In this document: one piece after another, positions 1 to 64,000 of the stretch
Numbering within the stretch: the first letter of the stretch is position 1
Layout of the letters: every line of letters starts with the position of its first letter
DNA from: Escherichia coli
GTDB taxonomy: Bacteria; Pseudomonadota; Gammaproteobacteria; Enterobacterales; Enterobacteriaceae
Assembly: GCF_001677475.2 (NCBI RefSeq)
Contig: NZ_CP015229.1
Direction: 5' to 3' (one strand)
DNA length: 64,000 nucleotides
The notes under the pieces: generated by a model
Told to the model about the DNA's origin: nothing
The model's input: the letters and a program-made list of their open reading frames with translations, nothing else
Database searches by the model: none
Made by a program: the position numbers and the translations under genes

Positions 1-9647: not shown

Positions 9648-10154
9648 TTGAGTATTTTCAATAAACACGCACACCAGGAACGTCCGTACATCGTCATAGT
9701 AGATATTGATGGGACGATATCAGAGGCAACGGAAGACAGGCTGCATTTACTTCCACCACCAGGTAAAGGTGCATTAACAGAGCACTGGAACGAGTTTAAC
9801 CTTGCCTGTGAAACTGATGCTCCCATTACTCCAGTTATTGATATGGTGCGCCAGTTATCCAGCATTTACACGGTCTGGTTTGTAACCGGGCGCTGTGAGA
9901 TCGCAAGGGATAAAACACGAGCCTGGCTGCGAAAGTACGTAACAAACGGGGATGAGCCTTTGCTATCTATGCGTCCTGCCACCGATGACAGAAATGACGG
10001 TCCAGCAAAGATTGATCTCCTGAAGAAAATTGGTCTAAGTAAAATTGCGTTCGCGCTGGAAGATAAGATTGAAGTGGCGCGTGTTTTCAGGAGTCACGGC
10101 GTACTTACATTAATGGTTAGGGAGTATGAAAATGCGCTTCTTCATCAACAATAA
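9648..10154 (+). CDS. HAD-superfamily hydrolase/phosphatase-like protein
   Basis: 168-aa track ORF; TTG start 7 nt after GAGGAGGG; HAD motif I VIVDIDGT. Confidence 0.6.
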   Translation: MSIFNKHAHQERPYIVIVDIDGTISEATEDRLHLLPPPGKGALTEHWNEFNLACETDAPITPVIDMVRQLSSIYTVWFVTGRCEIARDKTRAWLRKYVTNGDEPLLSMRPATDDRNDGPAKIDLLKKIGLSKIAFALEDKIEVARVFRSHGVLTLMVREYENALLHQQ

Positions 10155-10170
10155 TTGCTCTAATAAATGT
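10154..10170 (+). promoter_or_regulatory. C1-repressor operator
   Basis: ATTGCTCTAATAAATGT, 16/17. Confidence 0.7.
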
Positions 10171-10252
10171 TGATTTTTAAAACAGAGAAAGTGAAAATAA
10201 AAACATGCCGCAAGGCGCGGCATGTATCCAATCAATCACAGGAGCTGAAAAT

Positions 10253-10339
10253 ATGAACACGGCATTCAAAATCATTATGGCCGCGATCTATTTCTGGCTG
10301 TTCTCTATCACTTTTGGCGGCATCGTCGCGCATGGGTAA
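10253..10339 (+). CDS. 28-aa hydrophobic peptide (tentative)
   Basis: AGGAG 8 nt upstream of the ATG; translation MNTAFKIIMAAIYFWLFSITFGGIVAHG; below the track size cutoff. Confidence 0.3.
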   Translation: MNTAFKIIMAAIYFWLFSITFGGIVAHG

Positions 10340-10348
10340 GGGGGATGC

Positions 10349-11077
10349 ATGAAAGGCGAAGTGAAAGAGCGCGGCATGATTTTCAACGATGAGATGGTCC
10401 GGGCCATCCTCGAAGGAAGGAAAACGCAGACGCGGCGGATAATGAAAAATCAGCCTGCGGAAGTTGGTCCAGAAGCACCAGTGATGGTTAGAAAAATTGG
10501 TGCAGGTTTTCAGTGGTACGGGGCTGATGGTGTAAGCAGTGTTTTCAATTGCCCCTTTGGTATCGTCGGCGATCGAATTTGGGTTCGTGAAACATGGGCG
10601 ATATTAGGCAATGAGGATGGTTGCAGTGTGGACTGGAACGACAACCCTTGTCGTGGCGATGAGAAGAACGCAGCAAGGATTTATCGGGCCAGTTGTGAGC
10701 AAAAGCCTGGTGATTACGGCTTATGGTCGATACCCGATGATGCCGACTGGAAACCTCACACTGTGAATGAAAAGTTTGATGGTGGGTGGCGTCCATCAAT
10801 TCACATGCCGCGATGGGCATCACGCATTCTGTTGGAAATTACCAACGTGCGCGTTGAGCGGTTGAACGATATCAGCGAATGCGATGCAGGGGCTGAGGGC
10901 GTTCCGCCTGCTGGAAGTTTACTTCCTGATTACCCGGGAACATTCCTTACTCCCAATGGGGACTTCGCAATGGCCAAGGTTGCGTTCCAGCGTCTGTGGG
11001 AGTCCATCTACGGCGAAGAAAGCTGGAACGCTAATCCCTGGGTGTGGGTAATCGAGTTTAAGCGCATTCAGGAATAA
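10349..11077 (+). CDS. phage protein with ASCH/PUA-like N-terminal domain
   Basis: 242-aa track ORF; MIFNDEMVRAILEGRKTQTRR motif typical of this prophage family. Confidence 0.55.
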   Translation: MKGEVKERGMIFNDEMVRAILEGRKTQTRRIMKNQPAEVGPEAPVMVRKIGAGFQWYGADGVSSVFNCPFGIVGDRIWVRETWAILGNEDGCSVDWNDNPCRGDEKNAARIYRASCEQKPGDYGLWSIPDDADWKPHTVNEKFDGGWRPSIHMPRWASRILLEITNVRVERLNDISECDAGAEGVPPAGSLLPDYPGTFLTPNGDFAMAKVAFQRLWESIYGEESWNANPWVWVIEFKRIQE

Positions 11078-11080
11078 ACC

Positions 11081-11353
11081 GTGAGTATGCATCAAGTCGT
11101 CAGCTTTTCAGGTGGACGAACATCGGCTTATCTCGTTCATCTGATGGAAGCACAGCGAAAAGCTGGCGCTAGCGTCCATTTCATTTTTATGGATAAGTCT
11201 TACGGCTGGACTGAGTGCGATACCTTCGAAAGGTATTACGATTGGTCGAGAAACAAATGGTGGGCAGTCACTGACGATGGGGAAGAATCAGCATCGAAAC
11301 TAACTCACTGGATGCCACTACCAGAACCGCCACAGGAGTCGAAGAGTGAATAA
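11081..11353 (+). CDS. PAPS-reductase-like PP-loop fragment (90 aa, probably a truncated remnant)
   Basis: VVSFSGGRTSAYLVHL...FIFMD resembles the N-terminal PP-loop of PAPS-reductase-family proteins, but the ORF is far too short for the full domain. Confidence 0.4.
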   Translation: MSMHQVVSFSGGRTSAYLVHLMEAQRKAGASVHFIFMDKSYGWTECDTFERYYDWSRNKWWAVTDDGEESASKLTHWMPLPEPPQESKSE

Positions 11354-11552
11354 AGCAGAGTTATTTCAGAAAATATCGGCTCTCGCGACTGAATGCCACG
11401 CTATAGCATCTGAGCTTGATGTTGGCGATGAACGAACCGAGATGTTCGAAATATACAGTGTGCTGCGCAATCTCTGTCGGCGTGGCTACGCCACTCAAGT
11501 AGGGCGAATGACTAACCCACTACTCTCATCCTGTGATGAGGATGACGAATGA
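11346..11552 (+). CDS. hypothetical protein
   Basis: 68-aa track ORF overlapping neighbours by a few nt. Confidence 0.4.
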   Translation: MNKAELFQKISALATECHAIASELDVGDERTEMFEIYSVLRNLCRRGYATQVGRMTNPLLSSCDEDDE

Positions 11553-12214
11553 TGCATAAATCAGTAGCCGGTGAGTTTCAGAAGGAAGTCGATAATACTA
11601 CCGTTCTATTGGACGATATTTTAAGCATTCTCGCGCTGCTTGAGGCTGGCGATTGGTCAGAACATTGCACTAAAACAGAGCTAGGCGGTCGGCTTGAAAG
11701 AGAGATTACACGGCTTGTTGGTGATGCGCAGGAAGCTACAGTCACTAGTTATGAGTTAATCGCTGAAGCCTGGCGTTTGATGGATGGACAAGATCCTAAA
11801 ACAAGCGATTGGCATAGCAAGGCTTCGAAGTATTTAAATTCCAATAGGGTAGAAAAAGTTGATGATGTGAAACCGAAGCCAGTAGACCACGGTTTCCGCG
11901 ATAACTGCGAATGCTCTAGTTGCCAGACCACGGCCCGTATTTGTTCCGAATTGACAGATAAGTCCAGCCTAATCTACGAAGTTAATGTAGGCGGTAATAC
12001 ATGGGTCGAATGCACAAGAGCTGCATACGTAAGAGCAAAAGACAAGGGTGAATTAACCAGAGTTGTTACCAATCACCCAAATAATGAGCTTAAAGATCAC
12101 CAGATTCGAGAACTGGTGAACGAGTTGAGGGATATTGCGGTTCAGTACCACGGAACGCAGCAATTGCGGGAGAAGATTGCCAGAGCAGTGAACAACTCAG
12201 TCCGTAAAAAATAA
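11549..12214 (+). CDS. hypothetical protein
   Basis: 221-aa track ORF; ATGA overlap with the upstream ORF. Confidence 0.6.
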   Translation: MMHKSVAGEFQKEVDNTTVLLDDILSILALLEAGDWSEHCTKTELGGRLEREITRLVGDAQEATVTSYELIAEAWRLMDGQDPKTSDWHSKASKYLNSNRVEKVDDVKPKPVDHGFRDNCECSSCQTTARICSELTDKSSLIYEVNVGGNTWVECTRAAYVRAKDKGELTRVVTNHPNNELKDHQIRELVNELRDIAVQYHGTQQLREKIARAVNNSVRKK

Positions 12215-12427
12215 GCAATAGTACGATAAAGAGGCCCCATGCTCTTGATGGGGCCTGTAGCAACTAGCGTTATGGACGCTGGTTTACGTACTCAATGATC
12301 GCTTTGATAATCGCGAACATCGGCGGCACGATTTTGAACAGTAAGTTAACCATAACAGGTCTCACTTAGTTTTATCGCGCCTAGCTGCAAATACCTTTGG
12401 GCTTGCCTTTGCAGTTGCAATATCTGT

Positions 12428-12620
12428 AGTCGCCAGATACTTACGGCACGATTTCGAGTTAAGGTAAGGTTTTAGAGTCACCAAAAACCTGGACTTAAAT
12501 CTTCTTTGAGAACAACGATGTTTAGTAAATGGTCATTATTACCTGGTATGACCACTCAACGTTTCTTGATGAATCCAGTACATTCGGTTAATCTTAATTC
12601 AGTCGCCAGATACTTATGGC
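12428..12620 (+). repeat. two 20-bp direct repeats AGTCGCCAGATACTTAYGGC (12428-12447 and 12601-12620) in a structured non-coding region
   Basis: 19/20 identical copies 173 bp apart, with several hairpins between and after them; no ORF with a plausible start in 12215-13015. Confidence 0.6.
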
Positions 12621-12653
12621 TCAGGAACAGAGCCGCAAACTCTGTTTCCTCTT

Positions 12654-12685
12654 AAAAAGCCCAGCCTAGTCAACTGGGCTTTTTA
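12654..12685 (+). terminator. rho-independent terminator
   Basis: AGCCCAG-loop-CTGGGCT stem with A-run before and T-run after. Confidence 0.7.
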
Positions 12686-12980
12686 ATGTCTATTTTTAAC
12701 CCAATGAACCTTCAATACCGCAACATCAGTGTCTTGCGAATTAAGATAGTGTGTATAGGTTATACATGCAAGTGCATAACTCTGTGGATAACTCAGGAAG
12801 GAAAAAGTAGCTTCCGCGCAATTTAGGCCAGACAAGGCTTTCGCAAAAGTCAACGGAGAGAAAAAATTTGTTAAAAATAACGTTTGTTGGAATTGTATAT
12901 ATTTATGCCTTTCAATAGTTAGCATCTTATTAACATCTTTTTTAAGAGATAGAGTTCAAAAATATATAGCTTCAACATAT

Positions 12981-13000
12981 ACCGTATGTATATACAGTAT
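12981..13000 (+). promoter_or_regulatory. LexA (SOS) box-like sequence upstream of humD
   Basis: ACCGTATGTATATACAGTAT: perfect CAG half and alternating TA core, CCG instead of CTG in the other half; 16 nt before the humD ATG. Confidence 0.4.
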
Positions 13001-13015
13001 TAAGAGGCGAGTATT

Positions 13016-13405
13016 ATGGGCTTCCCTTCTCCTGCGGCGGATTATGCTGAGAGCCGTATTTCTCTTGATCAGCAGATAATTAGACATCCTTCAGCGACCT
13101 ACTTCATGAGGGCAGCTGATAGTCATCACCGTGAGGGAATATTGCAGGGTGCTTTGCTGGTGGTTGATTCTTCGCTTACTCCAGTTGATGGTTCGCTGCT
13201 TGTCTGCGCTATGGAGGGTGAATATCGCATAAAGAGATACCGAAAGTATCCGCGTCAGCACCTTGAGGATTTAAGCACCGGGAAGAAAGAGGCGTTACCA
13301 GTAGATGACGATGGTTACACGGGTAGTAATGCTGTTTTTGGTGTGATCACTCATGTCATTAATGATGCCCGAAGTGGGGAATTTGATGATTGTCCGGTGA
13401 TTTAA
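13016..13405 (+). CDS. humD: UmuD-like protein (LexA/S24 peptidase fold)
   Basis: 129 aa; UmuD-like S24 fold with a putative SOS box upstream; sits immediately before phd-doc as in P1. Confidence 0.8.
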   Translation: MGFPSPAADYAESRISLDQQIIRHPSATYFMRAADSHHREGILQGALLVVDSSLTPVDGSLLVCAMEGEYRIKRYRKYPRQHLEDLSTGKKEALPVDDDGYTGSNAVFGVITHVINDARSGEFDDCPVI

Positions 13406-13440
13406 GCTGCAAAGTGCTGGTGCTTTATGCCTGTGAAGTT

Positions 13441-13470
13441 TATAATTGTGTACACATAACGAGTACACGA
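13441..13470 (+). promoter_or_regulatory. phd-doc promoter/operator region
   Basis: TATAAT followed by palindromic GTGTACAC and GAGTACAC elements just upstream of phd. Confidence 0.55.
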
Positions 13471-13477
13471 GGTGTTT

Positions 13478-13699
13478 ATGCAATCCATTAACTTCCGTAC
13501 CGCGCGCGGCAACCTTTCTGAAGTGCTCAACAATGTTGAAGCCGGGGAAGAGGTTGAAATCACTCGCAGAGGCCGTGAGCCAGCAGTAATTGTCAGCAAG
13601 GCTACTTTCGAAGCCTACAAAAAAGCGGCGCTGGATGCCGAATTTGCATCCCTGTTTGACACCCTGGACTCCACCAACAAGGAACTGGTAAACCGATAA
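13478..13699 (+). CDS. phd: Phd antitoxin
   Basis: 73 aa [49 protein letters not shown]... matches P1 Phd as recalled; stop overlaps the doc start. Confidence 0.92.
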
Positions 13700-14079
13700 T
13701 GAGGCATATATCACCGGAAGAACTTATTGCGCTTCATGATGCGAATATAAGCCGCTACGGCGGCCTGCCGGGAATGTCAGATCCGGGTAGGGCAGAGGCC
13801 ATTATCGGGAGAGTTCAGGCCAGAGTTGCCTACGAAGAGATCACCGACCTTTTCGAAGTCTCCGCCACCTACCTGGTGGCTACTGCGAGAGGGCATATAT
13901 TCAATGATGCCAATAAGCGTACCGCGCTAAACAGTGCGCTGCTATTTCTACGCCGTAACGGGGTGCAGGTATTTGATTCACCAGAACTGGCAGACCTTAC
14001 CGTAGGGGCTGCGACCGGAGAGATATCTGTATCTACTGTCGCCGCCACGTTACGTAGATTGTATGGTTCTGCGGAGTAG
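13699..14079 (+). CDS. doc: Doc toxin (Fic-fold kinase)
   Basis: 126 aa [25 protein letters not shown]...; size and sequence as P1 Doc. Confidence 0.92.
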
Positions 14080-14083
14080 ATTA

Positions 14084-14263
14084 ATGGCACGTAAATACAA
14101 CAAATTGTCCCGTAGAGCGTTAAAGATGCTTCTTGATGGCGTGAGTCGCCGCGAGGTAAAGCAATACCTGGTTGGTAAGCAAATTGGTGCCAGGACCGCT
14201 ATTGCTGTGTTATGCCGTCAGGAAATGGTTGTGCTTAAACAGAAAATGCCGGGCAGCAGATAA
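14084..14263 (+). CDS. small basic protein (at the P1 pdcA position)
   Basis: track ORF 14063-14263 trimmed to the ATG just after the doc stop. Confidence 0.4.
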   Translation: MARKYNKLSRRALKMLLDGVSRREVKQYLVGKQIGARTAIAVLCRQEMVVLKQKMPGSR

Positions 14264-14290
14264 AGCCCAATCAGTGATTAAAGGTGTGAT

Positions 14291-15334
14291 GTGAAAGCCG
14301 TAATTACTCCCTTTGTACAAAAAGAGCTTGGCCTCGCCACATTCAAAGTGGATCAGGAAGTCAGAAAGCTGGTGGAGGCTGGCCGTAAATTTATTATGGA
14401 GCCGGTGCCGCGTGAGTTAATCGAGCACATGGACGACGGCCTCGTTGTTTCCGAGCAAACCATGGCAACAAATGAGGCGTTGCAGCCGTTTTTTAACAGC
14501 GATGAACTGTTTCGCCGTATTGGTGGAATTGACGCGCTGGTGGCGTGGTTGCGCAGGAAAGAGGGGCGATGCCAGGCCGCAGATCGTAGTTGGTGTGACA
14601 ACCATATTGTCCACGCTGAACGAGACAATAGCGCGGTGTTGTTGTGCTGGCATCACGATAACCATTACCGGATGCGTGGTTTTAATGAGCTGAAAGAAAC
14701 GCTGCATAATAATCGCGTTAACTGGATGCTGGATGTCGCCCGTCAGGAAATGGGGCTTTCAGATGGCCATGATTTAAGTATTCAGGAACTGTGCTGGTGG
14801 GCTTTCATGCGCAACATGATGCACCTGATGCCGGAAGAAGTCTGCCGTATATCAATAAATAAGATGAAAGCTGCAACGCAGGATAGCGGACCTCTGAAAG
14901 AGGCGGATATTCGCCCGTATGACGATCGCGCTACAGCATATGTTCAGATGATGGAAGAACGCGCCGCGCCGATGCGTGCAAAAGTATGCCCTGTGGATGT
15001 TGACTCCGACCCAGGTATGGCGCATTTCAAAATACCAAAACTTCAATCGCTAAAATTGCCCGAGTACATGGACTTTGTGGCTTCCCGTCCATGCTGTGGC
15101 TGTGGAGCTGCGAGAGCTGGCGCTCACATTACGCCTTATATCGTTCGTCATAGTCGATTATGCGCGCATGACATTTACGCAATTCCTCTGTGCCAGTCAT
15201 GCCAGCGTGATATTGAGCGTGACCGCGATAATTGGGAGAAAACGCACGGCAGGCTGGCGATGCATCAACGATTGTTCTTTGATTACGCGCTTGGAGTCGG
15301 CGCTATCACAAGTCATTCGTCGTGTGTTAGATAA
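14291..15334 (+). CDS. hypothetical Cys-rich protein (at the P1 pdcB position)
   Basis: 347-aa track ORF; GTG start after AAGGTG. Confidence 0.6.
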
Positions 15335-15335
15335 A

Positions 15336-15352
15336 ATTGCTCTAATGCATTG
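15336..15352 (+). promoter_or_regulatory. C1-repressor operator
   Basis: ATTGCTCTAATGCATTG, 14/17, 2 nt after the upstream stop. Confidence 0.6.
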
Positions 15353-15422
15353 ATATTTCTTTAATCTAGTGTATTATATTGCACGTTGATTAGTTGACAT
15401 GGGCTAATCAGTAGGTGACAGG

Positions 15423-15875
15423 ATGTTACTTAACTGGCAGGGACGCCACTTCATGGAAATAAATCACTCACGAATAACATCGTATGAGATTGCGGATTAC
15501 ATGATCCGCACTAAATCTCTTCTATCAGCGAAAGAACTCGCAGCAATCCTTGAAAAGGAATACCCGCATCTGGATGTCGATAAGCGCGACGTTTATCTGC
15601 GCTTAAAGGCTATCGCTGTGTCTAAGTATTCGTCTGTTTTGATTGATGACAGTACACGCCCACGTAGATTTCAGATCCACTCTCTGAATCCTGAATTCTT
15701 TCGCCGCAGCCGCGCGCCGCGCCGGTTTGATGAAAAACTCCAGAACGAACTCTATATGACGCAGGACGAAAAGGAACGCCGGGAGCACCAGCCTTGGGTA
15801 ATGGCGCGTCAACTTTTCAATAAGGTGGCCCGTCAGCACCGTCATTACGGTAATGCCACATCCGCACGTATCTGA
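15423..15875 (+). CDS. putative late-promoter activator (Lpa-like)
   Basis: 150-aa track ORF immediately upstream of pacA and preceded by a C1 operator, as for P1 lpa; assignment by position and size only. Confidence 0.5.
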   Translation: MLLNWQGRHFMEINHSRITSYEIADYMIRTKSLLSAKELAAILEKEYPHLDVDKRDVYLRLKAIAVSKYSSVLIDDSTRPRRFQIHSLNPEFFRRSRAPRRFDEKLQNELYMTQDEKERREHQPWVMARQLFNKVARQHRHYGNATSARI

Positions 15876-15960
15876 TTGATTGCTTGCCCGTTCCGGGCCT
15901 TTTGACATGTGACTTTCGTTACCCTCGCGTCAAAAAGAGTTTTTACGAAAGGAAGCATAA

Positions 15961-17154
15961 GTGACCTGGGACGATCACAAGAAGAATTTTGCTCGCCTGG
16001 CGCGAGATGGTGGTTACACCATCGCACAGTATGCCGCCGAGTTTAATCTTAACCCTAATACCGCACGTCGTTATCTCCGTGCCTTCAAAGAAGACACCAG
16101 GACAGCGGACAGCCGCAAGCCAAATAAGCCAGTCAGGAAGCCACTAAAAAGCATGATCATTGATCACTCTAATGATCAACATGCAGGTGATCACATTGCG
16201 GCTGGAATAGCGAAAAAACAAAGAGTTAATGCCGTTGTCAGTGCCGCAGTCGAGAATGCGAAGCGCCAAAATAAGCGCATAAATGATCGTTCTGATGATC
16301 ATGACGTGATCACCCGTGCCCACCGGACCTTACGTGATCGCCTGGAACGCGACACCCTGGATGATGATGGTGAACGCTTTGAATTCGAAGCTGGCGATTA
16401 CCTGATAGATAACGTTGAAGCGCGGAAGGCCGCGCGCGCTATGTTGCGTCGGTCCGGGGCCGATGTTCTGGAAACCACTCTTCTGGAAAAGTCTCTTTCT
16501 CATCTCATTATGCTGGAGAACGCCAGGGATACGTGTATTCGCCTGGTGCAGGAAATGCGCGATCAGCAAAAAGACGATGATGAAGGTACTCCGCCTGAAT
16601 ACCGTATCGCGAGCATGCTAAACAGCTGTTCCGCGCAGATAAGCAGTCTGATCAACACCATTTACAGCATCCGGAATAACTATCGAAAAGAAAGCCGGGA
16701 GGCGGAAAAGCACGCTTTATCTATGGGGCAAGCTGGCATTGTTAAGCTGGCATACGAACGAAAGCGTGAAAATAACTGGTCAGTGCTGGAAGCAGCTGAA
16801 TTCATCGAGGCGCATGGTGGGAAAGTGCCGCCCCTGATGCTGGAGCAAATCAAAGCCGATCTGCGTGCTCCTAAGACCAATACCGATGATGAGGAAAGGC
16901 AAACTGCCGTCGGTGGCCCTTCTCTTGAAGATCTGGACAAAGTTGCGCGAGAACGGGCCGCCAACCGCCGCGCCGATGCCGCATTGTGGATTGAGCAACG
17001 TAGGGAAGAAATCGCCGATATCGTTGATACAGGCGGTTATGGAGATGTTGATACTGAAGGTGTATCAAACGAACCATGGCTGGAACAAGACCTGGACGAA
17101 GACGAGGAGGAAGACGAAGAAGTTACCCGCAAGCTATACGGGGATGATGATTAA
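15961..17154 (+). CDS. pacA: terminase (pacase) small subunit PacA
   Basis: 397 aa; GTG start after AAGGAAG; contains the pac hexamer cluster; precedes pacB with a 1-nt overlap. Confidence 0.85.
16154..16312. other. pac packaging site (4 + 3 hexamers TGATCA/TGATCG flanking the cleavage region)
   Basis: TGATCA at 16154, 16161, 16173, 16188 and TGATCG/TGATCA at 16284, 16296, 16307, all containing Dam GATC, inside pacA as described for P1 pac. Confidence 0.7.
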
Positions 17155-18638
17155 TGGCCAGAAGTTGCGTAACGGATCCGCGTTGGCGCGAGCTGGTGGC
17201 GCTATATCGTTATGACTGGATTGCGGCGGCAGATGTTTTGTTCGGCAAAACACCTACCTGGCAGCAGGATCTGATTATTGAGTCTGTGCAGGAACAGGGT
17301 AGCAAGACATCTGTTTCGTCTGGTCACGGTACCGGGAAATCAGACATGACTTCTATCATGATCATGTTGTTCATAATCATGTATCCCGGTGCCCGCGCCA
17401 TTATCGTTGCGAACAAAATTCAGCAGGTAATGACCGGTATATTCAAGTACATCAAGATAAACTGGGCTACGGCCACCAGCCGTTTTCCATGGCTTGCTGA
17501 TTATTTTGTTCTGACAGAAACCGCTTTCTATGAGGTTACTGGTAAAGGTGTATGGACTGTAGTACCGAAGGGCTTTCGTCTGGGAAGTGAAGAAGCTCTC
17601 GCTGGTGAACACGCAGACCATCTTCTGTATATTATCGATGAAGCCTCCGGTGTCAGTGATAGAGCTTTCGGTATCATCACCGGTGCTCTTACCGGACAGG
17701 ATAACCGCATCTTATTGCTGTCACAGCCTACACGCCCAAGCGGCTATTTCTACGATACTCACCATAAACTGGCCAAGCGTCCTGGTAACCCTGATGGCGT
17801 TTATACGGCGATCACGCTTAACAGTGAGGAATCACCGCTGGTAACGCCAGCATTTATCAAAATGAAGCTGGCGGAGTACGGCGGGCGTGATAACCCTATG
17901 TACATGATTAAGGTACGCGGCCTATTCCCTAAATCACAGGATGGCTTCCTTCTTGGACGTGATGAGGTTGAACGTGCAACGCGGCGGAAAGTCAAGATTG
18001 CCAAAGGATGGGGCTGGCTTGCATGTGTGGACGTTGCTGGTGGTACGGGACGGGATAAGTCCGTTATCAATATCATGATGGTGTCCGGCCAGCGAAATAA
18101 ACGCCGTGTAATCAACTATCGAATGCTGGAATACACAGACGTTACAGAAACGCAGCTTGCTGCCAAAATTTTCGCAGAATGTAATCCTGAGCGATTCCCC
18201 AATATCACCATAGCGATAGACGGCGATGGCCTGGGTAAAGCAACGGCGGATCTGATGTACGAGTATTATGGTATTACCGTACAGCGTATACGCTGGGGTA
18301 AAAAGATGCATAGCCGTGAAGATAAGAGCCTGTACTTTGATAAACGTGCTTATGCCAACGTTCAAGCCGCAGAGGCCGTAAAATCTGGTCGTATGAGACT
18401 GGATAAGGGTAATGAAACTATTGAGGAAGCGTCGAAAATCCCTGTAGGGATTAACTCCGCAGGTCAATGGAAGGTGATGAGTAAGGAGGATATGAAGAAA
18501 AAACTCAACCTGCACTCACCAGACCATTGGGATACATATTGTTTCGCTATGCTGGCGGATTATGTTCCCCAGGATGAAGTGCTTAGCGTCGAAGACGAAG
18601 CGCAGGTTGATGAAGCTCTGGCATGGCTTAATGAATGA
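17154..18638 (+). CDS. pacB: terminase large subunit PacB
   Basis: 494 aa; ATPase motifs GHGTGKS and LYIIDEASG. Confidence 0.9.
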
Positions 18639-18641
18639 ATA

Positions 18642-18658
18642 TTTGCTCTAATAAATTG
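18642..18658 (+). promoter_or_regulatory. C1-repressor operator (Op51-like, heading the immI-like module)
   Basis: TTTGCTCTAATAAATTG, 15/17, immediately after the pacB stop. Confidence 0.65.
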
Positions 18659-18699
18659 TGTTTTTTAACTACCGATGTTACATTGAACCTGACCTCTTG

Positions 18700-18815
18700 C
18701 GCCTTGAGGCATTTTCGGTTTATGCTGATCAGGCACCTCATTAAAACGGGTGCCGGGATTGGCCTCCCGCTTAAGTCTAAGGCGATACAGACGCCGCTCG
18801 CGTCTTTTTTTGTAT
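18700..18815 (+). ncRNA. candidate c4-type antisense regulatory RNA region
   Basis: GC-rich structured stretch ending in hairpin GACGCCGCTCGCGTC plus a T7 run, between the operator and the icd ribosome-binding site; placed by analogy with P1 immI; boundaries approximate. Confidence 0.3.
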
Positions 18816-18976
18816 CGGCGTACACGCACACCTCTACAATGGTGGGCTGTATGGGGCTACCTTCGGGTAGGCTGGTTACCTTGGACGCCAGTAAGGCCAA
18901 CTCCGTACAGTCCACCGCCAGCAAGATTGGTCTCTTCTGCGGTGGTTACATACCAACGTCTAAGGAGGCTGCCATT

Positions 18977-19198
18977 ATGGCTACTACCCCTACCCCAGCT
19001 CACCCTGAATTCATCTGGCGCTTTTACTCCTGCCAGAAACGTCACTATCACTTCGTTATCGCACCAACAGAAGATGAGGCACGTTCTCAGCTTCCGGATG
19101 CTCCCTGTATTTTCTCCGCCCGTTTTTCTACCGATTTGCGCAATTCTCTCAGTTACTGGTGCCCCCCTGTAAACGCTTGTGCTCAGGAGGGACTATGA
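18977..19198 (+). CDS. icd: Icd-like small protein
   Basis: 73 codons; TAAGGAGG 6 nt upstream of the ATG; stop overlaps the ant ATG (ATGA), matching the P1 icd/ant arrangement. Confidence 0.55.
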   Translation: MATTPTPAHPEFIWRFYSCQKRHYHFVIAPTEDEARSQLPDAPCIFSARFSTDLRNSLSYWCPPVNACAQEGL

Positions 19199-20310
19199 GA
19201 ACGTCATTAGTCACCCGTGAAGAGATGATCGAGGCAATTGAACAGCACACTGCTTGTATCAGTACCAGGGATATACCAGGCGTTATAGCCAACTACTTCA
19301 TGATCACCAAACAACTTTACCGGAGAAAGGACAAGAACGCGGTTCACCGCATCCTGCTGTCTGATATCCGCGAATACCTGCTCGAACAGGGGCATCTGAA
19401 TTACGCAACCGTCGCAGCCGAAACACGCAAGGAGGCACACAGAATGAAAGCAACTAACGTTAAATCAGAAAAAGTTCATGCACCTTCAGTTCAGGAGTCA
19501 GAGCTGGTGGTTGTTCAGAATCAGTCTGATGAAATTCCCGTTCTGGAATGGCTGGGAGTGCGTGTAGTGACAACCAAGATCCTTGCTAAGGGGTATGGGA
19601 CCGATGCGGATAACATCAAGAAGAACTTTTCCCGTAATGCTGAACGTTTTTGTGAAGGCAAGCATTTCTATAAAGTTATTGGAGATGATTTGAACAATTT
19701 GCGGGTGACTTTAAGTAACTCACAAAATCCCATCTCTCCTAAAGCCCGCTCACTCATCCTCTGGACGGAACGAGGAGCTGCCCGTCACGCAAAAATGCTC
19801 GAAACAGATCAGGCATGGGCATTCTTTGAAAAACTGGAAGACAGCTACTTCCGACAAAAAGAACAGCAACCGATCGCAATCCCCCAGACGCTTCCAGAAG
19901 CTCTGCGCCTGGCTGCCGAGCTGGCTGAACAAAAGCAACTTCTGGAACAGAAAACCCACCAGCTAAATCAGCAGCTGGTGGCCGCAGCCCCTAAAGTCGA
20001 TTTTGCCGACCGGGTATCAGTGGCTAAGGGGATCCTGATTGGGAATTTTGCAAAGGTTGTTGGACTTAAGCAAAATGCGCTGTTTGCCTGGTTACGGGAG
20101 AACGGCATCCTGATTGCGTCCGGCGGACGTAAAAATGTACCGTTTCAGCAGTACATAAACGCCGGATATTTCACAGTGAGAGAAGTGGTGCTGGATGATG
20201 AAGATGGCTATCAGATACGGCTGACGCCTCAATTAACGGGGAAAGGCCAACAGTGGTTGACGCGTAAACTGCTCGATGCTGGCTTGTTAAAACCGGTGGC
20301 GGCTGAATAA
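19195..20310 (+). CDS. ant: antirepressor (Bro-N/ORF6N-like N-terminus, KilAC/ANT C-terminal domain)
   Basis: 371 aa from ATG 19195 (track ORF starts at 19159); C-terminal KNALFAWLRENGIL...QQYINAGYF is a typical ANT-domain signature. Confidence 0.75.
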   Translation: MRTSLVTREEMIEAIEQHTACISTRDIPGVIANYFMITKQLYRRKDKNAVHRILLSDIREYLLEQGHLNYATVAAETRKEAHRMKATNVKSEKVHAPSVQESELVVVQNQSDEIPVLEWLGVRVVTTKILAKGYGTDADNIKKNFSRNAERFCEGKHFYKVIGDDLNNLRVTLSNSQNPISPKARSLILWTERGAARHAKMLETDQAWAFFEKLEDSYFRQKEQQPIAIPQTLPEALRLAAELAEQKQLLEQKTHQLNQQLVAAAPKVDFADRVSVAKGILIGNFAKVVGLKQNALFAWLRENGILIASGGRKNVPFQQYINAGYFTVREVVLDDEDGYQIRLTPQLTGKGQQWLTRKLLDAGLLKPVAAE

Positions 20311-20342
20311 TGGAAGAATGCCCGGTTGATGCCGGGCATAAT

Positions 20343-21194
20343 TTATTGCGCGCTTTCGGGGTTGTCGTTTACTGGCTGCCCCTTCTTAGTTTTACGGCTG
20401 CGCGTAACTGATGCGGCTGACTTAACCTTTTTCTCTTCGCGAGTGATGGCAATTTGTTTTTTTACATTTTCAATATCTGCCAGGCGATATATTTTTGCTT
20501 GCGGCCAGCGGTCGCAGATGATCGGTTCTATGGAGTCATAAAGGCTAAATTTTGCTTTTTCGAATTCACCGTTGATGATAATTCCATCACGGAGAGTTTC
20601 ATCGCAGATAAACACGCCACACAGTGGCACATGGTAACTAACTGATTTACCATCATTGTAGTTAGGGCTACTGGAAATGTAGTGGACGCGCAGCATTGTT
20701 TCGCTAAAGCCGTGTACGCGCATACGGAATTTTTCATCCTCTGGGTACTGCTTCATTAGCTCTTTTGTTGCTTCCAGGTTCTCTATGTATTTCGCACTGT
20801 GCTCATTGATCCCCGCGCTTTTTTGGATGCGAATGTCCTTATCAATCAGATGAATAATGCGGCCAGCGGTCATGTTGACGCTGTTCACAGCTTCTGTCTG
20901 ATAAGTCGTAACCTTACGTACACCGCGAAGGATGTTAGGCACAGGATATAAAATAGTCTTTGGGATATTGAGGTCTGGGTACTGTTCCAGTTCCCGCGCC
21001 ATTAAAGTCCATTTATCAATTTCAGCCTGAATGCTGTCTGTTTCTTTGAACGGTAGAACGACAACCGGGCGTACAGGACGACCGTCGCTGGCGGCATCAA
21101 CGTGTTGGGCGCGTGCAACAGCTTTTTTTAGAAAGAGATCCCTGAAGCTGACGAACTCCTGGTACAGTTGTTCGCCGTAGACATAATTTATCAT
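20343..21194 (-). CDS. c1: C1 repressor of lysogeny
   Basis: 283 aa MINYVYGEQLYQEFVSFRDLFLKK...; length and sequence match P1 C1 as recalled. Confidence 0.95.
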   Translation of the reverse strand: MINYVYGEQLYQEFVSFRDLFLKKAVARAQHVDAASDGRPVRPVVVLPFKETDSIQAEIDKWTLMARELEQYPDLNIPKTILYPVPNILRGVRKVTTYQTEAVNSVNMTAGRIIHLIDKDIRIQKSAGINEHSAKYIENLEATKELMKQYPEDEKFRMRVHGFSETMLRVHYISSSPNYNDGKSVSYHVPLCGVFICDETLRDGIIINGEFEKAKFSLYDSIEPIICDRWPQAKIYRLADIENVKKQIAITREEKKVKSAASVTRSRKTKKGQPVNDNPESAQ

Positions 21195-21288
21195 TGATCC
21201 TCCTCCAGAATTGACATGGTCAATAACGCCCGGCTGAGAAAACCGGTCATTACTGACCTATATTATAGAGGGATCAAACAAAAATAAT

Positions 21289-21305
21289 AGATTTATTAGT
21301 GCATT
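21289..21305 (-). promoter_or_regulatory. candidate C1 operator between coi and c1 (weak, 14/17)
   Basis: reverse complement AATGCACTAATAAATCT. Confidence 0.3.
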
Positions 21306-21514
21306 TATTGTGAGTCTAACTGGTTAGTTGCCATGAGATATTCGATTGTGTCAGTGAGGTCATCCAGGTCGTCTTGGGTGATGCGGTACTCCTGATTGGA
21401 TATCTTTGAGTAGTGTTCAGCAATGGCGCGAGCAGCGTCGGTTTCGGCGGGGTCTACAGATAAAGCGTTAGAGCAATGTCTAACATCGTCGATGGTTGGT
21501 GGAATGAAAGCCAT
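21305..21514 (-). CDS. coi: Coi (C1 inactivator)
   Basis: 69 aa, directly upstream of c1 on the same strand as in P1 immC. Confidence 0.85.
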   Translation of the reverse strand: MAFIPPTIDDVRHCSNALSVDPAETDAARAIAEHYSKISNQEYRITQDDLDDLTDTIEYLMATNQLDSQ

Positions 21515-21752
21515 AATTATGCCTCACTGTATTGACAACACAGAGCCTGAAGCTCTGACCTACTGTTTCACCCATGTTCCATGCTGGGGTTATCTATCAA
21601 CATTGCGCTGTGTGTAAGATGAGCAATGCATAGCTGTAATGCCGTTGTATAAGGTTTCCCTGTTTGCTCATTTCCTTCTGAGCCGCTCTACAACGCTGAA
21701 GACACATTAAATAGTGAATCCAAAGTCGTATTACGAAACGGTGGCAAAACTA

Positions 21753-21769
21753 TAATTTATTAGAGCAAT
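21753..21769 (-). promoter_or_regulatory. C1-repressor operator (Op99-type)
   Basis: reverse complement ATTGCTCTAATAAATTA, 16/17, upstream of coi-c1. Confidence 0.75.
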
Positions 21770-21835
21770 TGTCAAACAACTATGAAAAACAATCCAGTTT
21801 TTGGCTGGTGGAGTGGGATTTATCTCTCAAAATAT

Positions 21836-21852
21836 ATTGCTCTAATAATTCT
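21836..21852 (+). promoter_or_regulatory. C1-repressor operator
   Basis: ATTGCTCTAATAATTCT, 15/17, divergent from the 21753-21769 site. Confidence 0.7.
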
Positions 21853-21895
21853 TGTTTTTTATGCGCAGCTGGACGTAAACTCCTCTTCAGACCTA

Positions 21896-21929
21896 ATAAC
21901 TTCGTATAGCATACATTATACGAAGTTAT
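21896..21929. other. loxP recombination site
   Basis: exact ATAACTTCGTATA-GCATACAT-TATACGAAGTTAT (13-bp inverted repeats around an 8-bp spacer). Confidence 0.97.
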
Positions 21930-21948
21930 CTTAAGGGTTATTGAACAT

Positions 21949-22021
21949 GATCAATTTACCTGTAAATCCATACAGTTCAATACCTTATCAGGTCAAATAG
22001 TGATCACTTGATCATTTGATC
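21949..22021. promoter_or_regulatory. GATC (Dam site) cluster between loxP and the cre-proximal genes
   Basis: four GATC within about 70 bp, three of them in TGATCACTTGATCATTTGATCA; P1 cre promoters are known to be Dam-sensitive. Confidence 0.4.
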
Positions 22022-22118
22022 AAGGTTGCGCTACGTAAAATCTGCGAAATGTTGGCAGTGTTAGTGCTCCAGATTTCGCGTAGCGCACTTAGCACCACCA
22101 ATCAATCAGAGGTGAAAA

Positions 22119-22340
22119 ATGGGATATTCAGCTGCTAAAGTGTCCACTCATCTTGAGCTTGAGAAAAACCGTGGTTACTGGCGGGCAAAAGGGTTTGAGC
22201 GTGATAGTTACCAACTGTCATTATCTCGCGGTGAAGAGAAAATAGAACGCACGCGCGGTCGCTGGCGTTTCTATGACGAGAACCATAAACAGGTAAAGGC
22301 AGATCCAATCCTGTACACTCTGCTGAAAACAATAATTTAA
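22119..22340 (+). CDS. small hypothetical protein (73 aa) between loxP and cre
   Basis: GAGGTG ribosome-binding site before the ATG; preceded by a long stem-loop (about 22026-22085). Confidence 0.5.
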   Translation: MGYSAAKVSTHLELEKNRGYWRAKGFERDSYQLSLSRGEEKIERTRGRWRFYDENHKQVKADPILYTLLKTII

Positions 22341-22359
22341 CTTGATCATGAGGTGATGC

Positions 22360-22755
22360 ATGTTTAATAGCCTGACGGATGCCAAGGTAAACGCCTTACT
22401 TAAGGACGCAAAACAAAAAGCTGCTAACCCTGGAACGAGTGAAAATGAACGTGCTATGGCCGTTGCAATTTGGGAGTTAGCAGAAGAAGTAAAGCGAAAC
22501 CGCATGCAGTACACTCGGGTTTACCAGCAATTTGATGGTGCAAGCTGGAAAGATATCGAAGAGGCTGAATATTCAGCATGCAAAGAAGAAAAAAAGACTG
22601 TTCGGATTTTGCATGAAGCAGCAACTCCAATCACTGTAGAAATCCCCGATCACAGATATTTCGAGAACGATGATCTACCTGGGGATGTGATTCGAATTAT
22701 TGATGAGATACTTCATGAACAAGGCTTAACTGTTAAAATTACGCATAATAAATGA
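22360..22755 (+). CDS. hypothetical protein (131 aa), translationally coupled to cre
   Basis: GAGGTG before the ATG; stop overlaps the cre ATG (ATGA). Confidence 0.55.
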   Translation: MFNSLTDAKVNALLKDAKQKAANPGTSENERAMAVAIWELAEEVKRNRMQYTRVYQQFDGASWKDIEEAEYSACKEEKKTVRILHEAATPITVEIPDHRYFENDDLPGDVIRIIDEILHEQGLTVKITHNK

Positions 22756-23783
22756 CTAAATCGTTAACCGTTCACCAAAATTTGCCTGCATTGCCGGTCG
22801 ATGCAACGAGTGATGAGGTTCGCAAGAACCTGATGGATATGTTCAGGGATCGCCAGGCGTTTTCTGAGCATACCTGGAAAATGCTTCTGTCCGTTTGCCG
22901 GTCATGGGCGGCATGGTGCAAGTTGAATAACCGGAAATGGTTTCCCGCAGAACCTGAAGATGTTCGCGATTATCTTCTATATCTTCAGGCGCGCGGTCTG
23001 GCAGTAAAAACTATCCAGCAACATTTGGGCCAGCTAAACATGCTTCATCGTCGGTCCGGGCTGCCGCGACCAAGTGACAGCAATGCTGTTTCACTGGTTA
23101 TGCGGCGGATCCGAAAAGAAAACGTTGATGCCGGTGAACGTGCAAAACAGGCACTAGCGTTCGAACGCACTGATTTCGACCAGGTTCGTTCACTCATGGA
23201 AAATAGCGATCGCTGCCAGGATATACGTAATCTGGCATTTCTGGGGATTGCTTATAACACCCTGTTACGTATAGCCGAAATTGCCAGGATCAGGGTTAAA
23301 GATATCTCACGTACTGACGGTGGGAGAATGTTAATCCATATTGGCAGAACGAAAACGCTGGTTAGCACCGCAGGTGTAGAGAAGGCACTTAGCCTGGGGG
23401 TAACTAAACTGGTCGAGCGATGGATTTCTGTCTCTGGTGTGGCTGATGATCCGAATAACTACTTGTTTTGCCGGGTCAGAAAAAATGGTGTTGCCTCGCC
23501 ATCACCCACCAGCCAGCTATCAACTCGCGCCCTGGAAGGGATTTTTGAAGCAACTCACCGATTGATTTACGGGGCTAAGGATGACTCTGGCCAGAGGTAC
23601 CTGGCCTGGTCTGGACACAGTGCCCGTGTCGGAGCCGCGCGAGATATGGCCCGTGCCGGAGTTTCAATACCGGAGATCATGCAAGCTGGTGGCTGGACCA
23701 ACGTAAATATTGTCATGAACTATATCCGTAACCTGGATAGTGAAACAGGGGCAATGGTGCGCCTGCTGGAAGATGGCGATTAG
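22752..23783 (+). CDS. cre: Cre tyrosine recombinase
   Basis: 343 aa, near-identical to P1 Cre (...TVHQNLPALPVDATSDEVRKNLMDMFRDRQAFSEHTWKMLLSVCRSWAAWCKLNNRKWFPAEPEDVRDYLLYLQARGLAVKTIQQH...); differs at the N-terminus (MTKSL vs MSNLL) and around ASPSPT. Confidence 0.97.
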   Translation: MTKSLTVHQNLPALPVDATSDEVRKNLMDMFRDRQAFSEHTWKMLLSVCRSWAAWCKLNNRKWFPAEPEDVRDYLLYLQARGLAVKTIQQHLGQLNMLHRRSGLPRPSDSNAVSLVMRRIRKENVDAGERAKQALAFERTDFDQVRSLMENSDRCQDIRNLAFLGIAYNTLLRIAEIARIRVKDISRTDGGRMLIHIGRTKTLVSTAGVEKALSLGVTKLVERWISVSGVADDPNNYLFCRVRKNGVASPSPTSQLSTRALEGIFEATHRLIYGAKDDSGQRYLAWSGHSARVGAARDMARAGVSIPEIMQAGGWTNVNIVMNYIRNLDSETGAMVRLLEDGD

Positions 23784-23800
23784 CCATTAATGCGTAAATG

Positions 23801-23817
23801 ATTGCTCTAATTCTTTG
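23801..23817 (+). promoter_or_regulatory. C1-repressor operator
   Basis: ATTGCTCTAATTCTTTG, 13/17 with intact core. Confidence 0.55.
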
Positions 23818-23833
23818 ATATTTATGGTGACAT

Positions 23834-24145
23834 ATGAGAAAGGATTTCAACATCGACGGAAAATATGTAGTGCTGTCTGTAAGCACTAATATTCAGTCGC
23901 CAGCCGTCATTGTCACTGTAAAGCTGAGCGATAGAATGCCTGATATTGACTCAATATCCGTTGCGTTTCCTGTCAAAAGTATGCGTAGTGCTGAACATTT
24001 CGTGATGAATGCCACCGAGGAAGAAGCACGGCGCGGTTTTGCTAAAGTGATGTCTGAGTTTGGCGAACTCTTGGGTAAGGTTAACAATGTCCTTTCAATC
24101 AGTTCAGCAAGGTCCAAAGCGTTAACAGCTTCCATGATGAAATAA
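23834..24145 (+). CDS. hypothetical protein (at the P1 cra position)
   Basis: 103-aa track ORF directly downstream of cre. Confidence 0.6.
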   Translation: MRKDFNIDGKYVVLSVSTNIQSPAVIVTVKLSDRMPDIDSISVAFPVKSMRSAEHFVMNATEEEARRGFAKVMSEFGELLGKVNNVLSISSARSKALTASMMK

Positions 24146-24277
24146 AAAAAAGCTTGGCAAGGAGCCAGGCTGCACAAAAGAGCGGGTTTGTATTCCGCAT
24201 CCAATCAATCAAGAAGGAGTATAGCACACTGGTACTGAAGTGAAAAAATGTGATTCGCGATAAACAAAATATCTATC

Positions 24278-24307
24278 ATTGCTCTAATTGATTGCTATAA
24301 TTGAGCC
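24278..24307 (+). promoter_or_regulatory. C1-repressor operator upstream of ref, with an overlapping degenerate second copy
   Basis: ATTGCTCTAATTGATTG (14/17) overlapping ATTGCTATAATTGAGCC; ref is C1-controlled in P1. Confidence 0.6.
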
Positions 24308-24360
24308 GCGGTTTTTGTCAACTACGAAGACGAGCCATTACTTAACTCCTTGACATCATA

Positions 24361-24386
24361 GGCGGCCATTAGGCCGCCTTTTTTTT
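24361..24386 (+). terminator. rho-independent terminator-like hairpin
   Basis: GGCGGCC-ATTA-GGCCGCC followed by a T8 run, 6 nt before the ref ATG; TTGACA at about 24350. Confidence 0.65.
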
Positions 24387-24392
24387 GACCAT

Positions 24393-24953
24393 ATGAAAAC
24401 AATCGAACAAAAAATTGAACAGTGCCGCAAGTGGCAGAAGGCAGCCAGAGAACGAGCGATCGCTCGGCAACGGGAGAAGTTGGCTGATCCGGTCTGGCGA
24501 GAATCTCAATATCAGAAAATGCGAGATACTATCGACCGCCGTATCGCTAAACAGAAAGAGCGCCCACCAGCCAGCAAAACGCGGAAAAGCGCGGTAAAAA
24601 TAAAATCTCGTGGCTTGAAGGGGAGAACACCAACGGCGGAGGAACGGCGCATCGCCAATGCTCTTGGCGCTCTCCCCTGCATTGCCTGCTATATGCATGG
24701 AGTAATATCTAATGAGGTGTCTCTGCACCATATCGCCGGTCGTACCGCGCCGGGTTGTCATAAAAAGCAATTGCCACTTTGTAGATGGCACCACCAGCAT
24801 GCAGCTCCGGCTGAAGTAAGAGAAAAATACCCCTGGCTGGTCCCTGTTCATGCCGATGGTGTGGTTGGAGGCAAGAAAGAATTCACCTTGCTGAACAAGT
24901 CAGAGATGGAGTTGCTGGCTGACGCCTATGAAATGGCAAACATCATGCACTAA
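24393..24953 (+). CDS. ref: Ref (recombination enhancement function), HNH endonuclease
   Basis: 186 aa; basic N-terminus and Cys/His HNH core (CIACY...HH...CRWHH). Confidence 0.9.
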   Translation: MKTIEQKIEQCRKWQKAARERAIARQREKLADPVWRESQYQKMRDTIDRRIAKQKERPPASKTRKSAVKIKSRGLKGRTPTAEERRIANALGALPCIACYMHGVISNEVSLHHIAGRTAPGCHKKQLPLCRWHHQHAAPAEVREKYPWLVPVHADGVVGGKKEFTLLNKSEMELLADAYEMANIMH

Positions 24954-25141
24954 TAAATATATTATTTTTAATCTTAAATGATTGACAACTGACAAGTGAC
25001 TTGAGTCAGAATCATCACACGCCCGGTACGGATGGATCCCTTTTCAAATATTCCATGGACGGCACAGTCTGAGTACCGGGCGCTACCTTCAGTTGTATTG
25101 CTAAGCCGCCGCTGGTGGCTTTTCTTTTTGTAGGGGGAGCT

Positions 25142-25783
25142 ATGGATAAGAAAATATGCGTTGTTTCGATGAACGTCGGCAAACCGGCGTCAATGACTGC
25201 TGCATGGATCAACAACGAGCTGATAATGGCTGAGCGGACCAGCTACCCTGAACGCCGCCGCGACATGGAACTCCAGCTGCTGCGCGAATTGCGAGAAAAA
25301 GAGGAAAAGGGTTTTATCGTGCTGGTGGAAGAGGAAAACAGCTTTATTACTGGTCGAGTTGGCCAGCGTGTAAGGTTGCGCGATCCCTTCATGAACGGCA
25401 GGCCGGTACTGATTGAAGCAATGCAGATTTACAAGGAGCTGGAACGCCAGAAAGCGATCAAGTTACCACGCAAGGAGTCCGGCAAGTACATTCTCCATCA
25501 AAGCATCTTCGATTCCGAACACGACAAAAAAGGCGATGAATTTTTCAACATCAACTGGAGCGAAATAACCACAGAGCACGTTCTGACGCTACTATGTTGC
25601 TTTGCAACGGAATACAACAACGTGGTGAGCGCGCACTACATTCAGGCAATGGCTGGTAGGATTAATACGCAGCGTGAGCCCTCGCTGATAGAGCCATTCA
25701 TCAATATTATTAATGCTACTCAACGAATGGGAGAAACACGTGTGCCGCAAGGCTTACTCACAGGTAAATATGATTACCTTTAA
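25142..25783 (+). CDS. hypothetical protein (at the P1 mat position)
   Basis: track ORF 25115-25783 trimmed to ATG 25142, preceded by GGGGGAG. Confidence 0.6.
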   Translation: MDKKICVVSMNVGKPASMTAAWINNELIMAERTSYPERRRDMELQLLRELREKEEKGFIVLVEEENSFITGRVGQRVRLRDPFMNGRPVLIEAMQIYKELERQKAIKLPRKESGKYILHQSIFDSEHDKKGDEFFNINWSEITTEHVLTLLCCFATEYNNVVSAHYIQAMAGRINTQREPSLIEPFINIINATQRMGETRVPQGLLTGKYDYL

Positions 25784-26020
25784 TTTCAAACTTATTACAC
25801 CAAGCAGCTAATTACAAATTACTACTTAAGGTAACCAAAAATTATTATTTGCAAAACACATAAAAAACAAAAACAAAACAATAAAAAACACAAATTAACA
25901 TCAACACCAAATGAAGACATTTTACTAACCAAGCCTCAGCATCTATTACCAGTAGATATAAAGGTGATAAATGGAGGAATTAATAGCACGCATATTAAGC
26001 TGGTTGTTTCATAATCAATA

Positions 26021-26138
26021 ATTGAATAATAATTCAATGCGTCTCCATGATTTTTATGTAACGATGCACATTAATCGCATATATTTGTTGAATGATTTTC
26101 ATTTGAAATTTATTTAAAGTGAATAATTGATTTATTCA
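26021..26138. promoter_or_regulatory. two AT-rich palindromes upstream of the autotransporter gene (candidate operator sites)
   Basis: ATTGAATAATAATTCAAT (26021-26038) and TGAATAATTGATTTATTCA (26120-26138) share TGAATAA/TTATTCA arms. Confidence 0.35.
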
Positions 26139-26267
26139 ACCTCCTTATTTATTATTTTTCCGATTTTGTGCAGCGAAATGCATGAATATTTGCGAGAACA
26201 TAATCACACAGTAAACTAAAACATCTGTTATTATAAATCCGGATAATGTATAAACTCGAGGTTATCT

Positions 26268-29200
26268 ATGTCACTTTCTGTTTATAATAATAAAAAAAAT
26301 AGCTCTTCAGGGGGGAACTCTCCTCGCTTGACCCTACTGGCAGCTATAATCGGCGCATTATTTTCAAATGCTTACGCTTCAACAACTGCTATTAAAATTG
26401 ATAATGATGTTCAAGTTAATAAAGATAACCTCGATATTAATACGGGCAGTAATACAGGAAGTAATGGATATGCGATCTCTGTCACAAATTCAGGTGAACT
26501 AACTACCGAAGGTACAGTGACGTTATCTACAGAAGGTGATAAGGCAAACGGAGTTAATATATCCAGTGGGTCTAAAATTAACTCTCAAGGTGGGATTACA
26601 ATAACCACAAAAGGCAAAAACGCCTCTGGCATTTCACTTGATAATAATTCTTCAATGACTATCGCTAACGGTATGTCAATTACAACAAGTGGGATAAACG
26701 CTACAGGGATTAATGTTGACAAATCTTCACTAACTGTTGAACAAGGTGATATTAACACATCTGGTGTAAATGCTAGTGGTGTTTCTATTTTAAATGGAGG
26801 CCAAGCCAGTTTAAATAAAGTTAACATTACCACATCTGGAGATAATGCCAGAGGTATTGTTAGCTCTGGCATAAATAGCAAAATAGTAATTAGCGACTCA
26901 ACCATTACCACTCTGGGGGATAAAAAACCATCACAAGCATGGGGAGCTCGTGGCATATCTGCCGAAAACAACGGTTATGTTTCACTAACAAATACGCAGA
27001 TTAAAACTGATGGAACAGGGGCTTGGGGAGTATCTGCATCGTCAGCTGGCTCAGCTGAATTAGCTGATGTTCATATTTCCACTTCAGGCCAAAATGGCTA
27101 TGGTTTACGTGCAGATGGCAATAACTCTAGTATATCTGTATCTAAAGGACTCCAGGTAACCACTTCTGGCAAACAAGCTCATGCCGTAACTGCCTCTAAT
27201 AATGGGAATATAAATCTTGGAGTAAATGCATCTCTTGAAACATCAGGGACGCAGGCTAATACCATCCATATCACCGGTGGTAATGGTGGTATAATAACGG
27301 GTGATAGTATCTCAATAAAAACAAATGGCACATCAGCCAAAGGTATATATGTTACGGCTTTAAATCCCTCAGACTCAGCACCTGATTCACGCGTAGAGCT
27401 GACGGGAACATCAACAATCGCCACATTAGGTGATCAGTCAATAGGTGTGTGGGGGCATGGTAAAGTAGCTGATATTAGCTTCGAGCAAATAGCTATTAAT
27501 ACAGCCGGTACTGACTCATACGGTATAAATGCACAAAATGAAGCCACTGTTAATGCCCATACAGCCCAGATTATTACTAAGGGGCTAAACTCATATGGAG
27601 CAACAGCAAATTCAGCTGCAAAAATTACACTTGGTTCTGGTTCATCGATTACAACAAGCGGTGATTATGCTCATGGAATATGGGTCAGTGATGACAATAC
27701 AGTTATTAGTGGCAATAATGCATCCATTCATGTATCAGGAAAAGAGGCTGACTCTGTAGTCGCTGCCAATAATGCAAAAGTTGAGCTTACCCAAGAGAAT
27801 GGGGTGATGATTAGCGAAACTAGATATAACTTTAATGCTAATGGTGGTGCTATTTCCGCCACGTTAGATGGCAGCCAAATAAAGAATAACGGCACATTCA
27901 TCTTCTCAACCAGTAATGATGCCGGTGTGGGAGGGAACGTTGATGTTACAGTCAAGAATACTTCCTTTAATGGCGATATTCGCGCTGATAGTAACAGTAT
28001 TGCCAATCTTTCATTAGAAAATTCCAACTGGACTGGAACCGCGTATAATGGTGGCATTGTTAATTTAGCTAAAAACAGCATCTGGAATATGGTTAGCGAT
28101 TCGGATGTTGCTCATCTTAATAATAATGGCTCTATATATTTGGGCAGCGATGCAAAAAACACTTTAACAATTAATGGTGATTATACTGGCGAAAATGGCT
28201 ATATCTACTTTTCAGGCGTTCTTGGTGACGACACATCTCCAATCGATAAGTTGGTTGTAAAAGGAAATACAGAGGGTAAAACCTTTGTTTCCGTAAACAA
28301 CGTTGGTGGTATTGGGGCACAAACACTCAATGGCATCAACATTATCCAGGTTGATGGTCAATCTAACGGTGACTTTGTACAAGTTGGCCGAATTGCGGCT
28401 GGTGCTTATGATTACACTCTTGGGCGGGGGCAAGGCGATAAAAATGGCAACTGGTACCTAACTAGTGGCAAACAACCTGAGGATCCAACTCCGAACCCGG
28501 ACCCGGAGCCAAATCCGACCCCAACACCAGGTGACAATGATCTTCGCCCAGAAGCTGGTAGCTATACGGCAAACATTGCTGCTGCAAATACTATGTTCGT
28601 GACTCGCCTACACGAACGTCAGGGGCAAATGCAGTATACCGATGTGATTACCGGTGAATTGAAAACTACAAGCATGTGGATGCGTCATGAGGGTGGACAC
28701 AATCGCTGGCGCGACGGAAGCAACCAGTTAAAAACACAAAGCAACCGTTATGTTATGCAACTGGGCGGCGATATAGCACAGTGGGGTTGGAATAAAACGG
28801 ATCGCTGGCATCTTGGCTTAATGGCCGGATACGGTAATGACCACAATAATACAGAATCTGTGCGCACAGGATATCGTTCAAAAGGTAGTGTGAATGGTTA
28901 CAGCACTGGGCTGTATGCCACCTGGTATGCCAATGATGAAACACATAACGGGGCTTACCTAGACTCTTGGGCACAGTACAGCTGGTTTGATAACTATGTT
29001 AAAGGTGATGGATTGCAGAGTGAATCCTGGAAATCAAAAGGACTTACTGCATCACTGGAAACTGGTTATACCTGGAAGGCTGGTGAGTTTACGGGCAGCC
29101 AAGGTGGTTTGAATGAGTGGTATGTCCAGCCTCAGGCTCAGGTCATCTGGATGGGTGTTAAAGCGGACGAACATCGCGAAAGCAACGGTACCCGTGTTGA

Positions 29201-29522
29201 AAGCACCGGAGATGGTAATGTCCGTACCCGTCTGGGCGTGAAAACATGGATTAAAAGCCACAGTCGTATAGATGAAGGCAAATCCCGGGAATTCAGCCCA
29301 TTTGTGGAAGTGAACTGGCTGCATAACACCCGTGATTTTGGTACTCGTATGAATGGTGTGACGGTACATCAGGACGGTGCCCGTAATATCGGAGAAATAA
29401 AAACCGGTGTTGAGGGGCAGATAAATTCCAGACTGAACCTGTGGGGGAATGTAGGTGTTCAAGTCGGTGACAAAGGGTATAACGACACATCTGCAATGTT
29501 GGGTGTGAAGTATACCTTCTGA
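26268..29522 (+). CDS. AIDA-I/Ag43-type autotransporter (adhesin-like passenger, C-terminal beta-barrel)
   Basis: 1084 aa; N-terminal signal peptide, Gly/Ser/Thr-rich repetitive passenger, Pro-rich linker PTPNPDPEPNPTPTP, C-terminal barrel ending ...LGVKYTF; AT-rich codon usage unlike flanking P1-type genes. Confidence 0.85.
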   Translation: MSLSVYNNKKNSSSGGNSPRLTLLAAIIGALFSNAYASTTAIKIDNDVQVNKDNLDINTGSNTGSNGYAISVTNSGELTTEGTVTLSTEGDKANGVNISSGSKINSQGGITITTKGKNASGISLDNNSSMTIANGMSITTSGINATGINVDKSSLTVEQGDINTSGVNASGVSILNGGQASLNKVNITTSGDNARGIVSSGINSKIVISDSTITTLGDKKPSQAWGARGISAENNGYVSLTNTQIKTDGTGAWGVSASSAGSAELADVHISTSGQNGYGLRADGNNSSISVSKGLQVTTSGKQAHAVTASNNGNINLGVNASLETSGTQANTIHITGGNGGIITGDSISIKTNGTSAKGIYVTALNPSDSAPDSRVELTGTSTIATLGDQSIGVWGHGKVADISFEQIAINTAGTDSYGINAQNEATVNAHTAQIITKGLNSYGATANSAAKITLGSGSSITTSGDYAHGIWVSDDNTVISGNNASIHVSGKEADSVVAANNAKVELTQENGVMISETRYNFNANGGAISATLDGSQIKNNGTFIFSTSNDAGVGGNVDVTVKNTSFNGDIRADSNSIANLSLENSNWTGTAYNGGIVNLAKNSIWNMVSDSDVAHLNNNGSIYLGSDAKNTLTINGDYTGENGYIYFSGVLGDDTSPIDKLVVKGNTEGKTFVSVNNVGGIGAQTLNGINIIQVDGQSNGDFVQVGRIAAGAYDYTLGRGQGDKNGNWYLTSGKQPEDPTPNPDPEPNPTPTPGDNDLRPEAGSYTANIAAANTMFVTRLHERQGQMQYTDVITGELKTTSMWMRHEGGHNRWRDGSNQLKTQSNRYVMQLGGDIAQWGWNKTDRWHLGLMAGYGNDHNNTESVRTGYRSKGSVNGYSTGLYATWYANDETHNGAYLDSWAQYSWFDNYVKGDGLQSESWKSKGLTASLETGYTWKAGEFTGSQGGLNEWYVQPQAQVIWMGVKADEHRESNGTRVESTGDGNVRTRLGVKTWIKSHSRIDEGKSREFSPFVEVNWLHNTRDFGTRMNGVTVHQDGARNIGEIKTGVEGQINSRLNLWGNVGVQVGDKGYNDTSAMLGVKYTF

Positions 29523-29544
29523 ACTAAATAGCATCTAAGAACAA

Positions 29545-29571
29545 AGAGCAGAACCATGGATGGACTGCTCT
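29545..29571 (+). terminator. possible terminator hairpin after the autotransporter gene
   Basis: AGAGCAG-loop-CTGCTCT stem; T-run weak. Confidence 0.3.
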
Positions 29572-29626
29572 TTACCATGACACCGATATTCCATTATTTC
29601 TATCTTTTGATATATATATTAACAAA

Positions 29627-29971
29627 ATGAATAATAAAAAAGAAACTTGTTATATAAAAGCACATATAGAAAGGCATGATATTACAGTTCATGTGTGGAT
29701 ATCTGCATCATTGACAGAAGCTGAATGCAGCGTACTTGAGTTATTATTAAAGGGATATAATATCACTCAGATATCAAAGTCCCGATTTCGCAGCATTAAA
29801 ACAGTTTCTTTTCAGAAATACAAAATATACAAAAAGTTAGGAATTCATAATGACATCACATTCTGGGTAGATATTTCATTATCCCCTTATGTGAGAATAA
29901 AGTTCTCCGGTAAAGATAGTACGTTCAAGAAATGTATATTACCATGTCCTAATTACATCTCGATGCAGTGA
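29627..29971 (+). CDS. LuxR/GerE-type helix-turn-helix regulator
   Basis: 114 aa; LTEAECSVLELLLKGYNITQISKSRFRSIKTV matches the LuxR-type HTH signature; AT-rich. Confidence 0.65.
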   Translation: MNNKKETCYIKAHIERHDITVHVWISASLTEAECSVLELLLKGYNITQISKSRFRSIKTVSFQKYKIYKKLGIHNDITFWVDISLSPYVRIKFSGKDSTFKKCILPCPNYISMQ

Positions 29972-30111
29972 TAACTGCACTCAAACAATATCTACCTATA
30001 CAATATAAATACTCCATGACCAAGAAACGCATGAAGATATGGAACTTCACAAGTTTGCTCTTCATGGAGTATGGCTATCAGAGGGGCCAGTAACCGCAAC
30101 CTTTAAGTATA

Positions 30112-30360
30112 TCAATCTATATTCAGGAGCAATGCATTATCTATGATGATTTGCTCCCATTCTTCGAATGCCCGGTCGCGGACGCCCTGGGGAACGCTGT
30201 TAGTTTTGAAATCGACGACCGTCCGCCATTTTCCGTCCGGACGGTACATCCGCAGAGCTTTACTTCCCCCTTCCCTGCGCACCTCAACGTTATGCTTATC
30301 AGCAAACTCTTGTAATGCTCGTAGCGTCCCATGCTTTACTGTGTAGTATCGCTTTTTCAA
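30112..30360 (-). CDS. small basic protein (at the P1 lxc/bof position)
   Basis: 82-aa track ORF at the end of the darB-containing minus-strand gene string; assignment by size and position only. Confidence 0.45.
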   Translation of the reverse strand: MKKRYYTVKHGTLRALQEFADKHNVEVRREGGSKALRMYRPDGKWRTVVDFKTNSVPQGVRDRAFEEWEQIIIDNALLLNID

Positions 30361-30797
30361 GTTTTCTCTCCAGCCTGTGCTAAGGCTTCAACTTCCAAAT
30401 CGTAAGACTCAAACTCATAGTCCTGGTCGTCAACCTCTTCAGGCACTGGCAGTAAATGCCAGGCTGAGTATATCTGACCATTATCAAAACGCTCCTGGCT
30501 GTAGAGCGTCGCGGCTATGAGCGTCAGCGCCGGGCGGTCATAACGGTAAATTTTGCGAACGTCACGGTCAACGAGACGACCGAAATTACCATAACCGCGC
30601 TCCAGTAATAATTTTTTAATTTCCGGCCAGTATGGGCCGTAGCTGCGGTACAGGCGGGGATTTTTCAGTAATCGCCCGCGTAGCCCTGACAGGAAGAAAT
30701 CAACGTATTCGTCTTCTGTCTTTCCTAACAACGCTGTACGGAGTACCGCCTCAAGATATGTTTTATTCGGTTTTATTGTATCAGATAGTGTGGCCAT
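30357..30797 (-). CDS. hypothetical protein (at the P1 ulx position)
   Basis: 146-aa track ORF; 4-nt overlap with the downstream gene. Confidence 0.5.
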   Translation of the reverse strand: MATLSDTIKPNKTYLEAVLRTALLGKTEDEYVDFFLSGLRGRLLKNPRLYRSYGPYWPEIKKLLLERGYGNFGRLVDRDVRKIYRYDRPALTLIAATLYSQERFDNGQIYSAWHLLPVPEEVDDQDYEFESYDLEVEALAQAGEKT

Positions 30798-30830
30798 ATT
30801 ATGCGACGCCCGGCGAACCGGGCGCTCCTG

Positions 30831-33800
30831 TTATGCGTATTGTTGGATGACGGCCAGAACGTCCGCCACGTTGTGTTTTGTCTCGATAATCCACCAGTTA
30901 CCCGGGAAATCGCTGTTCTTCGCCTTCGCTGGCAGCCAGCGAGCGCCGAATTTCGCCTTGATTGCGTCTTTCGCACGGAAAAGAATGCCTTTCATGCCGG
31001 ACGCCTCCTGAAGCCCAAATACCTCACCAGCGGCGAATTTTGGTGCGTACATCATCTTCAAGTCGGCGGTGGATACGCGATAATTCAGACCAAGAGACTG
31101 AGCTATGCTGGTGGCATCACCCTGTATTGATGATAACTCTTCTTGTTTCTCGTTTCTGGCGGCAATTTCTTCCTCCGTGATGTTGCCTAGGGCCAGGTTT
31201 ATCCGATCAGCGTCGGCCTGTTTCTCTTCATCAGTGCGCCCGGCAAGTGCCGTGTTAATTCTCTGCAATATCTCCACATGATTCTTGCGCATGCTGAGCA
31301 ATTCCGGCGTAACCTCGTTAAGGTCCACCAGCCCAAGAATGGCAAGGTCAGAAAACATTGATACCAGGTTGTAGGTCATGCGATAGCTGAGTTGGCCATA
31401 GGCTGATGGCAACTGCACCGAATCCATTTTATAGGCATCCATAAATTTAGAGCCTTCGTTTACGACATCCGCAATTGCAGGTGTGATTTTCCCTGTGGTG
31501 GCGGCCTCCCTGATTGCTGTTACCCACGATTGAGTCAGCGCGGCGACTGCATGATTCAGATTGGCTTTCCGTTCTGCTGCAATGCGCGCGCTTGCTGCGT
31601 CCATTGCCTGCTTGATCTCATCTTTATTGCTGTAAATGTCAATGGTGCCAAACTGTGTTGTGGTGATCTCATAATCTGACGACCGGAACTCATGGGTACC
31701 GAAAATAGCATTGGTGACCTCAAGTTCAGAATCCCCGTTACGAGTAGCCCCCTGGCTTGTTTTCTCCGGCATTCTGGCGATCGCATCCGCTATTTTCTCC
31801 TGAATTGCTTCAGGAGATAGCGTATCTCCGTATGACGCGATTACATCGCCATAATTGGAGCCAAACAGTTCAGTCAGGAATACTTCTGCCAAACGGACCT
31901 GGCGGTTATTCCCTTCCGACATCATACCAAGCACCCATTTTGCAATTGACGACTTCAGCGCGCCGTCACGGCGATCCGGGTAAACCGCATGCTTCAGTGG
32001 GTTCGTATAGGTACCGACAAAATCAATGCTATAGCCTGACTCTGTAGTCTGAACGCCGTATGAGTCAGTGATTTTGATCATGCCGCGCTGCTGGAAACGG
32101 TAGAAATCGTCACAGGAAATGATGTCGTTAATCCCGGCGATGGAGACGCCACCACTGATTTTCTGCATAACAGCATCTTCATCGGGAGTTACATCCACCT
32201 GTTTATCCAGCGTCTTCACATCCCAGTTACCCGATTTGGTGCCTTTGAAGGTAAAGATAATCTCCACGTCTGCGCGCTGGCTGTCGAAGTCCAGCGACTT
32301 AATGCGAACGATATCACCGGCACAATCGTAGTATTGGCCTACACGCCATGAGCGATCGCCGATAACAAGGAACTCATTCGCATGGTTAACCAGATCAGGA
32401 TCAACATCCAGAATGCCTTTATTTATTGCATCCTCCACCAGCGGGCGCAGGCGTTTGATATCCGTCGCGGCCTTCTGAGTACGGTTCAATAATTTCTCAT
32501 AGCGGGAAATGGCTTGAGAGATATTAGCCTTGCGCTGAATGGCGCTTTTCAACGACGCGCGATACTGTGCTAACAACATACGGTCTGTGTGATGGACACT
32601 CCCCCAGCGGGCCTTCCAGTCTGCGTTATCAGCTGCTTTGGCCATTACCGCCTGTTTGAATTTAGCTACCTCGTCGGTGCTCTTTTCAAATTCCGCTTTG
32701 CTTCGCTCTAATTCAGCGGTAAGTACCTCCACATCCTCGCCAGCTGCGTGCTGCGCCTTGATGTAGTTCTGAAGGTCGATAGTAGCCTGTTCTTTCTGGC
32801 GAGCGCGTTGCGCGGCTTTCGCCTTATCCATTTGAACCTGCATCATTGCCAGACGTTCGCCATCATCCTTAGCGGTATACATCTGCATTTCGATCATATC
32901 GTTGGCGTCGGCGTTCTCCATTTCTGACTTATCTGAACGGAGGATATCGGAGATCCAGCCTGCTTTACGCTTCAGCGTCTTAAGTCGGTATTCATCGAAA
33001 GAACCCTTGCCGCAGTAGTAATGAACGCGAACGCTTGCACGGTTGGAGCCAACTCGGGCACCGCGACCGTTACGCTGTGCGATACTGGCTGGTGTCCATG
33101 GCAACGTCAGATGATGGATGTCAGTCGTTCCTCGATGCAGGTTGATACCCACCTCTGCCTTTTTGTTGCAGATGATGATCGGAGTCCAGCCCTCCTGGAA
33201 GTCGGCTGCAATCTTTTCCAGACCGCCCAACGACATTTCATTTTGCTGCGCGATATAGGCGTCATACAGAGCCATTTGCTCGTTGTATTTCGCTATCTGT
33301 GCATCTGTTGGTTCATCCGGTAGCTCTTTCGGCGGTTTAACAGCTTTCAGTTTCTGACCGGTTTTGCCTGCCTCGGCAACCGTCTGAGCATTCAGGATCC
33401 CCACCTTTGAAGGTTCAAGGTTAAGAGCATTGCAGATAATGCGTTTGAGCTTCTGGTGTTGCGTTTTTTCATCGGTGAAGATGATTTGCTTACCTTCCGG
33501 GAAAAACTCCTTCAGCGTGGCGATCAGCTTCGCGTATTTGGGCGTAACGGGGTGAGTTACGGTCTGTTCGTCAATGCCAAACTTGGCCAGGCGCTTATTC
33601 ACTTCCTGCTCAAACGCTTCCGGAACCTGCAACTGAATAAACTCGCCCTTATCTATCAGGGAGTATTGCGATTGCTGCGTGATTGAATCATCACTGTCGT
33701 CGTCTTCGCTGGTGGCTTGTTTAGGCAAACTGTCCGCCAGCTGCTGCACCGCATCGGCGTACTCCGGCAGGAAACGATAGGTGATCCGGCGATAGTACAG

Positions 33801-36800
33801 GTCCATGTCAGTACATACGCGGTCCATATCCCTGATTATTGAGAAGATCGGACGGGCTTTCTCGTGCTCAATCACGCCGTCTTCATTAACCGAGGTCGTT
33901 ACGCCATTGTTGGCTTTTGCTGCCGCTTCCGCCTGCTGACGCAATTCTTCATACGCCGCCAGTTGTTCTTCAGTAAGTGGTGCATCCTGCTGGTGTTCGT
34001 CCAGCTCCGGGATCTCCACGGTATCCTTAACGTCTTCCGCCGTTTTAAGCGTTACCCAGCGATGGAATATACCGCGCAGCGCATCAAGGTTTTCAAAGCC
34101 CACCAGCGCCATTTTTTCTTCAACTTCACCGCTGATTTTCTGTACCGTTTCCAGCCTGGTCTTGCCGAAGAATTTAACGAAGTCATCAGGACCGTAGATC
34201 CCCATCTTCTGCCAGTATTCCTTCGGCAGAACATGAGAAAGCATGTTGTATGCATCGATCGGGGTGTTAACGACTGGCGTTGCAGTCAGGAGAACCGGTC
34301 CGCGCCCGCCATTCTTTTTCATCAGGTACGCGTTTTTAATTGCCATATCCCGCGCCGATTGCGCCACCGCACTGGTGGGCAGATAGGCCAGTTGTGACGC
34401 TTCGCGACCATTTTTATAGCTATTGCGGTAGTTGTGGCCTTCGTCGGCGATCACGCTGTCGAAGCCCATATCCTCAAAGTACGGATACTTCTCTGCTTTT
34501 TCGGTACCGGTATCTGAATACTCCGACAATACCCGGCGACGCGCCGCCTCTTTGCGATGGGAATCGGAATCCATTGCGCTGGCCACACGTCCGGCAGCAA
34601 CGAAGTCATAAAGCATGTCTTGTGCATGCTCATCTACGGTGTCATCACGTAGCGGAATGCGGGCGTATTGTTCTTTGGTAAACACGACTGCACGGTAATT
34701 TGAGTGCGGGATCGCATTCATCCGCGCCGTGATAGTGGCTTCATCTGCCAGCTTAAGAGCATCGCGCATAACTGGAGTGCCATCAGCACCAAGAACAGGT
34801 TTACCGTTCTCATCGAGCACCGGCACCTGGCGAATCTGATCGCCATCCATCAGCACATCAAGACCGACGAACAGGTAGTTACTGAATGCCTCTTCACTCA
34901 GGAATTCTTTTGCTTCGTAATACCAGTTTTCCAGCACTGATTTAGGCACTACATACGCAGTACGGGTGGAGCGACCGTTCTCATAGTTGAACGCCTCAAG
35001 TGCCAGCGCGGTCGTGGTTTTACCCAGCCCGGTGCCGAAGCCCAGGATGCCGCGCCCATCTTCGGACAGTCGGCGCACCTCGCTATTCTGGTAATCAAAT
35101 GGCTGACGCTTACCGCTTAATCCCTTCAACCCAAGCGGATCGCCAGAGTGTTCATACGGGATATTGCTATTGAACACATCGTTGTATTTGGCAACCAGCT
35201 CATCGTAGCGATCGTGCGTCTTGATCCACTTATTGAACTGGTCCTCAAGCAGTGCCATCTGCTCGCGGTAGCCGTTCGCCGTCGCGCTATCTTTGCCACC
35301 GATACGCGCACCATTGAGATACTTTTCCAGCTGTGCCGGGAACCCGGTCGCGTTTTCACCTGATTTACGGTCCCACTCGTAGCGGATCTCGCCTGTTTCT
35401 TTATCCTTGCGCTGGACGACACCGTATCGGTGCCCGACGAACAGACCATCACCACCGTGATAGGTGTCAGAAACCATTTCGTCGCCTTCCAGCTGCACTG
35501 ACTGCACATAGCGCAGATCCGGATAGCCGTTTTTCTGCAAAAACTCCAGAATGACGGAGCGGTCGAACCAACGGCTATTGAGCTTAAAGCGGATATTCTC
35601 TGCTGGCGTCTTGATGCGCTTCTCTTCGATCGCTGCCAGCTGATTAAGGACGTTGTTCTTTACTGGACCGTCGGGGAGTGTGGCAAGGAATTCCTGTTTT
35701 GGAGCCACTATCTCGTTAATGTCGCCGCTGGTGGCGCGGGCGAACGGAACAATCCCGCCATACGGTGAAACCGCAATACCAGGGGTGCTGGCCAATAAAT
35801 TAAGCAACTCTTCATCACTGGCTGGCAGTTCGCCGGTAAACGCAAGGCGGAAATCATCGAGCTGGATTGGATCGCGGGTAAGATCGCTATAGAGATAACG
35901 CAGGGTGTCCTGATAGCTGGTGGAGTCATAACTGGCGCTGGAATCATGCGTAACCAGCTTTCCTGTCAGCTCGTCAGAAATAGTGCCATCCAGCTTAATT
36001 GCCCCACGGAAAGCAAACCAGGCGCGCGCACCGCTTCCCGATAATTTAGCTATCGGACCGCGACCGGGGTTACCAAAACGGTCAATCTCTGCCTGCAAAC
36101 GGGATACCAGAGAAAGGCGCTTCTGTTCGATTTGTTCAGCACTATGCCCGGCGGCCTTCATATCCTGATATTCAATTAACATCCGGCCAATCATCGCCCC
36201 GCGATACAAGCGTTCACGGTATTTTTCAGGCTGGCTGTTAATCCAGTCCACCAGCTGCACCATATCGTCGCTGATTGATGTGGTGTACTTATCGCGGACA
36301 TTTGCCATCTGGGTAAATGTCATACCGAGACGGCCTTCTGTTGTAGTCAGGTTACGCTGAAGAGCCTCCCAGCTATCCGCGCCATAACTGGCAGCATCAA
36401 TCTTAAGCTCCTTACCAGCATCAGCTTCAATCCAGCGACCACCAGCATATTTTTGCCATACGCCATTAATCAGGCGCATTTCCCCTTCATCAACAACATC
36501 TGCGGTCGGTGACGGTTCAGCCATATCGAGCAAAGACCAGTCGATACGACTTTCGAAACGATGAATCAGCTTCGCTTTAAGAGCCTGGTTATCAATCTGC
36601 CCGTCGGCACGAACCTCAATACGCCCCTGGAAGCCCTTTTCCTGGGTACCATGAACAAACCGGCGGCCATCCTTTTCAAACCACTTGCCAGAAATAAACG
36701 TTGGCCAAAGCACATTTGCCGATTCAAGAGTGCTTTCATCCACCAGGGGGATTTTCTCAGCCATCTCTGCCGGATGTTTGCGCATCAGCACCACATCAAC

Positions 36801-37598
36801 GACTGTACTGGTCCCGTTTGCGTCAAAAGTACCGGTAGGCAAGCGGTGGGCACCAAGAAATTCAGCTTTCCGTGATAGGCGCAGGCGTAACCGCTTCATG
36901 TTTGAACCTGAAACAATGGACGGCGGCACAATCACGCACATGAATCCGCCTGGCTTTATCTTGTCCAGCATGCGGAGCATGAAGTAAGAACCCATGTCCG
37001 TTTCTTCTGCGTAAGGCTTATCGATGTTGCGTGTGTTATCACGACCGCCGAACGGAACGTTACCCACAACATGGTCGAATGAATCGTTAGGTGTGCTTAT
37101 AGCCAGCTGTTCGAACGGGGAAATCTGTACGCTGTCTTCCGGGTGTAACAACTGGTTTATACGACCGGAAACACTGCTGATCTCAGTCGCGGTCATCACC
37201 GTACCAACCGGTTTTGTCTCATTAAAAACGCCAGTTCCCGCCGATGGTTCCAGAGTGTTACCTACGTCCGCGCCGTAGAGCTTCATGATCTCCCAGACAC
37301 CTTCAGCGATCGGCTTTGGTGTGTAATATTCGGAGACGGACCCGCCAATGCCGCCTTCACCGGTGTACCCAGCCAGGATCTGGCGCTGTTCATCTGTCAG
37401 TGTCGCGCCGTCCACCAGCGAATTAAGCAAATCTATCGCCTTCTGATTCGCCTCCCGGCGCAGTCGGTCATAGCTTTTGCCTTCCACCTTTTCCACGCCG
37501 TATTTAATCGGCGCTCGGTGAGATGTTATTGCCCTAATGTATTTCAATATTTCGCTGACACTTGAACAGCGAAACACCCCCATAGATAGCTTGTTCAT
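30831..37598 (-). CDS. darB: DarB antirestriction protein (N6-adenine methyltransferase + DExH helicase)
   Basis: 2255 aa, the P1 DarB length as recalled; methyltransferase motif NVPFGG and helicase motifs GFGTGLGKT and VIADEGHNYRN. Confidence 0.9.
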   Translation of the reverse strand: MNKLSMGVFRCSSVSEILKYIRAITSHRAPIKYGVEKVEGKSYDRLRREANQKAIDLLNSLVDGATLTDEQRQILAGYTGEGGIGGSVSEYYTPKPIAEGVWEIMKLYGADVGNTLEPSAGTGVFNETKPVGTVMTATEISSVSGRINQLLHPEDSVQISPFEQLAISTPNDSFDHVVGNVPFGGRDNTRNIDKPYAEETDMGSYFMLRMLDKIKPGGFMCVIVPPSIVSGSNMKRLRLRLSRKAEFLGAHRLPTGTFDANGTSTVVDVVLMRKHPAEMAEKIPLVDESTLESANVLWPTFISGKWFEKDGRRFVHGTQEKGFQGRIEVRADGQIDNQALKAKLIHRFESRIDWSLLDMAEPSPTADVVDEGEMRLINGVWQKYAGGRWIEADAGKELKIDAASYGADSWEALQRNLTTTEGRLGMTFTQMANVRDKYTTSISDDMVQLVDWINSQPEKYRERLYRGAMIGRMLIEYQDMKAAGHSAEQIEQKRLSLVSRLQAEIDRFGNPGRGPIAKLSGSGARAWFAFRGAIKLDGTISDELTGKLVTHDSSASYDSTSYQDTLRYLYSDLTRDPIQLDDFRLAFTGELPASDEELLNLLASTPGIAVSPYGGIVPFARATSGDINEIVAPKQEFLATLPDGPVKNNVLNQLAAIEEKRIKTPAENIRFKLNSRWFDRSVILEFLQKNGYPDLRYVQSVQLEGDEMVSDTYHGGDGLFVGHRYGVVQRKDKETGEIRYEWDRKSGENATGFPAQLEKYLNGARIGGKDSATANGYREQMALLEDQFNKWIKTHDRYDELVAKYNDVFNSNIPYEHSGDPLGLKGLSGKRQPFDYQNSEVRRLSEDGRGILGFGTGLGKTTTALALEAFNYENGRSTRTAYVVPKSVLENWYYEAKEFLSEEAFSNYLFVGLDVLMDGDQIRQVPVLDENGKPVLGADGTPVMRDALKLADEATITARMNAIPHSNYRAVVFTKEQYARIPLRDDTVDEHAQDMLYDFVAAGRVASAMDSDSHRKEAARRRVLSEYSDTGTEKAEKYPYFEDMGFDSVIADEGHNYRNSYKNGREASQLAYLPTSAVAQSARDMAIKNAYLMKKNGGRGPVLLTATPVVNTPIDAYNMLSHVLPKEYWQKMGIYGPDDFVKFFGKTRLETVQKISGEVEEKMALVGFENLDALRGIFHRWVTLKTAEDVKDTVEIPELDEHQQDAPLTEEQLAAYEELRQQAEAAAKANNGVTTSVNEDGVIEHEKARPIFSIIRDMDRVCTDMDLYYRRITYRFLPEYADAVQQLADSLPKQATSEDDDSDDSITQQSQYSLIDKGEFIQLQVPEAFEQEVNKRLAKFGIDEQTVTHPVTPKYAKLIATLKEFFPEGKQIIFTDEKTQHQKLKRIICNALNLEPSKVGILNAQTVAEAGKTGQKLKAVKPPKELPDEPTDAQIAKYNEQMALYDAYIAQQNEMSLGGLEKIAADFQEGWTPIIICNKKAEVGINLHRGTTDIHHLTLPWTPASIAQRNGRGARVGSNRASVRVHYYCGKGSFDEYRLKTLKRKAGWISDILRSDKSEMENADANDMIEMQMYTAKDDGERLAMMQVQMDKAKAAQRARQKEQATIDLQNYIKAQHAAGEDVEVLTAELERSKAEFEKSTDEVAKFKQAVMAKAADNADWKARWGSVHHTDRMLLAQYRASLKSAIQRKANISQAISRYEKLLNRTQKAATDIKRLRPLVEDAINKGILDVDPDLVNHANEFLVIGDRSWRVGQYYDCAGDIVRIKSLDFDSQRADVEIIFTFKGTKSGNWDVKTLDKQVDVTPDEDAVMQKISGGVSIAGINDIISCDDFYRFQQRGMIKITDSYGVQTTESGYSIDFVGTYTNPLKHAVYPDRRDGALKSSIAKWVLGMMSEGNNRQVRLAEVFLTELFGSNYGDVIASYGDTLSPEAIQEKIADAIARMPEKTSQGATRNGDSELEVTNAIFGTHEFRSSDYEITTTQFGTIDIYSNKDEIKQAMDAASARIAAERKANLNHAVAALTQSWVTAIREAATTGKITPAIADVVNEGSKFMDAYKMDSVQLPSAYGQLSYRMTYNLVSMFSDLAILGLVDLNEVTPELLSMRKNHVEILQRINTALAGRTDEEKQADADRINLALGNITEEEIAARNEKQEELSSIQGDATSIAQSLGLNYRVSTADLKMMYAPKFAAGEVFGLQEASGMKGILFRAKDAIKAKFGARWLPAKAKNSDFPGNWWIIETKHNVADVLAVIQQYA

Positions 37599-37664
37599 TG
37601 GTAATCCTTAACAAGTGACTAGTGTTAAATTCCGTTAAAACACGATGCGAATTATTCTAATTAA

Positions 37665-40395
<2,731 letters not shown>

Positions 40396-40406
40396 CCACC
40401 AAAAAT

Positions 40407-40432
40407 AACCCCGGCGGCTGCCGGGGTTCTCG
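40407..40432. terminator. bidirectional rho-independent terminator
   Basis: AACCCCGGC-loop-GCCGGGGTT stem flanked by A-run and T-rich run between convergent genes. Confidence 0.6.
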
Positions 40433-40439
40433 TTAACTA

Positions 40440-40694
40440 TTATCTCCTTCGCCTGCGTGCCATATATTTGCGCACCGCGCGGCGTGGACAATCTGAAGCA
40501 GTTTCTTTCTGCTGCATCAATCTCGCAGCCATGCTCAAAAATGTCAGGCACAGCCGAAGCCCGGCATACAATAGCGGTTCCAGTGGCCACGTCTCATTGA
40601 GCACATATACCGCCATGAAAATCGAGTCAAAAACTATCGCCGCCAGCGATAACTTCATTGTCGAAAGTCGGCGGAGCTGCCGGAGTTTATTCAT
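40440..40694 (-). CDS. small membrane protein downstream of lyz (lysis accessory, LydC-like position)
   Basis: 84-aa track ORF with a hydrophobic N-terminal segment and Arg-rich C-terminus; overlaps the lyz stop. Confidence 0.4.
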   Translation of the reverse strand: MNKLRQLRRLSTMKLSLAAIVFDSIFMAVYVLNETWPLEPLLYAGLRLCLTFLSMAARLMQQKETASDCPRRAVRKYMARRRRR

Positions 40695-41244
40695 TGACCA
40701 GTCCCGTCAGGCAAAGCTGGCGTTCTTTTTCACGGCGAATCTTTAAACCTCGCAGGGGCACGCCGTTACTGTTCACGAAATCAGGGAGATGGTTACACAT
40801 ATTCACCCATTCCCCTTTCTGCGCCCACTTGTGGATGGACGTTTCAACTCGCATGCCTCGCGCTTTGCTGTAGTAGGTCCGTAAGCTATTGCATCCCATA
40901 TTGAATGCCGCGCTTGTCATTGCACTGAAGGCATTATCGGGCATGTCTTTGCCCCGGAAGTGCTGATTAATACAGCGTTCAGCGATCAGGATATTCTTTT
41001 CCCAATCAGCGGCGATTTGCTGGTCTGTTTTTCGCACACCCGGCGTTACCCCGTGTGTATTACCGATCCCGTCAGTCCATACCCCCGCCGGGCACATGTA
41101 TGGATCACGTCGGCAACCTTCAGCGTTTCCGATAAGCTCAAGCCCCGCCTGGTTGGTTCGCACATTGCCATTACCCATCACGATGGTAATCATCACCGCG
41201 ATAGCGCAAATTGCACCGCCTCCTGCGGCTGTTTTTCCCTTCAT
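40687..41244 (-). CDS. lyz: SAR endolysin (T4-lysozyme-like, GH24)
   Basis: 185 aa from MKGKTAAGGGAICAIAVMITIV (signal-anchor-release segment); track ORF extends to 41343 through an upstream in-frame start. Confidence 0.85.
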   Translation of the reverse strand: MKGKTAAGGGAICAIAVMITIVMGNGNVRTNQAGLELIGNAEGCRRDPYMCPAGVWTDGIGNTHGVTPGVRKTDQQIAADWEKNILIAERCINQHFRGKDMPDNAFSAMTSAAFNMGCNSLRTYYSKARGMRVETSIHKWAQKGEWVNMCNHLPDFVNSNGVPLRGLKIRREKERQLCLTGLVNE

Positions 41245-41377
41245 AAAGACCTCATAAGCGAATTTTTTACGCTCCAGGACAAACACCCATTCACAGCCAA
41301 TACCGACTGACTCGATCCCTTTAGAAGGTACAGGATAATGCAAATCACTTGTTAGCTACGTTTCAAAGATATACATT

Positions 41378-41394
41378 ATTGCTCTAATTAATTT
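41378..41394 (+). promoter_or_regulatory. C1-repressor operator between divergent lyz and ssb
   Basis: ATTGCTCTAATTAATTT, 16/17. Confidence 0.75.
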
Positions 41395-41413
41395 ATTTTA
41401 TTAGGTAAGATAA

Positions 41414-42046
41414 GTGGCACAACGCGGTGTAAACAAAGTCATCCTGATTGGTACCCTGGGGCAAGACCCGGAGATCAGGTATATACCAAATGGCGGCGCG
41501 GTCGGAAGACTCAGCATCGCAACGAATGAATCATGGCGCGACAAGCAAACGGACCAACAGAAAGAGCAAACAGAATGGCATAAAGTCGTTTTGTTCGGAA
41601 AACTTGCTGAAATTGCGAGTGAGTATTTACGAAAAGGTTCTCAGGTCTACATCGAAGGGAAACTTAAAACCCGTAAGTGGACAGATGACGCCGGTGTAGA
41701 ACGTTACACGACGGAAATTATCGTCAGCCAGGGCGGCACCATGCAAATGATCGGCGCTCGCCGTGACGATTCACAGTCCTCAAATGGCTGGGGGCAATCA
41801 AACCAACCTCAAAACCACCAGCAATACAGTGGTGGCGGTAAACCTCAGAGCAACGCCAATAACGAACCTCCAATGGACTTTGACGACGATATTCAAAAAC
41901 GACTGAAAGAAAAGCGGTGGTCCAGACGCCGACAAAAGCACGAACTCGCTAAAAAACGCCAAAGCTGGCAATGGCACGCGCTTTTCACGAAAAGAACACC
42001 CCGAGGCATTGCTTTCGCTGGTGGGAAAACATTCCTCCCCACCTGA
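41414..42046 (+). CDS. ssb: single-stranded DNA-binding protein with atypical C-terminal extension
   Basis: GTG start; N-terminal OB fold near-identical to the E. coli SSB sequence as recalled, through ...[10 protein letters not shown]; the canonical final PF-stop is replaced by about 50 basic residues ([14 protein letters not shown]...). Confidence 0.85.
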
Positions 42047-42083
42047 AGGCGCAATACATCAAATTTTAAGCAGAGAAAAGACT

Positions 42084-42737
42084 ATGAATAAAATGGCAAC
42101 GAAAGAGCTTTTTAAGTTCCTTCCCAAATACAAAGCTCACAAAATCGTTAGTGCATCGAAAATCAAAGATATCGAGATTATCTCATTGATTGATAATACC
42201 CCTGCTTGTGGCTATATCACATTAATGGACCCCCAAGGCGTAACGGTTCGTGTTGATGCAGCGTTTTTGCAAAAACACCGACCAGATACTGGCGGCTATC
42301 TGCTCGGTTATGAGGACGGTTATCTGTCCTATTCACCAGAAAAAACATTTGAAGAAGGCTTTAGTCGGACTAACGACTTCTTCGAAAATGAGGTATCGCT
42401 TAGCATTGAAGGTCACAATGGGGTGACATTCATTACAGCCAGGGACGTAACTATTGCTGCCGGTGGCATCATTACCACACAAGAAGAAATCGACCTTGAA
42501 GCAGCCGACTTCTCTGACGCGCTAATGTGGTTGAAGGAAGGCAAGAAAGTTGCCCGACGCGAGTGGAAAGGCGAAAAGCAATTCTGCTGGTTAGTTCTCG
42601 CTGGAAGCGTCAATTTACACGGCATTCACGTTCCTTATGGTGACCATTTTGTATTGAAAGATGCACAAAATATGGACAGCGTTTGGTTGCCGTCTGTGGA
42701 TGATTTACTGGCATGTGACTGGTTTGTAGTGGAGTGA
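42084..42737 (+). CDS. hypothetical phage protein with DUF2829-like C-terminal domain
   Basis: track ORF 42009-42737 trimmed to ATG 42084; C-terminal ...ALMWLKEGKKVARREW...DLLACDWFVVE. Confidence 0.5.
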   Translation: MNKMATKELFKFLPKYKAHKIVSASKIKDIEIISLIDNTPACGYITLMDPQGVTVRVDAAFLQKHRPDTGGYLLGYEDGYLSYSPEKTFEEGFSRTNDFFENEVSLSIEGHNGVTFITARDVTIAAGGIITTQEEIDLEAADFSDALMWLKEGKKVARREWKGEKQFCWLVLAGSVNLHGIHVPYGDHFVLKDAQNMDSVWLPSVDDLLACDWFVVE

Positions 42738-42743
42738 TTTAAC

Positions 42744-43526
42744 GTGGAAAATACTAAAGCAATTCAATACCGCCTGCGTAATGGTCAGAGTGTCGAAGTG
42801 ACCATCAATAATGATGGTGTGCCTGGCGAAAAGGTTTCGATCTCTGATCTGGCTATCGAAAAAACCATCATGTGCCACCTTGGCTTTACTGAAGAAGTGA
42901 GCAAAAAGCATGGTGTAGCAATCTGGAGCGCAATGGATACTGGTATGCGCAGATTCATTACTGCTCGTACCCCAGGGATGACCATGATGGACCTCATGCA
43001 GATTGCGCCGCTGTTTGAATGTGAGCCTTTAGATGTATTCAGCAATCCAGCTATCTGCCAGCAGTTATATGGTGAGATGAAACTCGCGGTTACCCCCATT
43101 GTGCTGCATGAAGGATCGCTTGCTGGCGTGTGGAAAGTGGAGCGTATTTCAAGCTACATGCCTTTCCATGTCAACGGCGTAATCACTGGTGAAAATCAAC
43201 CTGTTTCCGTTATAAAGTCAGACCTCAAGCGCGCAATTCTTGAAGCAAGTTGTCGAGTTGTCGGCCTGGGCAAACAGTCTTATGTTTCCTTCCCGGCTGG
43301 CCCTGAAGGCCCGGCAGAAATTCTGATTATGGATGCCGATCTGCTATGGCAAATACAGTTTCTGATTGGCAAAAGCATCATCCGCGCTGAAGAACTCGAT
43401 CAGTACATTACCTGCACGATGACGGATGAAGTCAAAAGTGTGGCTATAGCCAATGCCCGGAACCTATGTCGTGCTGCATTAACAGAACTGCAAGAAAACA
43501 CCACGGAAGAGGTGGAAAGTGATTAA
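42744..43526 (+). CDS. hypothetical protein
   Basis: 260-aa track ORF (GTG start), overlaps the next gene by 8 nt. Confidence 0.55.
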   Translation: MENTKAIQYRLRNGQSVEVTINNDGVPGEKVSISDLAIEKTIMCHLGFTEEVSKKHGVAIWSAMDTGMRRFITARTPGMTMMDLMQIAPLFECEPLDVFSNPAICQQLYGEMKLAVTPIVLHEGSLAGVWKVERISSYMPFHVNGVITGENQPVSVIKSDLKRAILEASCRVVGLGKQSYVSFPAGPEGPAEILIMDADLLWQIQFLIGKSIIRAEELDQYITCTMTDEVKSVAIANARNLCRAALTELQENTTEEVESD

Positions 43527-44613
43527 TCGTATACAGAATGAATCTGCCTGGTTAGCACTGATAGAACGGTATAAAGACAATTGGGAACTGGCAGCAAAAG
43601 AGTTGCTTGATATTGAGTTAACACCTCATCAAGCAAAAATTATTAACGCGATAAAGAACACCGGAGCCAAAGTCACTGCCACCACACCACATGGTATTGG
43701 GGAAACCTCTATTGTGGCAGTGATTAGCATCCTGCAAACAATACTGTATTCGTGTTCCCGTACAGTGGTTGTTTCTCCTGCGATTAACGATAGTCGAAAA
43801 ACAATAATTGACTATATGTTCCGTTATTGGGAGCGAGTTACCCAAAAACACCCTTTTCTTGGCAATTATTTCAGAATACACCCTGACAAAGGGTTGGTGC
43901 ATATCAGTGAAACATGGGGATGCGTCTATATAACCTATTGTCTGAATAACGAAGAGTCTCTGGCTGGTTTTACTGGACCGCACGATCTTTTCATCGTTAT
44001 TAACTCGGCGGAAATCAGCGATCGCGCTCATGCAGTGATAACTGGCAATTTAACCAATTATGACTCGCGCCTGCTGTTGCTGTCGAAACCATCGGAACGC
44101 GAGAAAGGGTACTTTTATGATTCGCATCACCGGTTGGCCCATAGTAAAAACAATCCTGCTGGTTTTTTCACGGCGATAACTCTAAACACAGAGGATTCAC
44201 CTCTCGTTTCTGAAGCATATCTTGAATTCAAAGCCAAAGAGTTTGGTGGACGCAATAGCGATGAATATCGCCGATTGATCTTGGGGAAATTCCCCGGGAT
44301 TCGGGAGTTGATGGAAAAGTCATCTGTTCCCCGTAATATGCACTTCACAATGACTGACGGTAGTAAATGGGTAGTGCCTACGATCGTGATCGCCAAACAC
44401 CATGCGAAACATCACGCTCAAAAACACAACTCCAGCACATTAGACTGGCTGAAGGCCTATACAATACCGTTATTCTCGGCAAACCATAACGCTATAACTG
44501 AATGGGCTAAACAAATCCCCTGGCAGGATGTGGCTGAAGAGGCGTTTGTCGAAAAACCACCAAGAGATTTGCACGAGCACTGTTGGCTGACATCAGAAAA
44601 AAGCTTCTCGTGA
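43519..44613 (+). CDS. terminase-large-subunit-like ATPase paralog (PacB N-terminal domain homolog without nuclease half)
   Basis: 364 aa; shares blocks with PacB at 17154-18638 (LLLLSKPSEREKGYFYDSHHRLA vs [22 protein letters not shown]; FTAITLNTEDSPLV vs [14 protein letters not shown]). Confidence 0.65.
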   Translation: MINRIQNESAWLALIERYKDNWELAAKELLDIELTPHQAKIINAIKNTGAKVTATTPHGIGETSIVAVISILQTILYSCSRTVVVSPAINDSRKTIIDYMFRYWERVTQKHPFLGNYFRIHPDKGLVHISETWGCVYITYCLNNEESLAGFTGPHDLFIVINSAEISDRAHAVITGNLTNYDSRLLLLSKPSEREKGYFYDSHHRLAHSKNNPAGFFTAITLNTEDSPLVSEAYLEFKAKEFGGRNSDEYRRLILGKFPGIRELMEKSSVPRNMHFTMTDGSKWVVPTIVIAKHHAKHHAQKHNSSTLDWLKAYTIPLFSANHNAITEWAKQIPWQDVAEEAFVEKPPRDLHEHCWLTSEKSFS

Positions 44614-44616
44614 GGT

Positions 44617-44646
44617 AAAAATCCCGCCGATTGGCGGGATTTCTTC
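44617..44646. terminator. bidirectional rho-independent terminator
   Basis: ATCCCGCC-GATT-GGCGGGAT stem flanked by A-run and T-rich run between convergent genes. Confidence 0.6.
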
Positions 44647-44953
44647 AATATACGATCTGGTCTACATGATCACCAAAATCATCGTCGTCGTCCTCATCGC
44701 CACCATCTACTGCTGGCCAATCAACAAACCAGCCAGCGTAAAGATGCAGCGTTCGGAGAACATCACTTGCGGGAGCATCAAGGGTGTTAACGAATCCCAT
44801 ATAGCTATTGGGATTTGCTCCAGCTATGGCTTCAGCGATCATGTCCTCGGTAATGTCACCGGAGATAATGCTTAAACGCCCGGAAACTTCTTCATTATCA
44901 TCAAATTCGATAATGGCATCTCCACCTAATGGCGCTGCGATTTTAATCTGCAT
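44645..44953 (-). CDS. small acidic protein at the end of the darA-type operon
   Basis: 102-aa track ORF ending in an Asp-rich tail; overlaps the ddrB-like stop. Confidence 0.5.
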   Translation of the reverse strand: MQIKIAAPLGGDAIIEFDDNEEVSGRLSIISGDITEDMIAEAIAGANPNSYMGFVNTLDAPASDVLRTLHLYAGWFVDWPAVDGGDEDDDDDFGDHVDQIVY

Positions 44954-45789
44954 TATTTAGCTCCTTTGCCACACCTAATAACAGTTCCAGCAATCCGTCA
45001 CCATTCATCAGTGATGCGGCAGCGGCCTCTTTGTCATGATACAACTGAAGAGCCATAGAGAATACTTCCGTTGCTGACGTTTTGGAAATAGTCGGTGATT
45101 TCTGCCGAATTTTCCCGGTGTTACTTACTGAGGCTGGCGGGTATACCTTCGCCATATAAATATTACTCAATCGAGATCTGAAGCACCATTCAGGCTTGCC
45201 ACGCCCACCGATATTGACGAAAGATGGCTTATCCCCTTCAACATTGGCCTTCAGGAATGACCGGGCTTTCTCTAACAAACCAGGGTTACTGTACTCAAGA
45301 TGATGACCCAGCTCGTGCCACAGTGCACTTGCATTTTCATCGTTCAAATTGACAGCAACAACACCATTTAGATTTGCATATGCCCTTCCCTGGTGGTGAA
45401 CTACCTTTGATAAGGTCGATATTTTCCCGCCGGTCAGGCGATAAATATCAGCAAGTTCCTTGCGCAGGTCTATCCCACCATTCTGTCCAGCGCGGGCTTC
45501 TTCCACTTCTTCTGTGATAAAAGAGTCGGCCCACTCAAGAGCTTTTTCTTCAGATACGGATGAGTTTGCGATCGCACTGTTCATGGCAGATAACACTTTC
45601 TCGTGGACCGAACCCATACTTCGCTGATTCATTTGCCAGCGTGTCTGCGGGTTATATGAGAATCGCTTAAGTAGTTGGTCAAGCTGCTCAAGTTCTTCTT
45701 CACTGACATACTTTTTAGCCTCACTATTAGACGTCAACTAGTTTTGCCGACTCGCGCCAACTATACTGGCCGCACCCTTCAGGGCGACA

Positions 45790-46545
45790 TCAAGTCGCGC
45801 TTGTTACTGCCTTCGCTGTCTTTTTCCTGTAGCTTTCCCCTTTCAGTTCGAACATATATCCGTGATGGATCAGCCTGTCTGCCGCAGCCACCGCCATAGT
45901 CTCATCCACGAAGATGCTGCCCCACATGCTGAACGGATGGTTACTGGTTATCACCAGGCTCCCACGTTCATAGCGATGCGCTATTAACTCGAACAGCACA
46001 CCCGTTTCGGCACTATCGCGTTTGACATAGCCAAGATCATCCACCACTATCACCCGGTAGCGATCCAGTTTCAGTAGCAGCTCATTCAGTTTCAACTGAG
46101 CTCTGGCTTTACGTAGTTCCTGCAACAGCTCTCCTGCGCTGTAGAACCGGGCCCGGTAGCCCTGACCTACTACGCCATCCACGATCGCTGCCGCCAGATG
46201 GCTTTTCCCCAACCCGCTGGCTCCGAACAGCAGAACGTTTTCTCCTGCATCAACCCAGTCTGTCGTTTCACAGAGTTGCCGGAACTGAGCTCCATTCAGT
46301 TCCGGCACCTGACTGAAGTCGTATTCGCTCAGCGTTTTGGCAACTGGCAACCGGGCCTCCTTTTTATAACGACGCAGTTTTTCACTCTCGCGCCACAGGA
46401 GTTCTTCATTGCATAGCGTCAGAAGATAGCGCGATGGTGTCCAGCCTTCTGCCAGCGCTCGTTTTTCCAGAGCGTGCCATTCAGCTCCAACTCGTGTCAG
46501 GCGTAGTTTACGCAGGCTATGTTCAAGGTGATGGATATTGCTCAC
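45790..46545 (-). CDS. istB: IS21-family IstB helper ATPase
   Basis: 251 aa, one residue different from copy 1 (DRLIHHG vs DRLLHHG). Confidence 0.92.
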   Translation of the reverse strand: MSNIHHLEHSLRKLRLTRVGAEWHALEKRALAEGWTPSRYLLTLCNEELLWRESEKLRRYKKEARLPVAKTLSEYDFSQVPELNGAQFRQLCETTDWVDAGENVLLFGASGLGKSHLAAAIVDGVVGQGYRARFYSAGELLQELRKARAQLKLNELLLKLDRYRVIVVDDLGYVKRDSAETGVLFELIAHRYERGSLVITSNHPFSMWGSIFVDETMAVAAADRLIHHGYMFELKGESYRKKTAKAVTSAT

Positions 46546-48041
46546 TGCGAACCTCCCTTGCCACGCAGTAGTTGCTCATAACTGCTCAGGTTATGCTGTA
46601 TCACATTGACTACCGGCAACGCCTTTTCTTTTATACCCAGGAAGCGCATCAGCCGGTGCAGATCCACGTTTCCCGGGGTATTCAGCATCTGCTCCATACC
46701 TTTTGCCACGACTGAGATATCGTCGTATCCTGCAGCCAGTTTCAGGGCATGTACCATCAGCCTTCCTGCCATATCGGGCTCCAGATGATTACATAAGCGA
46801 CGCCACAGCCTCCGCCATTCATCGTCCGGCAGGATGTCATTTCTCAGCGTTGCATGGCAGAACGCACCGGGCTTTTTTGCCAGACTGTCGATCACATGTC
46901 GGAAGTCGATACGACGGGCCCGCGTCTTCCCTTTTTCTGGTCTGACGCGAGGGCAGCTCATGACCTCGCTGCTGCCAACGTAACAGCTCAGACGATCGTC
47001 CCATAACCTGACCCGTAACAGTTGACCTACAAGCCGGGAAGGTACGCTGTAGACGACGTGCTTCACATTGATGGTACTGCTGCGACTAACCCTCACAGTC
47101 AGCTCATCATAGTCAGCACTGCGACGAAGCGGCAGCGGTTTCAGATGAAGACGTTCTTCCTTGACCAGATCCTGATTGTTACGGTTGTGCCGCATAACCT
47201 GCTGAGTGATGAAGGCCTGATATTCTTCTATGGTGCTGAAGTCGTTACTGCCCCGCAGTATCAGCGCCTGACAGATACGCCTTTTCAGATGTCCGTGGGC
47301 ACTTTCAACCGAGCCATTTTCGTGGCCCCGACCGGCATTATTGTGTACGCCCTGCATTCCGTAGTGCTGACAGAGAGTAGCATAACGCTCAGTCAGCTCG
47401 CGGCGTCCATCTTCGCCCTGTTGTTTCCATGCTGCCCTCAGGCTGTCCGTTTTATGTTCTACCGGCACTCCGCCCAGTTGTCCGAGGGCTTCCTGCAGGC
47501 CTTCAGCCAGAGCAGAGAAGCTCTCACCACCCAGAACAACCCGCATCCAGCTCCAGTGGCTCCATTCCAGACGGAAGTGATACAACTTATGCGCCAACAA
47601 CTTACCGGCGATGGTGACAACTACACCTTTCAGTTCAGTAAAGTCCGACAGGCCTCGCAGGCCGGGCTGATGTTGCTGGCGGAACATGACCTCCTGCTCT
47701 GTACCATACTGTAGTTTCCATTCGCGAACCCGCCGTTGCATTGTTCTTCGAAGGCTGTTGGGGTACTGGCCGGGATATTTATCCTGTAGCATCTCCAGTA
47801 GAGTTGTTGGTGTCAGAGCCGGCCTCTCTTTCAACAGAGGAACAAGCATGCTGTCCCACACAGCTTCCAGAGGATCTTTGCGTGTGCGCCAGTGCCGAAC
47901 ACTGTTTTTTGCCCACTCTCCTTTTTCGATCCGACGACCAGAACGGACTGAGATACCAGCCTTCATGGCCGAGATATGCTGAGTTATACCTTTCTTACGC
48001 TGAGTCATATAGTAACTGACCTGAGAAGTATTGAGCGTCAC
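46542..48041 (-). CDS. istA: IS21-family IstA transposase (intact)
   Basis: 499 aa, GTG start; continuous frame spanning both fragments of copy 1. Confidence 0.92.
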   Translation of the reverse strand: MTLNTSQVSYYMTQRKKGITQHISAMKAGISVRSGRRIEKGEWAKNSVRHWRTRKDPLEAVWDSMLVPLLKERPALTPTTLLEMLQDKYPGQYPNSLRRTMQRRVREWKLQYGTEQEVMFRQQHQPGLRGLSDFTELKGVVVTIAGKLLAHKLYHFRLEWSHWSWMRVVLGGESFSALAEGLQEALGQLGGVPVEHKTDSLRAAWKQQGEDGRRELTERYATLCQHYGMQGVHNNAGRGHENGSVESAHGHLKRRICQALILRGSNDFSTIEEYQAFITQQVMRHNRNNQDLVKEERLHLKPLPLRRSADYDELTVRVSRSSTINVKHVVYSVPSRLVGQLLRVRLWDDRLSCYVGSSEVMSCPRVRPEKGKTRARRIDFRHVIDSLAKKPGAFCHATLRNDILPDDEWRRLWRRLCNHLEPDMAGRLMVHALKLAAGYDDISVVAKGMEQMLNTPGNVDLHRLMRFLGIKEKALPVVNVIQHNLSSYEQLLRGKGGSQ

Positions 48042-50358
48042 GCCATTTCCTGTTGGATCATGTAAATGACACTCAGGTTACAAAACCGGCCAGAATAATC
48101 GGCGCCAGGCGGACTGAGTTATTGTCGTCTCATACCTCACCAATAATGCCAGGGAGAATATTGCCGTTAGGATTAAACGCTCGCGAAAGGAAGAGTTTCA
48201 GCGCCCCCATGCCCTCCGATGCTTCAATATCACCAATAACCCGGTTAACAATGGCCGCACTCTTCGGATTAGCATCCGCCAACGCTCTGGCTACAATTTG
48301 CAGGGACGATACGACCTCACGCTGCATATCCGTCCTGATCTCATCAATAAACTCTGGCGTTATGCCGTGCTCTTTAAGAATATCCCTGCCTTCCGCCGTT
48401 ACCCCATCGATATCACCGACATGTTTATTAACCCGACTTTGCAATGCCTTAAATGCCTTCAGAATTCCACGGGAATCATCCGCTTTACTAACGGCCTTCC
48501 TGAATGCTGGCAAGAAGTCTGAGTTAACCTCATTTTGTTGATCGGCCCACTGAATGGAGGCTTCTTTCATCTCGTCCAGAGTCAGATCACCCAACGCGGT
48601 ATGGTCTGTGAATATGAGCGACAACCTCTGAACCATTTCTGCCAATGGTGATGCCGAATGCGCCGCGCTAAGGAATGCTTTCACCCTGGTTGGGCGAATG
48701 GAAAACCAGTCAATAGCTGGTGGCATATCTCCGTTTTGTATCGCCTGCGCTATCTCATCAAAGCCGTCGCGCCCAAGGGAGGATGCGTGATTTAACAATC
48801 CGCGAAGTAACGAATTGCTGATACCGAATAATCGGCACCATTTATTCACGTCGGCAACAGGCATTCGAACAAAATGCGCAAGCACTTGTACAAGCTGTTC
48901 ATCCTGGGGATCTGTACGGGAAAGCAGCCTGATCAGATGAATAATGTCTTTGATGCCGGATGCCCGATGTAATAGCAAGCTGGTATATGGAGCAACACCG
49001 TTGTAACTACCGCCGGAAACGGACTCGAAAAGACCGCCGGATATCCCTTGCATGCCTTCGTTTTCCAGTTCCTGAGACACCTGGCGAAGGATATCCTGTA
49101 ACGACACATCGCCGCCGCCAAACATATCCCCCAGCGCCTGGCCCTGGTGCTGTAACTCATCATTGATACGTTGAGCCATCAACTTAAAGGCGGTGGCCAT
49201 ACGCTTCGCGCTACGGTTATTCGCGACGATGAACAACGCGAGTGCTTTCACTTCCGGGGCCGTTTCGCTGAACATATCCCCCTGAGCAATAACATCGGTA
49301 ATATGCTGGCCTGACTCCTTCGATTGCCTTACCAGGTCTACCGCATCTTTCAATGCCGCCAGCGCCTTTTTATCGAGGCTATCCGCTGTCTCAATGCCAT
49401 CAACAATAGTTGTCACAGCCTGCTTGTGCGCTTCTCCTGATAAAGCCTGCATCTGGACAAAATCATTGGCTGCCGCATTAAGCGCCGTCAGAACATTACG
49501 CATATCCGGATCAGGTTCTTCTGCAACCATCCTTACCAGGCGCGCATCCTTATATGCCTTGGCAAAGATCGCGTTTTGTATACGGTCAACAAGTTGCCGC
49601 GTTGGTCGCCCATCTTCCGTTACAAGGCCAGCAGCCTGTGTGGCACCAACTTGCGTCATGAATCCGCGAATAAACGCGTCATTACTGCGGCTAAGCAGAT
49701 CTCCGCTTTCTGACGGATTAAACAGCGCCATCATCGCCGGTGTTATGCTGTCGGCATCAACAAAAGCCTTTTCACTGGCTGCCATTTCCTGAAGATCAGA
49801 AATATTTGAGTCCTTGGCAAACTGAACGCGGTCAACCTTAGTTAACCGGCGGCGCACCAATACAGGAGCCGTCATTGATTCAACCTTTTCAGGTCGTATG
49901 CCGAATTCGGTCGCATGTTCAATCAGGTACTCACGATACCGATCCGCATTGCCGTCCTGATAGGCTTTAATGATTCCCATGGTCCGTCCATTACCTGACT
50001 CAACGGCATTGTCCTCACCAATTATCGGCGCGCCATGGCTGGATAAACCGGAATCGGTAAGCTGAGCAGGCCGCAAATCTTTGGATATCTGGTTAACCTG
50101 AAGAAGGCTGGATGCGCGGGTCCGGTCGCGCGGCTGAAGTTCCTGGGGATAGTCAGGATTAATTTTCCCATCCAGAGTATTGGATACCAAAAGAGCTGAG
50201 GCATCGACGATATCAAACGCTGTTTTTACCTCGTCTCCCTTCGCTGTCACCACATACGAAACCCGCCCATAATCGGGCAGGTTCTTAAGCAGCTCGATCA
50301 GCGTTTCTATGCTGGTGGCAATTACCACCTGATCGCTTAAGCTCATCCCTGTTACGCC

Positions 50359-50724
50359 TTATGCTGCCTCTTCAATGTTGGCGGCTATCCATGCCGCCGT
50401 GTGCTGTTTAACCTGGTCCAGGTCGATGTATGTGCCAACATATTGACTCAAGTCCTGCAAGGTACCGATAAATGCATCTGTGCTCTGATCGACGAATTTA
50501 TCAGCCAGGAAATCAGCAACCAGTTTTGGCACACCATCATGTTCCGAAGGTTGTTTTTCCTCGCCACTACCACCGCCGGACGCGCCGTACCCCATCTGTT
50601 GCATGATCTGGTCAATTTCATCGCTGATATCCAGCAACTCCATGCCACTCGCGGTAGCAGCTTTGGACATCAGAGAATCCAACTTGTCGCTGAGGTCCAT
50701 TAACTCAATAGCTGATAGTGTCAT
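50359..50724 (-). CDS. small acidic protein (at the P1 ddrA position)
   Basis: 121-aa track ORF between the darA-like and ddrB-like genes. Confidence 0.5.
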   Translation of the reverse strand: MTLSAIELMDLSDKLDSLMSKAATASGMELLDISDEIDQIMQQMGYGASGGGSGEEKQPSEHDGVPKLVADFLADKFVDQSTDAFIGTLQDLSQYVGTYIDLDQVKQHTAAWIAANIEEAA

Positions 50725-52640
50725 GCCGCTACCCCCGCTTTCTGGATTGCTACCAGCAGATCAGCCAGGTGGCGAGCAGCGCCATTAACCAGCTCTTCGT
50801 TTTCCTCAAAACGCCCGGCAGCCTGAAGGGCTGCAATCGCTTCCCGGACATTACCCCGGGCGTTACGGATCTCCGCCATGTCAGTGCTTTGCATATCCAT
50901 CACGTTATTGAGATATTCAATGGCTTTATTAGCCTCTGCATCTGCTTCGCTAACCGTTTCATCAGGCTGTGCCGGGGCAGGTTCTGGCTGAGTAATCTCA
51001 CCGACTTCGGCCTGCAATGCATTGATCATGCTCTGCACCATTTTCTCGGTGCCAGCGCCCCCCGGAAACGCAATATTGGGGAAAGTTTTTTGAAACTGAG
51101 TTTTCAGCATTACGCGGAACTCGTCTGGTGAGCTGGTGGCCAGCTCCAGAGCTTTTTGTGCATATTTGCCAAACGGACCATTAGTAAGTGTCTTCGCCAG
51201 GAAGTCGAAAGAATCCTCGCGAGGCAATAACTTCAGGTCGTACTCACTCATTTGCTGATCAGAAAGCGGGGTATCGTAAGTAGCAATGCCGTAGCGTGCA
51301 TATTCATAATACGGGTCACCTTCATCAGGGCGCGGCAGAATTGCTTTGTTACCTTCAGGTATTGCGCCAGGGGCCGCCGGACGCATTTGCAGGGCATATC
51401 GATATGCACCTACAGAGACTTCTGGTTCAGGCGAAGAGCTACCGGTATCCTCCGCTGGTTCAGGTTCGACGTTTTCCGGTTTATGTTCTTCTGGTTGGAC
51501 CAGGTATTCCGATACATTACCCGCTTTATAGGCTTTAAACAGCTTGCCGATCGCATCTGCCATGTCCACACCCTGTATGGATTTAGCCTTGATCATGTAC
51601 ACGCTGCCATCCGAATCGGTTAACTGGATATACCCTTCGCCGTCCTCAATGAATTGCTTCATTGATGCTCCATTACTGAGCGTCACTTCCCCGTTCATAT
51701 GCATACGATTTTTGATACTGGCAAGGCGATCCGTCAGCGCGCGCGAGTGCCCACCAGTCATCCCCGCTGGATCAATGGTATCGCGCCCACCTGTGCGATT
51801 GAGCTGATCAATCTCCGTCTGCAAACGCTCATTCTCTTCATAAAGAGAATCCGCTTCCGATGCAACAGCGTTAATTTTCTGCTCCAGATCTACCTTCTGC
51901 CCTTCTACCGCTGCCACCTGATCCGCGAGGTCGCTCATGGCATCCTCTTTCTGGTCACTGTCAGCCTGTAGTTGGGTTATTTCATCAACCAGGGCTTTTT
52001 TCTTCTTCTGCGCACGCTGGAATTTTGCCGAGTTTTTCTCTGCAAGGTTGGCAAGTTTCATGGTGACCTGCGCCAGCGTCATATCACGTCCACTCATCGG
52101 AGCAACGGTGTGAGTAACGTCTTTTTTATTCAGTAAGAACTGGAAAGCAACCAGCGTATCGCTATTGGTGATCCGGTTTTCCGCTGTCGGGCTATGAAAC
52201 AGAATGCTGATAGTCTGACCATCACTGAGCGGAATAATGGCTGGCAGGACCGGCAGCCCGTTAACGTTACGTGCCCGGCCAATTTCAGCACCGCCGATCG
52301 CGCGCGCGCCGCTCTGGGCCACCTCCCCCGTTTTATCACTCCCCGCAGAGATTCCGGTACCATTCAGCTTCTGGTTCAATGCCCGGACAAATGCCTGCAT
52401 GGTCCGGTGTAACTGCAAACGAGTAGAACTAATCGCCTCCAGTAAATCCGTAGCACACCAGTGGATCGGCGTGTCATAGAAGAACGTAGCCTCGATTTCC
52501 TCCAGGGTGTTGGATTCCGTCATCAGATAGCGGTCCTCACCGGCCATTAATGCGCGATATTCATCATCAGTCACTGGCGGGGGAAGCACGTCAAGCCCAG
52601 GCTTGATCGTCACCCCTTTATTGATATTTAACTGTTCCAT
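50721..52640 (-). CDS. DarA-like internal head/antirestriction protein
   Basis: 639 aa with central coiled coil; follows the holin/antiholin pair as in the P1 darA operon; assignment by size and order. Confidence 0.6.
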   Translation of the reverse strand: MEQLNINKGVTIKPGLDVLPPPVTDDEYRALMAGEDRYLMTESNTLEEIEATFFYDTPIHWCATDLLEAISSTRLQLHRTMQAFVRALNQKLNGTGISAGSDKTGEVAQSGARAIGGAEIGRARNVNGLPVLPAIIPLSDGQTISILFHSPTAENRITNSDTLVAFQFLLNKKDVTHTVAPMSGRDMTLAQVTMKLANLAEKNSAKFQRAQKKKKALVDEITQLQADSDQKEDAMSDLADQVAAVEGQKVDLEQKINAVASEADSLYEENERLQTEIDQLNRTGGRDTIDPAGMTGGHSRALTDRLASIKNRMHMNGEVTLSNGASMKQFIEDGEGYIQLTDSDGSVYMIKAKSIQGVDMADAIGKLFKAYKAGNVSEYLVQPEEHKPENVEPEPAEDTGSSSPEPEVSVGAYRYALQMRPAAPGAIPEGNKAILPRPDEGDPYYEYARYGIATYDTPLSDQQMSEYDLKLLPREDSFDFLAKTLTNGPFGKYAQKALELATSSPDEFRVMLKTQFQKTFPNIAFPGGAGTEKMVQSMINALQAEVGEITQPEPAPAQPDETVSEADAEANKAIEYLNNVMDMQSTDMAEIRNARGNVREAIAALQAAGRFEENEELVNGAARHLADLLVAIQKAGVAA

Positions 52641-52641
52641 G

Positions 52642-53253
52642 TTAATTTCCTGCTTTCAGTTGCTTAAGACGACGTTTGAGTTCGCCATTCCGTGCCTTTT
52701 CGTTATTGAGTCGGCCCGTCTCCTTATCCAGCTTCGCCCGCAAATCAGTGATCTGCTGTTGATTGAAAGACACCGAATTCTGCGCGGACTTATAAGCGGC
52801 AACCACCTGAGCATTCCGCTGTTTTGCTTCTTGCAGGCGCTGAAAGTTGGATTTAACTGCCGGTTTCTTGTCTACCGGATTGGCAACACGCTTCGCTTTG
52901 GCGATCAGTGATTTCTGGAATTTTGCGGAGTTTTTGCGGGCCGCCTGTCCCATGACGGTACCAAGCGTCTTGATATCCGGCGACTGAGCGTTAGGAATAG
53001 CTTTTCCATTCAGTTTCACAGACGATATATCGCCAGTATCGTTTACCTGTATGGCAAGAATTTGTCCGTCGTTAAGAACCAGCTTTGCGGTTTTAACTTT
53101 AACGCCATCTTTCGTTGTTGCGCGGTTGCTGGAGTCAACCTCAATTACCGTAACACCGGTTTTATTGATCGCCGCGATAAGGGATTTCAGCCCCTTTTCA
53201 TTAACCTGGTCAAAATCGACCGTTGCATACTTATTTTTCGTCATCTGACACAT
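52642..53253 (-). CDS. hypothetical protein (at the P1 hdf position)
   Basis: 203-aa track ORF between the lydB-like and darA-like genes. Confidence 0.5.
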   Translation of the reverse strand: MCQMTKNKYATVDFDQVNEKGLKSLIAAINKTGVTVIEVDSSNRATTKDGVKVKTAKLVLNDGQILAIQVNDTGDISSVKLNGKAIPNAQSPDIKTLGTVMGQAARKNSAKFQKSLIAKAKRVANPVDKKPAVKSNFQRLQEAKQRNAQVVAAYKSAQNSVSFNQQQITDLRAKLDKETGRLNNEKARNGELKRRLKQLKAGN

Positions 53254-53674
53254 CCTGTGCGAGATTTATTACGTAACTTCTGCGGATTTGCTGAGTAACA
53301 GGGAAAATCCGATACAACGGGTTAATGAACGAGTCGCCATGCGTAACCATGACGTTGAAATGCCACAGTCGCTCTCCTTTACCCATATATTCAGTGGGTA
53401 TGTACAACCATTCACTGTTTTCGCCCTGTTCAGCTGACGTCAGACAACGTTGTTCGCCTTCAATCACTGTCGTCGGCTTCTGAACATCGCGGATCCAATA
53501 TCTGACCGTTGCGCCGCGCAAAAACGGGAATTTAGACCGGTATTTGAACGGCACCCGGATGAAACCCGGTTTAATTTCCACATCACCAAGTTCTAAATGC
53601 GTGATGTCCTTGCGTTTTAGCAAATAGCGATCGGCTAAGGCTAACGCAAGAACGCATACACCCCAGCCAATCAT
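53231..53674 (-). CDS. LydB-like (antiholin) protein
   Basis: 147-aa track ORF immediately after the holin-like gene. Confidence 0.5.
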   Translation of the reverse strand: MIGWGVCVLALALADRYLLKRKDITHLELGDVEIKPGFIRVPFKYRSKFPFLRGATVRYWIRDVQKPTTVIEGEQRCLTSAEQGENSEWLYIPTEYMGKGERLWHFNVMVTHGDSFINPLYRIFPVTQQIRRSYVINLAQDVSDDEK

Positions 53675-54000
53675 TTCCCGCCTCCCTTTTTCACCAAACT
53701 TGTAAGAACATTCAGAATGCTATCGATATTCACTCGTTTCATCCCTGAAATCACCTCATGACCGTTATTGCTGGCTATCGTTACCATTAAGTACGTAATT
53801 GATAACTCCCAGCCCTCGTGTTGCCCCAATAGGTACGCCACCGCGCCAGCTGTCACTGCAACAAAGATCTCCGTAACCAATCCCAACAAATTGCCAGACT
53901 GGCGACCGTCTCGGACATCCATCAGGAACGTGCCTATCCCACCAATTACTGAAAGCAGGAGCGCAATAGCAACTGGAGCTAATTCCTGTGTGTCAAGCAC
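53671..54000 (-). CDS. holin (LydA-like)
   Basis: 109 aa with two to three hydrophobic helices and a charged C-terminus; first gene of the operon. Confidence 0.6.
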   Translation of the reverse strand: MLDTQELAPVAIALLLSVIGGIGTFLMDVRDGRQSGNLLGLVTEIFVAVTAGAVAYLLGQHEGWELSITYLMVTIASNNGHEVISGMKRVNIDSILNVLTSLVKKGGGK

Positions 54001-54466
54001 AAGTTCCCTCCTACGTTGTCAGGAGGTAATGGTATGCAAAGTAACTTCTCATCTGGTTGTTCATAATTTGCCAATACATTCGTAAATCAAGTGAAAAACC
54101 CATATTTTGGTTATTCTTAATACAAAATGGCTATTCCAACTACATATCAAAAAAGCAACCACATTCAAAAATGAGTTTCCCCACTGAACTTCTGCAAGAC
54201 AAAAACCAACAAAACCACCTTTTATGGCAAGCAGCCATGCTTCAAGCCAATGTAAAAAACATGGCTTATAAGCTCCACGCCTAACTCCAGTAAGAAATAA
54301 ATAGGTTCCACTAATAATGGACATTAAAAAAATCAAAATCTGCATAAGCTCCTCCCGGATCTAACAAAAATCAAGCAGGAACCTATTCAGATTGTTATTT
54401 CTGTGCATAACGCTTTGTTCTTTAAAATTCGCAGACTCATAAGAACAACGCATTAGAGTAAAAATC

Positions 54467-55027
54467 ATGCTGATCGGCTATGTACGCGTATCAACAAATG
54501 AACAAAACACTGCTTTGCAACGAAATGCCCTTGAAAGCGCAGGATGTGAGCTAATTTTTGAGGATAAGGCGAGCGGCAAAAAGACTGAACGCCCTGGGCT
54601 AAAAAAGGTTTTGCGTATGCTTTCCAGAGGTGACACCCTGGTCGTATGGAAGTTAGATCGTCTTGGGCGCAGCATGCGTCACTTGGTTGTGCTGGTGGAA
54701 GAGCTGCGTGACAGAGGAATTAATTTCCGGAGTCTCACTGACTCTATCGACACCAGTACACCAATGGGGCGTTTTTTCTTTCACGTAATGGGGGCGCTGG
54801 CTGAAATGGAACGCGAGCTTATCGTTGAACGTACACGCGCTGGACTTGATGCAGCTCGCGCAGAAGGTCGAATAGGAGGCCGTCGGCCTAAATACCAAGA
54901 AGAAACATGGCAGCAAATGCGTCGATTGCTGGAGAATGGCATCCCCCGTAAGCAGGTTGCAATCATCTATGATGTTGCTGTTTCCACGCTTTATAAAAAG
55001 TTTCCTGCGTCATCATTTCAATCCTAA
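54467..55027 (+). CDS. cin: Cin serine invertase
   Basis: 186 aa; MLIGYVRVSTNEQ... catalytic Ser and C-terminal HTH typical of the Gin/Hin/Cin family; stop lies inside cixL. Confidence 0.92.
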   Translation: MLIGYVRVSTNEQNTALQRNALESAGCELIFEDKASGKKTERPGLKKVLRMLSRGDTLVVWKLDRLGRSMRHLVVLVEELRDRGINFRSLTDSIDTSTPMGRFFFHVMGALAEMERELIVERTRAGLDAARAEGRIGGRRPKYQEETWQQMRRLLENGIPRKQVAIIYDVAVSTLYKKFPASSFQS

Positions 55028-55044
55028 ACCTTGGTTTAAGAGAA
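55019..55044. other. cixL crossover site of the invertible C segment
   Basis: CAATCCTAAACC-TT-GGTTTAAGAGAA, a 26-bp site with inverted 12-bp arms and AAACC..GGTTT core. Confidence 0.7.
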
Positions 55045-55074
55045 CTCGGTACCAGCGGTGAAAAGATCCCCCTG

Positions 55075-56676
55075 TTGAGCACGGCTAACACATGGAGTGC
55101 GCGCCAGACTTTCAACGGCGGGATCACCGGAGCGCTGACAGGGAACGCCGATACCGCAACGAAATTGAAAACAGCCAGAAACATTAATGGCGTCAGGTTC
55201 GATGGTTCTGGTGACATTAATATCAATACTATGGTATCGCGTGGTCGCGTAACGGCTCTGGGGGCGAATGCACAGGGGACATCCGGGATTCAGCTGTATG
55301 AGGCATACAACAATGGCTACCCTTCCCCCTATGGCAATGTGCTTCACCTTAAAGGTGCCACCGCTGCTGGCGAAGGTGAGTTATTCATTGGCTGGAGTGG
55401 CACGAGTGGTGACCATGCGCCCGTACATATCCGTTCGCGGCGGGATACTGATTCTGCTAACTGGTCTGAATGGGCGCAGGTCTATACGTCAAAAGATTCC
55501 GTTCCCGGCGTTAATGCCAAAGGGAATCAGGACACCTCTGGTAATGCGGCTACAGCGACTAAATTGCAGACAGCATGTACTATTAACGGTGTCTCGTTTG
55601 ATGGTTCTAAAAACATTGAGTTAACGGCGGAAGATTTAAATCTACAGGAATTCATTAATAAAGCAAATAATGCCGTTCAGCGTTCAGGCGATATCTTGTC
55701 CGGCGGGCTTACTTTTGAAAATGACTCAATCCTTGCCTGGATTCGAAATACTGACTGGGCAAAGATTGGATTTAAAAATGATGCCGACAGCGATACTGAT
55801 TCATACATGTGGTTTGAAACAGGCGACAACGGAAATGAATATTTCAAATGGAGAAGCCGCCAGAGCACCACAACAAAAGACCTGATGAATCTTAAATGGG
55901 ATGCTTTGTCTGTCCTTGTTAAAGCCCTTTTCAGCAGTGAAGTAAAAATATCGACAGTCAATGCACTGAGGATATTTAATTCATCTTTTGGTGCTATTTT
56001 TCGTCGCTCTGAAGAATGCCTGCATATCATCCCTACACGAGAGAATGAGGGAGAAAATGGTGATATAGGGCCACTACGCCCCTTTACGCTTAATCTCAGA
56101 ACTGGTCGGATAAGCATGGGGCATGGTCTGGATGTTACAGGAGATATAACAACTAACGCCTGGGTGTATGCAAACAGGTTTGCTATTAATAGTGGCTCAA
56201 CCTCATGGATTGATATGCGAAACCAGAATGTCATTTTTGGTAGAAACGCAGTATCAACAAGTTCTGCGCAGGCTTTGTTAAGACAAGACCATGCAGAACG
56301 CAAATTTTTTGTCGGTGGACTTGGTAACTACCAGTTTGGTTTTTACATGATTAATAATTCAAGGACAGCCAATGGCACCGATGGTCAGGCGTACATGGAT
56401 AATAACGGAAACTGGCTTTGCGGTGCGCAAGTTATTCCCGGCAACTATGGCAATTTTGATTCCAGATATGTGAAAGATGTTCGACTTGGTTCACAGCAAT
56501 ATTATGGAGTGAACAACTGGCAAACATGGAATTTCCAGTGCCCGTCAGGTCATGTATTGTCTGGTATTAATGTTCAGGATACAGGGTCCAACTCTGCCGA
56601 TAATATAGCTGGCGTTTATTACAGACCCGTTCAAAAGTATATAAATGGCACCTGGTATAATGTAGCGAGCGTTTAA
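55075..56676 (+). CDS. alternative tail-fibre C-terminal segment (Sv'-like), currently not fused to the constant part
   Basis: 533 aa beginning inside the inverted repeat ([33 protein letters not shown]...); the apparent TTG start is an ORF-finder artefact. Confidence 0.7.
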
Positions 56677-56677
56677 T

Positions 56678-57205
56678 ATGATGCACTTAAAGAACATAAA
56701 AGCGGGTAACGCTAAAACACTGGAACAGTATGAGTTAACAAAGAAACACGGAGTTATCTGGCTTTACTCTGAGGACGGAAAAAACTGGTATGAGGAAGTG
56801 AAAAACTTTCAGCCAGACACAATAAAGATTGTTTACGATGCAAATAATATTATTGTCGCCATCACTAAAGATGCCTCCACGCTTAACCCTGAAGGTTTTA
56901 GCGTCGTTGAGGTTCCCGATATAACAGCCAACCGCCGCGCTGATGATTCAGGAAAGTGGATGTTTAAGGATGGAGCTGTAGTTAAACGGATTTATACGGC
57001 AGACGAACAGCAACAACAAGCCGAATCACAAAAGGCCGCATTGCTTTCCGAAGCTGAATCAGTCATTCAGCCGCTGGAACGCGCTGTCAGGCTGAATATG
57101 GCAACAGACGAGGAACGCACACGACTGGAAGCATGGGAACGCTACAGTGTTCTGGTCAGCCGTGTGGATACGGCAAATCCTGAATGGCCACAAAAGCCTG
57201 AATAA
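56678..57205 (+). CDS. tail-fibre assembly chaperone (U'-like)
   Basis: 175 aa [10 protein letters not shown]..., paralog of the 57234-57767 protein. Confidence 0.7.
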
Positions 57206-57233
57206 AAATTAAGGCCCGCTATCGGGCCTTGTC

Positions 57234-57767
57234 TCATTCAGGTTGTTCGGGAAATGTTACTGGCAGGCTGGAGGTGTCTGTAGATTCGACTTTCTGCGCA
57301 TAGAGCATCCACTCGGTTAATTTTTGTTTATTCTCGTCGGAAAGGATGCCCAGCCGTAGCTGTGAGTCCCATAGCTGGGTTTTATCCCTGACAAGTTGCA
57401 ACAGGCTTTGCTTTTCATTCTCTGCCTGCTGCCTCTGTTCCTCCTCGGTATAAGTTCGCTTTATCACTACGCCATCTTTGAACATCCATTTACCCGAAAT
57501 ATCAGCCCGGCGATTTGCTGTAATATCAGGAACCTCAACGACGCTTGCGCCTTCTGGATTAATTGCTGAAACATCCTTTTCAATACAAATAATAACGTTG
57601 TTGTGGTCATAGACCATTTTCAACGTATCAGGCTGAAAGTTCTTTTGTTCCTCATACCAGTTTTTCCCATCCTCTGTATAAAGCCATTTGATGTTAAATT
57701 GTTTCGTTAGCTGGTATTGCTCTTTTGTTTTAGGGTTGCCAGCAGTAATATTTTTTAAGTGCATCAT
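57234..57767 (-). CDS. tail-fibre assembly chaperone (U-like), expressed orientation
   Basis: 177 aa [10 protein letters not shown]...; directly downstream of S on the minus strand. Confidence 0.75.
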
Positions 57768-57769
57768 AA

Positions 57770-60691
57770 TTAAATACTCCCCGCGTTATACCACGTTCCA
57801 TTAATGCAATACTGAATTGGCCTTGCCTGAGTTGTATCAATTAATTCATCACGGTTTCCGTTAACTGAACCCGTAACGACATAACCTGACCTGTCAGACC
57901 AGCCGGGACCATTCCATGTCTGAACAGATGACAGACCGCCAAGGCGAATACCTGTAATAAACCTTGAGTTACATTCTGCCTGCGTATATGCACCAACATC
58001 TCCTGCTGATGGCTTGCGTGTTGTGGTGTAAAATTCTGACCAGTCAGCTTCGAATCCGTAACCATCACGCGCTGAACGATAAAAAATACCACCGTTCCTG
58101 TAATTCACGCGGAACTGTACAGCAGGGCAGCTCCCCGTATTCATATTGAAGTGGAGGATTAATGTCGATGCGCCACCAATGATTGCGTTATAGACCCCGC
58201 TATTCCAGTTCCAGCCAACAGCTTTATCATTTCCGACAGTGCTTCCTGTTTGCCCTAAAGCAAATGCAGGTTGCTGATTTTTCGTGTTGTAGTCACGCCG
58301 CCAGCCTGGCGCATAATCTCCACCGTGGTTTATATAAGTAAATTGTGCATTAGTAGTTCCGCCACCGCTGGAAGTGCTTGGTGTTGTTACACGGATGGTC
58401 ATGGCACCTTTATTACCCATAACCTCAATAACGCAACCTGCAAGATGAATAGTTCCACAGCCAGTATCGGTAATAATTTTATTATTGCCGTATGACCATG
58501 AACATTTGCACATCCAGTATGGGTGATTGAATGCCCCTTGAGAATCCAGCCATTCAATCAATTGTGCTGTTGTCCAGTTACCTGCCCCTGTACTAATAGC
58601 ACTGTGAAAAGCGCGACATGCACCAATATTTTTGGTGAAGGTATCTTTTCCTGGAATATCCGCGCCGTTCTGGTTTTTCTGTAATGCTCCTACGGCTAAT
58701 TCTACGGTTTGCTCAAGATTTAAATCTTCCGCCGTTAGCTCAATGTTTTTAGAACCATCAAACGAGACACCGTTAATAGTACGTGCTGTCTGCAATTTGG
58801 TCGCTGTAGCCGCATTACCAGAGGTGTCCTGATTCCCTTTGGCATTAACGCCGGGAACGGAGTCTTTTGACGTATAGATCTGTGCCCATTCGGACCATGC
58901 CGCAGCAGTGCTATCTCTTTTGGATCGAATGAAAGCAGGTGCATGAGCGCCATTTGTGCCACTCCAGCCAATGAGCAACTCGCCTTCACCAGTTGATGCA
59001 GCTCCCTTCAGGTGAAGTACATTCCCGTAAGTCGTCGGATAACCATTGTTGTATGCCTCATACATCTGCAATCCAGTAGCAGCACCTTGCGTTGTACCGG
59101 TAAGCGCAGTAACGCGTCCTCTAGACGTAATTGTTGGTATCGAAATGTTCGTAGAACCATCGAACCTGACGCCATTAATATTTATGGCTGTTTTTAATTT
59201 CGTCGCGGTGTCGGCGTTCCCTGTCAGCGCCCCGGTGATCCCGCCGTTGAAAGTCTGGCGCGCACTCCATGTGTTAGCCGTACTCAACAGGGGGATCTTT
59301 TCACCGCTGGTACCGAGTTCTCTTAAACCAAGGTATTGGATAACGGCCAGTGTGCTTGTTTTAGCCAGAATATCGCGACCGACTGACGTTAAATCAGTCT
59401 GAGCTACCGTATCCTTACCAGTAAAATAAGGCAGTTTGTTTGCACCAGTCGCAAGGGCCGCGAGAGCGGTTAAAGTTGCATCCAGAGGCTGTTTGCCTGC
59501 CAGCGCATTTGTCATTGTTGTCGCAAAGTTCGGGTCATTGCCAAGTGCTGCGGCAAGCTCATTCAGGGTATCAAGAGCTTCTGGTGATGAACCAACCAGT
59601 GCGGATATGGCAGCTCTTACATAAGCGGTCGTAGCAATCTGCGTATTATTTGTGCCCTGTGCGGCGGTCGGCGCAGTAGGGACACCCGTTAATGCAGGGC
59701 TTGCCAAAGGCGCTTTGAGAGCCAGGGCATTGTTGATAGTTGTGCTGAAATTCGGGTCGTTATTGATCGCAGCCGCTATTTCTTTCAGCGTATCCAGTGT
59801 GCCAGGCGCACCGTTGATAAGTGCAGTTATAGCTGCCTTAACAAAGGCTGTATTTGCGATCTGCGTGCTGTTTGTACCTTGCGCTGCCGTCGGCGCGGTT
59901 GGCGTTCCTGTCAGACTCGGGCTTTCTATTGGCGCTTTGGTATCAGCCAGATCCTTTACAGACTTAACGGCTTTAGGGGTCGCCGCCATTGTTTCGCTGT
60001 CGCTGTTAGTTTCGCTACTGAGCTGAACTAATCCCTTTTGCGTTGTGCTTGCATCCTGCGCCGTATACTTGCTTTTTGCCAGATCGTAGGCTTTTTTAAC
60101 TGCCAGCGAACTTGCAGCAACATCACTTCTACTACTGGTTACAGAGTCTGAAATATCAATGCCGATCGTGCGGTTAATACGCTCGGATGTATCAATCATC
60201 TCCTGGGTAATGGCTGATACGCCAGCAGGGATATTCACCGTACAAACAAGCAGCTCCCCATCTCCTAACTGATATGAATCGGTATAGGTTCTGGCAACAA
60301 ATTCAGCCGCATGAATATGTGACGCGGTATTAACCTGATAGGTATCCTCTCCAAGGAGGTATCTTCCCTTCAGCACAATTGCATATTTCTTGCCTGCACT
60401 AAGTGCAAGAGAAATATCCTTACGGTGCTGAATAGTTACCTGGTAGAATTCACCAATATCCACCGACGCCGCGCCTGCGGTTTTATCACCATCCACTGAG
60501 GTGATTAACAGGTTCATCCCACCGCCAGGCTTAGGTAAGAAACCGGCATAAAATCCCGGGTCAACAATCCCCCTGAATTTTCGGTTTAGCGCGGCTGACA
60601 GATATGGTTCGTGGTATTGCACATCAGCCACCAGAGCCAACGACTCGGGTGATGGGGAAGTAACCGATGTGACAACTGTAACGTCATTCAT
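57770..60691 (-). CDS. tail fibre protein S (constant part fused to the Sv variable part)
   Basis: 973 aa from ATG 60691 (AAGGA upstream); track ORF extends to 60778 through an in-frame upstream start overlapping R; crosses cixR. Confidence 0.85.
59318..59343. other. cixR crossover site
   Basis: TTCTCTTAAACC-AA-GGTATTGGATAA, inverted relative to cixL. Confidence 0.7.
59480..59930 (-). repeat. internal tandem duplication (about 2 x 216 bp) within the S gene
   Basis: two consecutive ~72-aa blocks ([59 protein letters not shown]... and [59 protein letters not shown]...); coordinates approximate. Confidence 0.5.
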
Positions 60692-60702
60692 CAAACATAT
60701 CC

Positions 60703-61137
60703 TTATGCTGTAGTCGTGTTTATGGCCATAACTGCGGTATATGTTTTGCCCACATACAGCGAGTCTTCCTGGACACAAATAATGGCGATTGGCTTGTTCT
60801 CGTTATCCAGAACAACCAGAGTGTTGAATGGGTAGTTTTTCCCTTCCTGCAACTGGCTTTGATCAAGGTCCATTCGGACAGTAATTATCCCGCCTGAGTA
60901 GGTTGGGACGAGGTTGATGGTGCAAAATTGACTGGTCAGTTCTGCCAGATCGAAAGCCTTTGGCAGTTCTCCAATCTCATAAGTGCCATCTCCTTTCTTA
61001 GTAACCAGTGAACTGGTACCGAAAACGGCCTTGCTGATTAAAAATCGAGAGCCTTTGTTAATGGACGATTCAGCGCGCCGCTGATAGTAATAGTCCAACA
61101 ACTGACTCTTATAGAGGTTTGTTGAGACGTCAGACAT
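60703..61137 (-). CDS. tail-fibre-associated protein (R-like)
   Basis: 144-aa track ORF immediately upstream of S. Confidence 0.55.
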   Translation of the reverse strand: MSDVSTNLYKSQLLDYYYQRRAESSINKGSRFLISKAVFGTSSLVTKKGDGTYEIGELPKAFDLAELTSQFCTINLVPTYSGGIITVRMDLDQSQLQEGKNYPFNTLVVLDNENKPIAIICVQEDSLYVGKTYTAVMAINTTTA

Positions 61138-61215
61138 GATTTTCCCTAATCAATGTTGTGAAGCCTCATTGTAAGAGAAGTAACTTGTCACCCCGCCCTG
61201 CGGACGGGGTGATTG

Positions 61216-62055
61216 TCAGGCGTCGCTATCCAGCAACAAATCATCTGCGCGTGTGCGATCAAACGTAGGTGTCGCTTTCACAATAGTGCCACCCGGCGTT
61301 GCGGTGATAGGGGCGCTAATCGACGTAACTCCAGTAAGCGAAGTTGTATCCGAAGTTTCAAACCAGCAGAATGCTTTTTCGGTATCAGAAATCTCGTTCA
61401 AGGTGATCATGTCGGCCTGTTCATTTACAACAACCGACAAATAGAGCGTAAGCCCATCAAACACTATATGCAGTGGCAGTAGAGGCTTTACGAACTGATT
61501 AAACTTTCTGAGAATTTCTTCTGTAATTGCTGACTGATCTATCGTGCCAGTAATACCCATTGTCCGGGCCAGGTCGTTTATGGGAATACTGATCATCCCT
61601 CTGGAAGTCAGAAACATCTCGCCGAATGTGCCGCCGGTAGTCTCCAGTGTGCTTTCTGGTATTAGAACTGTGCCATAGGGATGACGCTCAAGGTCCACCG
61701 GTGCATATATCGGATCCCATAAAACAGAAATACCGTTAAATTCGCGGTAAATTGTCTGGTTTATAGGGCGTTCAGTTCCCTTAAAGTGAATCTCATCAAG
61801 ACGCTGTTGTAACAACATCGGAACGGAAGATGAGTTCGACGTTCTGATAGTAAAGAACTGGCCAAGTTCATTTGTCCTGGTCTCCAGATCCTCCTTGCTC
61901 ATGGAAAAAATAGACTTCCGGTTGGTAATTCGCTCCAACCATGGGTCAACAAAGGTATCCATCATTAACTGAACCAAATCAGCCAATGATTTATAGAGCA
62001 ATGACTTTTGCTTAGCTGATGTAAGCCGGTTATTAAACCAGGAACGCTGCATCAC
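61216..62055 (-). CDS. baseplate-region structural protein
   Basis: 279-aa track ORF; 4-nt overlap with the upstream gene. Confidence 0.5.
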   Translation of the reverse strand: MMQRSWFNNRLTSAKQKSLLYKSLADLVQLMMDTFVDPWLERITNRKSIFSMSKEDLETRTNELGQFFTIRTSNSSSVPMLLQQRLDEIHFKGTERPINQTIYREFNGISVLWDPIYAPVDLERHPYGTVLIPESTLETTGGTFGEMFLTSRGMISIPINDLARTMGITGTIDQSAITEEILRKFNQFVKPLLPLHIVFDGLTLYLSVVVNEQADMITLNEISDTEKAFCWFETSDTTSLTGVTSISAPITATPGGTIVKATPTFDRTRADDLLLDSDA

Positions 62056-63485
62056 TCCTCCTCATACGAAATATTAAAGGTGGAGTTTTCTGTATCCAGA
62101 TAAACGAAATCGTAAAAGCCGTTGGACTCATTCCACTCGACAAATTCCAGATAAAAGTCGCGGAAATAACCCAGCGTTTCGATAAATGCCCAAACGTCTT
62201 TTTTCTTAATCAGGATGTACTTGCCGACACGGTTCGGATCAAAGAAAGTTGAGTCACGCCCAAATTTTGTTTCCAGTGCCGACTTCAGCTCATCGGTCAC
62301 GTTCTCAATGGTCAGGCTTGCCGATATCCGCCCGGTGATGGTGATCTTAAAGGGTAGTTTTCTGACCTCTTTATACGAGAATTTCTTGTTCAACTCATTC
62401 GGCACCTTCTTAAAGGCAGCCAGGATCATTTCTTCAAGCTCTGACTGGCTTTTGTTTGGATGCCATCCTGAAATAAATATCCTATTGATATTCCGAATAT
62501 TATAAGCACCATCTAATTTCTCTTGCTGGCCTTCGCCCCATGCCTTTACCCAGGACAGTCCCGGGATGTTACGCACCAGAAAATACGTATAGTCCCCGCC
62601 CCATACGACCTGATCATCATAGGCAAGGTAATATTGTGCACGGTTACGTGTGATCTCCGTTGTTTCAGCATCGGTACCTGCGGTTATAGGTGTCGTTGTC
62701 TTAACTGAAATCAAATTAGCTAAATTAGCCGCAGAATCGACAGGCGTCAGGTTTTGGCCAGCAACCAGGGTTATATCGCCGTTGGTGCACCATACCTTAA
62801 GCGTAATTGTCGAGCCTTCTGGCGGTATTTGCCCAATTAGCCCATCGCCGAATCGAACCCCCAACTGCTCGGATGGTTTATAAAACTCAACGTAGACCTG
62901 GCTTTTACTACCGGCTAACCGGAACATAGTGCTGGAAGACCACTGCGTGGTCTTACCATCGGTCGTCACGAATACTTCCAGCTTATAGCAGACAGCAGTG
63001 AGAGCCTTTGATAACACGACTTCCAGAAATTCTTTGGCTGCCGTAACGGTATATGTCACCTCCTGGATTTCCAACTGTGCCACTTCTACCGTACCGGTGC
63101 CGTCAACCAATCTGCATACATCCATAGTCATGTAAGGGTACTGGTCGTCAGATATTAAAGGCATGTTTTTGGGGATTACCGCTGGAGCATCTTCACTTGT
63201 GGCTGTGATCTCAATCATCCCCGATGACGGTGTTGGCTTGGTACCAACATAACTGTTCGTTTCTGCCGCAGCCAGGATAGAGGAACGCCGCGTCGCAGTC
63301 GATATAAAGCCTTCAGCCAGCGCAGCATCGGCATATTGAAAACACCTGTATACAATCTGGGTAATAAACAATGTCAGCATCGAGACAAATTGAGAGCCGA
63401 CAAACTTCGACCAGAATGAATCTTTCTCGACAAGCTCTTCAAACTCTGCACGAATACTGTCTTTAGTCGGTGTTGTTTTACTCAT
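62052..63485 (-). CDS. baseplate protein (BplA-like)
   Basis: 477-aa track ORF in the structural operon. Confidence 0.5.
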   Translation of the reverse strand: MSKTTPTKDSIRAEFEELVEKDSFWSKFVGSQFVSMLTLFITQIVYRCFQYADAALAEGFISTATRRSSILAAAETNSYVGTKPTPSSGMIEITATSEDAPAVIPKNMPLISDDQYPYMTMDVCRLVDGTGTVEVAQLEIQEVTYTVTAAKEFLEVVLSKALTAVCYKLEVFVTTDGKTTQWSSSTMFRLAGSKSQVYVEFYKPSEQLGVRFGDGLIGQIPPEGSTITLKVWCTNGDITLVAGQNLTPVDSAANLANLISVKTTTPITAGTDAETTEITRNRAQYYLAYDDQVVWGGDYTYFLVRNIPGLSWVKAWGEGQQEKLDGAYNIRNINRIFISGWHPNKSQSELEEMILAAFKKVPNELNKKFSYKEVRKLPFKITITGRISASLTIENVTDELKSALETKFGRDSTFFDPNRVGKYILIKKKDVWAFIETLGYFRDFYLEFVEWNESNGFYDFVYLDTENSTFNISYEEE

Positions 63486-63838
63486 AGCACCACGTCCTGT
63501 GTGATAGTTATATCCCTGATACGAATGGATATTTTCAACTTATCAAAAGCATCTCCCTCGGCTACTGACAAGCCAGAAATCGGTATGTCGGGTAAATCTA
63601 CCGTCAGTTTTTGCAAAAGCATTGCCTCAACCGCAATTTGAACATACGACAAGTTGGTCGGTTCGTGTTTAAACTGCGGTAAAACATTGCCCCATGACGG
63701 ATCTCCGTATACCTCACCCTGATAAGTGTTTAGCCACTCATATAAACGAGCGCCCCAGGCCTCCTCCTGGGACTCATACGTTTTTACGCCGGATAACTCC
63801 AGCGTCAGTAAAGGATCAATTTCGTTATTGTTGGCCAT
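63482..63838 (-). CDS. small structural-module protein
   Basis: track ORF 63482-63841 trimmed to ATG 63838. Confidence 0.5.
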   Translation of the reverse strand: MANNNEIDPLLTLELSGVKTYESQEEAWGARLYEWLNTYQGEVYGDPSWGNVLPQFKHEPTNLSYVQIAVEAMLLQKLTVDLPDIPISGLSVAEGDAFDKLKISIRIRDITITQDVVL

Positions 63839-64000
63839 CAATCAACTCTCGCGTAGTCATTCATCAACGGATCATCAATTGACAGTGGCACCGTGCGCAT
63901 AACGCCCGGTTGAGGCGTGCTGACCTTTACGACAGTTCCCTGGCCTTTCGCCGAGTCTTTGGTGTGCTCTTCAATCCTGGCAAGCAATGAGGTCATCTGC
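63838..64000 (-). CDS. 3' end of an upstream structural gene (partial, runs off the window end)
   Basis: open minus-strand frame from the window edge ending ...PLSIDDPLMNDYARVD-stop, overlapping the next start. Confidence 0.4.
   Translation of the reverse strand, partial: QMTSLLARIEEHTKDSAKGQGTVVKVSTPQPGVMRTVPLSIDDPLMNDYARVD

Follow-up and report, generated by a model that had tools for sequence, protein, structure and literature searches.

To our knowledge, NinC of phage lambda (orf-290; NP_040635.1) has no known function, and neither ATP pyrophosphatase nor sulfonucleotide reductase activity is known to have been established for it. We likewise know of no function for DUF551 (Pfam PF04448), a domain of lambdoid prophage proteins such as YfdS of CPS-53 and Ea22 V2, where it is the C-terminal domain. 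Illegitimate joints in phage genomes are usually thought to be scattered and then to be filtered by selection, and gene flow between phage-plasmids and phages has reportedly been documented in general in one study. Lambda ninC and the P1 pmgT-pmgV region (pmgT/U/V) were both non-essential in a CRISPRi screen (PMC10695390). DUF551 has been described as a portable C-terminal domain that is carried on many different N-termini (PMC10834534). Here, we analysed a stretch of 64,000 nucleotides from Escherichia coli (contig NZ_CP015229.1), hereafter called the window, and in particular a small ORF at positions 11081-11353. The ORF joins the beginning of a ninC gene to the end of a DUF551 gene. The dinucleotide at which the two parts meet is also the breakpoint of ninC in many variants with other partners.

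Results

Organisation of the locus

DNA comparison showed that the region around the ORF is colinear with P1 and P1-like phage-plasmids, with pmgS, pap, pmgT, humD and phd/doc as landmarks. Coordinates below are those of the window, and L004 is the corresponding locus of NZ_CP033848.1.

8313-9575: pmgS, colinear with P1
9648-10154: pap, colinear with P1
10349-11077 (+): pmgT-like gene, 242-aa allele, 97-98% nucleotide identity to P1, 813R1 and P1-like plasmids; phrog_874
11081-11353 (+): chimeric ORF, NinC(1-36)::DUF551 (C-terminal 52 aa), by Pfam, PHROGs and alignments
11087-11195 (+): ninC-type remnant, codons 1-36 plus 1 nt, 100% identical to L004 5048-5156
11102-11125 (+): PP-loop SFSGGRTS, from the translation; kept in lambda NinC
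11194-11195 (no strand): junction dinucleotide TA, recurrent ninC breakpoint, equal to L004 5155-5156, by three-way alignment
11196-11353 (+): last 52 codons and stop codon of a DUF551 gene, in frame; Pfam PF04448
11303-11353 (+): 3' end that is conserved among DUF551 genes and encodes THWMPLPEPPQ; second mosaic joint and start of the colinearity with phage-plasmids of the pLF82/Cyrano type
11346-11552 (+): 68-aa ORF, imported cassette; phrog_4220 (E = 6e-39), present in pLF82-type plasmids
11549-12214 (+): 221-aa ORF, imported cassette; phrog_20174 (E = 2.5e-161), equal to CYRAN_97
13016-13405 (+): humD (UmuD-like), right edge of the replaced block, in the overlap of P1-type with pLF82-type homology; P1 annotation
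13472-14079: phd/doc, colinear with P1

The pmgT-like gene is a conserved P1-type backbone gene located directly 5' of the chimera, which lies within the pmgT operon. Upstream of ninC, this gene exists as two alleles of 192 and 242 aa that diverge between L004 4401 and about 5040 (loci L012-L046), and both alleles are found with intact and with broken ninC. P1 itself has a 310-aa pmgT and no ninC. Two cix-like sites are found elsewhere in the window, at 55019-55044 (CAATCCTAAACC TT GGTTTAAGAGAA) and, inverted with respect to the former and about 4.3 kb away, at 59320-59345 (TTCTCTTAAACC AA GGTATTGGATAA). The segment between them is presumably the invertible tail-fibre C segment of the P1-like element.

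The N-terminal part derives from ninC

Read from the GTG at 11081 on the plus strand, the ORF has 90 codons and carries, as described in the initial annotation, an SFSGGRTS PP-loop, at residues 8-15. The homologous start is the ATG at 11087, the codon at which lambda NinC and the RefSeq-annotated intact gene also begin, and the product probably has 88 aa from this start. Two Pfam families match the ORF. The PAPS_reduct match (PF01507), over residues 6-50 and profile positions 3-44 of 175, is sub-threshold, with 15.1 bits against a cut-off of 22.5, and the DUF551 match (PF04448), over residues 45-85, is above the gathering score, with 33.5 bits against 22 (E = 8e-8). PHROGs split the ORF into an N-terminus belonging to phrog_424, a PAPS-reductase family, and a C-terminus belonging to DUF551-type families. 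The PAPS_reduct match is not due to chance, because residues 3-38 (GTG numbering) are identical at 36/36 positions to the start of WP_123907690.1, an intact 290-aa protein encoded at the same position in P1-like plasmids; beyond these residues the two sequences are unrelated.

Many P1-like plasmids matched window 11040-11195 at 100% in a DNA search and then diverged, and the matched DNA in these plasmids is the start of a gene annotated as 'phosphoadenosine phosphosulfate reductase family protein'. In NZ_CP033848.1 the intact gene has 873 bp, encodes 290 aa and directly follows the pmgT-like gene. Its protein, WP_123907690.1, is equal in length to lambda NinC and 80% identical to it, scores 36.9 bits against PAPS_reduct, which is above the Pfam threshold, and matches phrog_424 end to end (E = 3e-92). 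The position of the remnant is orthologous, the window running colinearly with L004 and further P1-like plasmids that carry ninC as far as the junction; in the intact relatives, ninC is followed at this locus by an array of ead/Ea22/DUF551 genes. By these comparisons the lost gene is identified as an orthologue of lambda NinC. The view that a larger gene of the PP-loop/PAPS-reductase type left this ORF as its remnant is thus borne out, the intact 290-aa gene being present at the same locus in most relatives and the window keeping its codons 1-36. Nothing shows it to encode a phosphorothioation or deazapurine-type modification enzyme, which the initial annotation had mentioned as users of this fold.

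The remnant, whose residues 1-36 are homologous to NinC 1-36, comprises beta1, the PP-loop, a helix and beta2, which ends in FMD, and it shares both SFSGGRTS and FMD with lambda NinC. Unlike NinC, it lacks 254/290 residues, among them the DTGCEHP segment, the remainder of PAPS_reduct and, near the C-terminus, the Cys motifs GNCVFC and GSCSESC. The ORF reads FMD|KSYGW, and the DTG motif that follows beta2 is gone. With the intact protein as query, tblastn placed NinC residues 1-36 at 11087-11194 and found residues 37-290 nowhere in the 64-kb window (next best E = 2); the suggested check of all frames downstream of the ORF therefore yielded no further piece of NinC. Since 254/290 residues are gone, the remnant cannot be an active member of the family. 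We infer that it has no enzymatic function, because 36 residues cannot form an ATP-pyrophosphatase site and because the DTG and Cys motifs are gone; at most it would be a translational-coupling spacer.

Some features of the wider NinC family can be noticed. The 657-aa protein P0250 is a NinC-like protein fused to a C-terminal region resembling a DPPY-type N6-adenine DNA-methyltransferase, and many NinC homologues have an insertion of about 50 residues near residue 148. Both features hint that the family may act on DNA or nucleotides. A diverged ninC allele from a lambdoid prophage (L050 3001-3120 and 3160-4056) is split by an in-frame TGA (GATACCTGAGCT), which takes the place of the Gly codon of the DTG motif and adjoins the TA breakpoint described below; this may be a coincidence. 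The 39-aa product of this allele is indexed in 59 blocks of the collection. Five PLSDB 'plasmids' match ninC at about 78% (NZ_CP104294.1, NZ_CP068597.1, NZ_CP082339.1, OR902850.1 and OR902857.1). They are assigned to Stenotrophomonas, Paenibacillus, Salmonella and E. coli, and measure 48.4-48.5 kb, the size of the lambda genome; they are probably lambda DNA and not native plasmids.

The C-terminal part derives from a DUF551 gene

Window 11191-11353 matches DUF551 genes of lambdoid prophages at about 92-94% nucleotide identity, and such matches are found in 837 complete E. coli genomes. The last 52 residues of the chimera are 88-94% identical to DUF551 proteins of lambdoid prophages and end, like these, in the family motif HWMPLPEPPQ. 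A plain truncation followed by random read-through is ruled out by this tail. An intact DUF551 gene, for example the one encoding 263 aa at L008 1866-2657, covers all of profile positions 1-68, whereas the chimera covers positions 20-68 of 68 and lacks the first 19 or so, including the conserved WISCSERMP segment. The N-terminal 28% or so of the domain is replaced by the NinC fragment. DUF551 genes and ead/Ea22-like genes occur together in arrays, an arrangement that is also typical of the variable region at this locus. A 69-aa call of the same ORF is annotated as 'DUF551 domain-containing protein'.

The junction and the imported block

A three-way alignment gave TATGGATA|CCGG for intact ninC, TTGGGGTA|AGTC for the DUF551 parent and TATGGATA|AGTC for the window. 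In a longer alignment, the corresponding sequences are ...TTTTTATGGATA|CCGGCTG for ninC, ...GTGTTGGGGTA|AGTCTTAC for DUF551 and ...TTTTTATGGATA|AGTCTTAC for the window. The join is in frame and located at a shared TA, within an imperfect microhomology, GGnTA. That the ORF is an artefact of assembly or sequencing is barely conceivable, as a 2-nt microhomology cannot create a de Bruijn-graph chimera and the same junction, with identical gene order, is found in several independent NCBI and Logan assemblies.

Downstream of the junction the parentage changes again. Window 11303-13404 matches phage Cyrano (L003 4001-6116), pLF82 and many SSU5-type phage-plasmids of 108-112 kb at 96% and does not match P1, and the colinearity with these elements begins at 11303. 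P1-type homology resumes at 12980, while Cyrano-type homology ends at 13404. The stretch at the DUF551 3' end recurs at the ends of other DUF551 genes (L004 10050-10092 and L001 7989-8019). From these switches of parentage it follows that ninC codons 37-290, and with them the ead/Ea22/DUF551 array of the intact relatives, have been replaced by a block from 11196 to about 12980. This block contains the DUF551 tail, the 68-aa ORF, the 221-aa ORF and intergenic DNA. The two ORFs that follow the chimera, 11346-11552 (phrog_4220) and 11549-12214 (phrog_20174), are unrelated to NinC, as had been noted initially.

In Cyrano, the gene CYRAN_96 (L003 3611-4264) lacks one nucleotide in the DUF551 3' end (CCAGAA-CGCC) relative to window 11320-11330, and the reading frame of its DUF551 gene therefore continues into the 68-aa ORF, giving a 217-aa fusion. 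In the window, unlike in Cyrano, the DUF551 part and the 68-aa ORF are two overlapping genes. The following stretch of about 800 bp, 12215-13015, has no plus-strand ORF longer than 60 aa and is of the pLF82 type, not of the P1 type; hot and lxr are found at the corresponding position of P1. A GC-rich inverted repeat is located 3' of the 221-aa ORF, at 12232-12256.

The exact DUF551 donor is absent from the databases searched, in which the best match has 93-94% nucleotide identity, so that a one-step deletion in cis is indistinguishable from stepwise acquisition from another replicon. The event was a deletion or a replacement whose right side is now an SSU5/pLF82-like cassette. The initial proposal of a truncation by deletion is right in that the gene body was lost, and it needs amending in that the product is not a bare truncation but an in-frame DUF551 chimera, formed by deletion or replacement.

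Very probably, the window is a P1-like phage-plasmid whose ancestor carried the 290-aa NinC orthologue in the dispensable and highly mosaic region between pmgT and humD. Illegitimate joining then fused ninC, ending in ...TTTTTATGGATA, at the shared TA to the 3' third of the DUF551 gene, removing ninC codons 37-290 together with any intervening DNA, and the frame was kept by chance. The product is a hybrid of 88-90 aa, made of beta1, the PP-loop, the helix and beta2 of NinC and of the last 50 or so residues of DUF551. The SSU5/pLF82-like DNA on the right-hand side probably recombined in through the conserved DUF551 3' end and through humD.

The locus has several properties of the mosaic joints known from the accessory regions of temperate phages, such as the lambda nin and b regions, and from exchange between P1-like and SSU5-like phage-plasmids. 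It lies in a dispensable region, its parentage switches abruptly from P1 type to lambdoid DUF551 to pLF82 type, and one of its joints falls in a short conserved sequence, the DUF551 3' end. In contrast with such joints, the left joint is intragenic, has a microhomology of 2 nt and is not scattered, being reused by at least twelve different partners.

Distribution and fate of the fusion

As suggested initially, relatives were compared, and most of them keep the intact gene. It is intact in 62/64 PLSDB records, the other two having one break at the hot-spot TA and one other deletion, and in 74/75 records from complete E. coli genomes. In IMG/VR, 13/15 copies are intact, one is frameshifted and one is broken at the hot-spot TA, and in metagenomes 7/9 are intact and 2/9 are broken at this TA. 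The exact junction of the chimera is absent from INPHARED, PLSDB and 5,426 complete E. coli genomes. The exact 90-aa product was found on 5 public draft contigs, all of which have the same order of genes. E. coli contigs of GCA_002516285.1 and GCA_033692315.1 match the window at 100% over 12-17 kb, and L011 and L047 are likewise 100% identical to it.

Protein searches revealed no diverged homologue with the NinC(1-36)::DUF551 architecture of the chimera; the matches are DUF551 proteins, other fusions of the NinC N-terminus and identical copies. A conserved family of short homologues of about 90 aa, which would have spoken against a remnant, was not found, and the copies all belong to one plasmid lineage. 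Because only identical copies from one lineage exist, the chimera is most likely non-functional. Very probably, the ORF is a fusion remnant of recent origin that is confined to this lineage and almost certainly has no function.

Some properties run counter to this reading. The ORF is intact and in frame, begins at its native start codon and retains the conserved WMPLPEPP part of the DUF551 C-terminus. It could be a functional new small protein in which the C-terminal DUF551 module has acquired a new N-terminus, as in the Ea22 variants, and the portability of the domain (PMC10834534), the above-threshold DUF551 score, the in-frame fusion and the existence of at least two other NinC(1-36)::DUF551 fusions (P0112 and P0102) are in keeping with this. 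We consider it very improbable, since about 19/68 positions of the domain profile, including WISCSERMP, are absent, conservation is not demonstrable from identical copies of one lineage, and the in-frame state is favoured by discovery through protein searches, both junction types found by unbiased DNA anchors being out of frame.

No promoter-like site was found between the pmgT-like gene and 11081, and the stop codon of the chimera overlaps the start of the 68-aa ORF (GTGAATAA). For these reasons the hybrid ORF is probably still transcribed and translated; transcription would start from the C1-controlled pmgT promoter and translation from the native ninC start.

A recurrent breakpoint in ninC

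Other fusions were found by protein search, as proteins with the same N-terminus of 36-38 residues and different tails, and their DNA was mapped on L004. In all mapped short fusions the left breakpoint is identical, ...TGGA-TA|CCGG, at L004 5156, which equals window 11195. The mapped variants are as follows, with the junction given where it was read.

L012: 3' end of humD; agTA|ATGC
L013, L014, L041: 3' end of a further DUF551 gene, out of frame; GGgTA|GGGA or GGtTA|GGGA
L016, L017: in-frame internal deletion to L004 5744; gtTA|TGTACC
L019: another internal deletion; gtTA|CAGGC
L018, L020: next gene; cATA|CCGGT
L025, L036, L044: Ea22-like gene; ATA|GCAGAAC
L015: 171-aa gene, the parent of which has no TA

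The L015 junction is possibly secondary to the L025 type, with which it has a SNP and the pmgT allele in common. A query of 150 residues added P0112 and P0102, which are two DUF551 fusions, and P0225 and P0228, in which one partner gene is joined at two positions; all four break after FMD or FMDT. The breaks located elsewhere in the list from this query are frameshift variants or partial proteins at contig ends. One protein in a lambdoid prophage context, P0142 (L051), has the N-terminus of yfdP joined to ninC from ...(TA)CCGGTTGCGAACAT onward, and its junction is read as the right-hand side of the same site, again at TA, that is, as a product of the reciprocal type.

In total, twelve left-side junction types, including that of the window, and one right-side type use one dinucleotide. 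The variants occur on both pmgT alleles, and several junction types were confirmed by independent assemblies. The partner carries TA at the joint in 8/9 junctions for which the parent DNA is known. The breakpoint TA is found in both P1-type and lambdoid ninC alleles, and ATGGATAC is invariant among the P1-type, the lambda and a third ninC allele. Junctions are in frame in 10/12 types, a figure that is uninterpretable as an enrichment because protein searches favour in-frame products and both types found with DNA anchors are out of frame; we therefore dropped it as a sign of selection.

Breaks elsewhere in ninC do exist. Phage 813R1 breaks at L004 5110 and is rejoined at 5900 with a 6-nt overlap, and in pATCC10729_02 (L048) a deletion enters ninC from upstream. 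These two cases, together with the facts that most junction types come from protein queries that start with the 36-residue N-terminus, that proteins of limited length were listed and that L015 may derive from the L025 type, would be compatible with a hot spot that has no mechanism behind it and stems from biased searches or from common descent of the variants. This is quite improbable. The 150-residue query could detect breaks up to about residue 150, and its ten fusion clusters are all at 36-38. DNA-anchor scans, in which the right-hand side was not assumed, gave the same nucleotide for every non-intact continuation. The right-hand sequences differ from the first base, the variants occur on both pmgT alleles, and several types are supported by independent assemblies. 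Reuse of this one breakpoint is a genuine regularity.

Candidate causes of the recurrence

Several candidate causes were rejected. Insertion of an IS at the TA followed by excision and deletion was dismissed, as no interrupted copy exists in about 137 complete records. The ISVsa5 copy of L036 is situated some 430 bp 3' of the junction and not at it, and the IS630 target CTAG is found in no partner. Restriction at R^CCGGY (Cfr10I type, A^CCGGC) fits in cut position and is nevertheless weak, most partners having no CCGG; such sites number 11 in 10 kb of L004 and 71 in the window against 54 expected, i.e. they are not depleted, and the L018 junction (one or two junctions in all) could be a ligation of two of them. 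By direct reading of the sequence, the Type III sites AGACC and CAGCAG (EcoP1I and EcoP15I) are absent at 25-27 bp from the break. A single-stranded DNA hairpin at the break is unremarkable (z = -0.78). Comparison by eye with the arms of loxP gave 7/13 and 2/13 matches. No intein or homing-endonuclease gene is found at DTG|C in the best 150 homologues.

The cix sites of P1 Cin were rejected as well, the resemblance being partial and the crossover position wrong. The outer part of one cix half-site, with its flank, TGGATAACGGC, resembles the hot spot, TGGATACCGGC. However, Cin would cross over at the middle of the site, which is 12 nt away from the observed break, the hot spot lacks the inner AAACC/GGTTT half-site bases and the partners are not cix-like. 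The resemblance is probably due to chance.

The pattern, in which both ends are kept, the overlap is the 2-nt TA and the partners are promiscuous except for TA, fits best with a staggered site-specific cut or strand exchange, or with a fixed 3' end that re-primes. In the first case, a homing-type endonuclease (GIY-YIG/HNH) or a recombinase that recognises the FMDTGCEHP-coding part of ninC would make a break with a 2-nt stagger at the TA, which would be repaired through microhomology. The thirteen left and right junction types at this TA in P1-type and lambdoid alleles, the TA in most partners and the invariance of ATGGATAC across three diverged alleles are as expected from such a break, and a 2-nt overlap is implied by the right product keeping (TA)CCGG... 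and the left products ...GGA(TA). Yet we identified no candidate enzyme, and neither the best 150 NinC homologues, at residues 36-38, nor about 137 complete records have an insertion (intein or homing-endonuclease gene) at the site. Moreover, double-strand ends are normally resected in E. coli, so that precise preservation of the ends is unexpected. A break of this kind seems somewhat unlikely.

In the second case, a nascent or nicked strand ending in ...GGATA-3' would re-prime at any nearby TA or GGnTA by a template switch linked to replication, so that one end of each deletion would be constant. The TA at the 3' terminus of this constant end is always part of the microhomology, and mismatches occur only at positions away from the terminus (GGgTA and GGtTA), as the need for a primer and a template predicts; most partners are located downstream on the same replicon. 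Against this, the site has no stable hairpin or obvious pause signal, and the right-side junction of L051 argues for a two-ended break. We regard such a template switch as unlikely.

Discussion

At the level of the ORF, our results call for a correction of its annotation. The protein listed as 'DUF551 domain-containing protein' is most likely a dead NinC::DUF551 fusion. The chimera also documents that DNA has passed between lambdoid prophages and elements of the P1-like and SSU5/pLF82-like kinds.

Of potentially greater importance than the ORF itself is the recurrent breakpoint. A dozen different partners reuse one dinucleotide, which is joined from either side of the break and in replicons of two kinds, and this points to a defined molecular event. 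Some process probably makes TA|CCGG, in the ninC DNA that encodes FMD-TG, unusually prone to breakage and rejoining. As a tentative proposal, possible though short of probable, the TA in ...TGGA-TA-CCGG... may be the target of a yet undescribed activity of site-specific breakage or strand exchange in enterobacterial temperate phages and phage-plasmids, which would act with a stagger of 2 nt and leave both ends to be joined to other TA sites. If this is true, mosaic joints would form preferentially in ninC and new fusion ORFs would arise from it, and the breakpoint could provide a handle on the biology of NinC.

Follow-up and report, generated by a model that had tools for sequence, protein, structure and literature searches.

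What is encoded in the gap between positions 12215 and 13015 of the analysed Escherichia coli DNA, a 64-kb stretch of contig NZ_CP015229.1 (hereafter the window)? The initial annotation had described this gap as a structured, ORF-free non-coding region upstream of humD, representing either one or two small RNAs or a protein-binding array. With respect to structure this description can be retained: several hairpins are present, and both strands of the gap region have a better predicted fold than shuffled controls (z = -2.8 for the plus and -4.3 for the minus strand). Likewise, no tRNA was found, as stated before, and the search was also negative for tmRNA. The extent of the region has to be revised, as the functional unit ends at around position 12687, the remainder (12690-13015) being a P1/P7-like humD upstream region with a LexA-like box at 12982-12997. 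An 80-aa minus-strand ORF (12683-12925) is not considered a gene, since it lacks a Pfam match and sits in this P1/P7-like segment.

We consider it likely that the segment from 12224 to 12687 is a type I toxin-antitoxin-like module with the trans-encoded, divergent organisation. This reading builds on elements established in silico, namely a conserved ORF, a predicted sRNA gene, the strand of each predicted transcript and a co-evolving duplex between the two RNAs. The individual features are compiled in Table 1.

Table 1. Predicted features of the cassette (window coordinates).
Feature	Position	Strand	Description
Peptide-mRNA Rho-independent terminator	12224..12256	minus	Stem 12256→12232 (AGGCCCCAU...AUGGGGCCU), then CUUUAUCG tail
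Peptide ORF	12353→12270	minus	27 codons plus stop, ATG start; type A peptide MVNLLFKIVPPMFAIIKAIIEYVNQRP; putative type I toxin
E3 (UCGUGCC)	12325..12331	minus	Codons 8-10 of the ORF; alternative E2 partner; repeat D4
Weak Shine-Dalgarno-like GUGAGA	12360..12365	minus	GUGAGG in near relatives; shares a local hairpin with the AUG
E2 (GGCGCGA)	12375..12381	minus	Can pair with E1 (leader) or E3 (inside ORF)
Leader hairpin HP2 (CUGCAAA...UUUGCAG)	12385..12414	minus	Nearly invariant
Repeat copy 1, antisense target	12428..12447	minus	75-94 nt before the AUG, within the mRNA leader
E1 (UCGUGCC)	12445..12451	minus	5' strand of long-range helix with E2
Leader hairpin HP1 (AGGUUUU...AAAACCU)	12467..12490	minus	Covariation A-U to G-C at base
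sRNA promoter	12566..12594	plus	-35 TTGATG 12566-12571, 17-nt spacer, -10 TAATCT 12589-12594
sRNA, ~85 nt (putative antitoxin)	12601..12687	plus	Seed 12601-12620 (repeat copy 2), stem-loop 12624-12649, terminator 12654-12684 plus U-run

A conserved cassette of phage-plasmids and its peptide ORF

The cassette is self-contained and shows 55-99% identity among SSU5/pLF82-type phage-plasmids of Escherichia, Shigella, Citrobacter, Enterobacter, Klebsiella, Kosakonia and Kluyvera; it is restricted to phage-plasmids. The whole cassette is present in 97 plasmids, in 114 of 5426 complete E. coli genomes (about 2%) and in 44 IMG/VR contigs, as well as in Citrobacter and Kluyvera genomes; among its carriers is the plasmid (phage Cyrano) of LF82, a strain associated with Crohn's disease. 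A scan of genome contigs gave ten matches, six of which are chance matches. The position of the cassette is an unannotated gap in every related record, and practically none of the records containing the cassette annotate it. PGAP annotates dqlB and dinQ on other plasmids and nothing here. Type I toxin-antitoxin modules are systematically overlooked by annotation, and to our knowledge few families of them have been described in Gram-negative bacteria.

In the window, the cassette neighbours the phd-doc addiction genes, while rep genes are found next to it in relatives, in those from Citrobacter within 1-2 kb. A link between cassette and humD could not be demonstrated, other genes flanking the cassette in relatives. 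A scan of positions 12200-13100 for LexA boxes returned the humD box as the only CTGT-N8-ACAG-like site and none within the cassette. Since the sole LexA-like box thus belongs to humD, the cassette does not fall into the class of SOS-regulated type I toxins such as dinQ and tisB.

Contrary to the initial annotation, an ORF with a plausible start does exist in the gap: on the minus strand, a short ATG-started ORF is kept as a peptide across diverged relatives and is present in all related loci. Its variable sites are distributed over codon positions 1, 2 and 3 as 15/5/23, hence the ORF is under coding-type constraint. The encoded peptide has a central Pro-Pro, part of a conserved Pro-Pro/His-Pro motif, and occurs as two paralogous types (A and B), which are found singly or in tandem depending on the locus. 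As expected of a type I toxin it is small (<60 aa), hydrophobic and conserved as coding sequence, its hydrophobicity being moderate: the GRAVY value of 0.86 (0.86-1.36 across variants) lies below the 1.4-1.8 of classic type I toxins. Searches against the type I toxin models in Pfam, NCBIfam and PHROGs gave zero matches; for four peptide variants searched against NCBIfam and Pfam nothing was returned at E ≤ 10, DinQ and DqlB included. In plasmid records the ORF is almost never annotated and in protein databases it is merely "hypothetical". A literature search with the peptide motifs yielded no match, a prior listing among bulk-predicted candidates being possible. Downstream of the ORF, the putative mRNA terminator was flagged by the scan on the minus strand alone, and relatives carry different GC stems followed by U-runs at this position, with compensatory changes (pairs 268-273 with 283-288).

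A predicted divergent small RNA and its duplex with the putative mRNA leader

On the plus strand, the predicted sRNA gene (12566-12687 including its promoter) lies 5' of the putative toxin gene, divergent from and non-overlapping with it, and has its own promoter and terminator. Among 15 diverged representatives, the promoter elements TTGA and TTAA are invariant and the 17-nt spacing is fixed (consensus TTGA-N17-TAAnnT), with a score below the cut-off of a simple scan; the stretch complementary to the target starts precisely 7 nt past the -10 element. The strong terminator noted before is real: its 13-bp inverted repeat (12652-12664 / 12674-12686) is perfect and leads into a T-run. Fold and covariance analysis, as had been suggested in the initial annotation, reveals a covarying sRNA stem-loop and terminator together with a covarying minus-strand leader fold. 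In the consensus structure of the sRNA 97.7% of cells are paired, compared to at most 58% when the partners are slid, and the covariation score of 0.242 (0.145 in shuffles) was reached by none of 500 shuffles. Read as plus-strand RNA, the helices contain G·U pairs; a covariance model built in this analysis scores 90 bits at 12601-12687. Of the proposed one or two small RNAs, one is thus retained. At repeat copy 1 we rejected a second one, as there is no conserved plus-strand promoter or terminator and the covariance model matches the seed only (20 bits).

The two near-identical 20-mers, AGTCGCCAGATACTTA(C/T)GGC (repeat family D2), are found as described, at 12428-12447 and 12601-12620, i.e. 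173 bp apart from start to start. Within the window, they are the only copies, as judged from a search of both strands with the 24-mer at the sRNA 5' end and up to four mismatches. Copy 2 forms the sRNA 5' end; the minus-strand version of copy 1 provides the 20-bp target. Because the repeats are direct in the DNA and are transcribed from opposite strands in the predicted transcripts, the sRNA 5' end is perfectly complementary to the mRNA leader (20 bp, one G·U). The target lies partly inside a hairpin (12419-12442), the loop of which (UGGCGACUA) is complementary to the sRNA 5' end. RNAduplex predicts an interaction of -38.5 kcal/mol between sRNA and leader, spanning 12450-12427, compared to -18.7 ± 2.7 for shuffles.

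This complementarity of 20-25 bp is maintained in evolution. Both repeat copies are kept across 12 distinct lineage sRNA/target pairs; positions 2-20 pair in all 12, and position 1 fails in one. Hereby, four positions show compensatory double changes and three show wobble changes, while sliding the register lowers pairing from 94% to about 31%. Within the 20-bp core, to which this statement is limited, all differences between the copies are compensatory or directional: they are C→U or A→G changes, which are G·U-compatible only if copy 2 is read from the plus and copy 1 from the minus strand. The same directional pattern is seen in a divergent Citrobacter locus (L064). The persistent C/T difference between the copies corresponds to a U·G pair and is conserved in 10 of the 12 lineages.

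Leader architecture and a proposed kinetic switch

The leader helices likewise argue for a minus-strand transcript, with 95.3% of pairs formed when they are read as minus-strand RNA vs 82.8% as plus-strand RNA. In HP1, U·G wobbles would read as C·A mismatches on the plus strand; in HP2, a change from U-A to U·G (pair 92:119) is compatible only with minus-strand RNA, and pair 99:112 is G·U in 22 of 22 sequences. HP1 probably lies close to the mRNA 5' end or directly at it. For the promoter of the peptide mRNA, neither a consensus scan nor a custom one covering 15 lineages gave a convincing sigma-70 site or anything conserved above threshold; immediately upstream of HP1 there is only a conserved A/T-rich, -10-like element, (T/G)AAATT.

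The Shine-Dalgarno (SD)-like sequence and the AUG share a hairpin in the consensus fold (pairs 146-161 with 169-183), and both are enclosed by the E2:E3 helix. E1:E2 is predicted by RNAalifold and E2:E3 is seen in single-sequence minimum-energy folds; both alternative helices are backed by covariation, E2/E3 for instance changing between GCGCGA/UCGCGC and GCACGA/UCGUGC. The overlap of the sRNA duplex with E1 amounts to 3 nt in the window and to 6-7 nt in most relatives. In constrained partition-function folding, blocking the target did not change SD/AUG accessibility. Since equilibrium folding thus shows no change, the E1/E2/E3 switch is proposed as a kinetic one only, a model suggested by the covariation and by a kinetic argument.

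According to this model, the minus strand would give rise to an mRNA with a structured leader of at least about 140 nt, the hydrophobic peptide ORF and its own terminator, and the plus strand to the constitutively promoted sRNA. The single-stranded sRNA 5' end would nucleate on the loop of the target hairpin and zip up to a duplex of 20-25 bp. The duplex could then invade E1 and free E2 for pairing with E3 inside the ORF, by which SD and AUG would become locked in a closed domain; the sRNA:leader duplex would also be a likely substrate of RNase III. No peptide would be made as long as cassette and sRNA are present. If the cassette is transcribed and the peptide is toxic, as we suppose, its role might be plasmid-prophage addiction or stress- or phage-triggered membrane damage, beside phd-doc. 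We see about even chances for the more specific proposal that the cassette represents a type I family that has not been described before and is specific to SSU5/pLF82-type phage-plasmids, in which one sRNA controls one or two tandem paralogous peptides via a three-element switch (E1:E2 open, E2:E3 closed) tripped by E1 invasion, and which stabilises the plasmid-prophage or aborts competing infections. If functional, the cassette would constitute a second, RNA-based addiction or stress module next to phd-doc on these phage-plasmids and could help to explain their stable carriage. Moreover, as natural variants already supply compensatory mutants for both the duplex and the E2:E3 helix, the cassette variants should provide a clean system for studying how translation is shut off by an sRNA bound some 80 nt ahead of the start codon.

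Competing explanations and known systems

The proposed protein-binding array, with the 20-mers acting as iterons or operators near a replication-maintenance region and the hairpins being incidental, would fit direct 20-bp repeats that change in concert between lineages and, in Citrobacter relatives, lie close to rep genes. Yet such an array would comprise several repeats in tandem and in helical phase; only two copies exist here, and their spacing varies between 152 and 178 bp across relatives. Copy 2 begins precisely at the +1 position of a conserved promoter, with a covarying stem-loop and terminator behind it, copy 1 is part of a covarying minus-strand RNA fold, and neither the conserved U·G pair nor the exclusively duplex-preserving core differences are expected of protein sites, so that we regard this explanation as very improbable. 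The RNA evidence would equally apply to a small non-toxin membrane protein under sRNA control, serving e.g. lysis timing, superinfection exclusion or membrane signalling and silenced by the sRNA in the plasmid state. Such a protein would be in line with the moderate hydrophobicity, the conserved proline motif and the restriction to phage-plasmids. However, a compact two-terminator cassette with a long structured leader and a divergent antisense sRNA is the hallmark of the ShoB, TisB, Zor and DinQ class (PMC8594479), and the plasmid-maintenance neighbourhood points in the same direction; we thus consider the non-toxin reading unlikely.

Could the cassette instead be a diverged true member of the dinQ/dql-agrB family? 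The layout is identical, the sRNA has the same length and architecture, and its central hairpin CAGAGCCGCAAACUCUG resembles CAGAGCCACCAACUCAG of agrB. The N-termini are also alike (MVNLL vs MINLL in DqlB), and our sRNA covariance model matches plasmid agrB end to end (29.1 bits, E ~4e-5). This match, however, barely exceeds the 25.5 bits obtained with the terminator only. AgrB (RF02891), the best Rfam match of the window sRNA, scores 26.4 bits against a gathering threshold of 40, compared to 106 and 108 bits for agrA and agrB, 48-62 bits for plasmid agrB and 26.6 bits for the reverse strand at agrA; the reverse strand of a terminator alone gives 25-27 bits. Other matches to known RNA families (Thr_leader, MicC and others) are, like AgrB, sub-threshold and largely terminator-driven, and OrzO-P (RF02083) reaches 34.2 bits in one relative (L004; gathering threshold 60) and has no match in the window. 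For the peptide, the NCBIfam search described above already returned neither DinQ nor DqlB, hhalign against DinQ/DqlB gives a probability of 0.5%, and nhmmer with the whole-cassette profile finds only a 3.8-bit match. Furthermore, the ELIR signature (…LELIR…) is absent, as is a LexA box. Judged by Rfam for the sRNA and by NCBIfam, Pfam and hhalign for the peptide, the cassette does not qualify for the dinQ/agrB, dqlB/agrB or zorO/orzO families, and we hold true dinQ/dql-agrB membership to be rather improbable.

Read as a type I-like module of its own, the cassette shares its layout with dinQ/agrB, dqlB/agrB, zorO/orzO and tisB/istR-1, and in direct comparison layout and distances match K-12 dinQ-agrAB and plasmid dqlB-agrB. 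The DinQ-like dqlB/agrB system is found on conjugative plasmids, e.g. pOXA-48 and IncX3, and was experimentally identified as a post-segregational killing module acting via 5'UTR base-pairing (PMC12365149; PMC5066626). Like the cassette, it is plasmid-borne and usually unannotated; one strand carries a small helical peptide ORF, and the other a divergent sRNA gene of about 85 nt that does not overlap it. In both, the sRNA is ordered as seed, stem-loop and terminator, and a direct repeat in the DNA gives its 5' end complementarity to the 5'UTR of the toxin mRNA, some 75-110 nt ahead of the start codon. In contrast to dqlB/agrB, the cassette resides on phage-plasmids, has a duplex of 20-25 bp instead of 35 bp, lacks a strong consensus toxin promoter, encodes two tandem peptides at some loci, and shows no detectable sequence homology in peptide and leader, its sRNA staying below the Rfam threshold.

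Like the cassette, dinQ/agrA-agrB of E. coli K-12 combines a peptide of 27 aa with a divergent antisense sRNA, and its long leader also contains mutually exclusive pairing elements; there, agrB binding was reported to close the dinQ SD and to trigger cleavage by RNase III (PMC5066626). Unlike the cassette with its single sRNA and no LexA box, dinQ is chromosomal, LexA-regulated and served by two sRNA copies, and sequence membership is missing. In zorO/orzO and tisB/istR-1, a divergent antitoxin sRNA pairs within a long 5'UTR, at a standby or processing region well ahead of the RBS (PMC5397157; PMC8594479), which resembles the pairing predicted here, whereas the peptides are unrelated, without a match in NCBIfam or Pfam. 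With hok/sok, the cassette would share the presumed role, i.e. post-segregational killing from an extrachromosomal element that encodes a stable toxin mRNA together with an antisense RNA; the hok/sok antisense RNA, however, is cis-encoded and overlapping and acts via the mok leader ORF, whereas the cassette sRNA would act in trans via the repeat.

Two predicted, complementary RNAs that contain the direct repeats

Judged from its sequence, the segment 12224-12687 is a complete, conserved and unannotated cassette composed of a putative toxin mRNA on the minus strand and an antisense sRNA on the plus strand. The finding reported in the initial annotation is real and more specific than the view taken there. 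The two near-identical 20-mers (12428-12447, copy 1; 12601-12620, copy 2) indeed differ by one base and lie 173 bp apart, and a search with the 24-mer of the sRNA 5' end (<=4 mismatches, both strands of the 64-kb window) yielded no further copy. In the strong terminator, two perfectly inverted 13-bp arms (12652-12664 / 12674-12686) precede a T-run, the region folds better than shuffled sequence on both strands (z = -2.8, plus; -4.3, minus), and no tRNA was found. No Rfam family scored above threshold in the region.

As DNA the 20-mers are direct repeats. Since the left one is part of a predicted transcript of the minus strand and the right one of a predicted transcript of the plus strand, the two RNAs would be complementary. 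Of the small RNA or RNAs initially proposed, a predicted plus-strand sRNA starting with copy 2 at 12601 is retained; copy 1 falls within the predicted minus-strand transcript. RNAduplex predicts a continuous 20-bp helix of sRNA positions 1-20 with window positions 12447-12428 at -38.5 kcal/mol, compared to -18.7 ± 2.7 kcal/mol for 1000 shuffles. After removal of duplicates, 36 distinct sequences with identities to the window down to 55% were available. Positions 2-20 are paired in 12/12 distinct sRNA/target combinations, position 1 being unpaired in relative L005 alone. Compensatory double changes occur at four positions (UC→CU at 3-4 in the L005/L042 lineage; in the window lineage, A/U swaps at 14 and 16), and three positions alternate solely between Watson-Crick and G·U pairing. 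With a shifted duplex register, pairing falls from 94% to about 31%.

An array of protein-binding sites was also considered initially. Where the copies differ within the 20-bp core, copy 2 carries T or G and copy 1 carries C or A. G·U pairs result from this solely when copy 2 is taken as plus-strand and copy 1 as minus-strand RNA. No difference of the opposite kind falls within the duplex, and the divergent Citrobacter locus L064 shows the same directionality. Such pair-preserving, directional differences are difficult to explain by protein-binding sites. As position 17 is paired U·G in 10/12 lineages, gene conversion does not simply keep the two copies identical.

Copy-to-copy sequence identity starts at A12601, at a distance of exactly 7 nt from the -10 element of the predicted sRNA promoter located upstream. 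The consensus fold from this position comprises the seed, which contains a weak 4-bp hairpin (GCCA/UGGC), followed by a stem-loop and the terminator; 97.7% of cells are paired, five pairs show double changes, and the covariation score of 0.242 was reached by 0/500 shuffled alignments (0.145 ± 0.012). Sliding the fold partners lowers pairing to 58% or less. With our own covariance model of the sRNA, 12601-12684 reaches 90 bits, and the scores in the Citrobacter and Kluyvera genomes and in a probably mis-binned MAG are 54.6-99.5 bits.

Features of the cassette and its flanks (window positions)
Feature	Position	Strand	Remark
Unknown ORF, 221 aa	11549-12214		flank of cassette
Second terminator	12256→12232	minus	flagged on minus strand only
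Peptide ORF, type A	12353→12270	minus	product MVNLLFKIVPPMFAIIKAIIEYVNQRP; conserved in relatives
E3 UCGUGCC	12331→12325	minus	alternative partner of E2; codons 8-10
Local hairpin		minus	contains SD-like GUGAGA and AUG; RNAalifold, pair counts
Hairpin HP2	12414→12385	minus	nearly invariant
Target hairpin	12442→12419	minus	loop UGGCGACUA complementary to sRNA 5' end
Long-range helix E1 UCGUGCC : E2 GGCGCGA	12451→12445 with 12381→12375	minus	RNAalifold, pair counts
Hairpin HP1	12490→12467	minus	RNAalifold, pair counts
sRNA promoter, predicted	TTGA(A/T)G 12566-12571; T(T)AA(G/T)(C/A)T 12589-12594	plus	17 nt apart; conserved in 15-lineage alignment
humD (Peptidase_S24)	13016-13405		flanking gene
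phd	13472-13699		flanking gene
doc	13699-14079		flanking gene

The peptide gene and its predicted mRNA leader

The initial statement that the region lacks a plausible ORF proved wrong, as every relative carries a minus-strand ORF of ~25-28 codons that runs leftward from about 12353 and stops just before the left terminator. Variable sites in 13 distinct genes of the putative type A peptide are distributed over codon positions 1/2/3 as 15/5/23, which is the signature of a translated gene. Two paralogous types exist, A (that of the window) and B (e.g. MALLLLFLKLAHPVAAIITALLGYLKDR). Type A alone is found in the window and type B alone in L003 and L064; other loci encode B and then A on the same transcript, with a strong AGGAGG ribosome-binding site before the type A ORF. 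Such tandem small ORFs, the first of type B (MALLLLFLKLAHPV...) and the second of type A (MVALLLKIVPPM...), were seen on the minus strand left of the leader in L004, L005, L013, L016, L017, L020, L021, L042 and L048. The SD-like GUGAGA of the window is weak. Searches of the peptides against Pfam, NCBIfam and PHROGs at E ≤ 10 and a full-text literature search for their motifs returned nothing; sequence databases list them solely as 'hypothetical protein', and in plasmid records they are hardly ever annotated. The hydrophobicity of the peptide is below that of classic toxins.

Leader elements were derived from RNAalifold on the minus strand and pair counts on 22 distinct leaders. The helices are 95.3% paired as minus-strand RNA compared to 82.8% as plus-strand RNA, and their variation on the minus strand is almost always from Watson-Crick to G·U; as a caveat, they had been selected by minus-strand folding. 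E3 and E1 together constitute the 14-mer repeat D4. The E2:E3 helix, which encloses SD and AUG, is present in single-sequence minimum-energy folds and covaries between GCGCGA/UCGCGC (L013/L021) and GCACGA/UCGUGC (L020/L048) at the cost of an Ala→Val exchange in the peptide. No credible sigma-70 promoter was found for the peptide mRNA, a conserved (T/G)AAATT 7-10 nt upstream of HP1 being the sole promoter-like element. The variable spacer between sRNA promoter and HP1 holds a perfect inverted repeat (TGGTCAT-N11-ATGACCA, 12530-12554), and each lineage has its own at this site, e.g. GGAACC-N8-GGTTCC in L004. This element may act as an operator or, in a longer leader, as an RNA hairpin, and bears on the start site of the putative toxin mRNA.

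We propose that the sRNA 5' end would nucleate on the target-hairpin loop and zip into the 20-bp duplex (24-25 bp in most relatives). Of E1, this duplex would cover 3 nt in the window, compared to 6-7 nt in relatives. E2, thereby set free, could pair with E3 and close the translation-initiation region; the long perfect duplex would also be a plausible RNase III substrate. For this inferred E1/E2/E3 switch, equilibrium folding with the target blocked left the predicted accessibility of SD and AUG unchanged; any sRNA effect would therefore have to be kinetic or nuclease-mediated.

Genomic setting and distribution

The stretch 12215-13015 matches Escherichia phage Cyrano (L001; plasmid pLF82 of E. 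coli LF82) at 99.3% identity, and P1, P7 and SJ46 share just the right-hand part (about 12767-13015, the humD control region). Together with the flanking genes, this identifies the window, at the level of sequence, as a phage-plasmid with a P1-like humD-phd-doc block. Just past humD, Cyrano (7487-9520) carries a gene annotated 'methionyl-tRNA synthetase MetRS' and a MinD-like gene, where the window has phd-doc and a DUF968 gene instead; the maintenance region is thus mosaic between otherwise 99%-identical elements. The 221-aa ORF directly upstream of the cassette, 'hypothetical' in Cyrano and without a Pfam family, ends 10 nt before the terminator region shared with the cassette. A LexA-like box (CCGTATGTATATACAG, 12982-12997) precedes the start codon of humD by 19 nt, and in P7 a LexA site is annotated at the same position; this sole box belongs to humD, and none was found in the cassette. 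An ATG-started 80-aa minus-strand ORF (12683-12925), which overlaps the humD upstream region and is a hypothetical protein in one plasmid (AP026520), is without Pfam match and probably not a gene.

The stretch 12215-12770 was found in 97 plasmids (Escherichia 82, Citrobacter 9, Klebsiella 2, Enterobacter 2, Shigella 1, Kosakonia 1), 92 of them non-mobilizable and most 85-150 kb in size, and in 114/5426 complete E. coli genomes, with no annotation beneath in any listed case. In diverged Citrobacter/Enterobacter phage-plasmids the cassette occupies an unannotated gap of 800-1270 bp beside different genes, in two of them with rep genes <=1-2 kb away. A pattern search for the conserved leader retrieved 44 IMG/VR contigs and, among species-representative genomes, two Citrobacter contigs, Kluyvera georgiana and one MAG, six further matches being chance hits. 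The MAG contig (L059, JAEWTL010000044.1), labelled Bacillota bacterium, carries the E. coli-type cassette in nearly identical form; almost certainly, this contig belongs to an enterobacterial phage-plasmid and was binned with Bacillota by mistake. Relatives (L003-L006, IMG/VR) share a conserved palindrome of type ACTACATGTAGT or CACTATATATAGTG immediately 3' of the sRNA terminator (alignment columns ~560-590), possibly an operator of the adjacent convergent gene; the palindrome is missing in the window, where the P1-like humD region begins instead.

Relation to known type I systems

Systems with a divergent, non-overlapping antisense RNA gene 5' of the toxin mRNA form the class of ShoB/OhsC, TisB/IstR-1, Zor/Orz and DinQ/AgrB (PMC8594479), and the cassette has this organisation. 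Part order and distances are the same in K-12 dinQ-agrAB and in two plasmid loci annotated dqlB and dinQ. Membership in the DinQ/DqlB-AgrB family fails in several tests: Rfam AgrB gives 26.4 bits compared to a gathering score of 40 (controls: true agrA/agrB 106-108, plasmid agrB 48-62, terminator reverse strand alone 25-27), NCBIfam, from which PGAP takes the dqlB/dinQ names on thousands of plasmids, does not match the peptides, hhalign of the peptide profiles against DinQ/DqlB gives a probability of 0.5%, and nhmmer with the cassette profile reaches 3.8 bits at most. OrzO-P was likewise rejected, its best score being 34 bits in one relative (L004), below the threshold of 60. The central hairpin CAGAGCCGCAAACUCUG faintly resembles agrB CAGAGCCACCAACUCAG, and the sRNA covariance model gives a full-length match of 29 bits to plasmid agrB; this faint likeness leaves a small chance for distant homology to dinQ/dql-agrB, which we consider unlikely.

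For dinQ/agrB it has been shown that alternative leader structures exclude one another, that binding of agrB sequesters the SD and that RNase III cleaves (PMC5066626). Work on dqlB/agrB of pOXA-48 has demonstrated toxicity and its rescue, compensatory mutants and post-segregational killing (PMC12365149). The mechanism proposed here would parallel both. The cassette probably works like dinQ/agrB or dqlB/agrB but is not a recognisable member of those families.

Follow-up and report, generated by a model that had tools for sequence, protein, structure and literature searches.

In E. coli, umuDC is controlled by a strong LexA box that lies just upstream of the coding region. The humD gene is likewise a UmuD-type gene placed behind a LexA box, but it has no umuC partner gene and encodes the already-processed UmuD′ form, which needs no RecA-mediated activation, so that the only evident brake on HumD is transcriptional. 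In the P1 record (NC_005856, 87545–87564), the 20-mer TACTGTATAAATGAACAGTA is annotated as "LexA binding site in the regulatory region of lxr and humD". In the P1 Ref paper, qPCR primers for humD, hot and phd were used for lytic induction and not for SOS, and the paper contains no LexA data on humD. A LexA operator with a single altered half-site is known from the two-hybrid strain E. coli SU202, in whose hybrid operator op408/op+ CTGT(N)8ACAG was mutated to CCGT(N)8ACAG (PMC12430536, Fig. 1 legend). This operator is repressed only by the heterodimer of wild-type and altered-specificity (408) LexA DNA-binding domains (PMC12430536, PMC3575510). At other promoters, the change of one triplet (CAG to ACT) abolished the LexA gel shift and caused 10- to 48-fold derepression (bioRxiv 10.1101/2025.11.21.689736).

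The phd-doc addiction operon provides the second point of comparison. Phd dimers bind two adjacent palindromic operators cooperatively, and Doc acts as corepressor, with conditional cooperativity (PMC13034048, PMC3920265, PMC4803016). Here we compare these systems with a locus in a 64,000-nucleotide stretch of E. coli DNA (hereafter the window), for which an earlier note had proposed SOS control of humD and autoregulation of phd-doc.

Mosaic structure of the humD region

The window is a P1-like plasmid prophage in which humD, phd, doc, pdcA and pdcB follow in this order (Table 1), and megablast against phage records aligned P1, P7, SJ46, RCS47 and D6 across humD to pdcB at 94–97% identity. HumD is identical to P1 HumD at 126 of 129 positions (three substitutions) and matches Pfam Peptidase_S24 (E 7e-9; 35.8 bits against a cut-off of 23.3), which identifies it as a ~129-aa S24-domain protein and a close relative of its P1 counterpart. 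Homology to P1 sets in at position 13015, one base before the humD ATG, and homology to RCS47 and D6 reaches upstream only to 12971. The sequence from 11303 to the end of humD is matched by phage Cyrano and by many ~110-kb plasmids of the pLF82/pRM9975-1 type. Relative to pRM9975-1, the window shows 9 differences in 1235 bp (11879–13113; 99.3% identical) followed by 53 in the next 288 bp, whereas its differences from P1 and RCS47 follow the opposite pattern across the same junction. The humD gene is chimeric, being of the Cyrano/pRM9975-1 type up to ~13113 and of the P1/RCS47 type from 13114. These opposite patterns indicate that a ~1.8-kb patch (11303–13113) from a Cyrano/pLF82-type phage-plasmid has replaced the upfM-hot-lxr region of P1. 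The right-hand junction of the patch lies inside humD, at ~13110, and was absent from all PLSDB plasmids. Only a 125-bp DnaA-box segment of the replaced P1 region is still recognizable. A minus-strand 80-aa ORF (12683–12925), considered as an lxr analogue, had no family match and an implausible composition and was discarded as spurious.

The ~800-bp "empty" stretch before humD contains a conserved unannotated cassette (12270–12690) that is a candidate type I toxin-antitoxin system. Its layout is like that of dinQ-agrB, with a small hydrophobic peptide gene and a divergent sRNA whose 5′ region matches the toxin mRNA (predicted pairing). The sRNA matched the Rfam family AgrB over its full length but below threshold (26.4 bits; gathering score 40; E 0.04–0.07), and the cassette showed no DNA homology to E. 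coli dinQ-agrAB. The 5′ tail of the sRNA is repeated at 12428–12443 and would therefore pair with the minus-strand transcript. Relatives of the cassette were found at 70–76% identity on unrelated Kosakonia, Klebsiella and Citrobacter plasmids; the tail/target identity of 15–16 nt is kept within every copy and differs between lineages, that is, it co-varies, and 5 of the 27 base pairs of the sRNA show compensatory changes. The hydrophobic peptide of 27–28 aa (e.g. MQMLLLFLKLAHPVTVIIMTLLGFWKNR) is conserved in five copies and had no Pfam or NCBIfam family match. A link between the cassette and the LexA box described below was rejected: in unrelated plasmids without humD the cassette is ended by its own terminator, with no LexA-like site near. 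The cassette thus appears to be self-contained and unrelated to the LexA box.

Table 1. Features of the humD and phd-doc region, in window coordinates
Feature	Position	Strand	Remarks
Hydrophobic 27-aa ORF	12353→12270 (from ATG)	-	31 aa from GTG at 12365
Candidate sRNA, ~85 nt	~12600–12687	+	ends in terminator; fold z = -5.25
Inferred -35 of humD, TTCAAA	12955–12960	+	consensus match in relative
Inferred -10 of humD, TATACC	12978–12983	+	TATACT in relatives; last base is the mutated one
LexA (SOS) box, 20-mer TACCGTATGTATATACAGTA	12980–12999		left half CCGT, not CTGT
ACCGTATGTATATACAGTAT	12981–13000		sequence quoted in the earlier note
Derived T→C	12983		common to LexA-box CTG (middle base) and -10 hexamer (last base)
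Shine-Dalgarno-like AAGAGG of humD	13001–13006	+	read from sequence; 9 nt before ATG
humD	13016–13405	+	129 aa, UmuD′-like, intact ORF
Pphd -35, TGGTGC	13418–13423	+	mapped from P1 annotation (P1 L001 2904–2909)
Pphd -10, TATAAT	13441–13446	+	same as annotated -10 of P1
Phd operator site 1, TGTGTACACA	13447–13456		perfect 10-bp palindrome; identical in P1 and RCS47
8-mer GTGTACAC	13448–13455		quoted in the earlier note
Phd operator site 2, CGAGTACACG	13460–13469		imperfect palindrome, 8/10; identical in P1
8-mer GAGTACAC	13461–13468		quoted in the earlier note
phd	13478–13699	+	antitoxin gene, 73 aa
doc	13699–14079	+	toxin gene, 126 aa

The phd-doc promoter and operator

From the -35 hexamer to the phd start codon, the window is identical to Pphd and the Phd/Doc operator of P1, whose record labels the equivalent hexamers "sigma 70 promoter Pphd", and no difference of regulatory relevance was detected in the window. 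When 13395–13490 was aligned with P1, RCS47 and D6, identity to P1 was 95 of 96 overall and 50 of 50 from TATAAT on; the sole difference falls within the end of humD, 13400–13490 is identical, and the interval from the humD stop codon to phd is 100% identical. Phage D6 is identical at 23 of 46 positions upstream of the -10 and at 48 of 50 from TATAAT on, a step that can be read as a conservation footprint covering exactly the promoter-operator. The centers of the two Phd sites are 13 bp apart, and the sites are followed by GAGG and then by the phd ATG. With one mismatch allowed, the two 8-mers occurred in the window at chance level (15 matches against 16.8 expected); for the pair GTACAC-N7-GTACAC there were two matches where 0.06 were expected, and for the complete 32-mer (TATAAT to GAGG) there was one, with 0.00 expected. 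The operator 60-mer was found in 1,123 PLSDB plasmid records, 864 of which fell in the band of at least 99%.

Phd is identical to P1 Phd (73/73) and aligns over its full length with P1 Phd chains of solved structure (3hry and others; E 1.6e-42), while Doc is identical at 124 of 126 positions (S113T, D116A); Pfam assigned the two proteins to PhdYeFM_antitox and Fic/DOC, respectively. The locus therefore combines the attributes of a P1-type operator, namely paired sites right after the -10, identity with P1, and intact cognate Phd and Doc. Repression by Phd, enhanced by Doc, has been established for the identical P1 sequence (PMC4803016, PMC13034048, PMC3920265). When the literature was searched for GTGTACAC in combination with Phd, the only hits were unrelated primers. 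By analogy with P1, each operator site would hold one Phd dimer, Doc would bridge the dimers as corepressor, and binding of Phd/Doc right after TATAAT would make the addiction operon autoregulated. The phd-doc promoter-operator can thus be read as intact, P1-like and an instance of already known biology. The proposal of an autoregulatory Phd-Doc operator was borne out by these comparisons. TATAAT and the two sites behind it are likewise present, but GAGTACAC, which had been described as a palindrome, is self-complementary at only 6 of 8 positions.

The YefM-YoeB operator of E. coli is similar in that its antitoxin belongs to the same family (Pfam PhdYeFM_antitox) and in that two neighboring palindromes overlap or abut the -10; its core TGTACA is present in site 1 of the window, and site 2 has AGTACA. 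It differs in its flanking bases and in its toxin, which is YoeB, a RelE-type RNase, and not Doc, a Fic-family kinase. The published center spacing of YefM-YoeB, 12 bp (PMC4803016, PMC3920265), is similar to that found here.

The LexA box and putative promoter upstream of humD

The LexA consensus 20-mer, with up to three mismatches allowed, had a single match in the 64 kb of the window (two mismatches, against 0.00 matches expected), and this match ends 16 nt before the humD ATG. The loose core CTGT-N8-ACAG with one mismatch gave 33 matches in the window against 20.7 expected, which is not significant alone. We scored LexA sites by the heterology index (HI). Table S1 of PMC12527982 lists 368 scored sites, and regression on 140 of them reproduced the published matrix exactly (rms 2e-5), as did an earlier fit on 190 sites. 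The matrix is palindromic and built on 38 half-sites, and the HI binding threshold is ~13. Among the 356 window sites with one CTG/CAG triplet mismatch, the humD box had a residual HI of 0.54, the next best being 11.1.

The box aligns with the annotated LexA site of P1, so that its position is conserved, and a box occupies the corresponding place in flanks of three unrelated types, those of P1/pEC18-3, RCS47/D6 and Cyrano/pRM9975-1. The site before humD is thus a genuine LexA-type site and not a chance match. It shares with the P1 lxr/humD site the downstream gene, the kind of 20-mer and an equivalent position, although the P1 site ends 19 nt before the ATG, its flanking DNA is unrelated, the window has neither the divergent lxr nor hot, and the spacers differ. 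The pRM9975-1-type box TACTGTATGTATATACAGTA, which is the closest type to that of the window and represents the ancestral state, has an HI of 0.54, compared with 2.82 for Cyrano, 2.90 for RCS47/D6 and 4.52 for P1; among the tabulated reference sites, the best from E. coli K-12 has 2.35, umuDC 2.77 and recA 4.31. The window box, by contrast, has CCGT for CTGT. Since CTG and CAG are invariant among the 368 sites listed, the penalty for C in CTG is not derivable from the HI table: the window box scores 0.54 over 14 scorable positions, and a formula ceiling of ln(38.5/0.5) = 4.34 brings it to about 4.9, a value that probably understates the cost because the pseudocount caps the penalty at invariant positions.

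The two triplets are strictly conserved elsewhere. The 80 closest humD loci (IMG/VR) comprise 23 distinct upstream sequences and 11 box variants, which vary only at positions 2, 7–13 and 20; CTG and CAG are intact in 80/80, and all 88 other humD copies inspected (12 box variants) keep both triplets. The core of the window box is CCGT-N8-ACAG instead of CTGT-N8-ACAG. The T→C change at 12983 responsible for this turns CTGT into CCGT and TATACT into TATACC; over 221 bp (99.5% identical) the window does not otherwise differ from pRM9975-1. Records with this upstream type, ~65 from plasmids and ~100 from E. coli genomes, were retrieved with a 60-bp query centered on the box; the top matches all reached 59/60, and none was exact. 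An exact 38-mer with C was absent from the GTDB representative genomes and IMG/VR, and exact matches to the C allele were missing from PLSDB, 5,426 E. coli genomes, the GTDB representatives, IMG/VR and the JGI metagenomes. The T allele was found 8 times in the collections searched. A C-or-T pattern search yielded six further copies (IMG/VR and metagenomes), all six of which carry T, indicating that the C at 12983 is derived and, so far, unique among the copies searched. The presence of one imperfect half in a LexA-box-like sequence before humD, as the earlier note had it, is confirmed, but this half is more than a degenerate match: it carries a derived change in the essential CTG, absent from 88/88 other copies.

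The same base belongs to a putative promoter. In the window, the consensus scan found no sigma70-like promoter between 12400 and 14400, whereas at the homologous place it found TTCAAA-17-TATACT in pRM9975-1 (9/12) and TTCACA-18-TATACT in RCS47 (10/12). The box overlaps TATACT, the only promoter-like -10 of the relatives, in a promoter assigned by consensus matching. On a rough PWM, the frequencies of which are our own approximations, the ancestral T allele scored 10.9 bits, ~4 bits above any rival in the 316 bp upstream, and the C allele ~4.3 bits. The humD gene of the window cannot be called promoterless, because candidates of 6–7 bits remain, including TTCAAC-16-TACAGT, which uses the intact right half of the box, and because the proven Pphd scores only 7.0 bits on the same scale. 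The P1 late promoter LPhot was rejected as a conserved driver of humD, its -22 element matching at 6/9 and its -10 (AATTGT) being poor. In Cyrano, pLF82 and pRM9975-1, the humD module has the same box, -35, -10 and Shine-Dalgarno sequence bar one base, the canonical T that gives TATACT and CTGT; there, humD is followed by unrelated genes (MinD/ApbC-like, metG) and not by phd-doc.

The other annotated LexA site of P1, which overlaps promoter P2coi next to lox, is identical in the window at 21958–21977 (ACCTGTAAATCCATACAGTT, HI 8.12); no other CTG-N10-CAG site in the window falls below the threshold of ~13. This identity suggests that the other SOS link of the element is intact.

Regulation of humD in this element

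We consider it fairly probable that the region consists of two classical repressor-operator units, of which the phd-doc unit is intact while the humD unit has a LexA box damaged over its promoter. In the relatives, the box TACTGTAT-N4-ATACAGTA would cover the -10 TATACT and the likely transcription start, and LexA bound there would block RNA polymerase until SOS induction. This control unit came not from P1 but with the Cyrano/pLF82-type patch of ~1.8 kb that replaced hot and lxr by recombining inside humD. In the window, the single T→C would reduce both LexA binding and promoter strength. Hence humD is most likely expressed weakly and with poor SOS inducibility, and it is probably not normally SOS-regulated in this element; where the promoter lies, and how far and in which direction expression is changed, we infer from sequence comparison. 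The proposed SOS control of humD thus agrees with a box equivalent to that of P1 and an intact HumD, but it is at odds with the broken CTG and with regulatory DNA that is not that of P1. Similarly, the comparison with the P1 promoters, which had been suggested as a check, showed an identical phd region and an equivalent humD LexA site, but humD flanks unrelated to those of P1, and the view of two intact, regulated modules can be kept for phd-doc but finds no support in humD, with its lesion in the box and the putative -10.

It is possible, though we think it the less likely course, that the humD box is still a working LexA operator, CCGT being bound well enough for humD to stay SOS-regulated. 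Residual LexA binding to the C allele is plausible, since the formula maximum of ~4.9 is within the range of proven operators, near recA and far below the threshold; HI outside the triplets is 0.54, the spacer and the right half-site are intact, and a LexA dimer may be held by one perfect half and a near-consensus spacer. Some natural boxes of E. coli, that of dinG among them, function in spite of one non-canonical triplet. However, what recommended the CCGT/ACAG operator for the two-hybrid system is that it escapes repression by wild-type LexA DNA-binding domains on their own, and op408/op+ has a core identical to that of the window (CCGT-N8-ACAG), with one mutant and one wild-type half-site. 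The likeness has limits: op408/op+ is engineered and was assayed with LexA DNA-binding-domain fusions, not native LexA, and the remaining box positions of the window are closer to consensus. We take the context of op408/op+ to be the sulA operator, than which the rest of the window box is ~4 HI units better. Also speaking against a working operator, a triplet change is tolerated in 0/88 other copies with 12 box variants, the pseudocount cap makes HI understate the penalty at invariant positions, and, even with LexA bound, the controlled promoter has lost the conserved last T of its -10.

A damaged humD unit could also be an adaptation: it is conceivable, though in our view rather unlikely, that selection favored a true T→C mutation at 12983 by which humD is released from SOS control. 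That one of the nine SNPs of the block should fall on one of the six critical bases of the box has a prior of ~4%, which is only mildly improbable; the change may be neutral drift and is no proof of selection. In one version of the selected change, humD would be silenced. In the other, a residual promoter such as TTCAAC-16-TACAGT would escape LexA and make the UmuD′-like subunit constitutive, in which case the host could become a mild constitutive mutator once UmuC is available. If selected, the change would be a natural counterpart to the engineered op408 half-site.

We hold it improbable that the C is a sequencing or assembly error, the true base being T and both promoter and operator intact. 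None of the collections searched contains a second copy of the variant, and nothing else differs from the nearest relative in 221 bp; however, the block has 8 other single-base differences from pRM9975-1, so that a divergence of ~0.7% is real, and 12983 lies outside any homopolymer or other error-prone context. It is also improbable that the LexA box is largely irrelevant and humD is transcribed by read-through from upstream or from a P1 late-promoter remnant ~125 bp upstream. The segment 12767–12890 is indeed 76% similar to a P1 segment that ends in the annotated LPhot, the predicted PhumD of P1 itself lies ~480 bp upstream of the box, and other promoter candidates of 6–7 bits exist upstream, but the LPhot elements match as poorly as described above, a terminator-like hairpin (12663–12680) stands between the upstream genes and humD, and the importance of the box to humD is supported by triplets strictly kept in all other copies. 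Finally, the idea that the resemblances are chance matches in AT-rich intergenic DNA, as the chance frequency of the loose patterns (CTGT-N8-ACAG and GTGTACAC, each with one mismatch) might suggest, is effectively refuted by the conservation data, given full-length patterns that are unique against shuffles, a box kept in three unrelated flank contexts, and an operator identical to the experimentally characterized P1 operator region.

A damaged humD unit beside an intact phd-doc unit has consequences for annotation. A fully P1-like, functional addiction module may be annotated at phd-doc, but SOS regulation of humD is not a safe assumption in this element. The humD site would escape any pipeline in which CTG-N10-CAG is obligatory, and looser matching would wrongly call a normal SOS box. 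Both sites are of known kinds, the humD copy being the damaged member, in a promoter module that is not that of P1. Relatives of the element guard humD with a LexA box that ranks among the known boxes closest to consensus (HI 0.54). The lesion is one SNP in one element, read from the sequence, and, lying at the single base common to operator and promoter, it offers a test case for the mutual constraint of overlapping sites. The junction within humD shows, moreover, that P1-like and pLF82/SSU5-like phage-plasmids swap DNA via humD, a gene common to both.

Mosaic origin of the DNA upstream of humD

A patch of about 1.8 kb (11303-13113), occupying the place of the upfM-hot-lxr region of P1, consists of phage-plasmid DNA of the Cyrano/pLF82/pRM9975-1 type. 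The patch recombines within humD, the gene for a UmuD'-like protein, with a junction near 13110-13114, so that humD is chimeric; a search of the PLSDB plasmids for this junction found it in none. The block at window positions 12765-12860 shares about 85% similarity with the P1 sequence that precedes hot; the P1 annotation likens this sequence to a region of E. coli carrying two DnaA boxes. At 12782-12790 the block has a perfect complement of the DnaA box, TGTGGATAA.

A candidate type I toxin-antitoxin cassette

Positions 12270-12690, which carry no annotation, hold a candidate type I toxin-antitoxin cassette composed of a candidate sRNA and a small hydrophobic ORF. The sRNA has a fold z of −5.25 and matches AgrB, the Rfam model of the dinQ-agrB sRNA antitoxin, below threshold, and its 5′ tail is predicted to pair with a minus-strand transcript at 12427-12447. 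The cassette is conserved and also carried by unrelated plasmids of Kosakonia, Klebsiella and Citrobacter; among its copies the sRNA tail and the target co-vary, and the sRNA hairpins contain compensatory changes. The 27-aa peptide matched no family in Pfam or NCBIfam.

Coordinates of the LexA box, candidate sRNA and ORFs in the window
Feature	Position	Strand	Details
LexA box ACCTGTAAATCCATACAGTT	21958-21977		HI 8.12
Candidate sRNA, ~85 nt	≈12600-12687	+	terminator 12663-12680
Hydrophobic ORF, 27 aa from ATG	12353→12270	minus	31 aa if GTG at 12365 is the start
131-aa ORF	22360-22755		carried by the cra-cre insertion

Regulatory sites near loxP and in the Phd operator

Besides the site before humD, the window has a second LexA box, the only canonical one in it with a low heterology index (HI; binding threshold about 13), with loxP (21896-21929) 29 bp to its left. 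P1 has an identical site, which its annotation assigns to LexA binding and places over promoter P2coi. In phage D6, the Phd operator (L004 3566-3592) differs from that of P1 in that each of its two sites carries one T→C change (GCGTACAC and GAGCACAC), and everything else from the −10 box up to phd is conserved between the two phages. These substitutions may represent a matched change across both half-operators.

Insertion and repeats in the window

Compared with P1, there is an insertion of about 410 bp at 22337-22748, between cra (22119-22340) and cre (from ~22752). An element of about 2.46 kb occurs in two direct copies (2266-4728 and 45725-48134) that are at least 99.9% identical and lie about 43.4 kb apart, one of them containing a 56-bp internal tandem duplication (3896-4004); the repeated element is probably an insertion sequence, or else the two copies form the arms of a composite transposon. 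Positions 55021-55643 and 58716-59341 make up an inverted repeat, about 630 bp long with 83% identity. The invertible tail-fibre C segment of P1 is flanked by inverted repeats, and this pair may mark the bounds of a C segment of the P1 type.

Follow-up and report, generated by a model that had tools for sequence, protein, structure and literature searches.

Gene context and the hexamer array within pacA

We analysed a 64-kb stretch of Escherichia coli DNA, which is called the window in the following; all positions refer to it unless they are marked as P1 positions. The window carries the genes for the two pacase subunits together with a late promoter, the gene of the late promoter activator, and the loxP site with cre. 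The coordinates of these features and of the elements inside pacA are compiled in Table 1. The genes pacA, pacB, lpa, c1, and cre as well as LPpac and loxP are all intact.

Table 1 Features of the pac region and the loxP region, with the basis of each assignment
Feature	Position	Strand	Basis
lpa, late promoter activator gene	15423..15875	+	PF25716 BPP1_LPA, E=3.1e-57; ~98% identity and collinearity to lpa of P1
LPpac, Lpa-dependent late promoter of pacA-pacB (-22 box, -10)	15907..15925	+	P1 annotation 90475-90493
pacA, pacase recognition subunit, 397 aa, GTG start	15961..17154	+	ORF; phrog_1711 terminase, E=2.6e-203, full-length
HEX4 block, four TGATCA at 16154, 16161, 16173, and 16188	16154..16193	.	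Sequence read and pattern search
pac core between the hexamer blocks, exactly 90 bp	16194..16283	.	Measured
Predicted IHF binding site (AAACAAAGAGTTA)	16216..16228	+	P1 protein_bind 90784-90796, sequence identical
Predicted pac cleavage zone	16236..16245	.	P1 misc_features transferred
HEX3 block, TGATCG at 16284, TGATCA at 16296 and 16307	16284..16312	.	Sequence read and pattern search
Eighth hexamer, TGATCG, 23 bp past HEX3, outside minimal pac	16335..16340	+	Pattern search
pacB, large terminase (ATPase/nuclease), 494 aa, overlaps the pacA stop	17154..18638	+	phrog_2, E=3.3e-40; P1 pacB in the same place
ash-like, icd-like, ORF6N/KilAC antirepressor module	18635..20310	+	PF10554 Phage_ASH, PF10543, PF03374
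loxP, Cre recombination site	21896..21929	+	Exact 34/34 match, 0 expected by chance
cre	22752-23783		PF00589

Between lpa and the start of pacA, LPpac included, the alignment shows 100% identity to P1. PacA shares 96.2% amino acid identity with its P1 counterpart and 98.2% with that of RCS47. At the nucleotide level, about 1.3 kb around pac is 98.5% identical to RCS47, 96.9% to SJ46, 96.3% to P1, and 96.1% to P7. In a Pfam scan, PacA matched none of the classical small-terminase families and gave only a weak profile match to an N-terminal HTH at residues 10-44.

Among the nine ORFs of at least 450 aa in the 64-kb window, the Pfam scan found no methyltransferase of the Dam type. The sole N6-MTase domain in these nine ORFs belongs to a 2255-aa DarB-like protein. 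Hence, methylation of the GATC sites would have to be provided by host Dam or by a gene outside the window. Further downstream, an autotransporter gene at 26268-29522 represents non-P1 cargo of the element.

Inside pacA, a search with the pattern TGATCR located seven hexamers, each of which contains a GATC (Dam site). Four of them lie at one end and three at the other end of a 159-bp span (16154-16312). The original prediction had proposed just such a 4 + 3 layout of TGATCA and TGATCG hexamers, all with GATC, around a central region of roughly 90 bp within the pacA coding sequence, and all seven were found within the interval that it had given. The span corresponds to codons 65-118 in the 5' third of pacA, and pacB follows downstream. 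The TGATCG at 16335 lies just beyond the predicted interval and had not been mentioned in the prediction.

The array is the top GATC/TGATCR cluster of the 64-kb window, with 7 sites per 160 bp as compared to 4 per 160 bp in the next-best cluster, which is located beside loxP. When the 55 plus-strand TGATCR sites were placed at random, no more than 5 ever fell within 160 bp (2000 trials). Dinucleotide-preserving shuffles (n = 300) gave a maximum of 4 hexamers per 160 bp against the real 7. Synonymous re-coding of the PacA peptide yielded a mean of 2.09 hexamers, and seven or more were reached in 3 of 20,000 trials (P = 1.5e-4). The hexamer cluster is thus far beyond chance, and neither the base composition nor the protein sequence of PacA explains the hexamers. 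Their reading frame is mixed: five of the seven are read as xxT GAT CAx/CGx and encode D-H, D-Q, or D-R, and the other two are in a different frame (ATG ATC A and GTG ATC A).

Correspondence with the pac site of P1

The pac site of phage P1 has been dissected since 1987. Studies of this site were reportedly published by Sternberg and Coulby in 1987 and 1990 and by Skorupski et al. in 1992 and 1994; those of 1987, 1990, and 1994 are said to cover the methylation dependence and the packaging direction in P1. The P1 site comprises 161 bp in pacA with seven TGATCA/G repeats (HEX4 and HEX3) that contain Dam sites, and it also includes an IHF site and the cleavage site (PMC10028697). Synonymous mutation of the hexamers lowered the P1 titre about 9-fold (PMC10028697). 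Cleavage of P1 pac depends on adenine methylation (as cited in PMC10028697).

We used the curated P1 sequence (AF234172/NC_005856) as the reference and transferred coordinates by the relation window = P1 - 74568. In an ungapped alignment, positions 90722-90880 of AF234172 are identical to window positions 16154-16312 at 156 of 159 positions (98%). The window differs from P1 pac only at 16205, 16213, and 16293, and the difference at 16293 is a common polymorphism. From 16214 to 16292, the window is identical to P1, cleavage positions included. Across P1, P7, RCS47, SJ46, phiW39, and 813R1, the ungapped alignment likewise shows no change in any of the seven hexamers, in the IHF site, or in the cleavage zone. 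A match to the pac architecture of P1 had been part of the original prediction, and it is borne out by this alignment, in which the hexamers, the IHF site, and all four cleavage positions are retained.

The predicted IHF site at 16216-16228 is the best match to the consensus WATCAANNNNTTR in the region, agreeing with 8 of the 9 specified positions.

For the cleavage zone, transfer from P1 would place the lower-strand cuts at 16236/7 and 16242/3 (P1 90804/5 and 90810/1) and the upper-strand cuts at 16238/9 and 16244/5 (P1 90806/7 and 90812/3). Virion DNA ends had originally been expected near 16230, which is close; the transferred positions point to 16236-16245 instead. For P1 itself, PhageTerm recovered two main termini, 6 bp apart, as Sternberg & Coulby had reported (PMC5557969).

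Because of the hexamer layout, the near-identity to P1, the unchanged IHF and cleavage sequences, and the intact pacA and pacB genes, we consider it very probable that packaging of a P1-like (Punavirus) phage-plasmid is initiated at 16154-16312 and that this segment is its pac site, orthologous to P1 pac. In P1, pac has the same position in pacA, its hexamers lie at corresponding coordinates, and it is likewise preceded by LPpac and followed by pacB. Apart from the three substitutions, the two differ in the distance between pac and loxP, which is 3.99 kb in P1 and 5.67 kb here. The pac site of a close relative of P1 is already known and is an ordinary find.

Other headful phages, whose pac is recognised by a small terminase, offer a partial parallel. 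In P22, SPP1, and Sf6, the recognition site is likewise located in or beside the small-terminase gene, and the first cut is likewise imprecise and followed by a unidirectional headful series (PMC5557969). Unlike P1-type pac, however, the pac sites of these phages have neither GATC-hexamer arrays nor Dam gating.

Carried over from P1, the site would work as follows. During late lytic growth, Lpa would activate LPpac, and PacA and PacB would be made. The pacase would recognise the hexamer blocks HEX4 and HEX3, and both recognition and cutting would depend on adenine methylation of the seven GATCs, carried out by the Dam of the host or the Dmt of the phage. A pac with too little methylation would be bound but not cut, which would limit the frequency and timing of pac use. 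IHF, together with HU, would bend the 90-bp core at its predicted site and thereby bring the hexamer blocks together. With the GATC sites in the fully methylated state, the pacase would introduce staggered cuts that span roughly one turn of the helix and have their centre at 16236-16245. The DNA end facing pacB would enter the prohead, and headfuls would be filled along the concatemer through pacB, c1, and loxP, with pac serving as the start only for the first headful of a series. For the element in the window, we infer binding, methylation dependence, cleavage positions, and packaging direction by analogy with P1.

Conservation of the hexamers and alternative explanations

The close set consisted of n = 34 distinct pacA sequences from six phage records, the IMG/VR loci L010-L039, and the window. 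The IMG/VR scan for PacA returned close relatives only (94-99% aa identity), and the power of a conservation test on them is therefore low. Among the 34 sequences, 1 of 42 hexamer positions is variable as compared to 20 of 117 positions elsewhere in pac (p = 0.015). For third-codon positions, the numbers are 0 of 14 in the hexamers versus 10 of 39 elsewhere in pac (p = 0.047). Both comparisons point to purifying selection at the DNA level. HEX4 is complete in 33 of the 34 sequences, HEX3 is invariant in all 34, and the eighth hexamer is kept in 33. In L015, a natural variant, both hexamer 4 and the eighth hexamer have been lost.

In P7, RCS47, SJ46, phiW39, JL22, vB_EcoM-813R1, and about 560 PLSDB plasmids, no variation is seen in the seven hexamers or in the eighth, TGATCG. 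The pacA genes of the Punavirus relatives are 96-98.5% identical to that of the window, RCS47 being the closest with 98.5%.

A stronger conservation test was provided by a lineage of about 70% amino acid identity, which was retrieved by tblastn and is represented by Cronobacter phage JK004 and the Salmonella arizonae plasmid CP053320. Counted from the start of pacA, six hexamers in both share their offsets with the window (+200, +212, and +227 in one block and +323, +335, and +346 in the other). At these offsets, the inter-block spacing is 96 bp in the window, JK004, and CP053320 alike. Between JK004 and the window, the hexamers are identical at 36 of 36 positions, whereas the other pac positions are identical at 56 of 117 (48%; p = 4e-10). 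For CP053320, the corresponding numbers are 35 of 36 and 58 of 117 (p = 3e-8).

Within the first block, this lineage retains hexamers 2-4 and lacks hexamer 1 (16154). In its place, a GATC hexamer is found elsewhere, at +174 in one of the two sequences and at +274 in the other. The T located 5' of each GATC persists despite changed amino acids (I>N, N>R, and G>R in JK004). A TGATCG is present at +389, 15 bp further on than the eighth hexamer of the window. The A-rich, IHF-like core is partly kept, and between the hexamers both the DNA and the encoded stretch of protein are largely rewritten (48-50% nt identity). As the hexamers stay at fixed offsets while the rest of pac diverges in this lineage, the sequence comparison indicates that the hexamers and their spacing are constrained as DNA, as one would expect of a protein-recognition array.

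Such constraint bears on the possibility that the site derives from a genuine pac but has fallen out of use. The window would then belong to a defective or cryptic P1-like plasmid, and the hexamers would persist by recency or due to the PacA frame. E. coli very often harbours plasmids of the P1 type (600 PLSDB records and at least 232 complete genomes), and many of them may be non-inducible. Natural loss of hexamers does occur, as in L015, and the 64 kb of the element that are visible include non-P1 cargo such as the autotransporter. The hexamers, however, are far better conserved than nearby synonymous sites, also across the lineage of 70% aa identity, which shows that selection on the DNA continues, and according to the re-coding test they are not forced by the frame. 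In addition, the set from lpa and LPpac through pacA, pacB, and c1 to loxP and cre is intact. We therefore regard a disused pac as unlikely.

The GATC cluster could also be mainly a Dam/SeqA-type regulator of pacA expression or of plasmid replication timing. GATC clusters of P1 do have regulatory roles elsewhere, as the cre regulatory region beside loxP contains annotated Dam sites, and in the window this region forms the second-densest TGATCA cluster. The site within pacA, on the contrary, is in each of its bases the orthologue of the fragment that is sufficient for P1 pac cleavage and packaging, and with its position 190 bp into the coding sequence it is not at a promoter. Moreover, the methylation control known from P1 targets cleavage directly, and the explanation as a pac site already includes this control. 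Hence, we judge a primarily regulatory role to be very unlikely.

That the hexamers are a by-product of a repeated Asp-His/Asp-Gln motif in the PacA peptide, with a DNA motif devoid of function, is extremely improbable: five of the seven do encode D-H, D-Q, or D-R, and D-Q/D-H recurs in diverged PacA proteins, but a pure protein-motif origin is largely refuted by the re-coding test, in which the same peptide was given random synonymous codons, by the two hexamers in a different frame, and by JK004, where the T before GAT is kept while the amino acid changes, and synonymous hexamer mutations cut the yield of P1 (PMC10028697).

More distant PacA-like genes, with 25-30% identity, occur on rep_cluster_1704 plasmids of E. 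coli and E. fergusonii, on one Enterobacter plasmid, and on one Leclercia plasmid. In these lineages, blocks of GATC hexamers with altered flanks are located in the gene or just before it. The rep_cluster_1704 plasmids and the Enterobacter plasmid have GGATCA/TGATCC hexamers. In the Enterobacter plasmid, the sequence cTGATCAggcaggGGATCAtttaggGGATCA encodes ADQAGDHLGDH, which is comparable to NDQHAGDH in the window. On the Leclercia plasmid, the heptamer TGATCAC occurs four times, with a spacing of 12 bp, immediately upstream of the gene. The cluster statistics per locus are weak in these lineages (p = 0.03-0.43), and the blocks are suggestive, a lead and not a result.

Instead of being a peculiarity of P1, a GATC-hexamer pac may nevertheless be an ancestral and strongly constrained feature of the whole supergroup of PacA-bearing phage-plasmids, with diversified details; we put this forward tentatively, as a reading that is possible but somewhat more doubtful than not. 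If it is true, the flanks of the hexamers could set the packaging specificity between co-resident P1-like elements. The rep_cluster_1704 plasmids are probably the P1-g2 group, whose elements are said to have no pacA homologue (PMC7969092). Should the two be the same, this statement needs to be qualified.

The sub-lineage and its distance from pac to loxP

Two of the three differences from P1 are located in the core. The substitutions 16205 A>G and 16213 G>A lead to E82G and E85K in PacA and lie 3-11 bp upstream of the predicted IHF site. Neither change occurs in any other of the 34 distinct sequences or in 564 PLSDB plasmids. The best PLSDB match to the pac allele of the window is 97.9% identical over 191 bp, and none of the 564 plasmids matches it exactly. 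The exact 159-bp pac was found in six independent assemblies, all of them draft or metagenome assemblies. One of these, GCA_018683295.1, matches window positions 5961-27156 at 99.98%. The exact PacA protein is also public (ANO88953.1 and others; 18 contigs examined), and one of its occurrences is on a contig of 5.5 Mb. As the identical 159 bp recur in six independent assemblies, we rejected sequencing errors as the origin of the private substitutions; the allele belongs to a real, circulating sub-lineage.

Packaging in P1 runs from pac towards loxP. A distance of about 5.6 kb between pac and loxP had been predicted for the window, and we measured 5,584 bp from the last hexamer and 5,674 bp when counting from the main cut in the upper strand (transferred from P1). 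The gene order in the window is pacA-pacB-(ash/ant)-c1-coi-loxP-cra-cre. The orientation of loxP and its neighbours are the same as in P1, with c1 and coi upstream and cra and cre downstream. P1, in contrast, has no ash/icd/ant module, and its c1 starts 25 bp after pacB. The additional ~1.7 kb between pac and loxP is thus due to the ash/icd/antirepressor module that is located between pacB and c1. This pacB-ash-icd-ant-c1 arrangement was found with full coverage in at least 232 of 5,426 complete E. coli genomes and also in 600 PLSDB records. Among the matches listed, all are plasmids of 96-114 kb, mostly of about 96-99 kb.

For loxP to be part of the redundant end of the first headful, packaging has to proceed from pac towards loxP, and the genome length plus 5.67 kb must not exceed one headful. 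The P1 head holds about 105 kb, which corresponds to about 112% of the P1 genome (PMC10999674). With a headful of ~105 kb, the redundancy would amount to ~6-8 kb for relatives of 96-99 kb, and over the range of 96-114 kb it would go from ~9 kb to none. The margin of P1 is wider, as 4.0 kb are needed and ~11 kb are available. The window covers 64 kb of the element, and over its full length it matches no complete E. coli genome and no PLSDB plasmid. A first headful would hold two copies of loxP only if the full element does not exceed ~99 kb. The original prediction had placed loxP in the terminally redundant region of the first headful. The distance is as predicted, and loxP and cre are intact and lie on the pacB side of pac in the P1 gene order. 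The placement in the redundancy is supported conditionally; it is plausible, with a thin margin. In genomes of ~97-99 kb in this sub-lineage, loxP may lie at the very edge of the first-headful redundancy.

For the field, the finding of the pac site as such adds nothing fundamental. What it adds is quantitative evidence for selection at the DNA level on the hexamers and their spacing across diverged PacA lineages. Mildly new are the family-wide conservation of the hexamer architecture, the small margin left for the redundancy, and the existence of GATC-hexamer blocks with distant homologues of PacA. For the annotation of the window, the result settles on a P1-like phage-plasmid whose packaging origin appears to be competent. 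This makes the element a candidate generalized transducer of host DNA and of its own cargo, e.g., the autotransporter. The insertion that separates pacB from c1 is common, and it narrows the margin by which loxP falls into the terminally redundant region. If loxP does lie at the edge of that redundancy, Cre-mediated cyclization would perhaps be open to few or no virions of this sub-lineage.

Sequences inserted around loxP and cre

Only 25 bp separate pacB from c1 in P1, whereas the window carries an immI-type module of three ORFs at this position. Because of this insertion, the distance from pac to loxP is 5.67 kb, compared with 4.0 kb. A search of 5,426 complete E. coli genomes found the module in 232 of them; each match listed is a plasmid of 96–114 kb.

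The 131-aa ORF is absent from P1, in which cre begins 8 bp past cra. A Pfam search with this ORF gave no match. The same ORF is present in p95JB1A and in the locus L047. A few kb downstream of cre, an autotransporter gene is carried as cargo; it is not known to be among the P1 genes.

The cre regulatory region, which adjoins loxP, contains the TGATCA cluster that ranks second in density within the window. At position 22001, the P1 sequence TGACCA is changed to TGATCA (C>T). This substitution creates three TGATCA hexamers in tandem with 8-bp spacing and raises the number of GATC sites in the region to four, compared with three annotated Dam sites in P1.

Features of the window outside the minimal pac site
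Feature	Position	Description
Eighth hexamer, TGATCG	16335-16340	23 bp past HEX3, the second pac hexamer block; outside minimal pac
immI-type module	18635-20310	ash-like ORF (PF10554), icd-like ORF and ORF6N/KilAC antirepressor; between pacB and c1
cre regulatory region	21948-22022	TGATCA cluster
131-aa ORF	22360-22755	between cra and cre
Autotransporter, 1084 aa	26268-29522	PF03797 beta-domain and PF18883 autochaperone

PacA and its relatives

The exact PacA protein of the window (P0001, encoded at 15961-17151) is also on record in a 5.5-Mb contig. This hints that at least one genome may carry this P1-like element within its chromosome, either through integration or through a join made in assembly.

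In the lineage with about 70% PacA identity, namely Cronobacter phage JK004 (L041, 475-700) and the Salmonella arizonae plasmid CP053320 (L043, 1000-1200), the offsets and spacing of six pac hexamers are identical to those in the window, while both the DNA and the protein between the hexamers are rewritten. Hexamer 1 is replaced in each by a GATC hexamer, which lies at a different place in the two sequences.

PacA-like genes with only 25–30% identity occur in L044, L045 and L046 (rep_cluster_1704 and Enterobacter plasmids) and in Leclercia pE1_003 (L042), where they adjoin lpa and a terminase gene. In L044, L045 and L046 they show blocks of GATC hexamers with altered flanks (GGATCA/TGATCC). 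In pE1_003 (190-240), four TGATCAC heptamers with 12-bp spacing lie upstream of the gene. Statistical support for clustering at these loci is weak. P1-g2 elements have been reported to be without pacA homologues (PMC7969092). If these plasmids belong to P1-g2, their PacA-like genes look like distant pacA homologues in that group.

The eighth hexamer and a natural hexamer-loss variant

The eighth hexamer is kept in 33 of the 34 close relatives (distinct pacA sequences, including that of the window), and the lineage with about 70% PacA identity has a TGATCG placed 15 bp further on. It is not known to have a role in P1. It is missing in L015 (IMGVR_UViG_2713896768_000036; pacA position 375), which has also lost hexamer 4 by a G>A change within GATC (pacA position 228). 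As a natural variant, L015 could show how many hexamers pac needs.

Follow-up and report, generated by a model that had tools for sequence, protein, structure and literature searches.

The pacB-c1 interval and its genes

The stretch of Escherichia coli DNA analysed here (64,000 nucleotides from NZ_CP015229.1, hereafter the window) carries the terminase subunit gene pacB and the c1 repressor gene of immC, separated by a gap of 1.70 kb that holds a module of RNA elements and genes (Table 1). The module spans 18642-20310 and all of its ORFs are intact. This is not the arrangement of P1, because pacB and c1 are only 24 bp apart in P1 and the P1 immI lies 45 kb from immC. The original prediction, which read the module as immI-like, was right that immI and immC lie apart in P1.

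Most of the layout described in that prediction was recovered. A C1 operator was expected directly after the pacB stop and one begins 4 bases past it. The non-coding stretch that follows (18659-18976) is GC-rich (52% GC vs. 48% for the whole window, with the C4 segment alone at 62%) and structured, with two Rfam matches inside. The 73-codon ORF has its strong Shine-Dalgarno sequence and an ATG at 18977, and its stop overlaps the ATG of the 371-aa antirepressor (ATGA at 19195-19198). One element was misplaced. A hairpin with a T-run had been taken to close the non-coding stretch, but it lies mid-stretch, where it terminates a leader RNA ahead of C4, and the hairpin nearest the icd ORF (18912-18946) has no T-run.

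Table 1. Features of the module and of the genes on either side, in window coordinates.
Feature	Position	Strand	Basis or remark
pacB (terminase subunit)	17154-18638	+	ORF; matches annotated pacB of RCS47, P1 and P7; left context, outside the module
Candidate C1 operator, TTTGCTCTAATAAATTG	18642-18658	+	Counterpart of P1 Oc4/Op51; 15/17 consensus positions matched
Putative C1-controlled promoter	18656-18684	+	TTGTGT, 17-nt spacer, TACATT; aligned to mapped P1 promoter
Putative operator-free promoter	18697-18726	+	TTGCGC, 18-nt spacer, TATGCT; counterpart of P1 P1c4/P51b
isrK-type leader RNA	18733-18812	+	Rfam isrK match, terminator scan, complementarity, fold
a1, UUGGCCU	18759-18765	+	In leader hairpin loop; complementarity to a'
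b1, GUCUAAGG	18775-18782	+	In leader; complementarity to b'
Intrinsic terminator (hairpin and T-run)	18789-18812	+	Terminator scan; 3' end of leader
C4 antisense RNA	18835-18922	+	Rfam C4 (RF01695), 75.9 bits vs. gathering 45, full-length model
b', CCUUGGACG; loop CCUUGGAC(G)	18879-18887	+	C4 hairpin loop
a', AGGCCAA	18894-18900	+	C4 junction
Downstream target region	18927-18968	+	a2, b2 and Shine-Dalgarno; P1 a2/b2 annotated at the same positions
a2, UUGGUCU	18927-18933	+	Pairs with a' AGGCCAA
b2, CGUCUAAGG	18957-18965	+	Pairs with b' CCUUGGACG; overlaps the Shine-Dalgarno
icd Shine-Dalgarno, TAAGGAGG	18961-18968	+	Sequence
icd homologue, 73 aa	18977-19198	+	78% identical to P1 Icd; NCBIfam phage_ICD_like; phrog_1426
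ant1, 371 aa	19195-20310	+	Start overlaps icd stop (ATGA); phrog_63, E = 1e-133
ant2, 288 aa	19444-20310	+	Nested in-frame start behind AAGGAGG (19429-19435)
GC-rich hairpin	20318-20339	.	Terminator scan; between convergent ant and c1; probable terminator, right end of insert
c1 repressor gene (immC)	20343-21194	-	ORF; matches annotated c1 of RCS47, P1 and P7; right context, outside the module

A scan with the C1 operator consensus ATTGCTCTAATAAATTT (17 positions) gave 12 operator-like sites in the window, where 0.26 would be expected by chance. The core of the site after pacB, TGCTCTAATAAATT, aligns as identical to Op51 of P1 and P7, and in the annotated P1 genome Oc4 occupies the same relative position. 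By alignment to P1, the site at 18642-18658 is a candidate C1 operator overlapping a putative promoter, the -35 hexamer of which overlaps the site as in P1 P2c4/P51a. A start about 7 nt past the second, operator-free promoter would coincide with position 1 of the isrK model (the match begins at 18733). A consensus promoter scan upstream of the RNAs found no promoters, the 18656-18684 candidate falling below threshold. Both putative promoters fit the sigma-70 consensus poorly and were assigned by alignment to P1 only.

The antirepressor is a composite protein. Ant1 consists of an Ant1-specific N-terminus, an ORF6N domain (Pfam, residues 117-201) and a KilAC/ANT domain (PF03374, residues 259-360, E = 2.4e-30). 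Its identity to P1 Ant1 is 54% overall and approximately 90% over the C-terminal ~145 aa, and the N-terminus is also conserved. The middle third is replaced by the ORF6N domain, which is missing from P1 Ant. ORF6N domains are typical of lambdoid antirepressors. The start region of ant2, AAGGAGGCACA(C/T)AGAATG, is kept in P1 ant2 and places AAGGAGG-N8-ATG at 19429-19446. C1 is the presumed target of the module's Ant; because of the replaced middle, the target could be different from C1.

RNA elements and recognition code

The leader matches Rfam isrK (RF01394) at 18733-18810 with 60.8 bits (gathering threshold 50), over model positions 1-77 and with the terminator included. The match to c4-a1b1 (RF03163) at 18720-18773 (E = 0.011) has 19.8 bits and is under the gathering threshold of 46.7, while this family scores 51-57 bits in P1 and in the canonical and third copies of pO111_2. 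The pacB-c1 copies have leaders of the isrK family, the canonical and third copies leaders of the c4-a1b1 family. In alignment both kinds have a common layout: a hairpin, a1 in a hairpin loop, b1, and then a hairpin and T-run. The predicted fold of the short leader leaves a1 and b1 exposed. In that of the read-through transcript, a1 and b1 pair in cis with a' and b'. The C4 stem is disrupted in the minimum-free-energy structure predicted for this transcript before processing, which counts against the regulation proposed below. We also considered whether the RNA region is protein-coding, as the icd frame is open from 18635 and its translation matches Pfam Phage_ASH. This candidate was rejected because the relatives have 2-7 in-frame stops.

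C4 precedes icd and is encoded on the same strand. The C4 annotated in P1 has 77 nt, and by analogy the mature RNA is predicted here to be about 79 nt (approximately 18841-18919). Its fold (-41.8 kcal/mol, z = -4.1) leaves the hairpin loop (b') and the junction (a') as the single-stranded segments. The pairing scans were limited to these segments, which were defined by alignment for the comparison across types. Whole-molecule RNAduplex runs of C4 against its flanks opened the C4 stem and returned long, uninformative duplexes, and were replaced by the segment scans. For each segment, the top-ranked complements in the region are the upstream and downstream sites, with a before b in both flanks. 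Only 1/20000 dinucleotide shuffles of the flanks reproduced the full pairing pattern. The original prediction had been staked on complementarity between the upstream RNA and the ribosome-binding region of icd; this complementarity was found, with b2 sitting on the Shine-Dalgarno sequence.

The six elements (a1/b1, a'/b' and a2/b2) change together in an alignment of 12 modules. The fetched loci fall into seven specificity types, five in P1-like modules and two in chromosomal islands. The window type has UUGGCCU as its a site (UUGGUCU at a2) with AGGCCAA as a', and GUCUAAGG with CCUUGGAC as its b pair. The P1 type reads UUGACAG (a) and GUUAGUG (b); the P7 type, also found in the canonical copies of RCS47 and pO111_2, reads UUAGCAG and GAUUGUG; and the third copy of pO111_2 has UUGACAG with GUACAUG. 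The pacB-c1 copy of RCS47 has UUGAGAC/GUCUCAA as its a pair and GUCAAAGG/CCUUUGAC as its b pair. The two chromosomal islands share the a site of the window and have two further b types. Runs of paired bases are 7-10 long for cognate combinations and mostly 4-6 for non-cognate ones. Despite numerous differences between the window and RCS47 types along the C4 stem, the complete stem forms in either. We take the covariation to be stronger evidence for pairing than the shuffle test; elements that co-vary between types require selection on pairing.

The suggestion that the antisense specificity may be unlike that of P1 and P7 held up, as the code of the window differs from both, and from RCS47 as well. 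We therefore propose that the module confers an immunity specificity of its own, acting alongside the canonical immI. In the cross-reactivity comparison with segments defined by alignment, pairing energies separate cognate from non-cognate pairs less well than run lengths.

Distribution, proposed regulation and alternatives

The full module is present in phages RCS47, JL22 and 673R5. Some 280 PLSDB plasmids carry at least 80% of the module. For its first 821 bp, the same coverage is reached in 256/5426 complete E. coli genomes, and 102 plasmids have the RNA region of the window at an identity of at least 95%. Adjacency to immC had been thought a possible lineage-specific arrangement. The module is indeed absent from P1 at this position, but the arrangement is widespread and already recorded, including in RCS47: an ant inserted between pacB and c1 was mentioned in 2019 (Venturini et al., PMC6906374). 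In the searched literature, which included few subscription-journal papers, the sole mention of the pacB-c1 module is of an inserted ant and its RNAs go unanalysed; an earlier description is possible. The canonical c4-icd-ant1/2-kilA-repL operon is kept in 4/4 relatives examined (RCS47, JL22, 673R5, and pO111_2), so that in every one of them the module is present in addition to the canonical immI and has not replaced it by relocation. Three C4 genes and three icd/ant sets occur in pO111_2, and their codes all differ. Copies in pO111_2 are interrupted by IS1203 or degraded, and since some relatives thus carry an IS-disrupted copy, the module is dispensable.

The most probable reading, in which we are reasonably confident, is that a P1-like phage-plasmid has here a second, self-contained module of the immI type, which has come under its C1 regulon and has its own C4-based specificity. 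In P1, C4 is reportedly processed from the operon's own transcript, is said to pair with a2/b2 and thereby block icd and hence Ant, and Ant, once made, reportedly inactivates C1. Polarity has been shown in P1, and RNase P releases the P1 C4. In the window, two promoters downstream of pacB would start transcription, one of them overlapped by the C1 operator. The leader would form first, display a1 and b1, and end at the intrinsic terminator. Transcripts reading through this terminator would reach C4, which RNase P presumably excises as a stable ~79-nt RNA, following the P1 pattern. The b' loop and a' junction of C4 would then pair with a2/b2 just upstream of icd. We propose that icd would go untranslated because b2 covers its Shine-Dalgarno sequence, and that Ant1 and Ant2 would not be made because ant1 starts inside the icd stop (ATGA), with polarity as in P1 in addition. 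In an incoming genome, if the host is without the matching C4 type, Ant would be made and C1 inactivated. Every sequence element that the P1 model requires is present in the module; the promoters, the processing, the repression and the target of Ant are what we infer.

One alternative is that the module is the sole immI of this genome, the canonical c4-icd-ant operon having moved beside immC. An Rfam search found no second C4 or canonical immI within the 64-kb window, which has one C4 match only. By synteny, however, the part of pO111_2 that matches the window runs from coordinate 69854 across the origin to 33653, and the canonical site of pO111_2 at 40.5 kb would fall ~7 kb past the window end (beyond base 64000), so the window stops short of where a canonical copy would be. 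Against relocation, RCS47, JL22, 673R5 and pO111_2 each have both the pacB-c1 module and the canonical operon, and the 40 best plasmid matches have 2-4 ant-related places each. The leader (isrK vs. c4-a1b1) and the middle domain of Ant are also unlike those of the canonical copy; this pattern fits acquisition and not transposition of a resident copy. We consider relocation very unlikely, and this genome presumably carries a canonical immI as well. That the module is a decaying, non-functional duplicate is less probable again and can nearly be set aside: the damaged copies in pO111_2 and the lack of the module in P1 and P7 would suit decay, but in the window no reading frame is broken, the two Shine-Dalgarno sequences are preserved, none of the six pairing elements is damaged, and the co-varying pairing elements between types require selection on pairing.

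Two further readings concern what the module acts upon and what the leader does. The module could be aimed at other mobile elements, with Ant hitting the repressors of lambdoid prophages or satellites and C4 cross-talking with their isrK/C4 cassettes. The RNA cassette is 88% identical to that of integrase-primase islands and ~80% identical to that of Stx phages, the islands share the a determinant of the window, and ORF6N is in the Ant of the window and not in that of P1. Yet the b determinant differs in each island examined, and P1 and P7 are reportedly heteroimmune with only two positions setting their a sites apart and two their b sites. The module is also under a candidate C1 operator, as judged from the DNA, and the N-terminus and C-terminal ~145 aa of Ant1 are of the P1 Ant type. 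On balance this reading is unlikely. A leader acting like IsrK of Gifsy-1 is plausible, at somewhat less than an even chance, and would add to the model of a second immI-type module and not replace it. In such a three-RNA switch most transcripts would terminate to give a ~78-nt anti-antisense RNA, and this short RNA would turn icd-ant translation on by pairing, via a1/b1, either with C4 itself or with the C4 stretch of the long transcript. The Rfam match that includes the terminator and the exposed a1/b1 of the predicted short fold are consistent with this role, and the cis pairing of a1/b1 with a'/b' in the predicted read-through fold resembles the published "structure A" (PMC4825925). When IsrK of Gifsy-1 is supplied in trans, the antirepressor encoded downstream is translated over 100-fold more, and processing of the region that follows isrK yields an ~80-nt RNA, STnc1160 (PMC4825925). 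As an isrK-type leader activates in trans there, that of the window may be more than a passive target. On the other side, the role of a1/b1 in P1 is annotated only as "putative," and Gifsy-1 has orf45 over its C4-like RNA and no icd, so that details may not transfer.

On the evidence of this locus, many P1-like phage-plasmids hold more than the single immI of the textbooks, the extra copy having its own RNA code. Resistance genes in E. coli are commonly carried by such phage-plasmids, whose immunity governs coexistence, exclusion, and induction. The recognition codes offer a simple sequence-based typing of immunity groups and a natural set of apparently orthogonal antisense/target pairs, and the locus joins isrK and C4, which are annotated as separate Rfam families, into one regulatory unit. 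A wider and rather doubtful idea is that P1-like phage-plasmids stack two to three mutually orthogonal C4/Ant modules as a combinatorial immunity code, with b evolving fast and the terminated isrK-type leader acting in trans as an anti-antisense RNA. Were this so, a resident would stay repressed only if it had every C4 type of an incoming relative, and the b site, fused to the Shine-Dalgarno sequence, would be the fast-evolving letter of the code. The P1 immI, IsrK of Gifsy-1 and the satellite-island cassettes would be one three-RNA switch, which could cross-talk among a plasmid prophage, lambdoid prophages and satellites in one cell. No description of differing recognition codes in co-resident copies was found in the searched literature. 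The arrangement itself is already in public records, with hundreds of sequences and the insertion in print, and the mechanism follows the known P1 model; the module is a well-formed paralogue of a textbook system. Nor did we find the RNA anatomy of the pacB-c1 copy described in the searched literature; this anatomy and the differing codes of co-resident copies make the module a helpful starting point for typing P1-like plasmids by immunity, and no surprise.

Comparison with known systems

The annotated immI of P1 (48140-49731) comprises Oc4/Op51, two promoters, a1, b1, the 77-nt C4, a2, b2, icd, ant1, and a nested ant2. Aligned to it, the module matches element for element with similar spacing, as the comparison to P1 immI in the original prediction had implied. 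Shared with P1 and P7 are the 5'-terminal C1 operator, the succession of the elements and the distances between them, the Rfam family of C4, the position of b2 on the icd Shine-Dalgarno sequence, the 73-aa Icd, the ATGA overlap, the nested ant2, and the N- and C-termini of Ant. The map position is different, as the P1 immI lies between sim and kilA-repL and the module of the window between pacB and c1. Also unlike P1 and P7, the window has an isrK-type leader, its own recognition sequences and an ORF6N middle in Ant, and its RNA region has little nucleotide similarity to that of P1.

Another known relative is the pacB-c1 "ant" insertion of phage RCS47 and plasmid pTZ20_1P (NC_042128), which is 93.5% identical to the window over 2.4 kb and is alike in site, operator, leader fold, icd, and the 371-aa ant. 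RCS47 differs in its recognition code; its C4 stem also carries numerous compensated changes, and C4 is preceded by 21 additional bases. In NC_042128 the ant is annotated at pacB-c1, and the RNAs and icd are unannotated.

The isrK-orf45(STnc1160)-anrP locus of Gifsy-1 in Salmonella, compared here by its published description, similarly has an isrK-family leader with a terminator followed by the processed ~80-nt RNA, and an antirepressor whose translation is coupled, by an AUGA overlap, to that of a short ORF ahead of it (PMC4825925). In contrast to the window, the short ORF overlaps the C4-like RNA, there is no icd homologue and no C1 operator, and the published model is one of activation by the short leader and not of repression by the downstream RNA. 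Hfq binding by isrK and its trans-activation of a downstream antirepressor are known only in Gifsy-1 (PMC4825925).

The Stx-converting lambdoid phages and the integrase-primase islands have the two Rfam families in tandem, as in the window, at 80-88% nucleotide identity. The chromosomal islands, which are found beside yicC, carry isrK and C4 at 88% identity with Icd-like and primase genes downstream, and the same a determinant as the window. In many Stx-converting phages the cassette (~80% identity) is upstream of Rha-family regulators. Unlike the window, these cassettes have no C1 operator, have other b determinants and precede other genes; the operator, icd, and ant of the window are all absent from them. 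The module is thus a mosaic in which a P1-style operator/promoter region is joined to an RNA cassette of wide occurrence, to icd, and to an Ant that has P1-like ends and a lambdoid-style middle domain.

Predicted fold and open frame of the leader and C4 region

The unprocessed transcript of window 18733-18990, which spans the isrK-type leader and the C4 antisense RNA, has a minimum-free-energy fold of -100.6 kcal/mol (z = -3.4). In the predicted fold the leader sites a1/b1 are paired in cis with the C4 recognition segments a'/b', the C4 stem is broken, and a hairpin forms that holds a2, a site upstream of icd, inside its loop. The transcript would thereby have a second possible conformation, which recalls the pair of structures reported for IsrK. 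Adjoining the inferred leader start is a change private to the window: position 18727, directly 3' of the putative -10 hexamer, is G (TATGCTG), while the other pacB-c1 copies in the alignment (6/6) have T (TATGCTT).

The icd frame (18635-19198) runs without a stop across the entire isrK and C4 region, and its translation of about 18737-19012 matches Pfam Phage_ASH (E = 2.3e-10). In relatives, PGAP annotates an "ash family protein" on top of the same RNAs. Since the Phage_ASH match and the PGAP call overlie the RNAs, and this frame is interrupted by 2-7 stops in other copies of the region, an RNA gene seems to underlie the Ash protein family, at least partly.

C1-operator-like sites and comparison with pO111_2

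Besides the module's own operator, the window holds 11 further C1-operator-like 17-mers with 1-3 mismatches each, against 0.26 expected in the whole window. Such an excess would fit a C1 regulon of the P1 type.

The relative pO111_2 is syntenic with the window except at 2268-4730, 11150-13015, 25656-30121, 45724-48135 and 54051-58750, where megablast found no pO111_2 match. All five probably represent variable regions of the cargo, restriction or tail-fibre kind. A third immI copy in pO111_2 lies downstream of cre. Its code is hybrid, with a of the P1 type and b new; the corresponding site in the window (24384-24945) holds about 560 unrelated bases.

isrK and C4 pairs in phages and chromosomal islands

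Over 90 Stx-converting phages and lambdoid relatives also have the isrK and C4 pair, at about 80% identity; in them the pair mostly overlaps or adjoins a gene whose annotation reads Rha-family regulatory protein. Two E. coli chromosomal integrase-primase islands, satellite-like in make-up, carry cassettes 85-88% identical to that of the window. Their a determinant is identical to the window's; their b determinants differ and co-vary internally.

Coordinates of operator-like sites and of RNA cassettes in other elements
Feature	Location	Strand	Content or context
C1-operator-like 17-mers	window, starts 1920, 8013, 8062, 10154, 15336, 21289, 21753, 21836, 24278, 37528, 41378		
Third pO111_2 immI copy	L005 2472-4059	minus	c4-a1b1, C4, icd, degraded ant
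isrK and C4 pair, phage example	LC710660.1 10893-11152		
isrK and C4 cassette, island 1	L012 5018-5206		E. coli chromosome, beside yicC
isrK and C4 cassette, island 2	L013 4993-5183		E. coli chromosome, beside yicC

Follow-up and report, generated by a model that had tools for sequence, protein, structure and literature searches.

The window analyzed here is a stretch of 64,000 nucleotides from an Escherichia coli contig (NZ_CP015229.1), within which the immC-lox-cre region of a P1-like phage-plasmid spans approximately 21.9-23.8 kb. Genes and sites follow one another in the order c1, coi, loxP, two small plus-strand ORFs, cre, c8, and ref. All features that had been described for the interval between loxP and cre in the original prediction, namely its length of 822 bp (cre starts at 22752), a cluster of Dam sites, a stem-loop, ORFs of 73 and 131 aa, and an ATGA at the border with cre, were recovered in place, and they are listed here together with their neighbors.

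20343-21194, minus strand: c1
21305-21514, minus strand: coi
21896-21929, plus strand: loxP, with 13-bp arms and the 8-bp spacer GCATACAT, an exact match to the lox pattern, also detected as inverted repeat I3
21949-22021: regulatory region shared with P1, containing four GATC sites, a LexA box, the P2coi promoter, and the -35 hexamer of P3cre
22027-22044 and 22070-22087: inverted repeat I2, with 18-nt arms that are 89% complementary and a 25-nt loop, overlapping the position of the P3cre -10
22119-22340, plus strand: cra (ORF1), encoding a basic protein of 73 aa (pI 9.7), with GAGGTGA six nt 5' of the start
22320-22772, plus strand: donor-type (Salmonella-lineage-like) recombinant segment from junction alignments, holding the end of cra (7 codons), ORF2 with its ribosome-binding site, and codons 1-7 of cre
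22350-22357, plus strand: Shine-Dalgarno sequence of ORF2, GAGGTGAT, 8 nt complementary to the 3' end of 16S rRNA
22360-22755, plus strand: ORF2 or orf131, 396 bp, encoding a protein of 131 aa and 15 kDa (pI 5.2, net charge -6)
22752-22755, plus strand: ATGA overlap, in which the stop codon TGA of ORF2 lies over the start codon ATG of cre
22752-23783, plus strand: cre, 343 aa, of P1 type after codon 7 (pN 0.006 versus P1)

The names ORF2, orf131 (the gene), and ORF131 (the protein) are used for one and the same gene at 22360-22755.

The regulatory region at 21949-22021 is 93-97% identical to positions 37-109 of P1, for which Dam sites 1-3, LexA, P2coi, and the P3cre -35 are annotated. Its GATC Dam sites are located at 21949, 22002, 22010, and 22018, the second of which is additional relative to P1, where the sequence reads GTGACCAC, and the LexA box (CTGT-N8-ACAG) occupies 21960-21975. 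The P3cre -10 falls at approximately 22036-22041, that is, beyond the region itself. The RNA around the inverted repeat at 22027-22087 is predicted to fold with -32.4 kcal/mol (z = -2.3), and the repeat is also found in P1 with few substitutions, mostly in the loop; its reading as an intrinsic terminator was ruled out because no T-run lies 3' of it. Like ORF1, the Dam sites, LexA box, and inverted repeat are conserved features of P1 and not specific to the window. A consensus scan of 21700-23800 for promoters and terminators found neither, the same scan also missing the experimentally known weak cre promoters. In addition, lox-pattern and repeat scans of the insert found no extra lox half-sites or meaningful repeats, and among the Salmonella loci there is no conservation of the ACTTGATCAT repeat at 22340.

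When compared by megablast with 50,697 phage records, the stretch 21850-22330 matches P1, P7, phiW39, SJ46, RCS47, and others at 95-98% DNA identity, and the feature annotated under the match is 'cra: Cre-associated protein'. The DNA identity to P1 is 95.5% over P1 1-418, which contains cra, and the nearest Cra clusters (P0060 and P0061) are 95-93% identical to ORF1 at the protein level, with ORF1 residues 3-73 also matching phrog_804 (E = 1.1e-33). ORF1 is placed as Cra is in P1, between loxP and cre, on the same strand and downstream of the Dam-regulated cre promoter region, the arrangement being colinear with P1 1-428. In the P1 reference, cra (73 aa) lies at 207-428 and cre begins at 436, 7 nt apart, and Dam sites 1-3, a LexA box, P2coi, P3cre, P2cre, and P1cre are annotated as well; the record X03453 (Sternberg et al. 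1986) contains 'pot. ORF1 (aa 1-73)' with a ribosome-binding site. Given the P1 annotation, the phage matches, and X03453, ORF1 is the Cra of P1, already annotated since 1986. The expectation that P1 has only promoters at this position was therefore mistaken, as P1 carries the same 73-aa ORF. The Cra family is limited to P1-like elements of Enterobacteriaceae. In RefSeq, Cra carries the wrong label 'creatininase'.

The window follows the P1 cra-cre operon colinearly, at 93-100% identity, from loxP through the Dam sites, LexA box, and inverted repeat to cra and cre. The two differ in that the window has a 396-bp gene with a strong ribosome-binding site in place of the 7-nt spacer, and donor sequence instead of the cre ribosome-binding site and the P1cre (pR3) -10 of P1, both of which sit exactly within the replaced stretch. 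Both ORFs had been taken as absent from P1; this is correct for the 131-aa ORF, which is extra, but not for the 73-aa ORF, and of the two ORFs whose presence in P1 and its relatives would have refuted the prediction, P1 carries cra and lacks ORF2. What is new at this locus is thus orf131, which turns the cre operon into a three-gene variant; the Dam sites, the hairpin, and cra are textbook P1.

ORF2 matches PHROG 20152, labelled as of unknown function, along its entire length (E = 6.7e-84, residues 1-131 on profile positions 1-131 of 131), and no further family match was found in Pfam, NCBIfam, PADLOC, or PDB sequences. The defence-system HMMs of PADLOC-DB v2 returned zero families for either ORF1 or ORF2 at E values up to 1, and neither protein has a recognisable domain in the Pfam, NCBIfam, and PADLOC searches, as had been anticipated. 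A DUF2786-like or J-domain-like motif at the N-terminus of ORF131 was considered and set aside, having no support from Pfam. The AF2 model of ORF131 is poor (pLDDT 52), with predicted helices at 7-87 and strands at 91-95 and 125-129, and a Foldseek search of PDB with this model yielded nothing at E < 1. No mention of ORF131, its accession, or its PHROG was found in the literature searched.

Several features of the sequence identify orf131 as a genuine protein-coding gene, and the coding conservation among relatives is clear from dN/dS. A ribosome-binding site of the type GAGGTG had been predicted for each of the two ORFs, and GAGGTGA is indeed found six nt 5' of both ATGs; for ORF2, it is kept in 20 of the 20 gene-carrying loci, with the window and the frameshifted locus L023 counted. 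The gene has exactly 131 codons in 19 of these loci, the window included, the exception being L023, and its length is constant, without indels, across alleles differing by up to 12% in DNA. Frameshifted copies are represented by L023/P0006, in which the shift lies at an A-run, and P0007. Among the five distinct alleles used to calculate dN/dS (95-87% DNA identity), the differences gather at third codon positions, and dN/dS is 0.12-0.30 in frame for the deeper pairs versus 1.0-2.3 in the two other frames. By segment, dN/dS is 0.10-0.34 in codons 1-63, 0.2-0.6 in codons 64-90, and 0.05-0.08 in codons 91-131, where dS is 0.4-0.6; these values suggest that ORF131 has two constrained modules with a variable linker (residues 64-90) between them. 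In the AF2 model, at its pLDDT of 52, the N-terminal module is predicted to be helical and the C-terminal module to be strand-helix-strand.

The gene is found in few genomes. No tblastn match to ORF2 was obtained in 50,697 deposited phage records, P1 and P7 included, and among 72,556 plasmids searched in the same way, 13 carry it. It is present in 31 of 5,426 complete E. coli genomes, always on a plasmid of 87-117 kb, which corresponds to approximately 4.5% of cra carriers, given that cra is found in approximately 692 of these genomes. All 11 orf131 loci in IMG/VR are P1-like. A word-index search of 5.8 billion proteins detected six 90%-identity clusters of ORF131 only, from E. coli and Salmonella, the most distant being 84% identical, and when 1.84 billion 50%-identity representatives were scanned in full with HMMER, the result was one real ORF131 cluster, one frameshifted fragment, and one spurious match, the repeat protein P0008. 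In every locus found, orf131 is positioned between cra and cre, in P1-like phage-plasmids only, and its presence or absence differs among otherwise near-identical backbones. Thus, orf131 is a rare orphan gene, carried by a minority of P1-like plasmids. Eight variable regions have been catalogued for P1-like phage-plasmids (PMC9603915), and the cra-cre indel that represents orf131 lies in none of them.

Homology with P1 ends near the end of cra and restarts in codon 6-7 of cre. The arrangement cra-7 nt-cre without orf131 is found in P1, Cronobacter phage JK004, and contigs L024 and L027; the spacer is 8 nt in L025, a lineage with a 63%-identical Cre, and lineages with an 80%-identical Cre also have the 7-nt spacer. 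Since the short spacer is common to P1, JK004, L024, L027, and L025, cra-7 nt-cre is identified by this comparison as the ancestral layout and orf131 as a gain, and the converse, loss of orf131 from P1 via deletion between similar 5' ends, was rejected on the same distribution. Moreover, the alignments indicate that orf131 entered the spacer as a clean insertion, because Cre begins with MTNSLTV both with and without orf131.

Among the closest systems are Salmonella P1-like contigs (L005-L009), in which loxP is followed by a gene of 356 aa (phrog_7674), a cra of 71 aa, orf131, and a cre of 342 aa. Their orf131 is 84-86% identical to the window copy in amino acids and 88-89% in DNA, and they share with the window the ribosome-binding site of orf131, the ATGA overlap, and the loxP arms, with Cre beginning with MTNSLTV. 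In contrast, the backbone has diverged much further, with a proportion of synonymous differences (pS) of 0.81 in cre, Cre being approximately 80% identical to P1 Cre and Cra approximately 61% identical, and the gene between loxP and cra is extra relative to the window. Between the window and L007, pS reaches 0.66 in cra and 0.81 (saturated) in cre but is 0.26 in orf131, which argues that orf131 was exchanged long after the backbones had diverged.

The boundaries of the exchange can be read from the alignments. The window and pO111_2-type plasmids have P1-type sequence up to CCTGTACACT (22310-22319), Salmonella-type sequence from 22320 to 22772, and P1-type sequence again thereafter, with the left switch after CCTGTACACT and the right switch after ACCGTT. 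The crossovers lie within cre codon 7 and the 21 bp at the end of cra, and the final seven codons of cra have only synonymous differences from P1. The sequence comparison thus indicates that a donor patch of approximately 450 bp brought orf131 into the E. coli P1-type backbone by homologous recombination. The patch, extending through cre codon 7, explains the N-terminus MT(N/K)SL of Cre: the window has MTKSL versus MSNLL in P1, residues 2-4 being different, and its MTKSLTV represents the donor-type MTNSLTV with a private N3K change. The suggestion that the altered N-terminus marks a replacement adjoining cre is borne out by the right edge of the donor-type segment. Taken in order, orf131 filled the cra-cre spacer in one Salmonella P1-like sublineage and then passed to the E. 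coli backbone. The base composition (GC 41% and GC3 34% in orf131 versus 51% and 50% in cre) suggests an origin outside this backbone. The locus is a clean example of homologous recombination moving a single gene between diverged phage-plasmids, in which crossovers within the flanking genes left a chimeric Cre N-terminus.

The gene is located within the cre transcription unit, and the cre promoters would therefore be expected to drive orf131 along with cre. The two ORFs had been described as translationally coupled. The overlap is restricted to ORF2 and cre; ORF1 and ORF2 are 19 nt apart, and ORF2 has its own ribosome-binding site, a strong one from which it would be translated. In the 20 nt 5' of the cre ATG (GTTAAAATTACGCATAATAA), GGAG, GAGG, and AGGA are all absent, and no RNA structure masking the cre start was found. 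Both the ATGA overlap and the missing Shine-Dalgarno sequence of cre are the same in 19 of 19 intact loci. Given that cre has no ribosome-binding site and that its ATG lies over the stop codon of orf131, Cre synthesis would depend on ribosomes completing orf131 and then restarting. In both the P1 and the window layouts, the sequence suggests that Cre translation is coupled to an upstream small gene. ORF131 would be present whenever Cre is, in lysogens and early in infection, as a soluble, mildly acidic 15-kDa protein acting in trans.

On balance, the interval is probably the P1 cre operon with one extra gene, orf131, of the Salmonella-lineage type. What ORF131 does is a matter of more tentative judgment, and the reading to which we lean, while giving it slightly less than an even chance, is that orf131 is cargo, a 'moron-like' gene that acts on the host or on competing elements and is not needed for Cre-lox. 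P1 Cre-lox is known to function without orf131. The guess follows from the fact that the system works without the gene in P1 and in approximately 95% of its relatives, that loxP and Cre beyond codon 7 are unchanged in the window, and that the gene is patchy, laterally moved, and of foreign composition. Such a gene would ride on the low, constitutive transcription of cre in lysogens and early infection, and the overlap with cre may be the cost of an insertion at this point that retains Cre. orf131 resembles phage morons in that it is small, patchily distributed among near-identical backbones, lower in GC than its neighbors, and likely expressed from the prophage. Classic morons have their own promoter and terminator and are located between operons. 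Unlike these, orf131 lies inside an operon and overlaps a gene of essential function downstream, and neither a promoter nor a terminator of its own was detected, by a scan that also misses the known weak cre promoters. Its position inside the operon counts against the cargo reading, as does the fact that ORF131 is seen in no other genomic context, which fits a role linked to Cre or Cra at least as well. In addition, homology and structure searches assign ORF131 no activity, and its expression and coupling are deduced from the nucleotide sequence.

The alternative that survives best, which we consider unlikely, is that ORF131 serves the recombination module as a dedicated partner, binding Cre (or Cra or loxP) and tuning recombination; it could, for instance, lower the activity of Cre, favor resolution over fusion, or determine how much Cre is made. 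Such a role would explain the stoichiometric synthesis of ORF131 with Cre that the layout predicts. Nowhere among the 1.84 billion representatives does orf131 occur other than between cra and cre, the ATGA overlap and the missing cre ribosome-binding site recur in every intact locus, and the lack of a detected promoter or terminator of its own, in the scan that also misses the weak cre promoters, points in the same direction. The acidic ORF131 (pI 5.2) also adjoins two basic proteins, Cra and Cre, both with pI 9.7. However, approximately 95% of the cra-cre-bearing E. coli elements, as well as P1, lack orf131, and Cre-lox needs no other factor in vitro or in heterologous hosts. ATGA overlaps are frequent between unrelated phage genes, and co-variation with Cre is not seen, ORF131 being 84-89% identical beside Cre proteins that are only approximately 80% identical. 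In its most specific form, ORF131 would be a natural, dedicated modulator of Cre-lox, made one-for-one with Cre and restraining or directing recombination, and might descend from the N-terminal domain of Cre; this we regard as a doubtful proposition.

Another explanation, which is highly improbable, holds that the protein is irrelevant and that the insert either is neutral or selfish DNA or acts only in cis, as a spacer or leader that sets Cre translation, its frame being kept open so that ribosomes reach the cre start. Cre translation does appear to need an open upstream frame, frameshifted copies exist (L023/P0006 and P0007), and orf131 is rare. An open frame alone puts no constraint on amino acids, and the low dN/dS in codons 91-131 and 1-63 therefore counts against this explanation, as does the invariant, indel-free length across alleles.

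The least probable explanation, to which we give hardly any credence, is that orf131 is a tandem partial duplicate of the 5' part of cre, encoding a diverged Cre core-binding domain that serves as a decoy or dominant-negative subunit: MFNSLTD of ORF131 resembles M[TS]N[SL]LTV of Cre at residue 1, residues 41-76 align with Cre 20-51 (BLASTP pairwise E = 0.007), PGDVIRIIDEILHEQGLTVK is similar to PEDVRDYLLYLQARGLAVK, and shuffled local alignments give z of 4.5-4.8 against the Cre N-terminal domain and approximately 0 against the C-terminal domain, but these similarity patches were spotted post hoc, hhalign against an alignment of 47 members of the Cre N-terminal domain gives P = 0.08 with a probability of 0.7%, and GC3 is 34% in orf131 versus 50% in cre. 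The z of 4.5-4.8 is obtained only with the window allele against P1-type Cre, and in tests with Cre proteins at least 80% identical to the window Cre, the Salmonella ORF131 alleles reach z of 0.3-2.7, as does the Salmonella-type Cre, from the presumed source lineage. With respect to tyrosine recombinases, ORF131 thus bears a weak colinear resemblance to the core-binding domain at the N-terminus of Cre, and its own N-terminal half is predicted to be helical, whereas the Cre domain is all-helical and the C-terminal part of ORF131 is predicted to be strand-helix-strand; the resemblance is neither significant at the profile level nor robust across alleles, and a search of Pfam gave no match to the SAM-like integrase family. 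It is probably due to chance.

Few recombination tools are used as widely as Cre-lox, which, to our knowledge, is considered to work without accessory proteins. The cre operon described here, a natural variant that would tie Cre translation to a conserved orphan protein, therefore lends itself to a cheap and well-defined experiment. If ORF131 acts on Cre, it would be a possible natural regulator or inhibitor of Cre, and if it modulates Cre-lox, it would be the first known accessory factor for a supposedly self-sufficient system; if it leaves Cre alone, it would be one more cargo gene of P1-like phage-plasmids. These elements circulate in Shiga-toxin-producing E. coli and in Salmonella, and many of the E. 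coli hosts bearing ORF2 are O111 or O103 strains.

Among diverged P1-like lineages, an additional gene of 356 aa, assigned to phrog_7674, lies between loxP and cra (the Cre-associated gene), and its stop codon overlaps the cra start; thus, the gene content of the loxP–cre interval is variable at more than one point.

Features cited from the P1-like loci compared
2699-3769 of L007 (Salmonella lineage): 356-aa gene, phrog_7674; also present in L005, L024, L027, and L012 (Cronobacter phage JK004)
2790-3011 of L002: Cra, RefSeq WP_282526074.1, an example record

A Pfam search of the 356-aa product returned no match. Its homologues, with 31-45% identity, are found in phages of Vibrio, Bordetella, Microcystis, and Sinorhizobium, and for the Microcystis phage, the annotated feature that the match overlaps is a site-specific recombinase. 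The 73-aa Cra (window 22119-22340) is called 'creatininase' by RefSeq/PGAP in many records from E. coli, Salmonella, Klebsiella, and Cronobacter, which is almost certainly a misnomer spread through annotation. The single NCBIfam match of Cra, to a fimbrial usher family, scores 12 bits, far below the cutoff of 933, and no Pfam domain is present among those precomputed for Cra homologues.

In the orphan gene orf131, the stop codon overlaps the cre start. Two frameshifted forms of orf131 are known, one of 92 aa that follows a change in the A-run GAAGAAAAAAAG (L023 431-709, protein cluster P0006) and another of 63 aa (P0007); if real and not artefacts of sequencing, these would leave Cre translation uncoupled in the plasmids that carry them. 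Moreover, an IMG/VR allele (L013 3001-3396) joins a window-type N-terminus (LLKDAKQKAANPGTSENE) to a remainder of the type found in pO111_2 and similar E. coli plasmids, a mosaic suggesting that the two groups of E. coli alleles have recombined inside orf131. At the adjoining cre start, the window Cre begins with MTKSL, whereas MTNSL is the start in every other E. coli locus that carries orf131, the private N3K substitution residing in cre codon 3 (22758-22760; AAA vs AAT).

In the loxP–cre interval, a long inverted repeat (22027-22087) is conserved in P1, where it is unannotated. It overlaps the -10 position of the cre promoter P3cre (about 22036-22041), and much of it would therefore fall outside the P3cre transcript. 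Because no T-run follows the repeat, it is not an intrinsic terminator; a role as a protein-binding site is perhaps a candidate. The cre regulatory region of the window has one Dam site (GATC) more than P1, at 22002-22005 (GTGATCAC vs P1 GTGACCAC), just upstream of the P3cre -35. In addition, the 10-mer ACTTGATCAT, which includes a Dam site, is present twice: at 22006-22015 it forms part of the Dam cluster next to the P3cre -35, and at 22340-22349 it directly precedes the orf131 ribosome-binding site. The Salmonella loci do not conserve this repeated 10-mer, which is therefore probably a chance occurrence. Elsewhere in the window, a tight GATC cluster occupies 16155-16311: four sites fall within 16155-16192, another three within 16285-16311, and one further site is located at 16336; this 4+3 pattern presumably resembles that of the Dam-regulated pac packaging site of P1.
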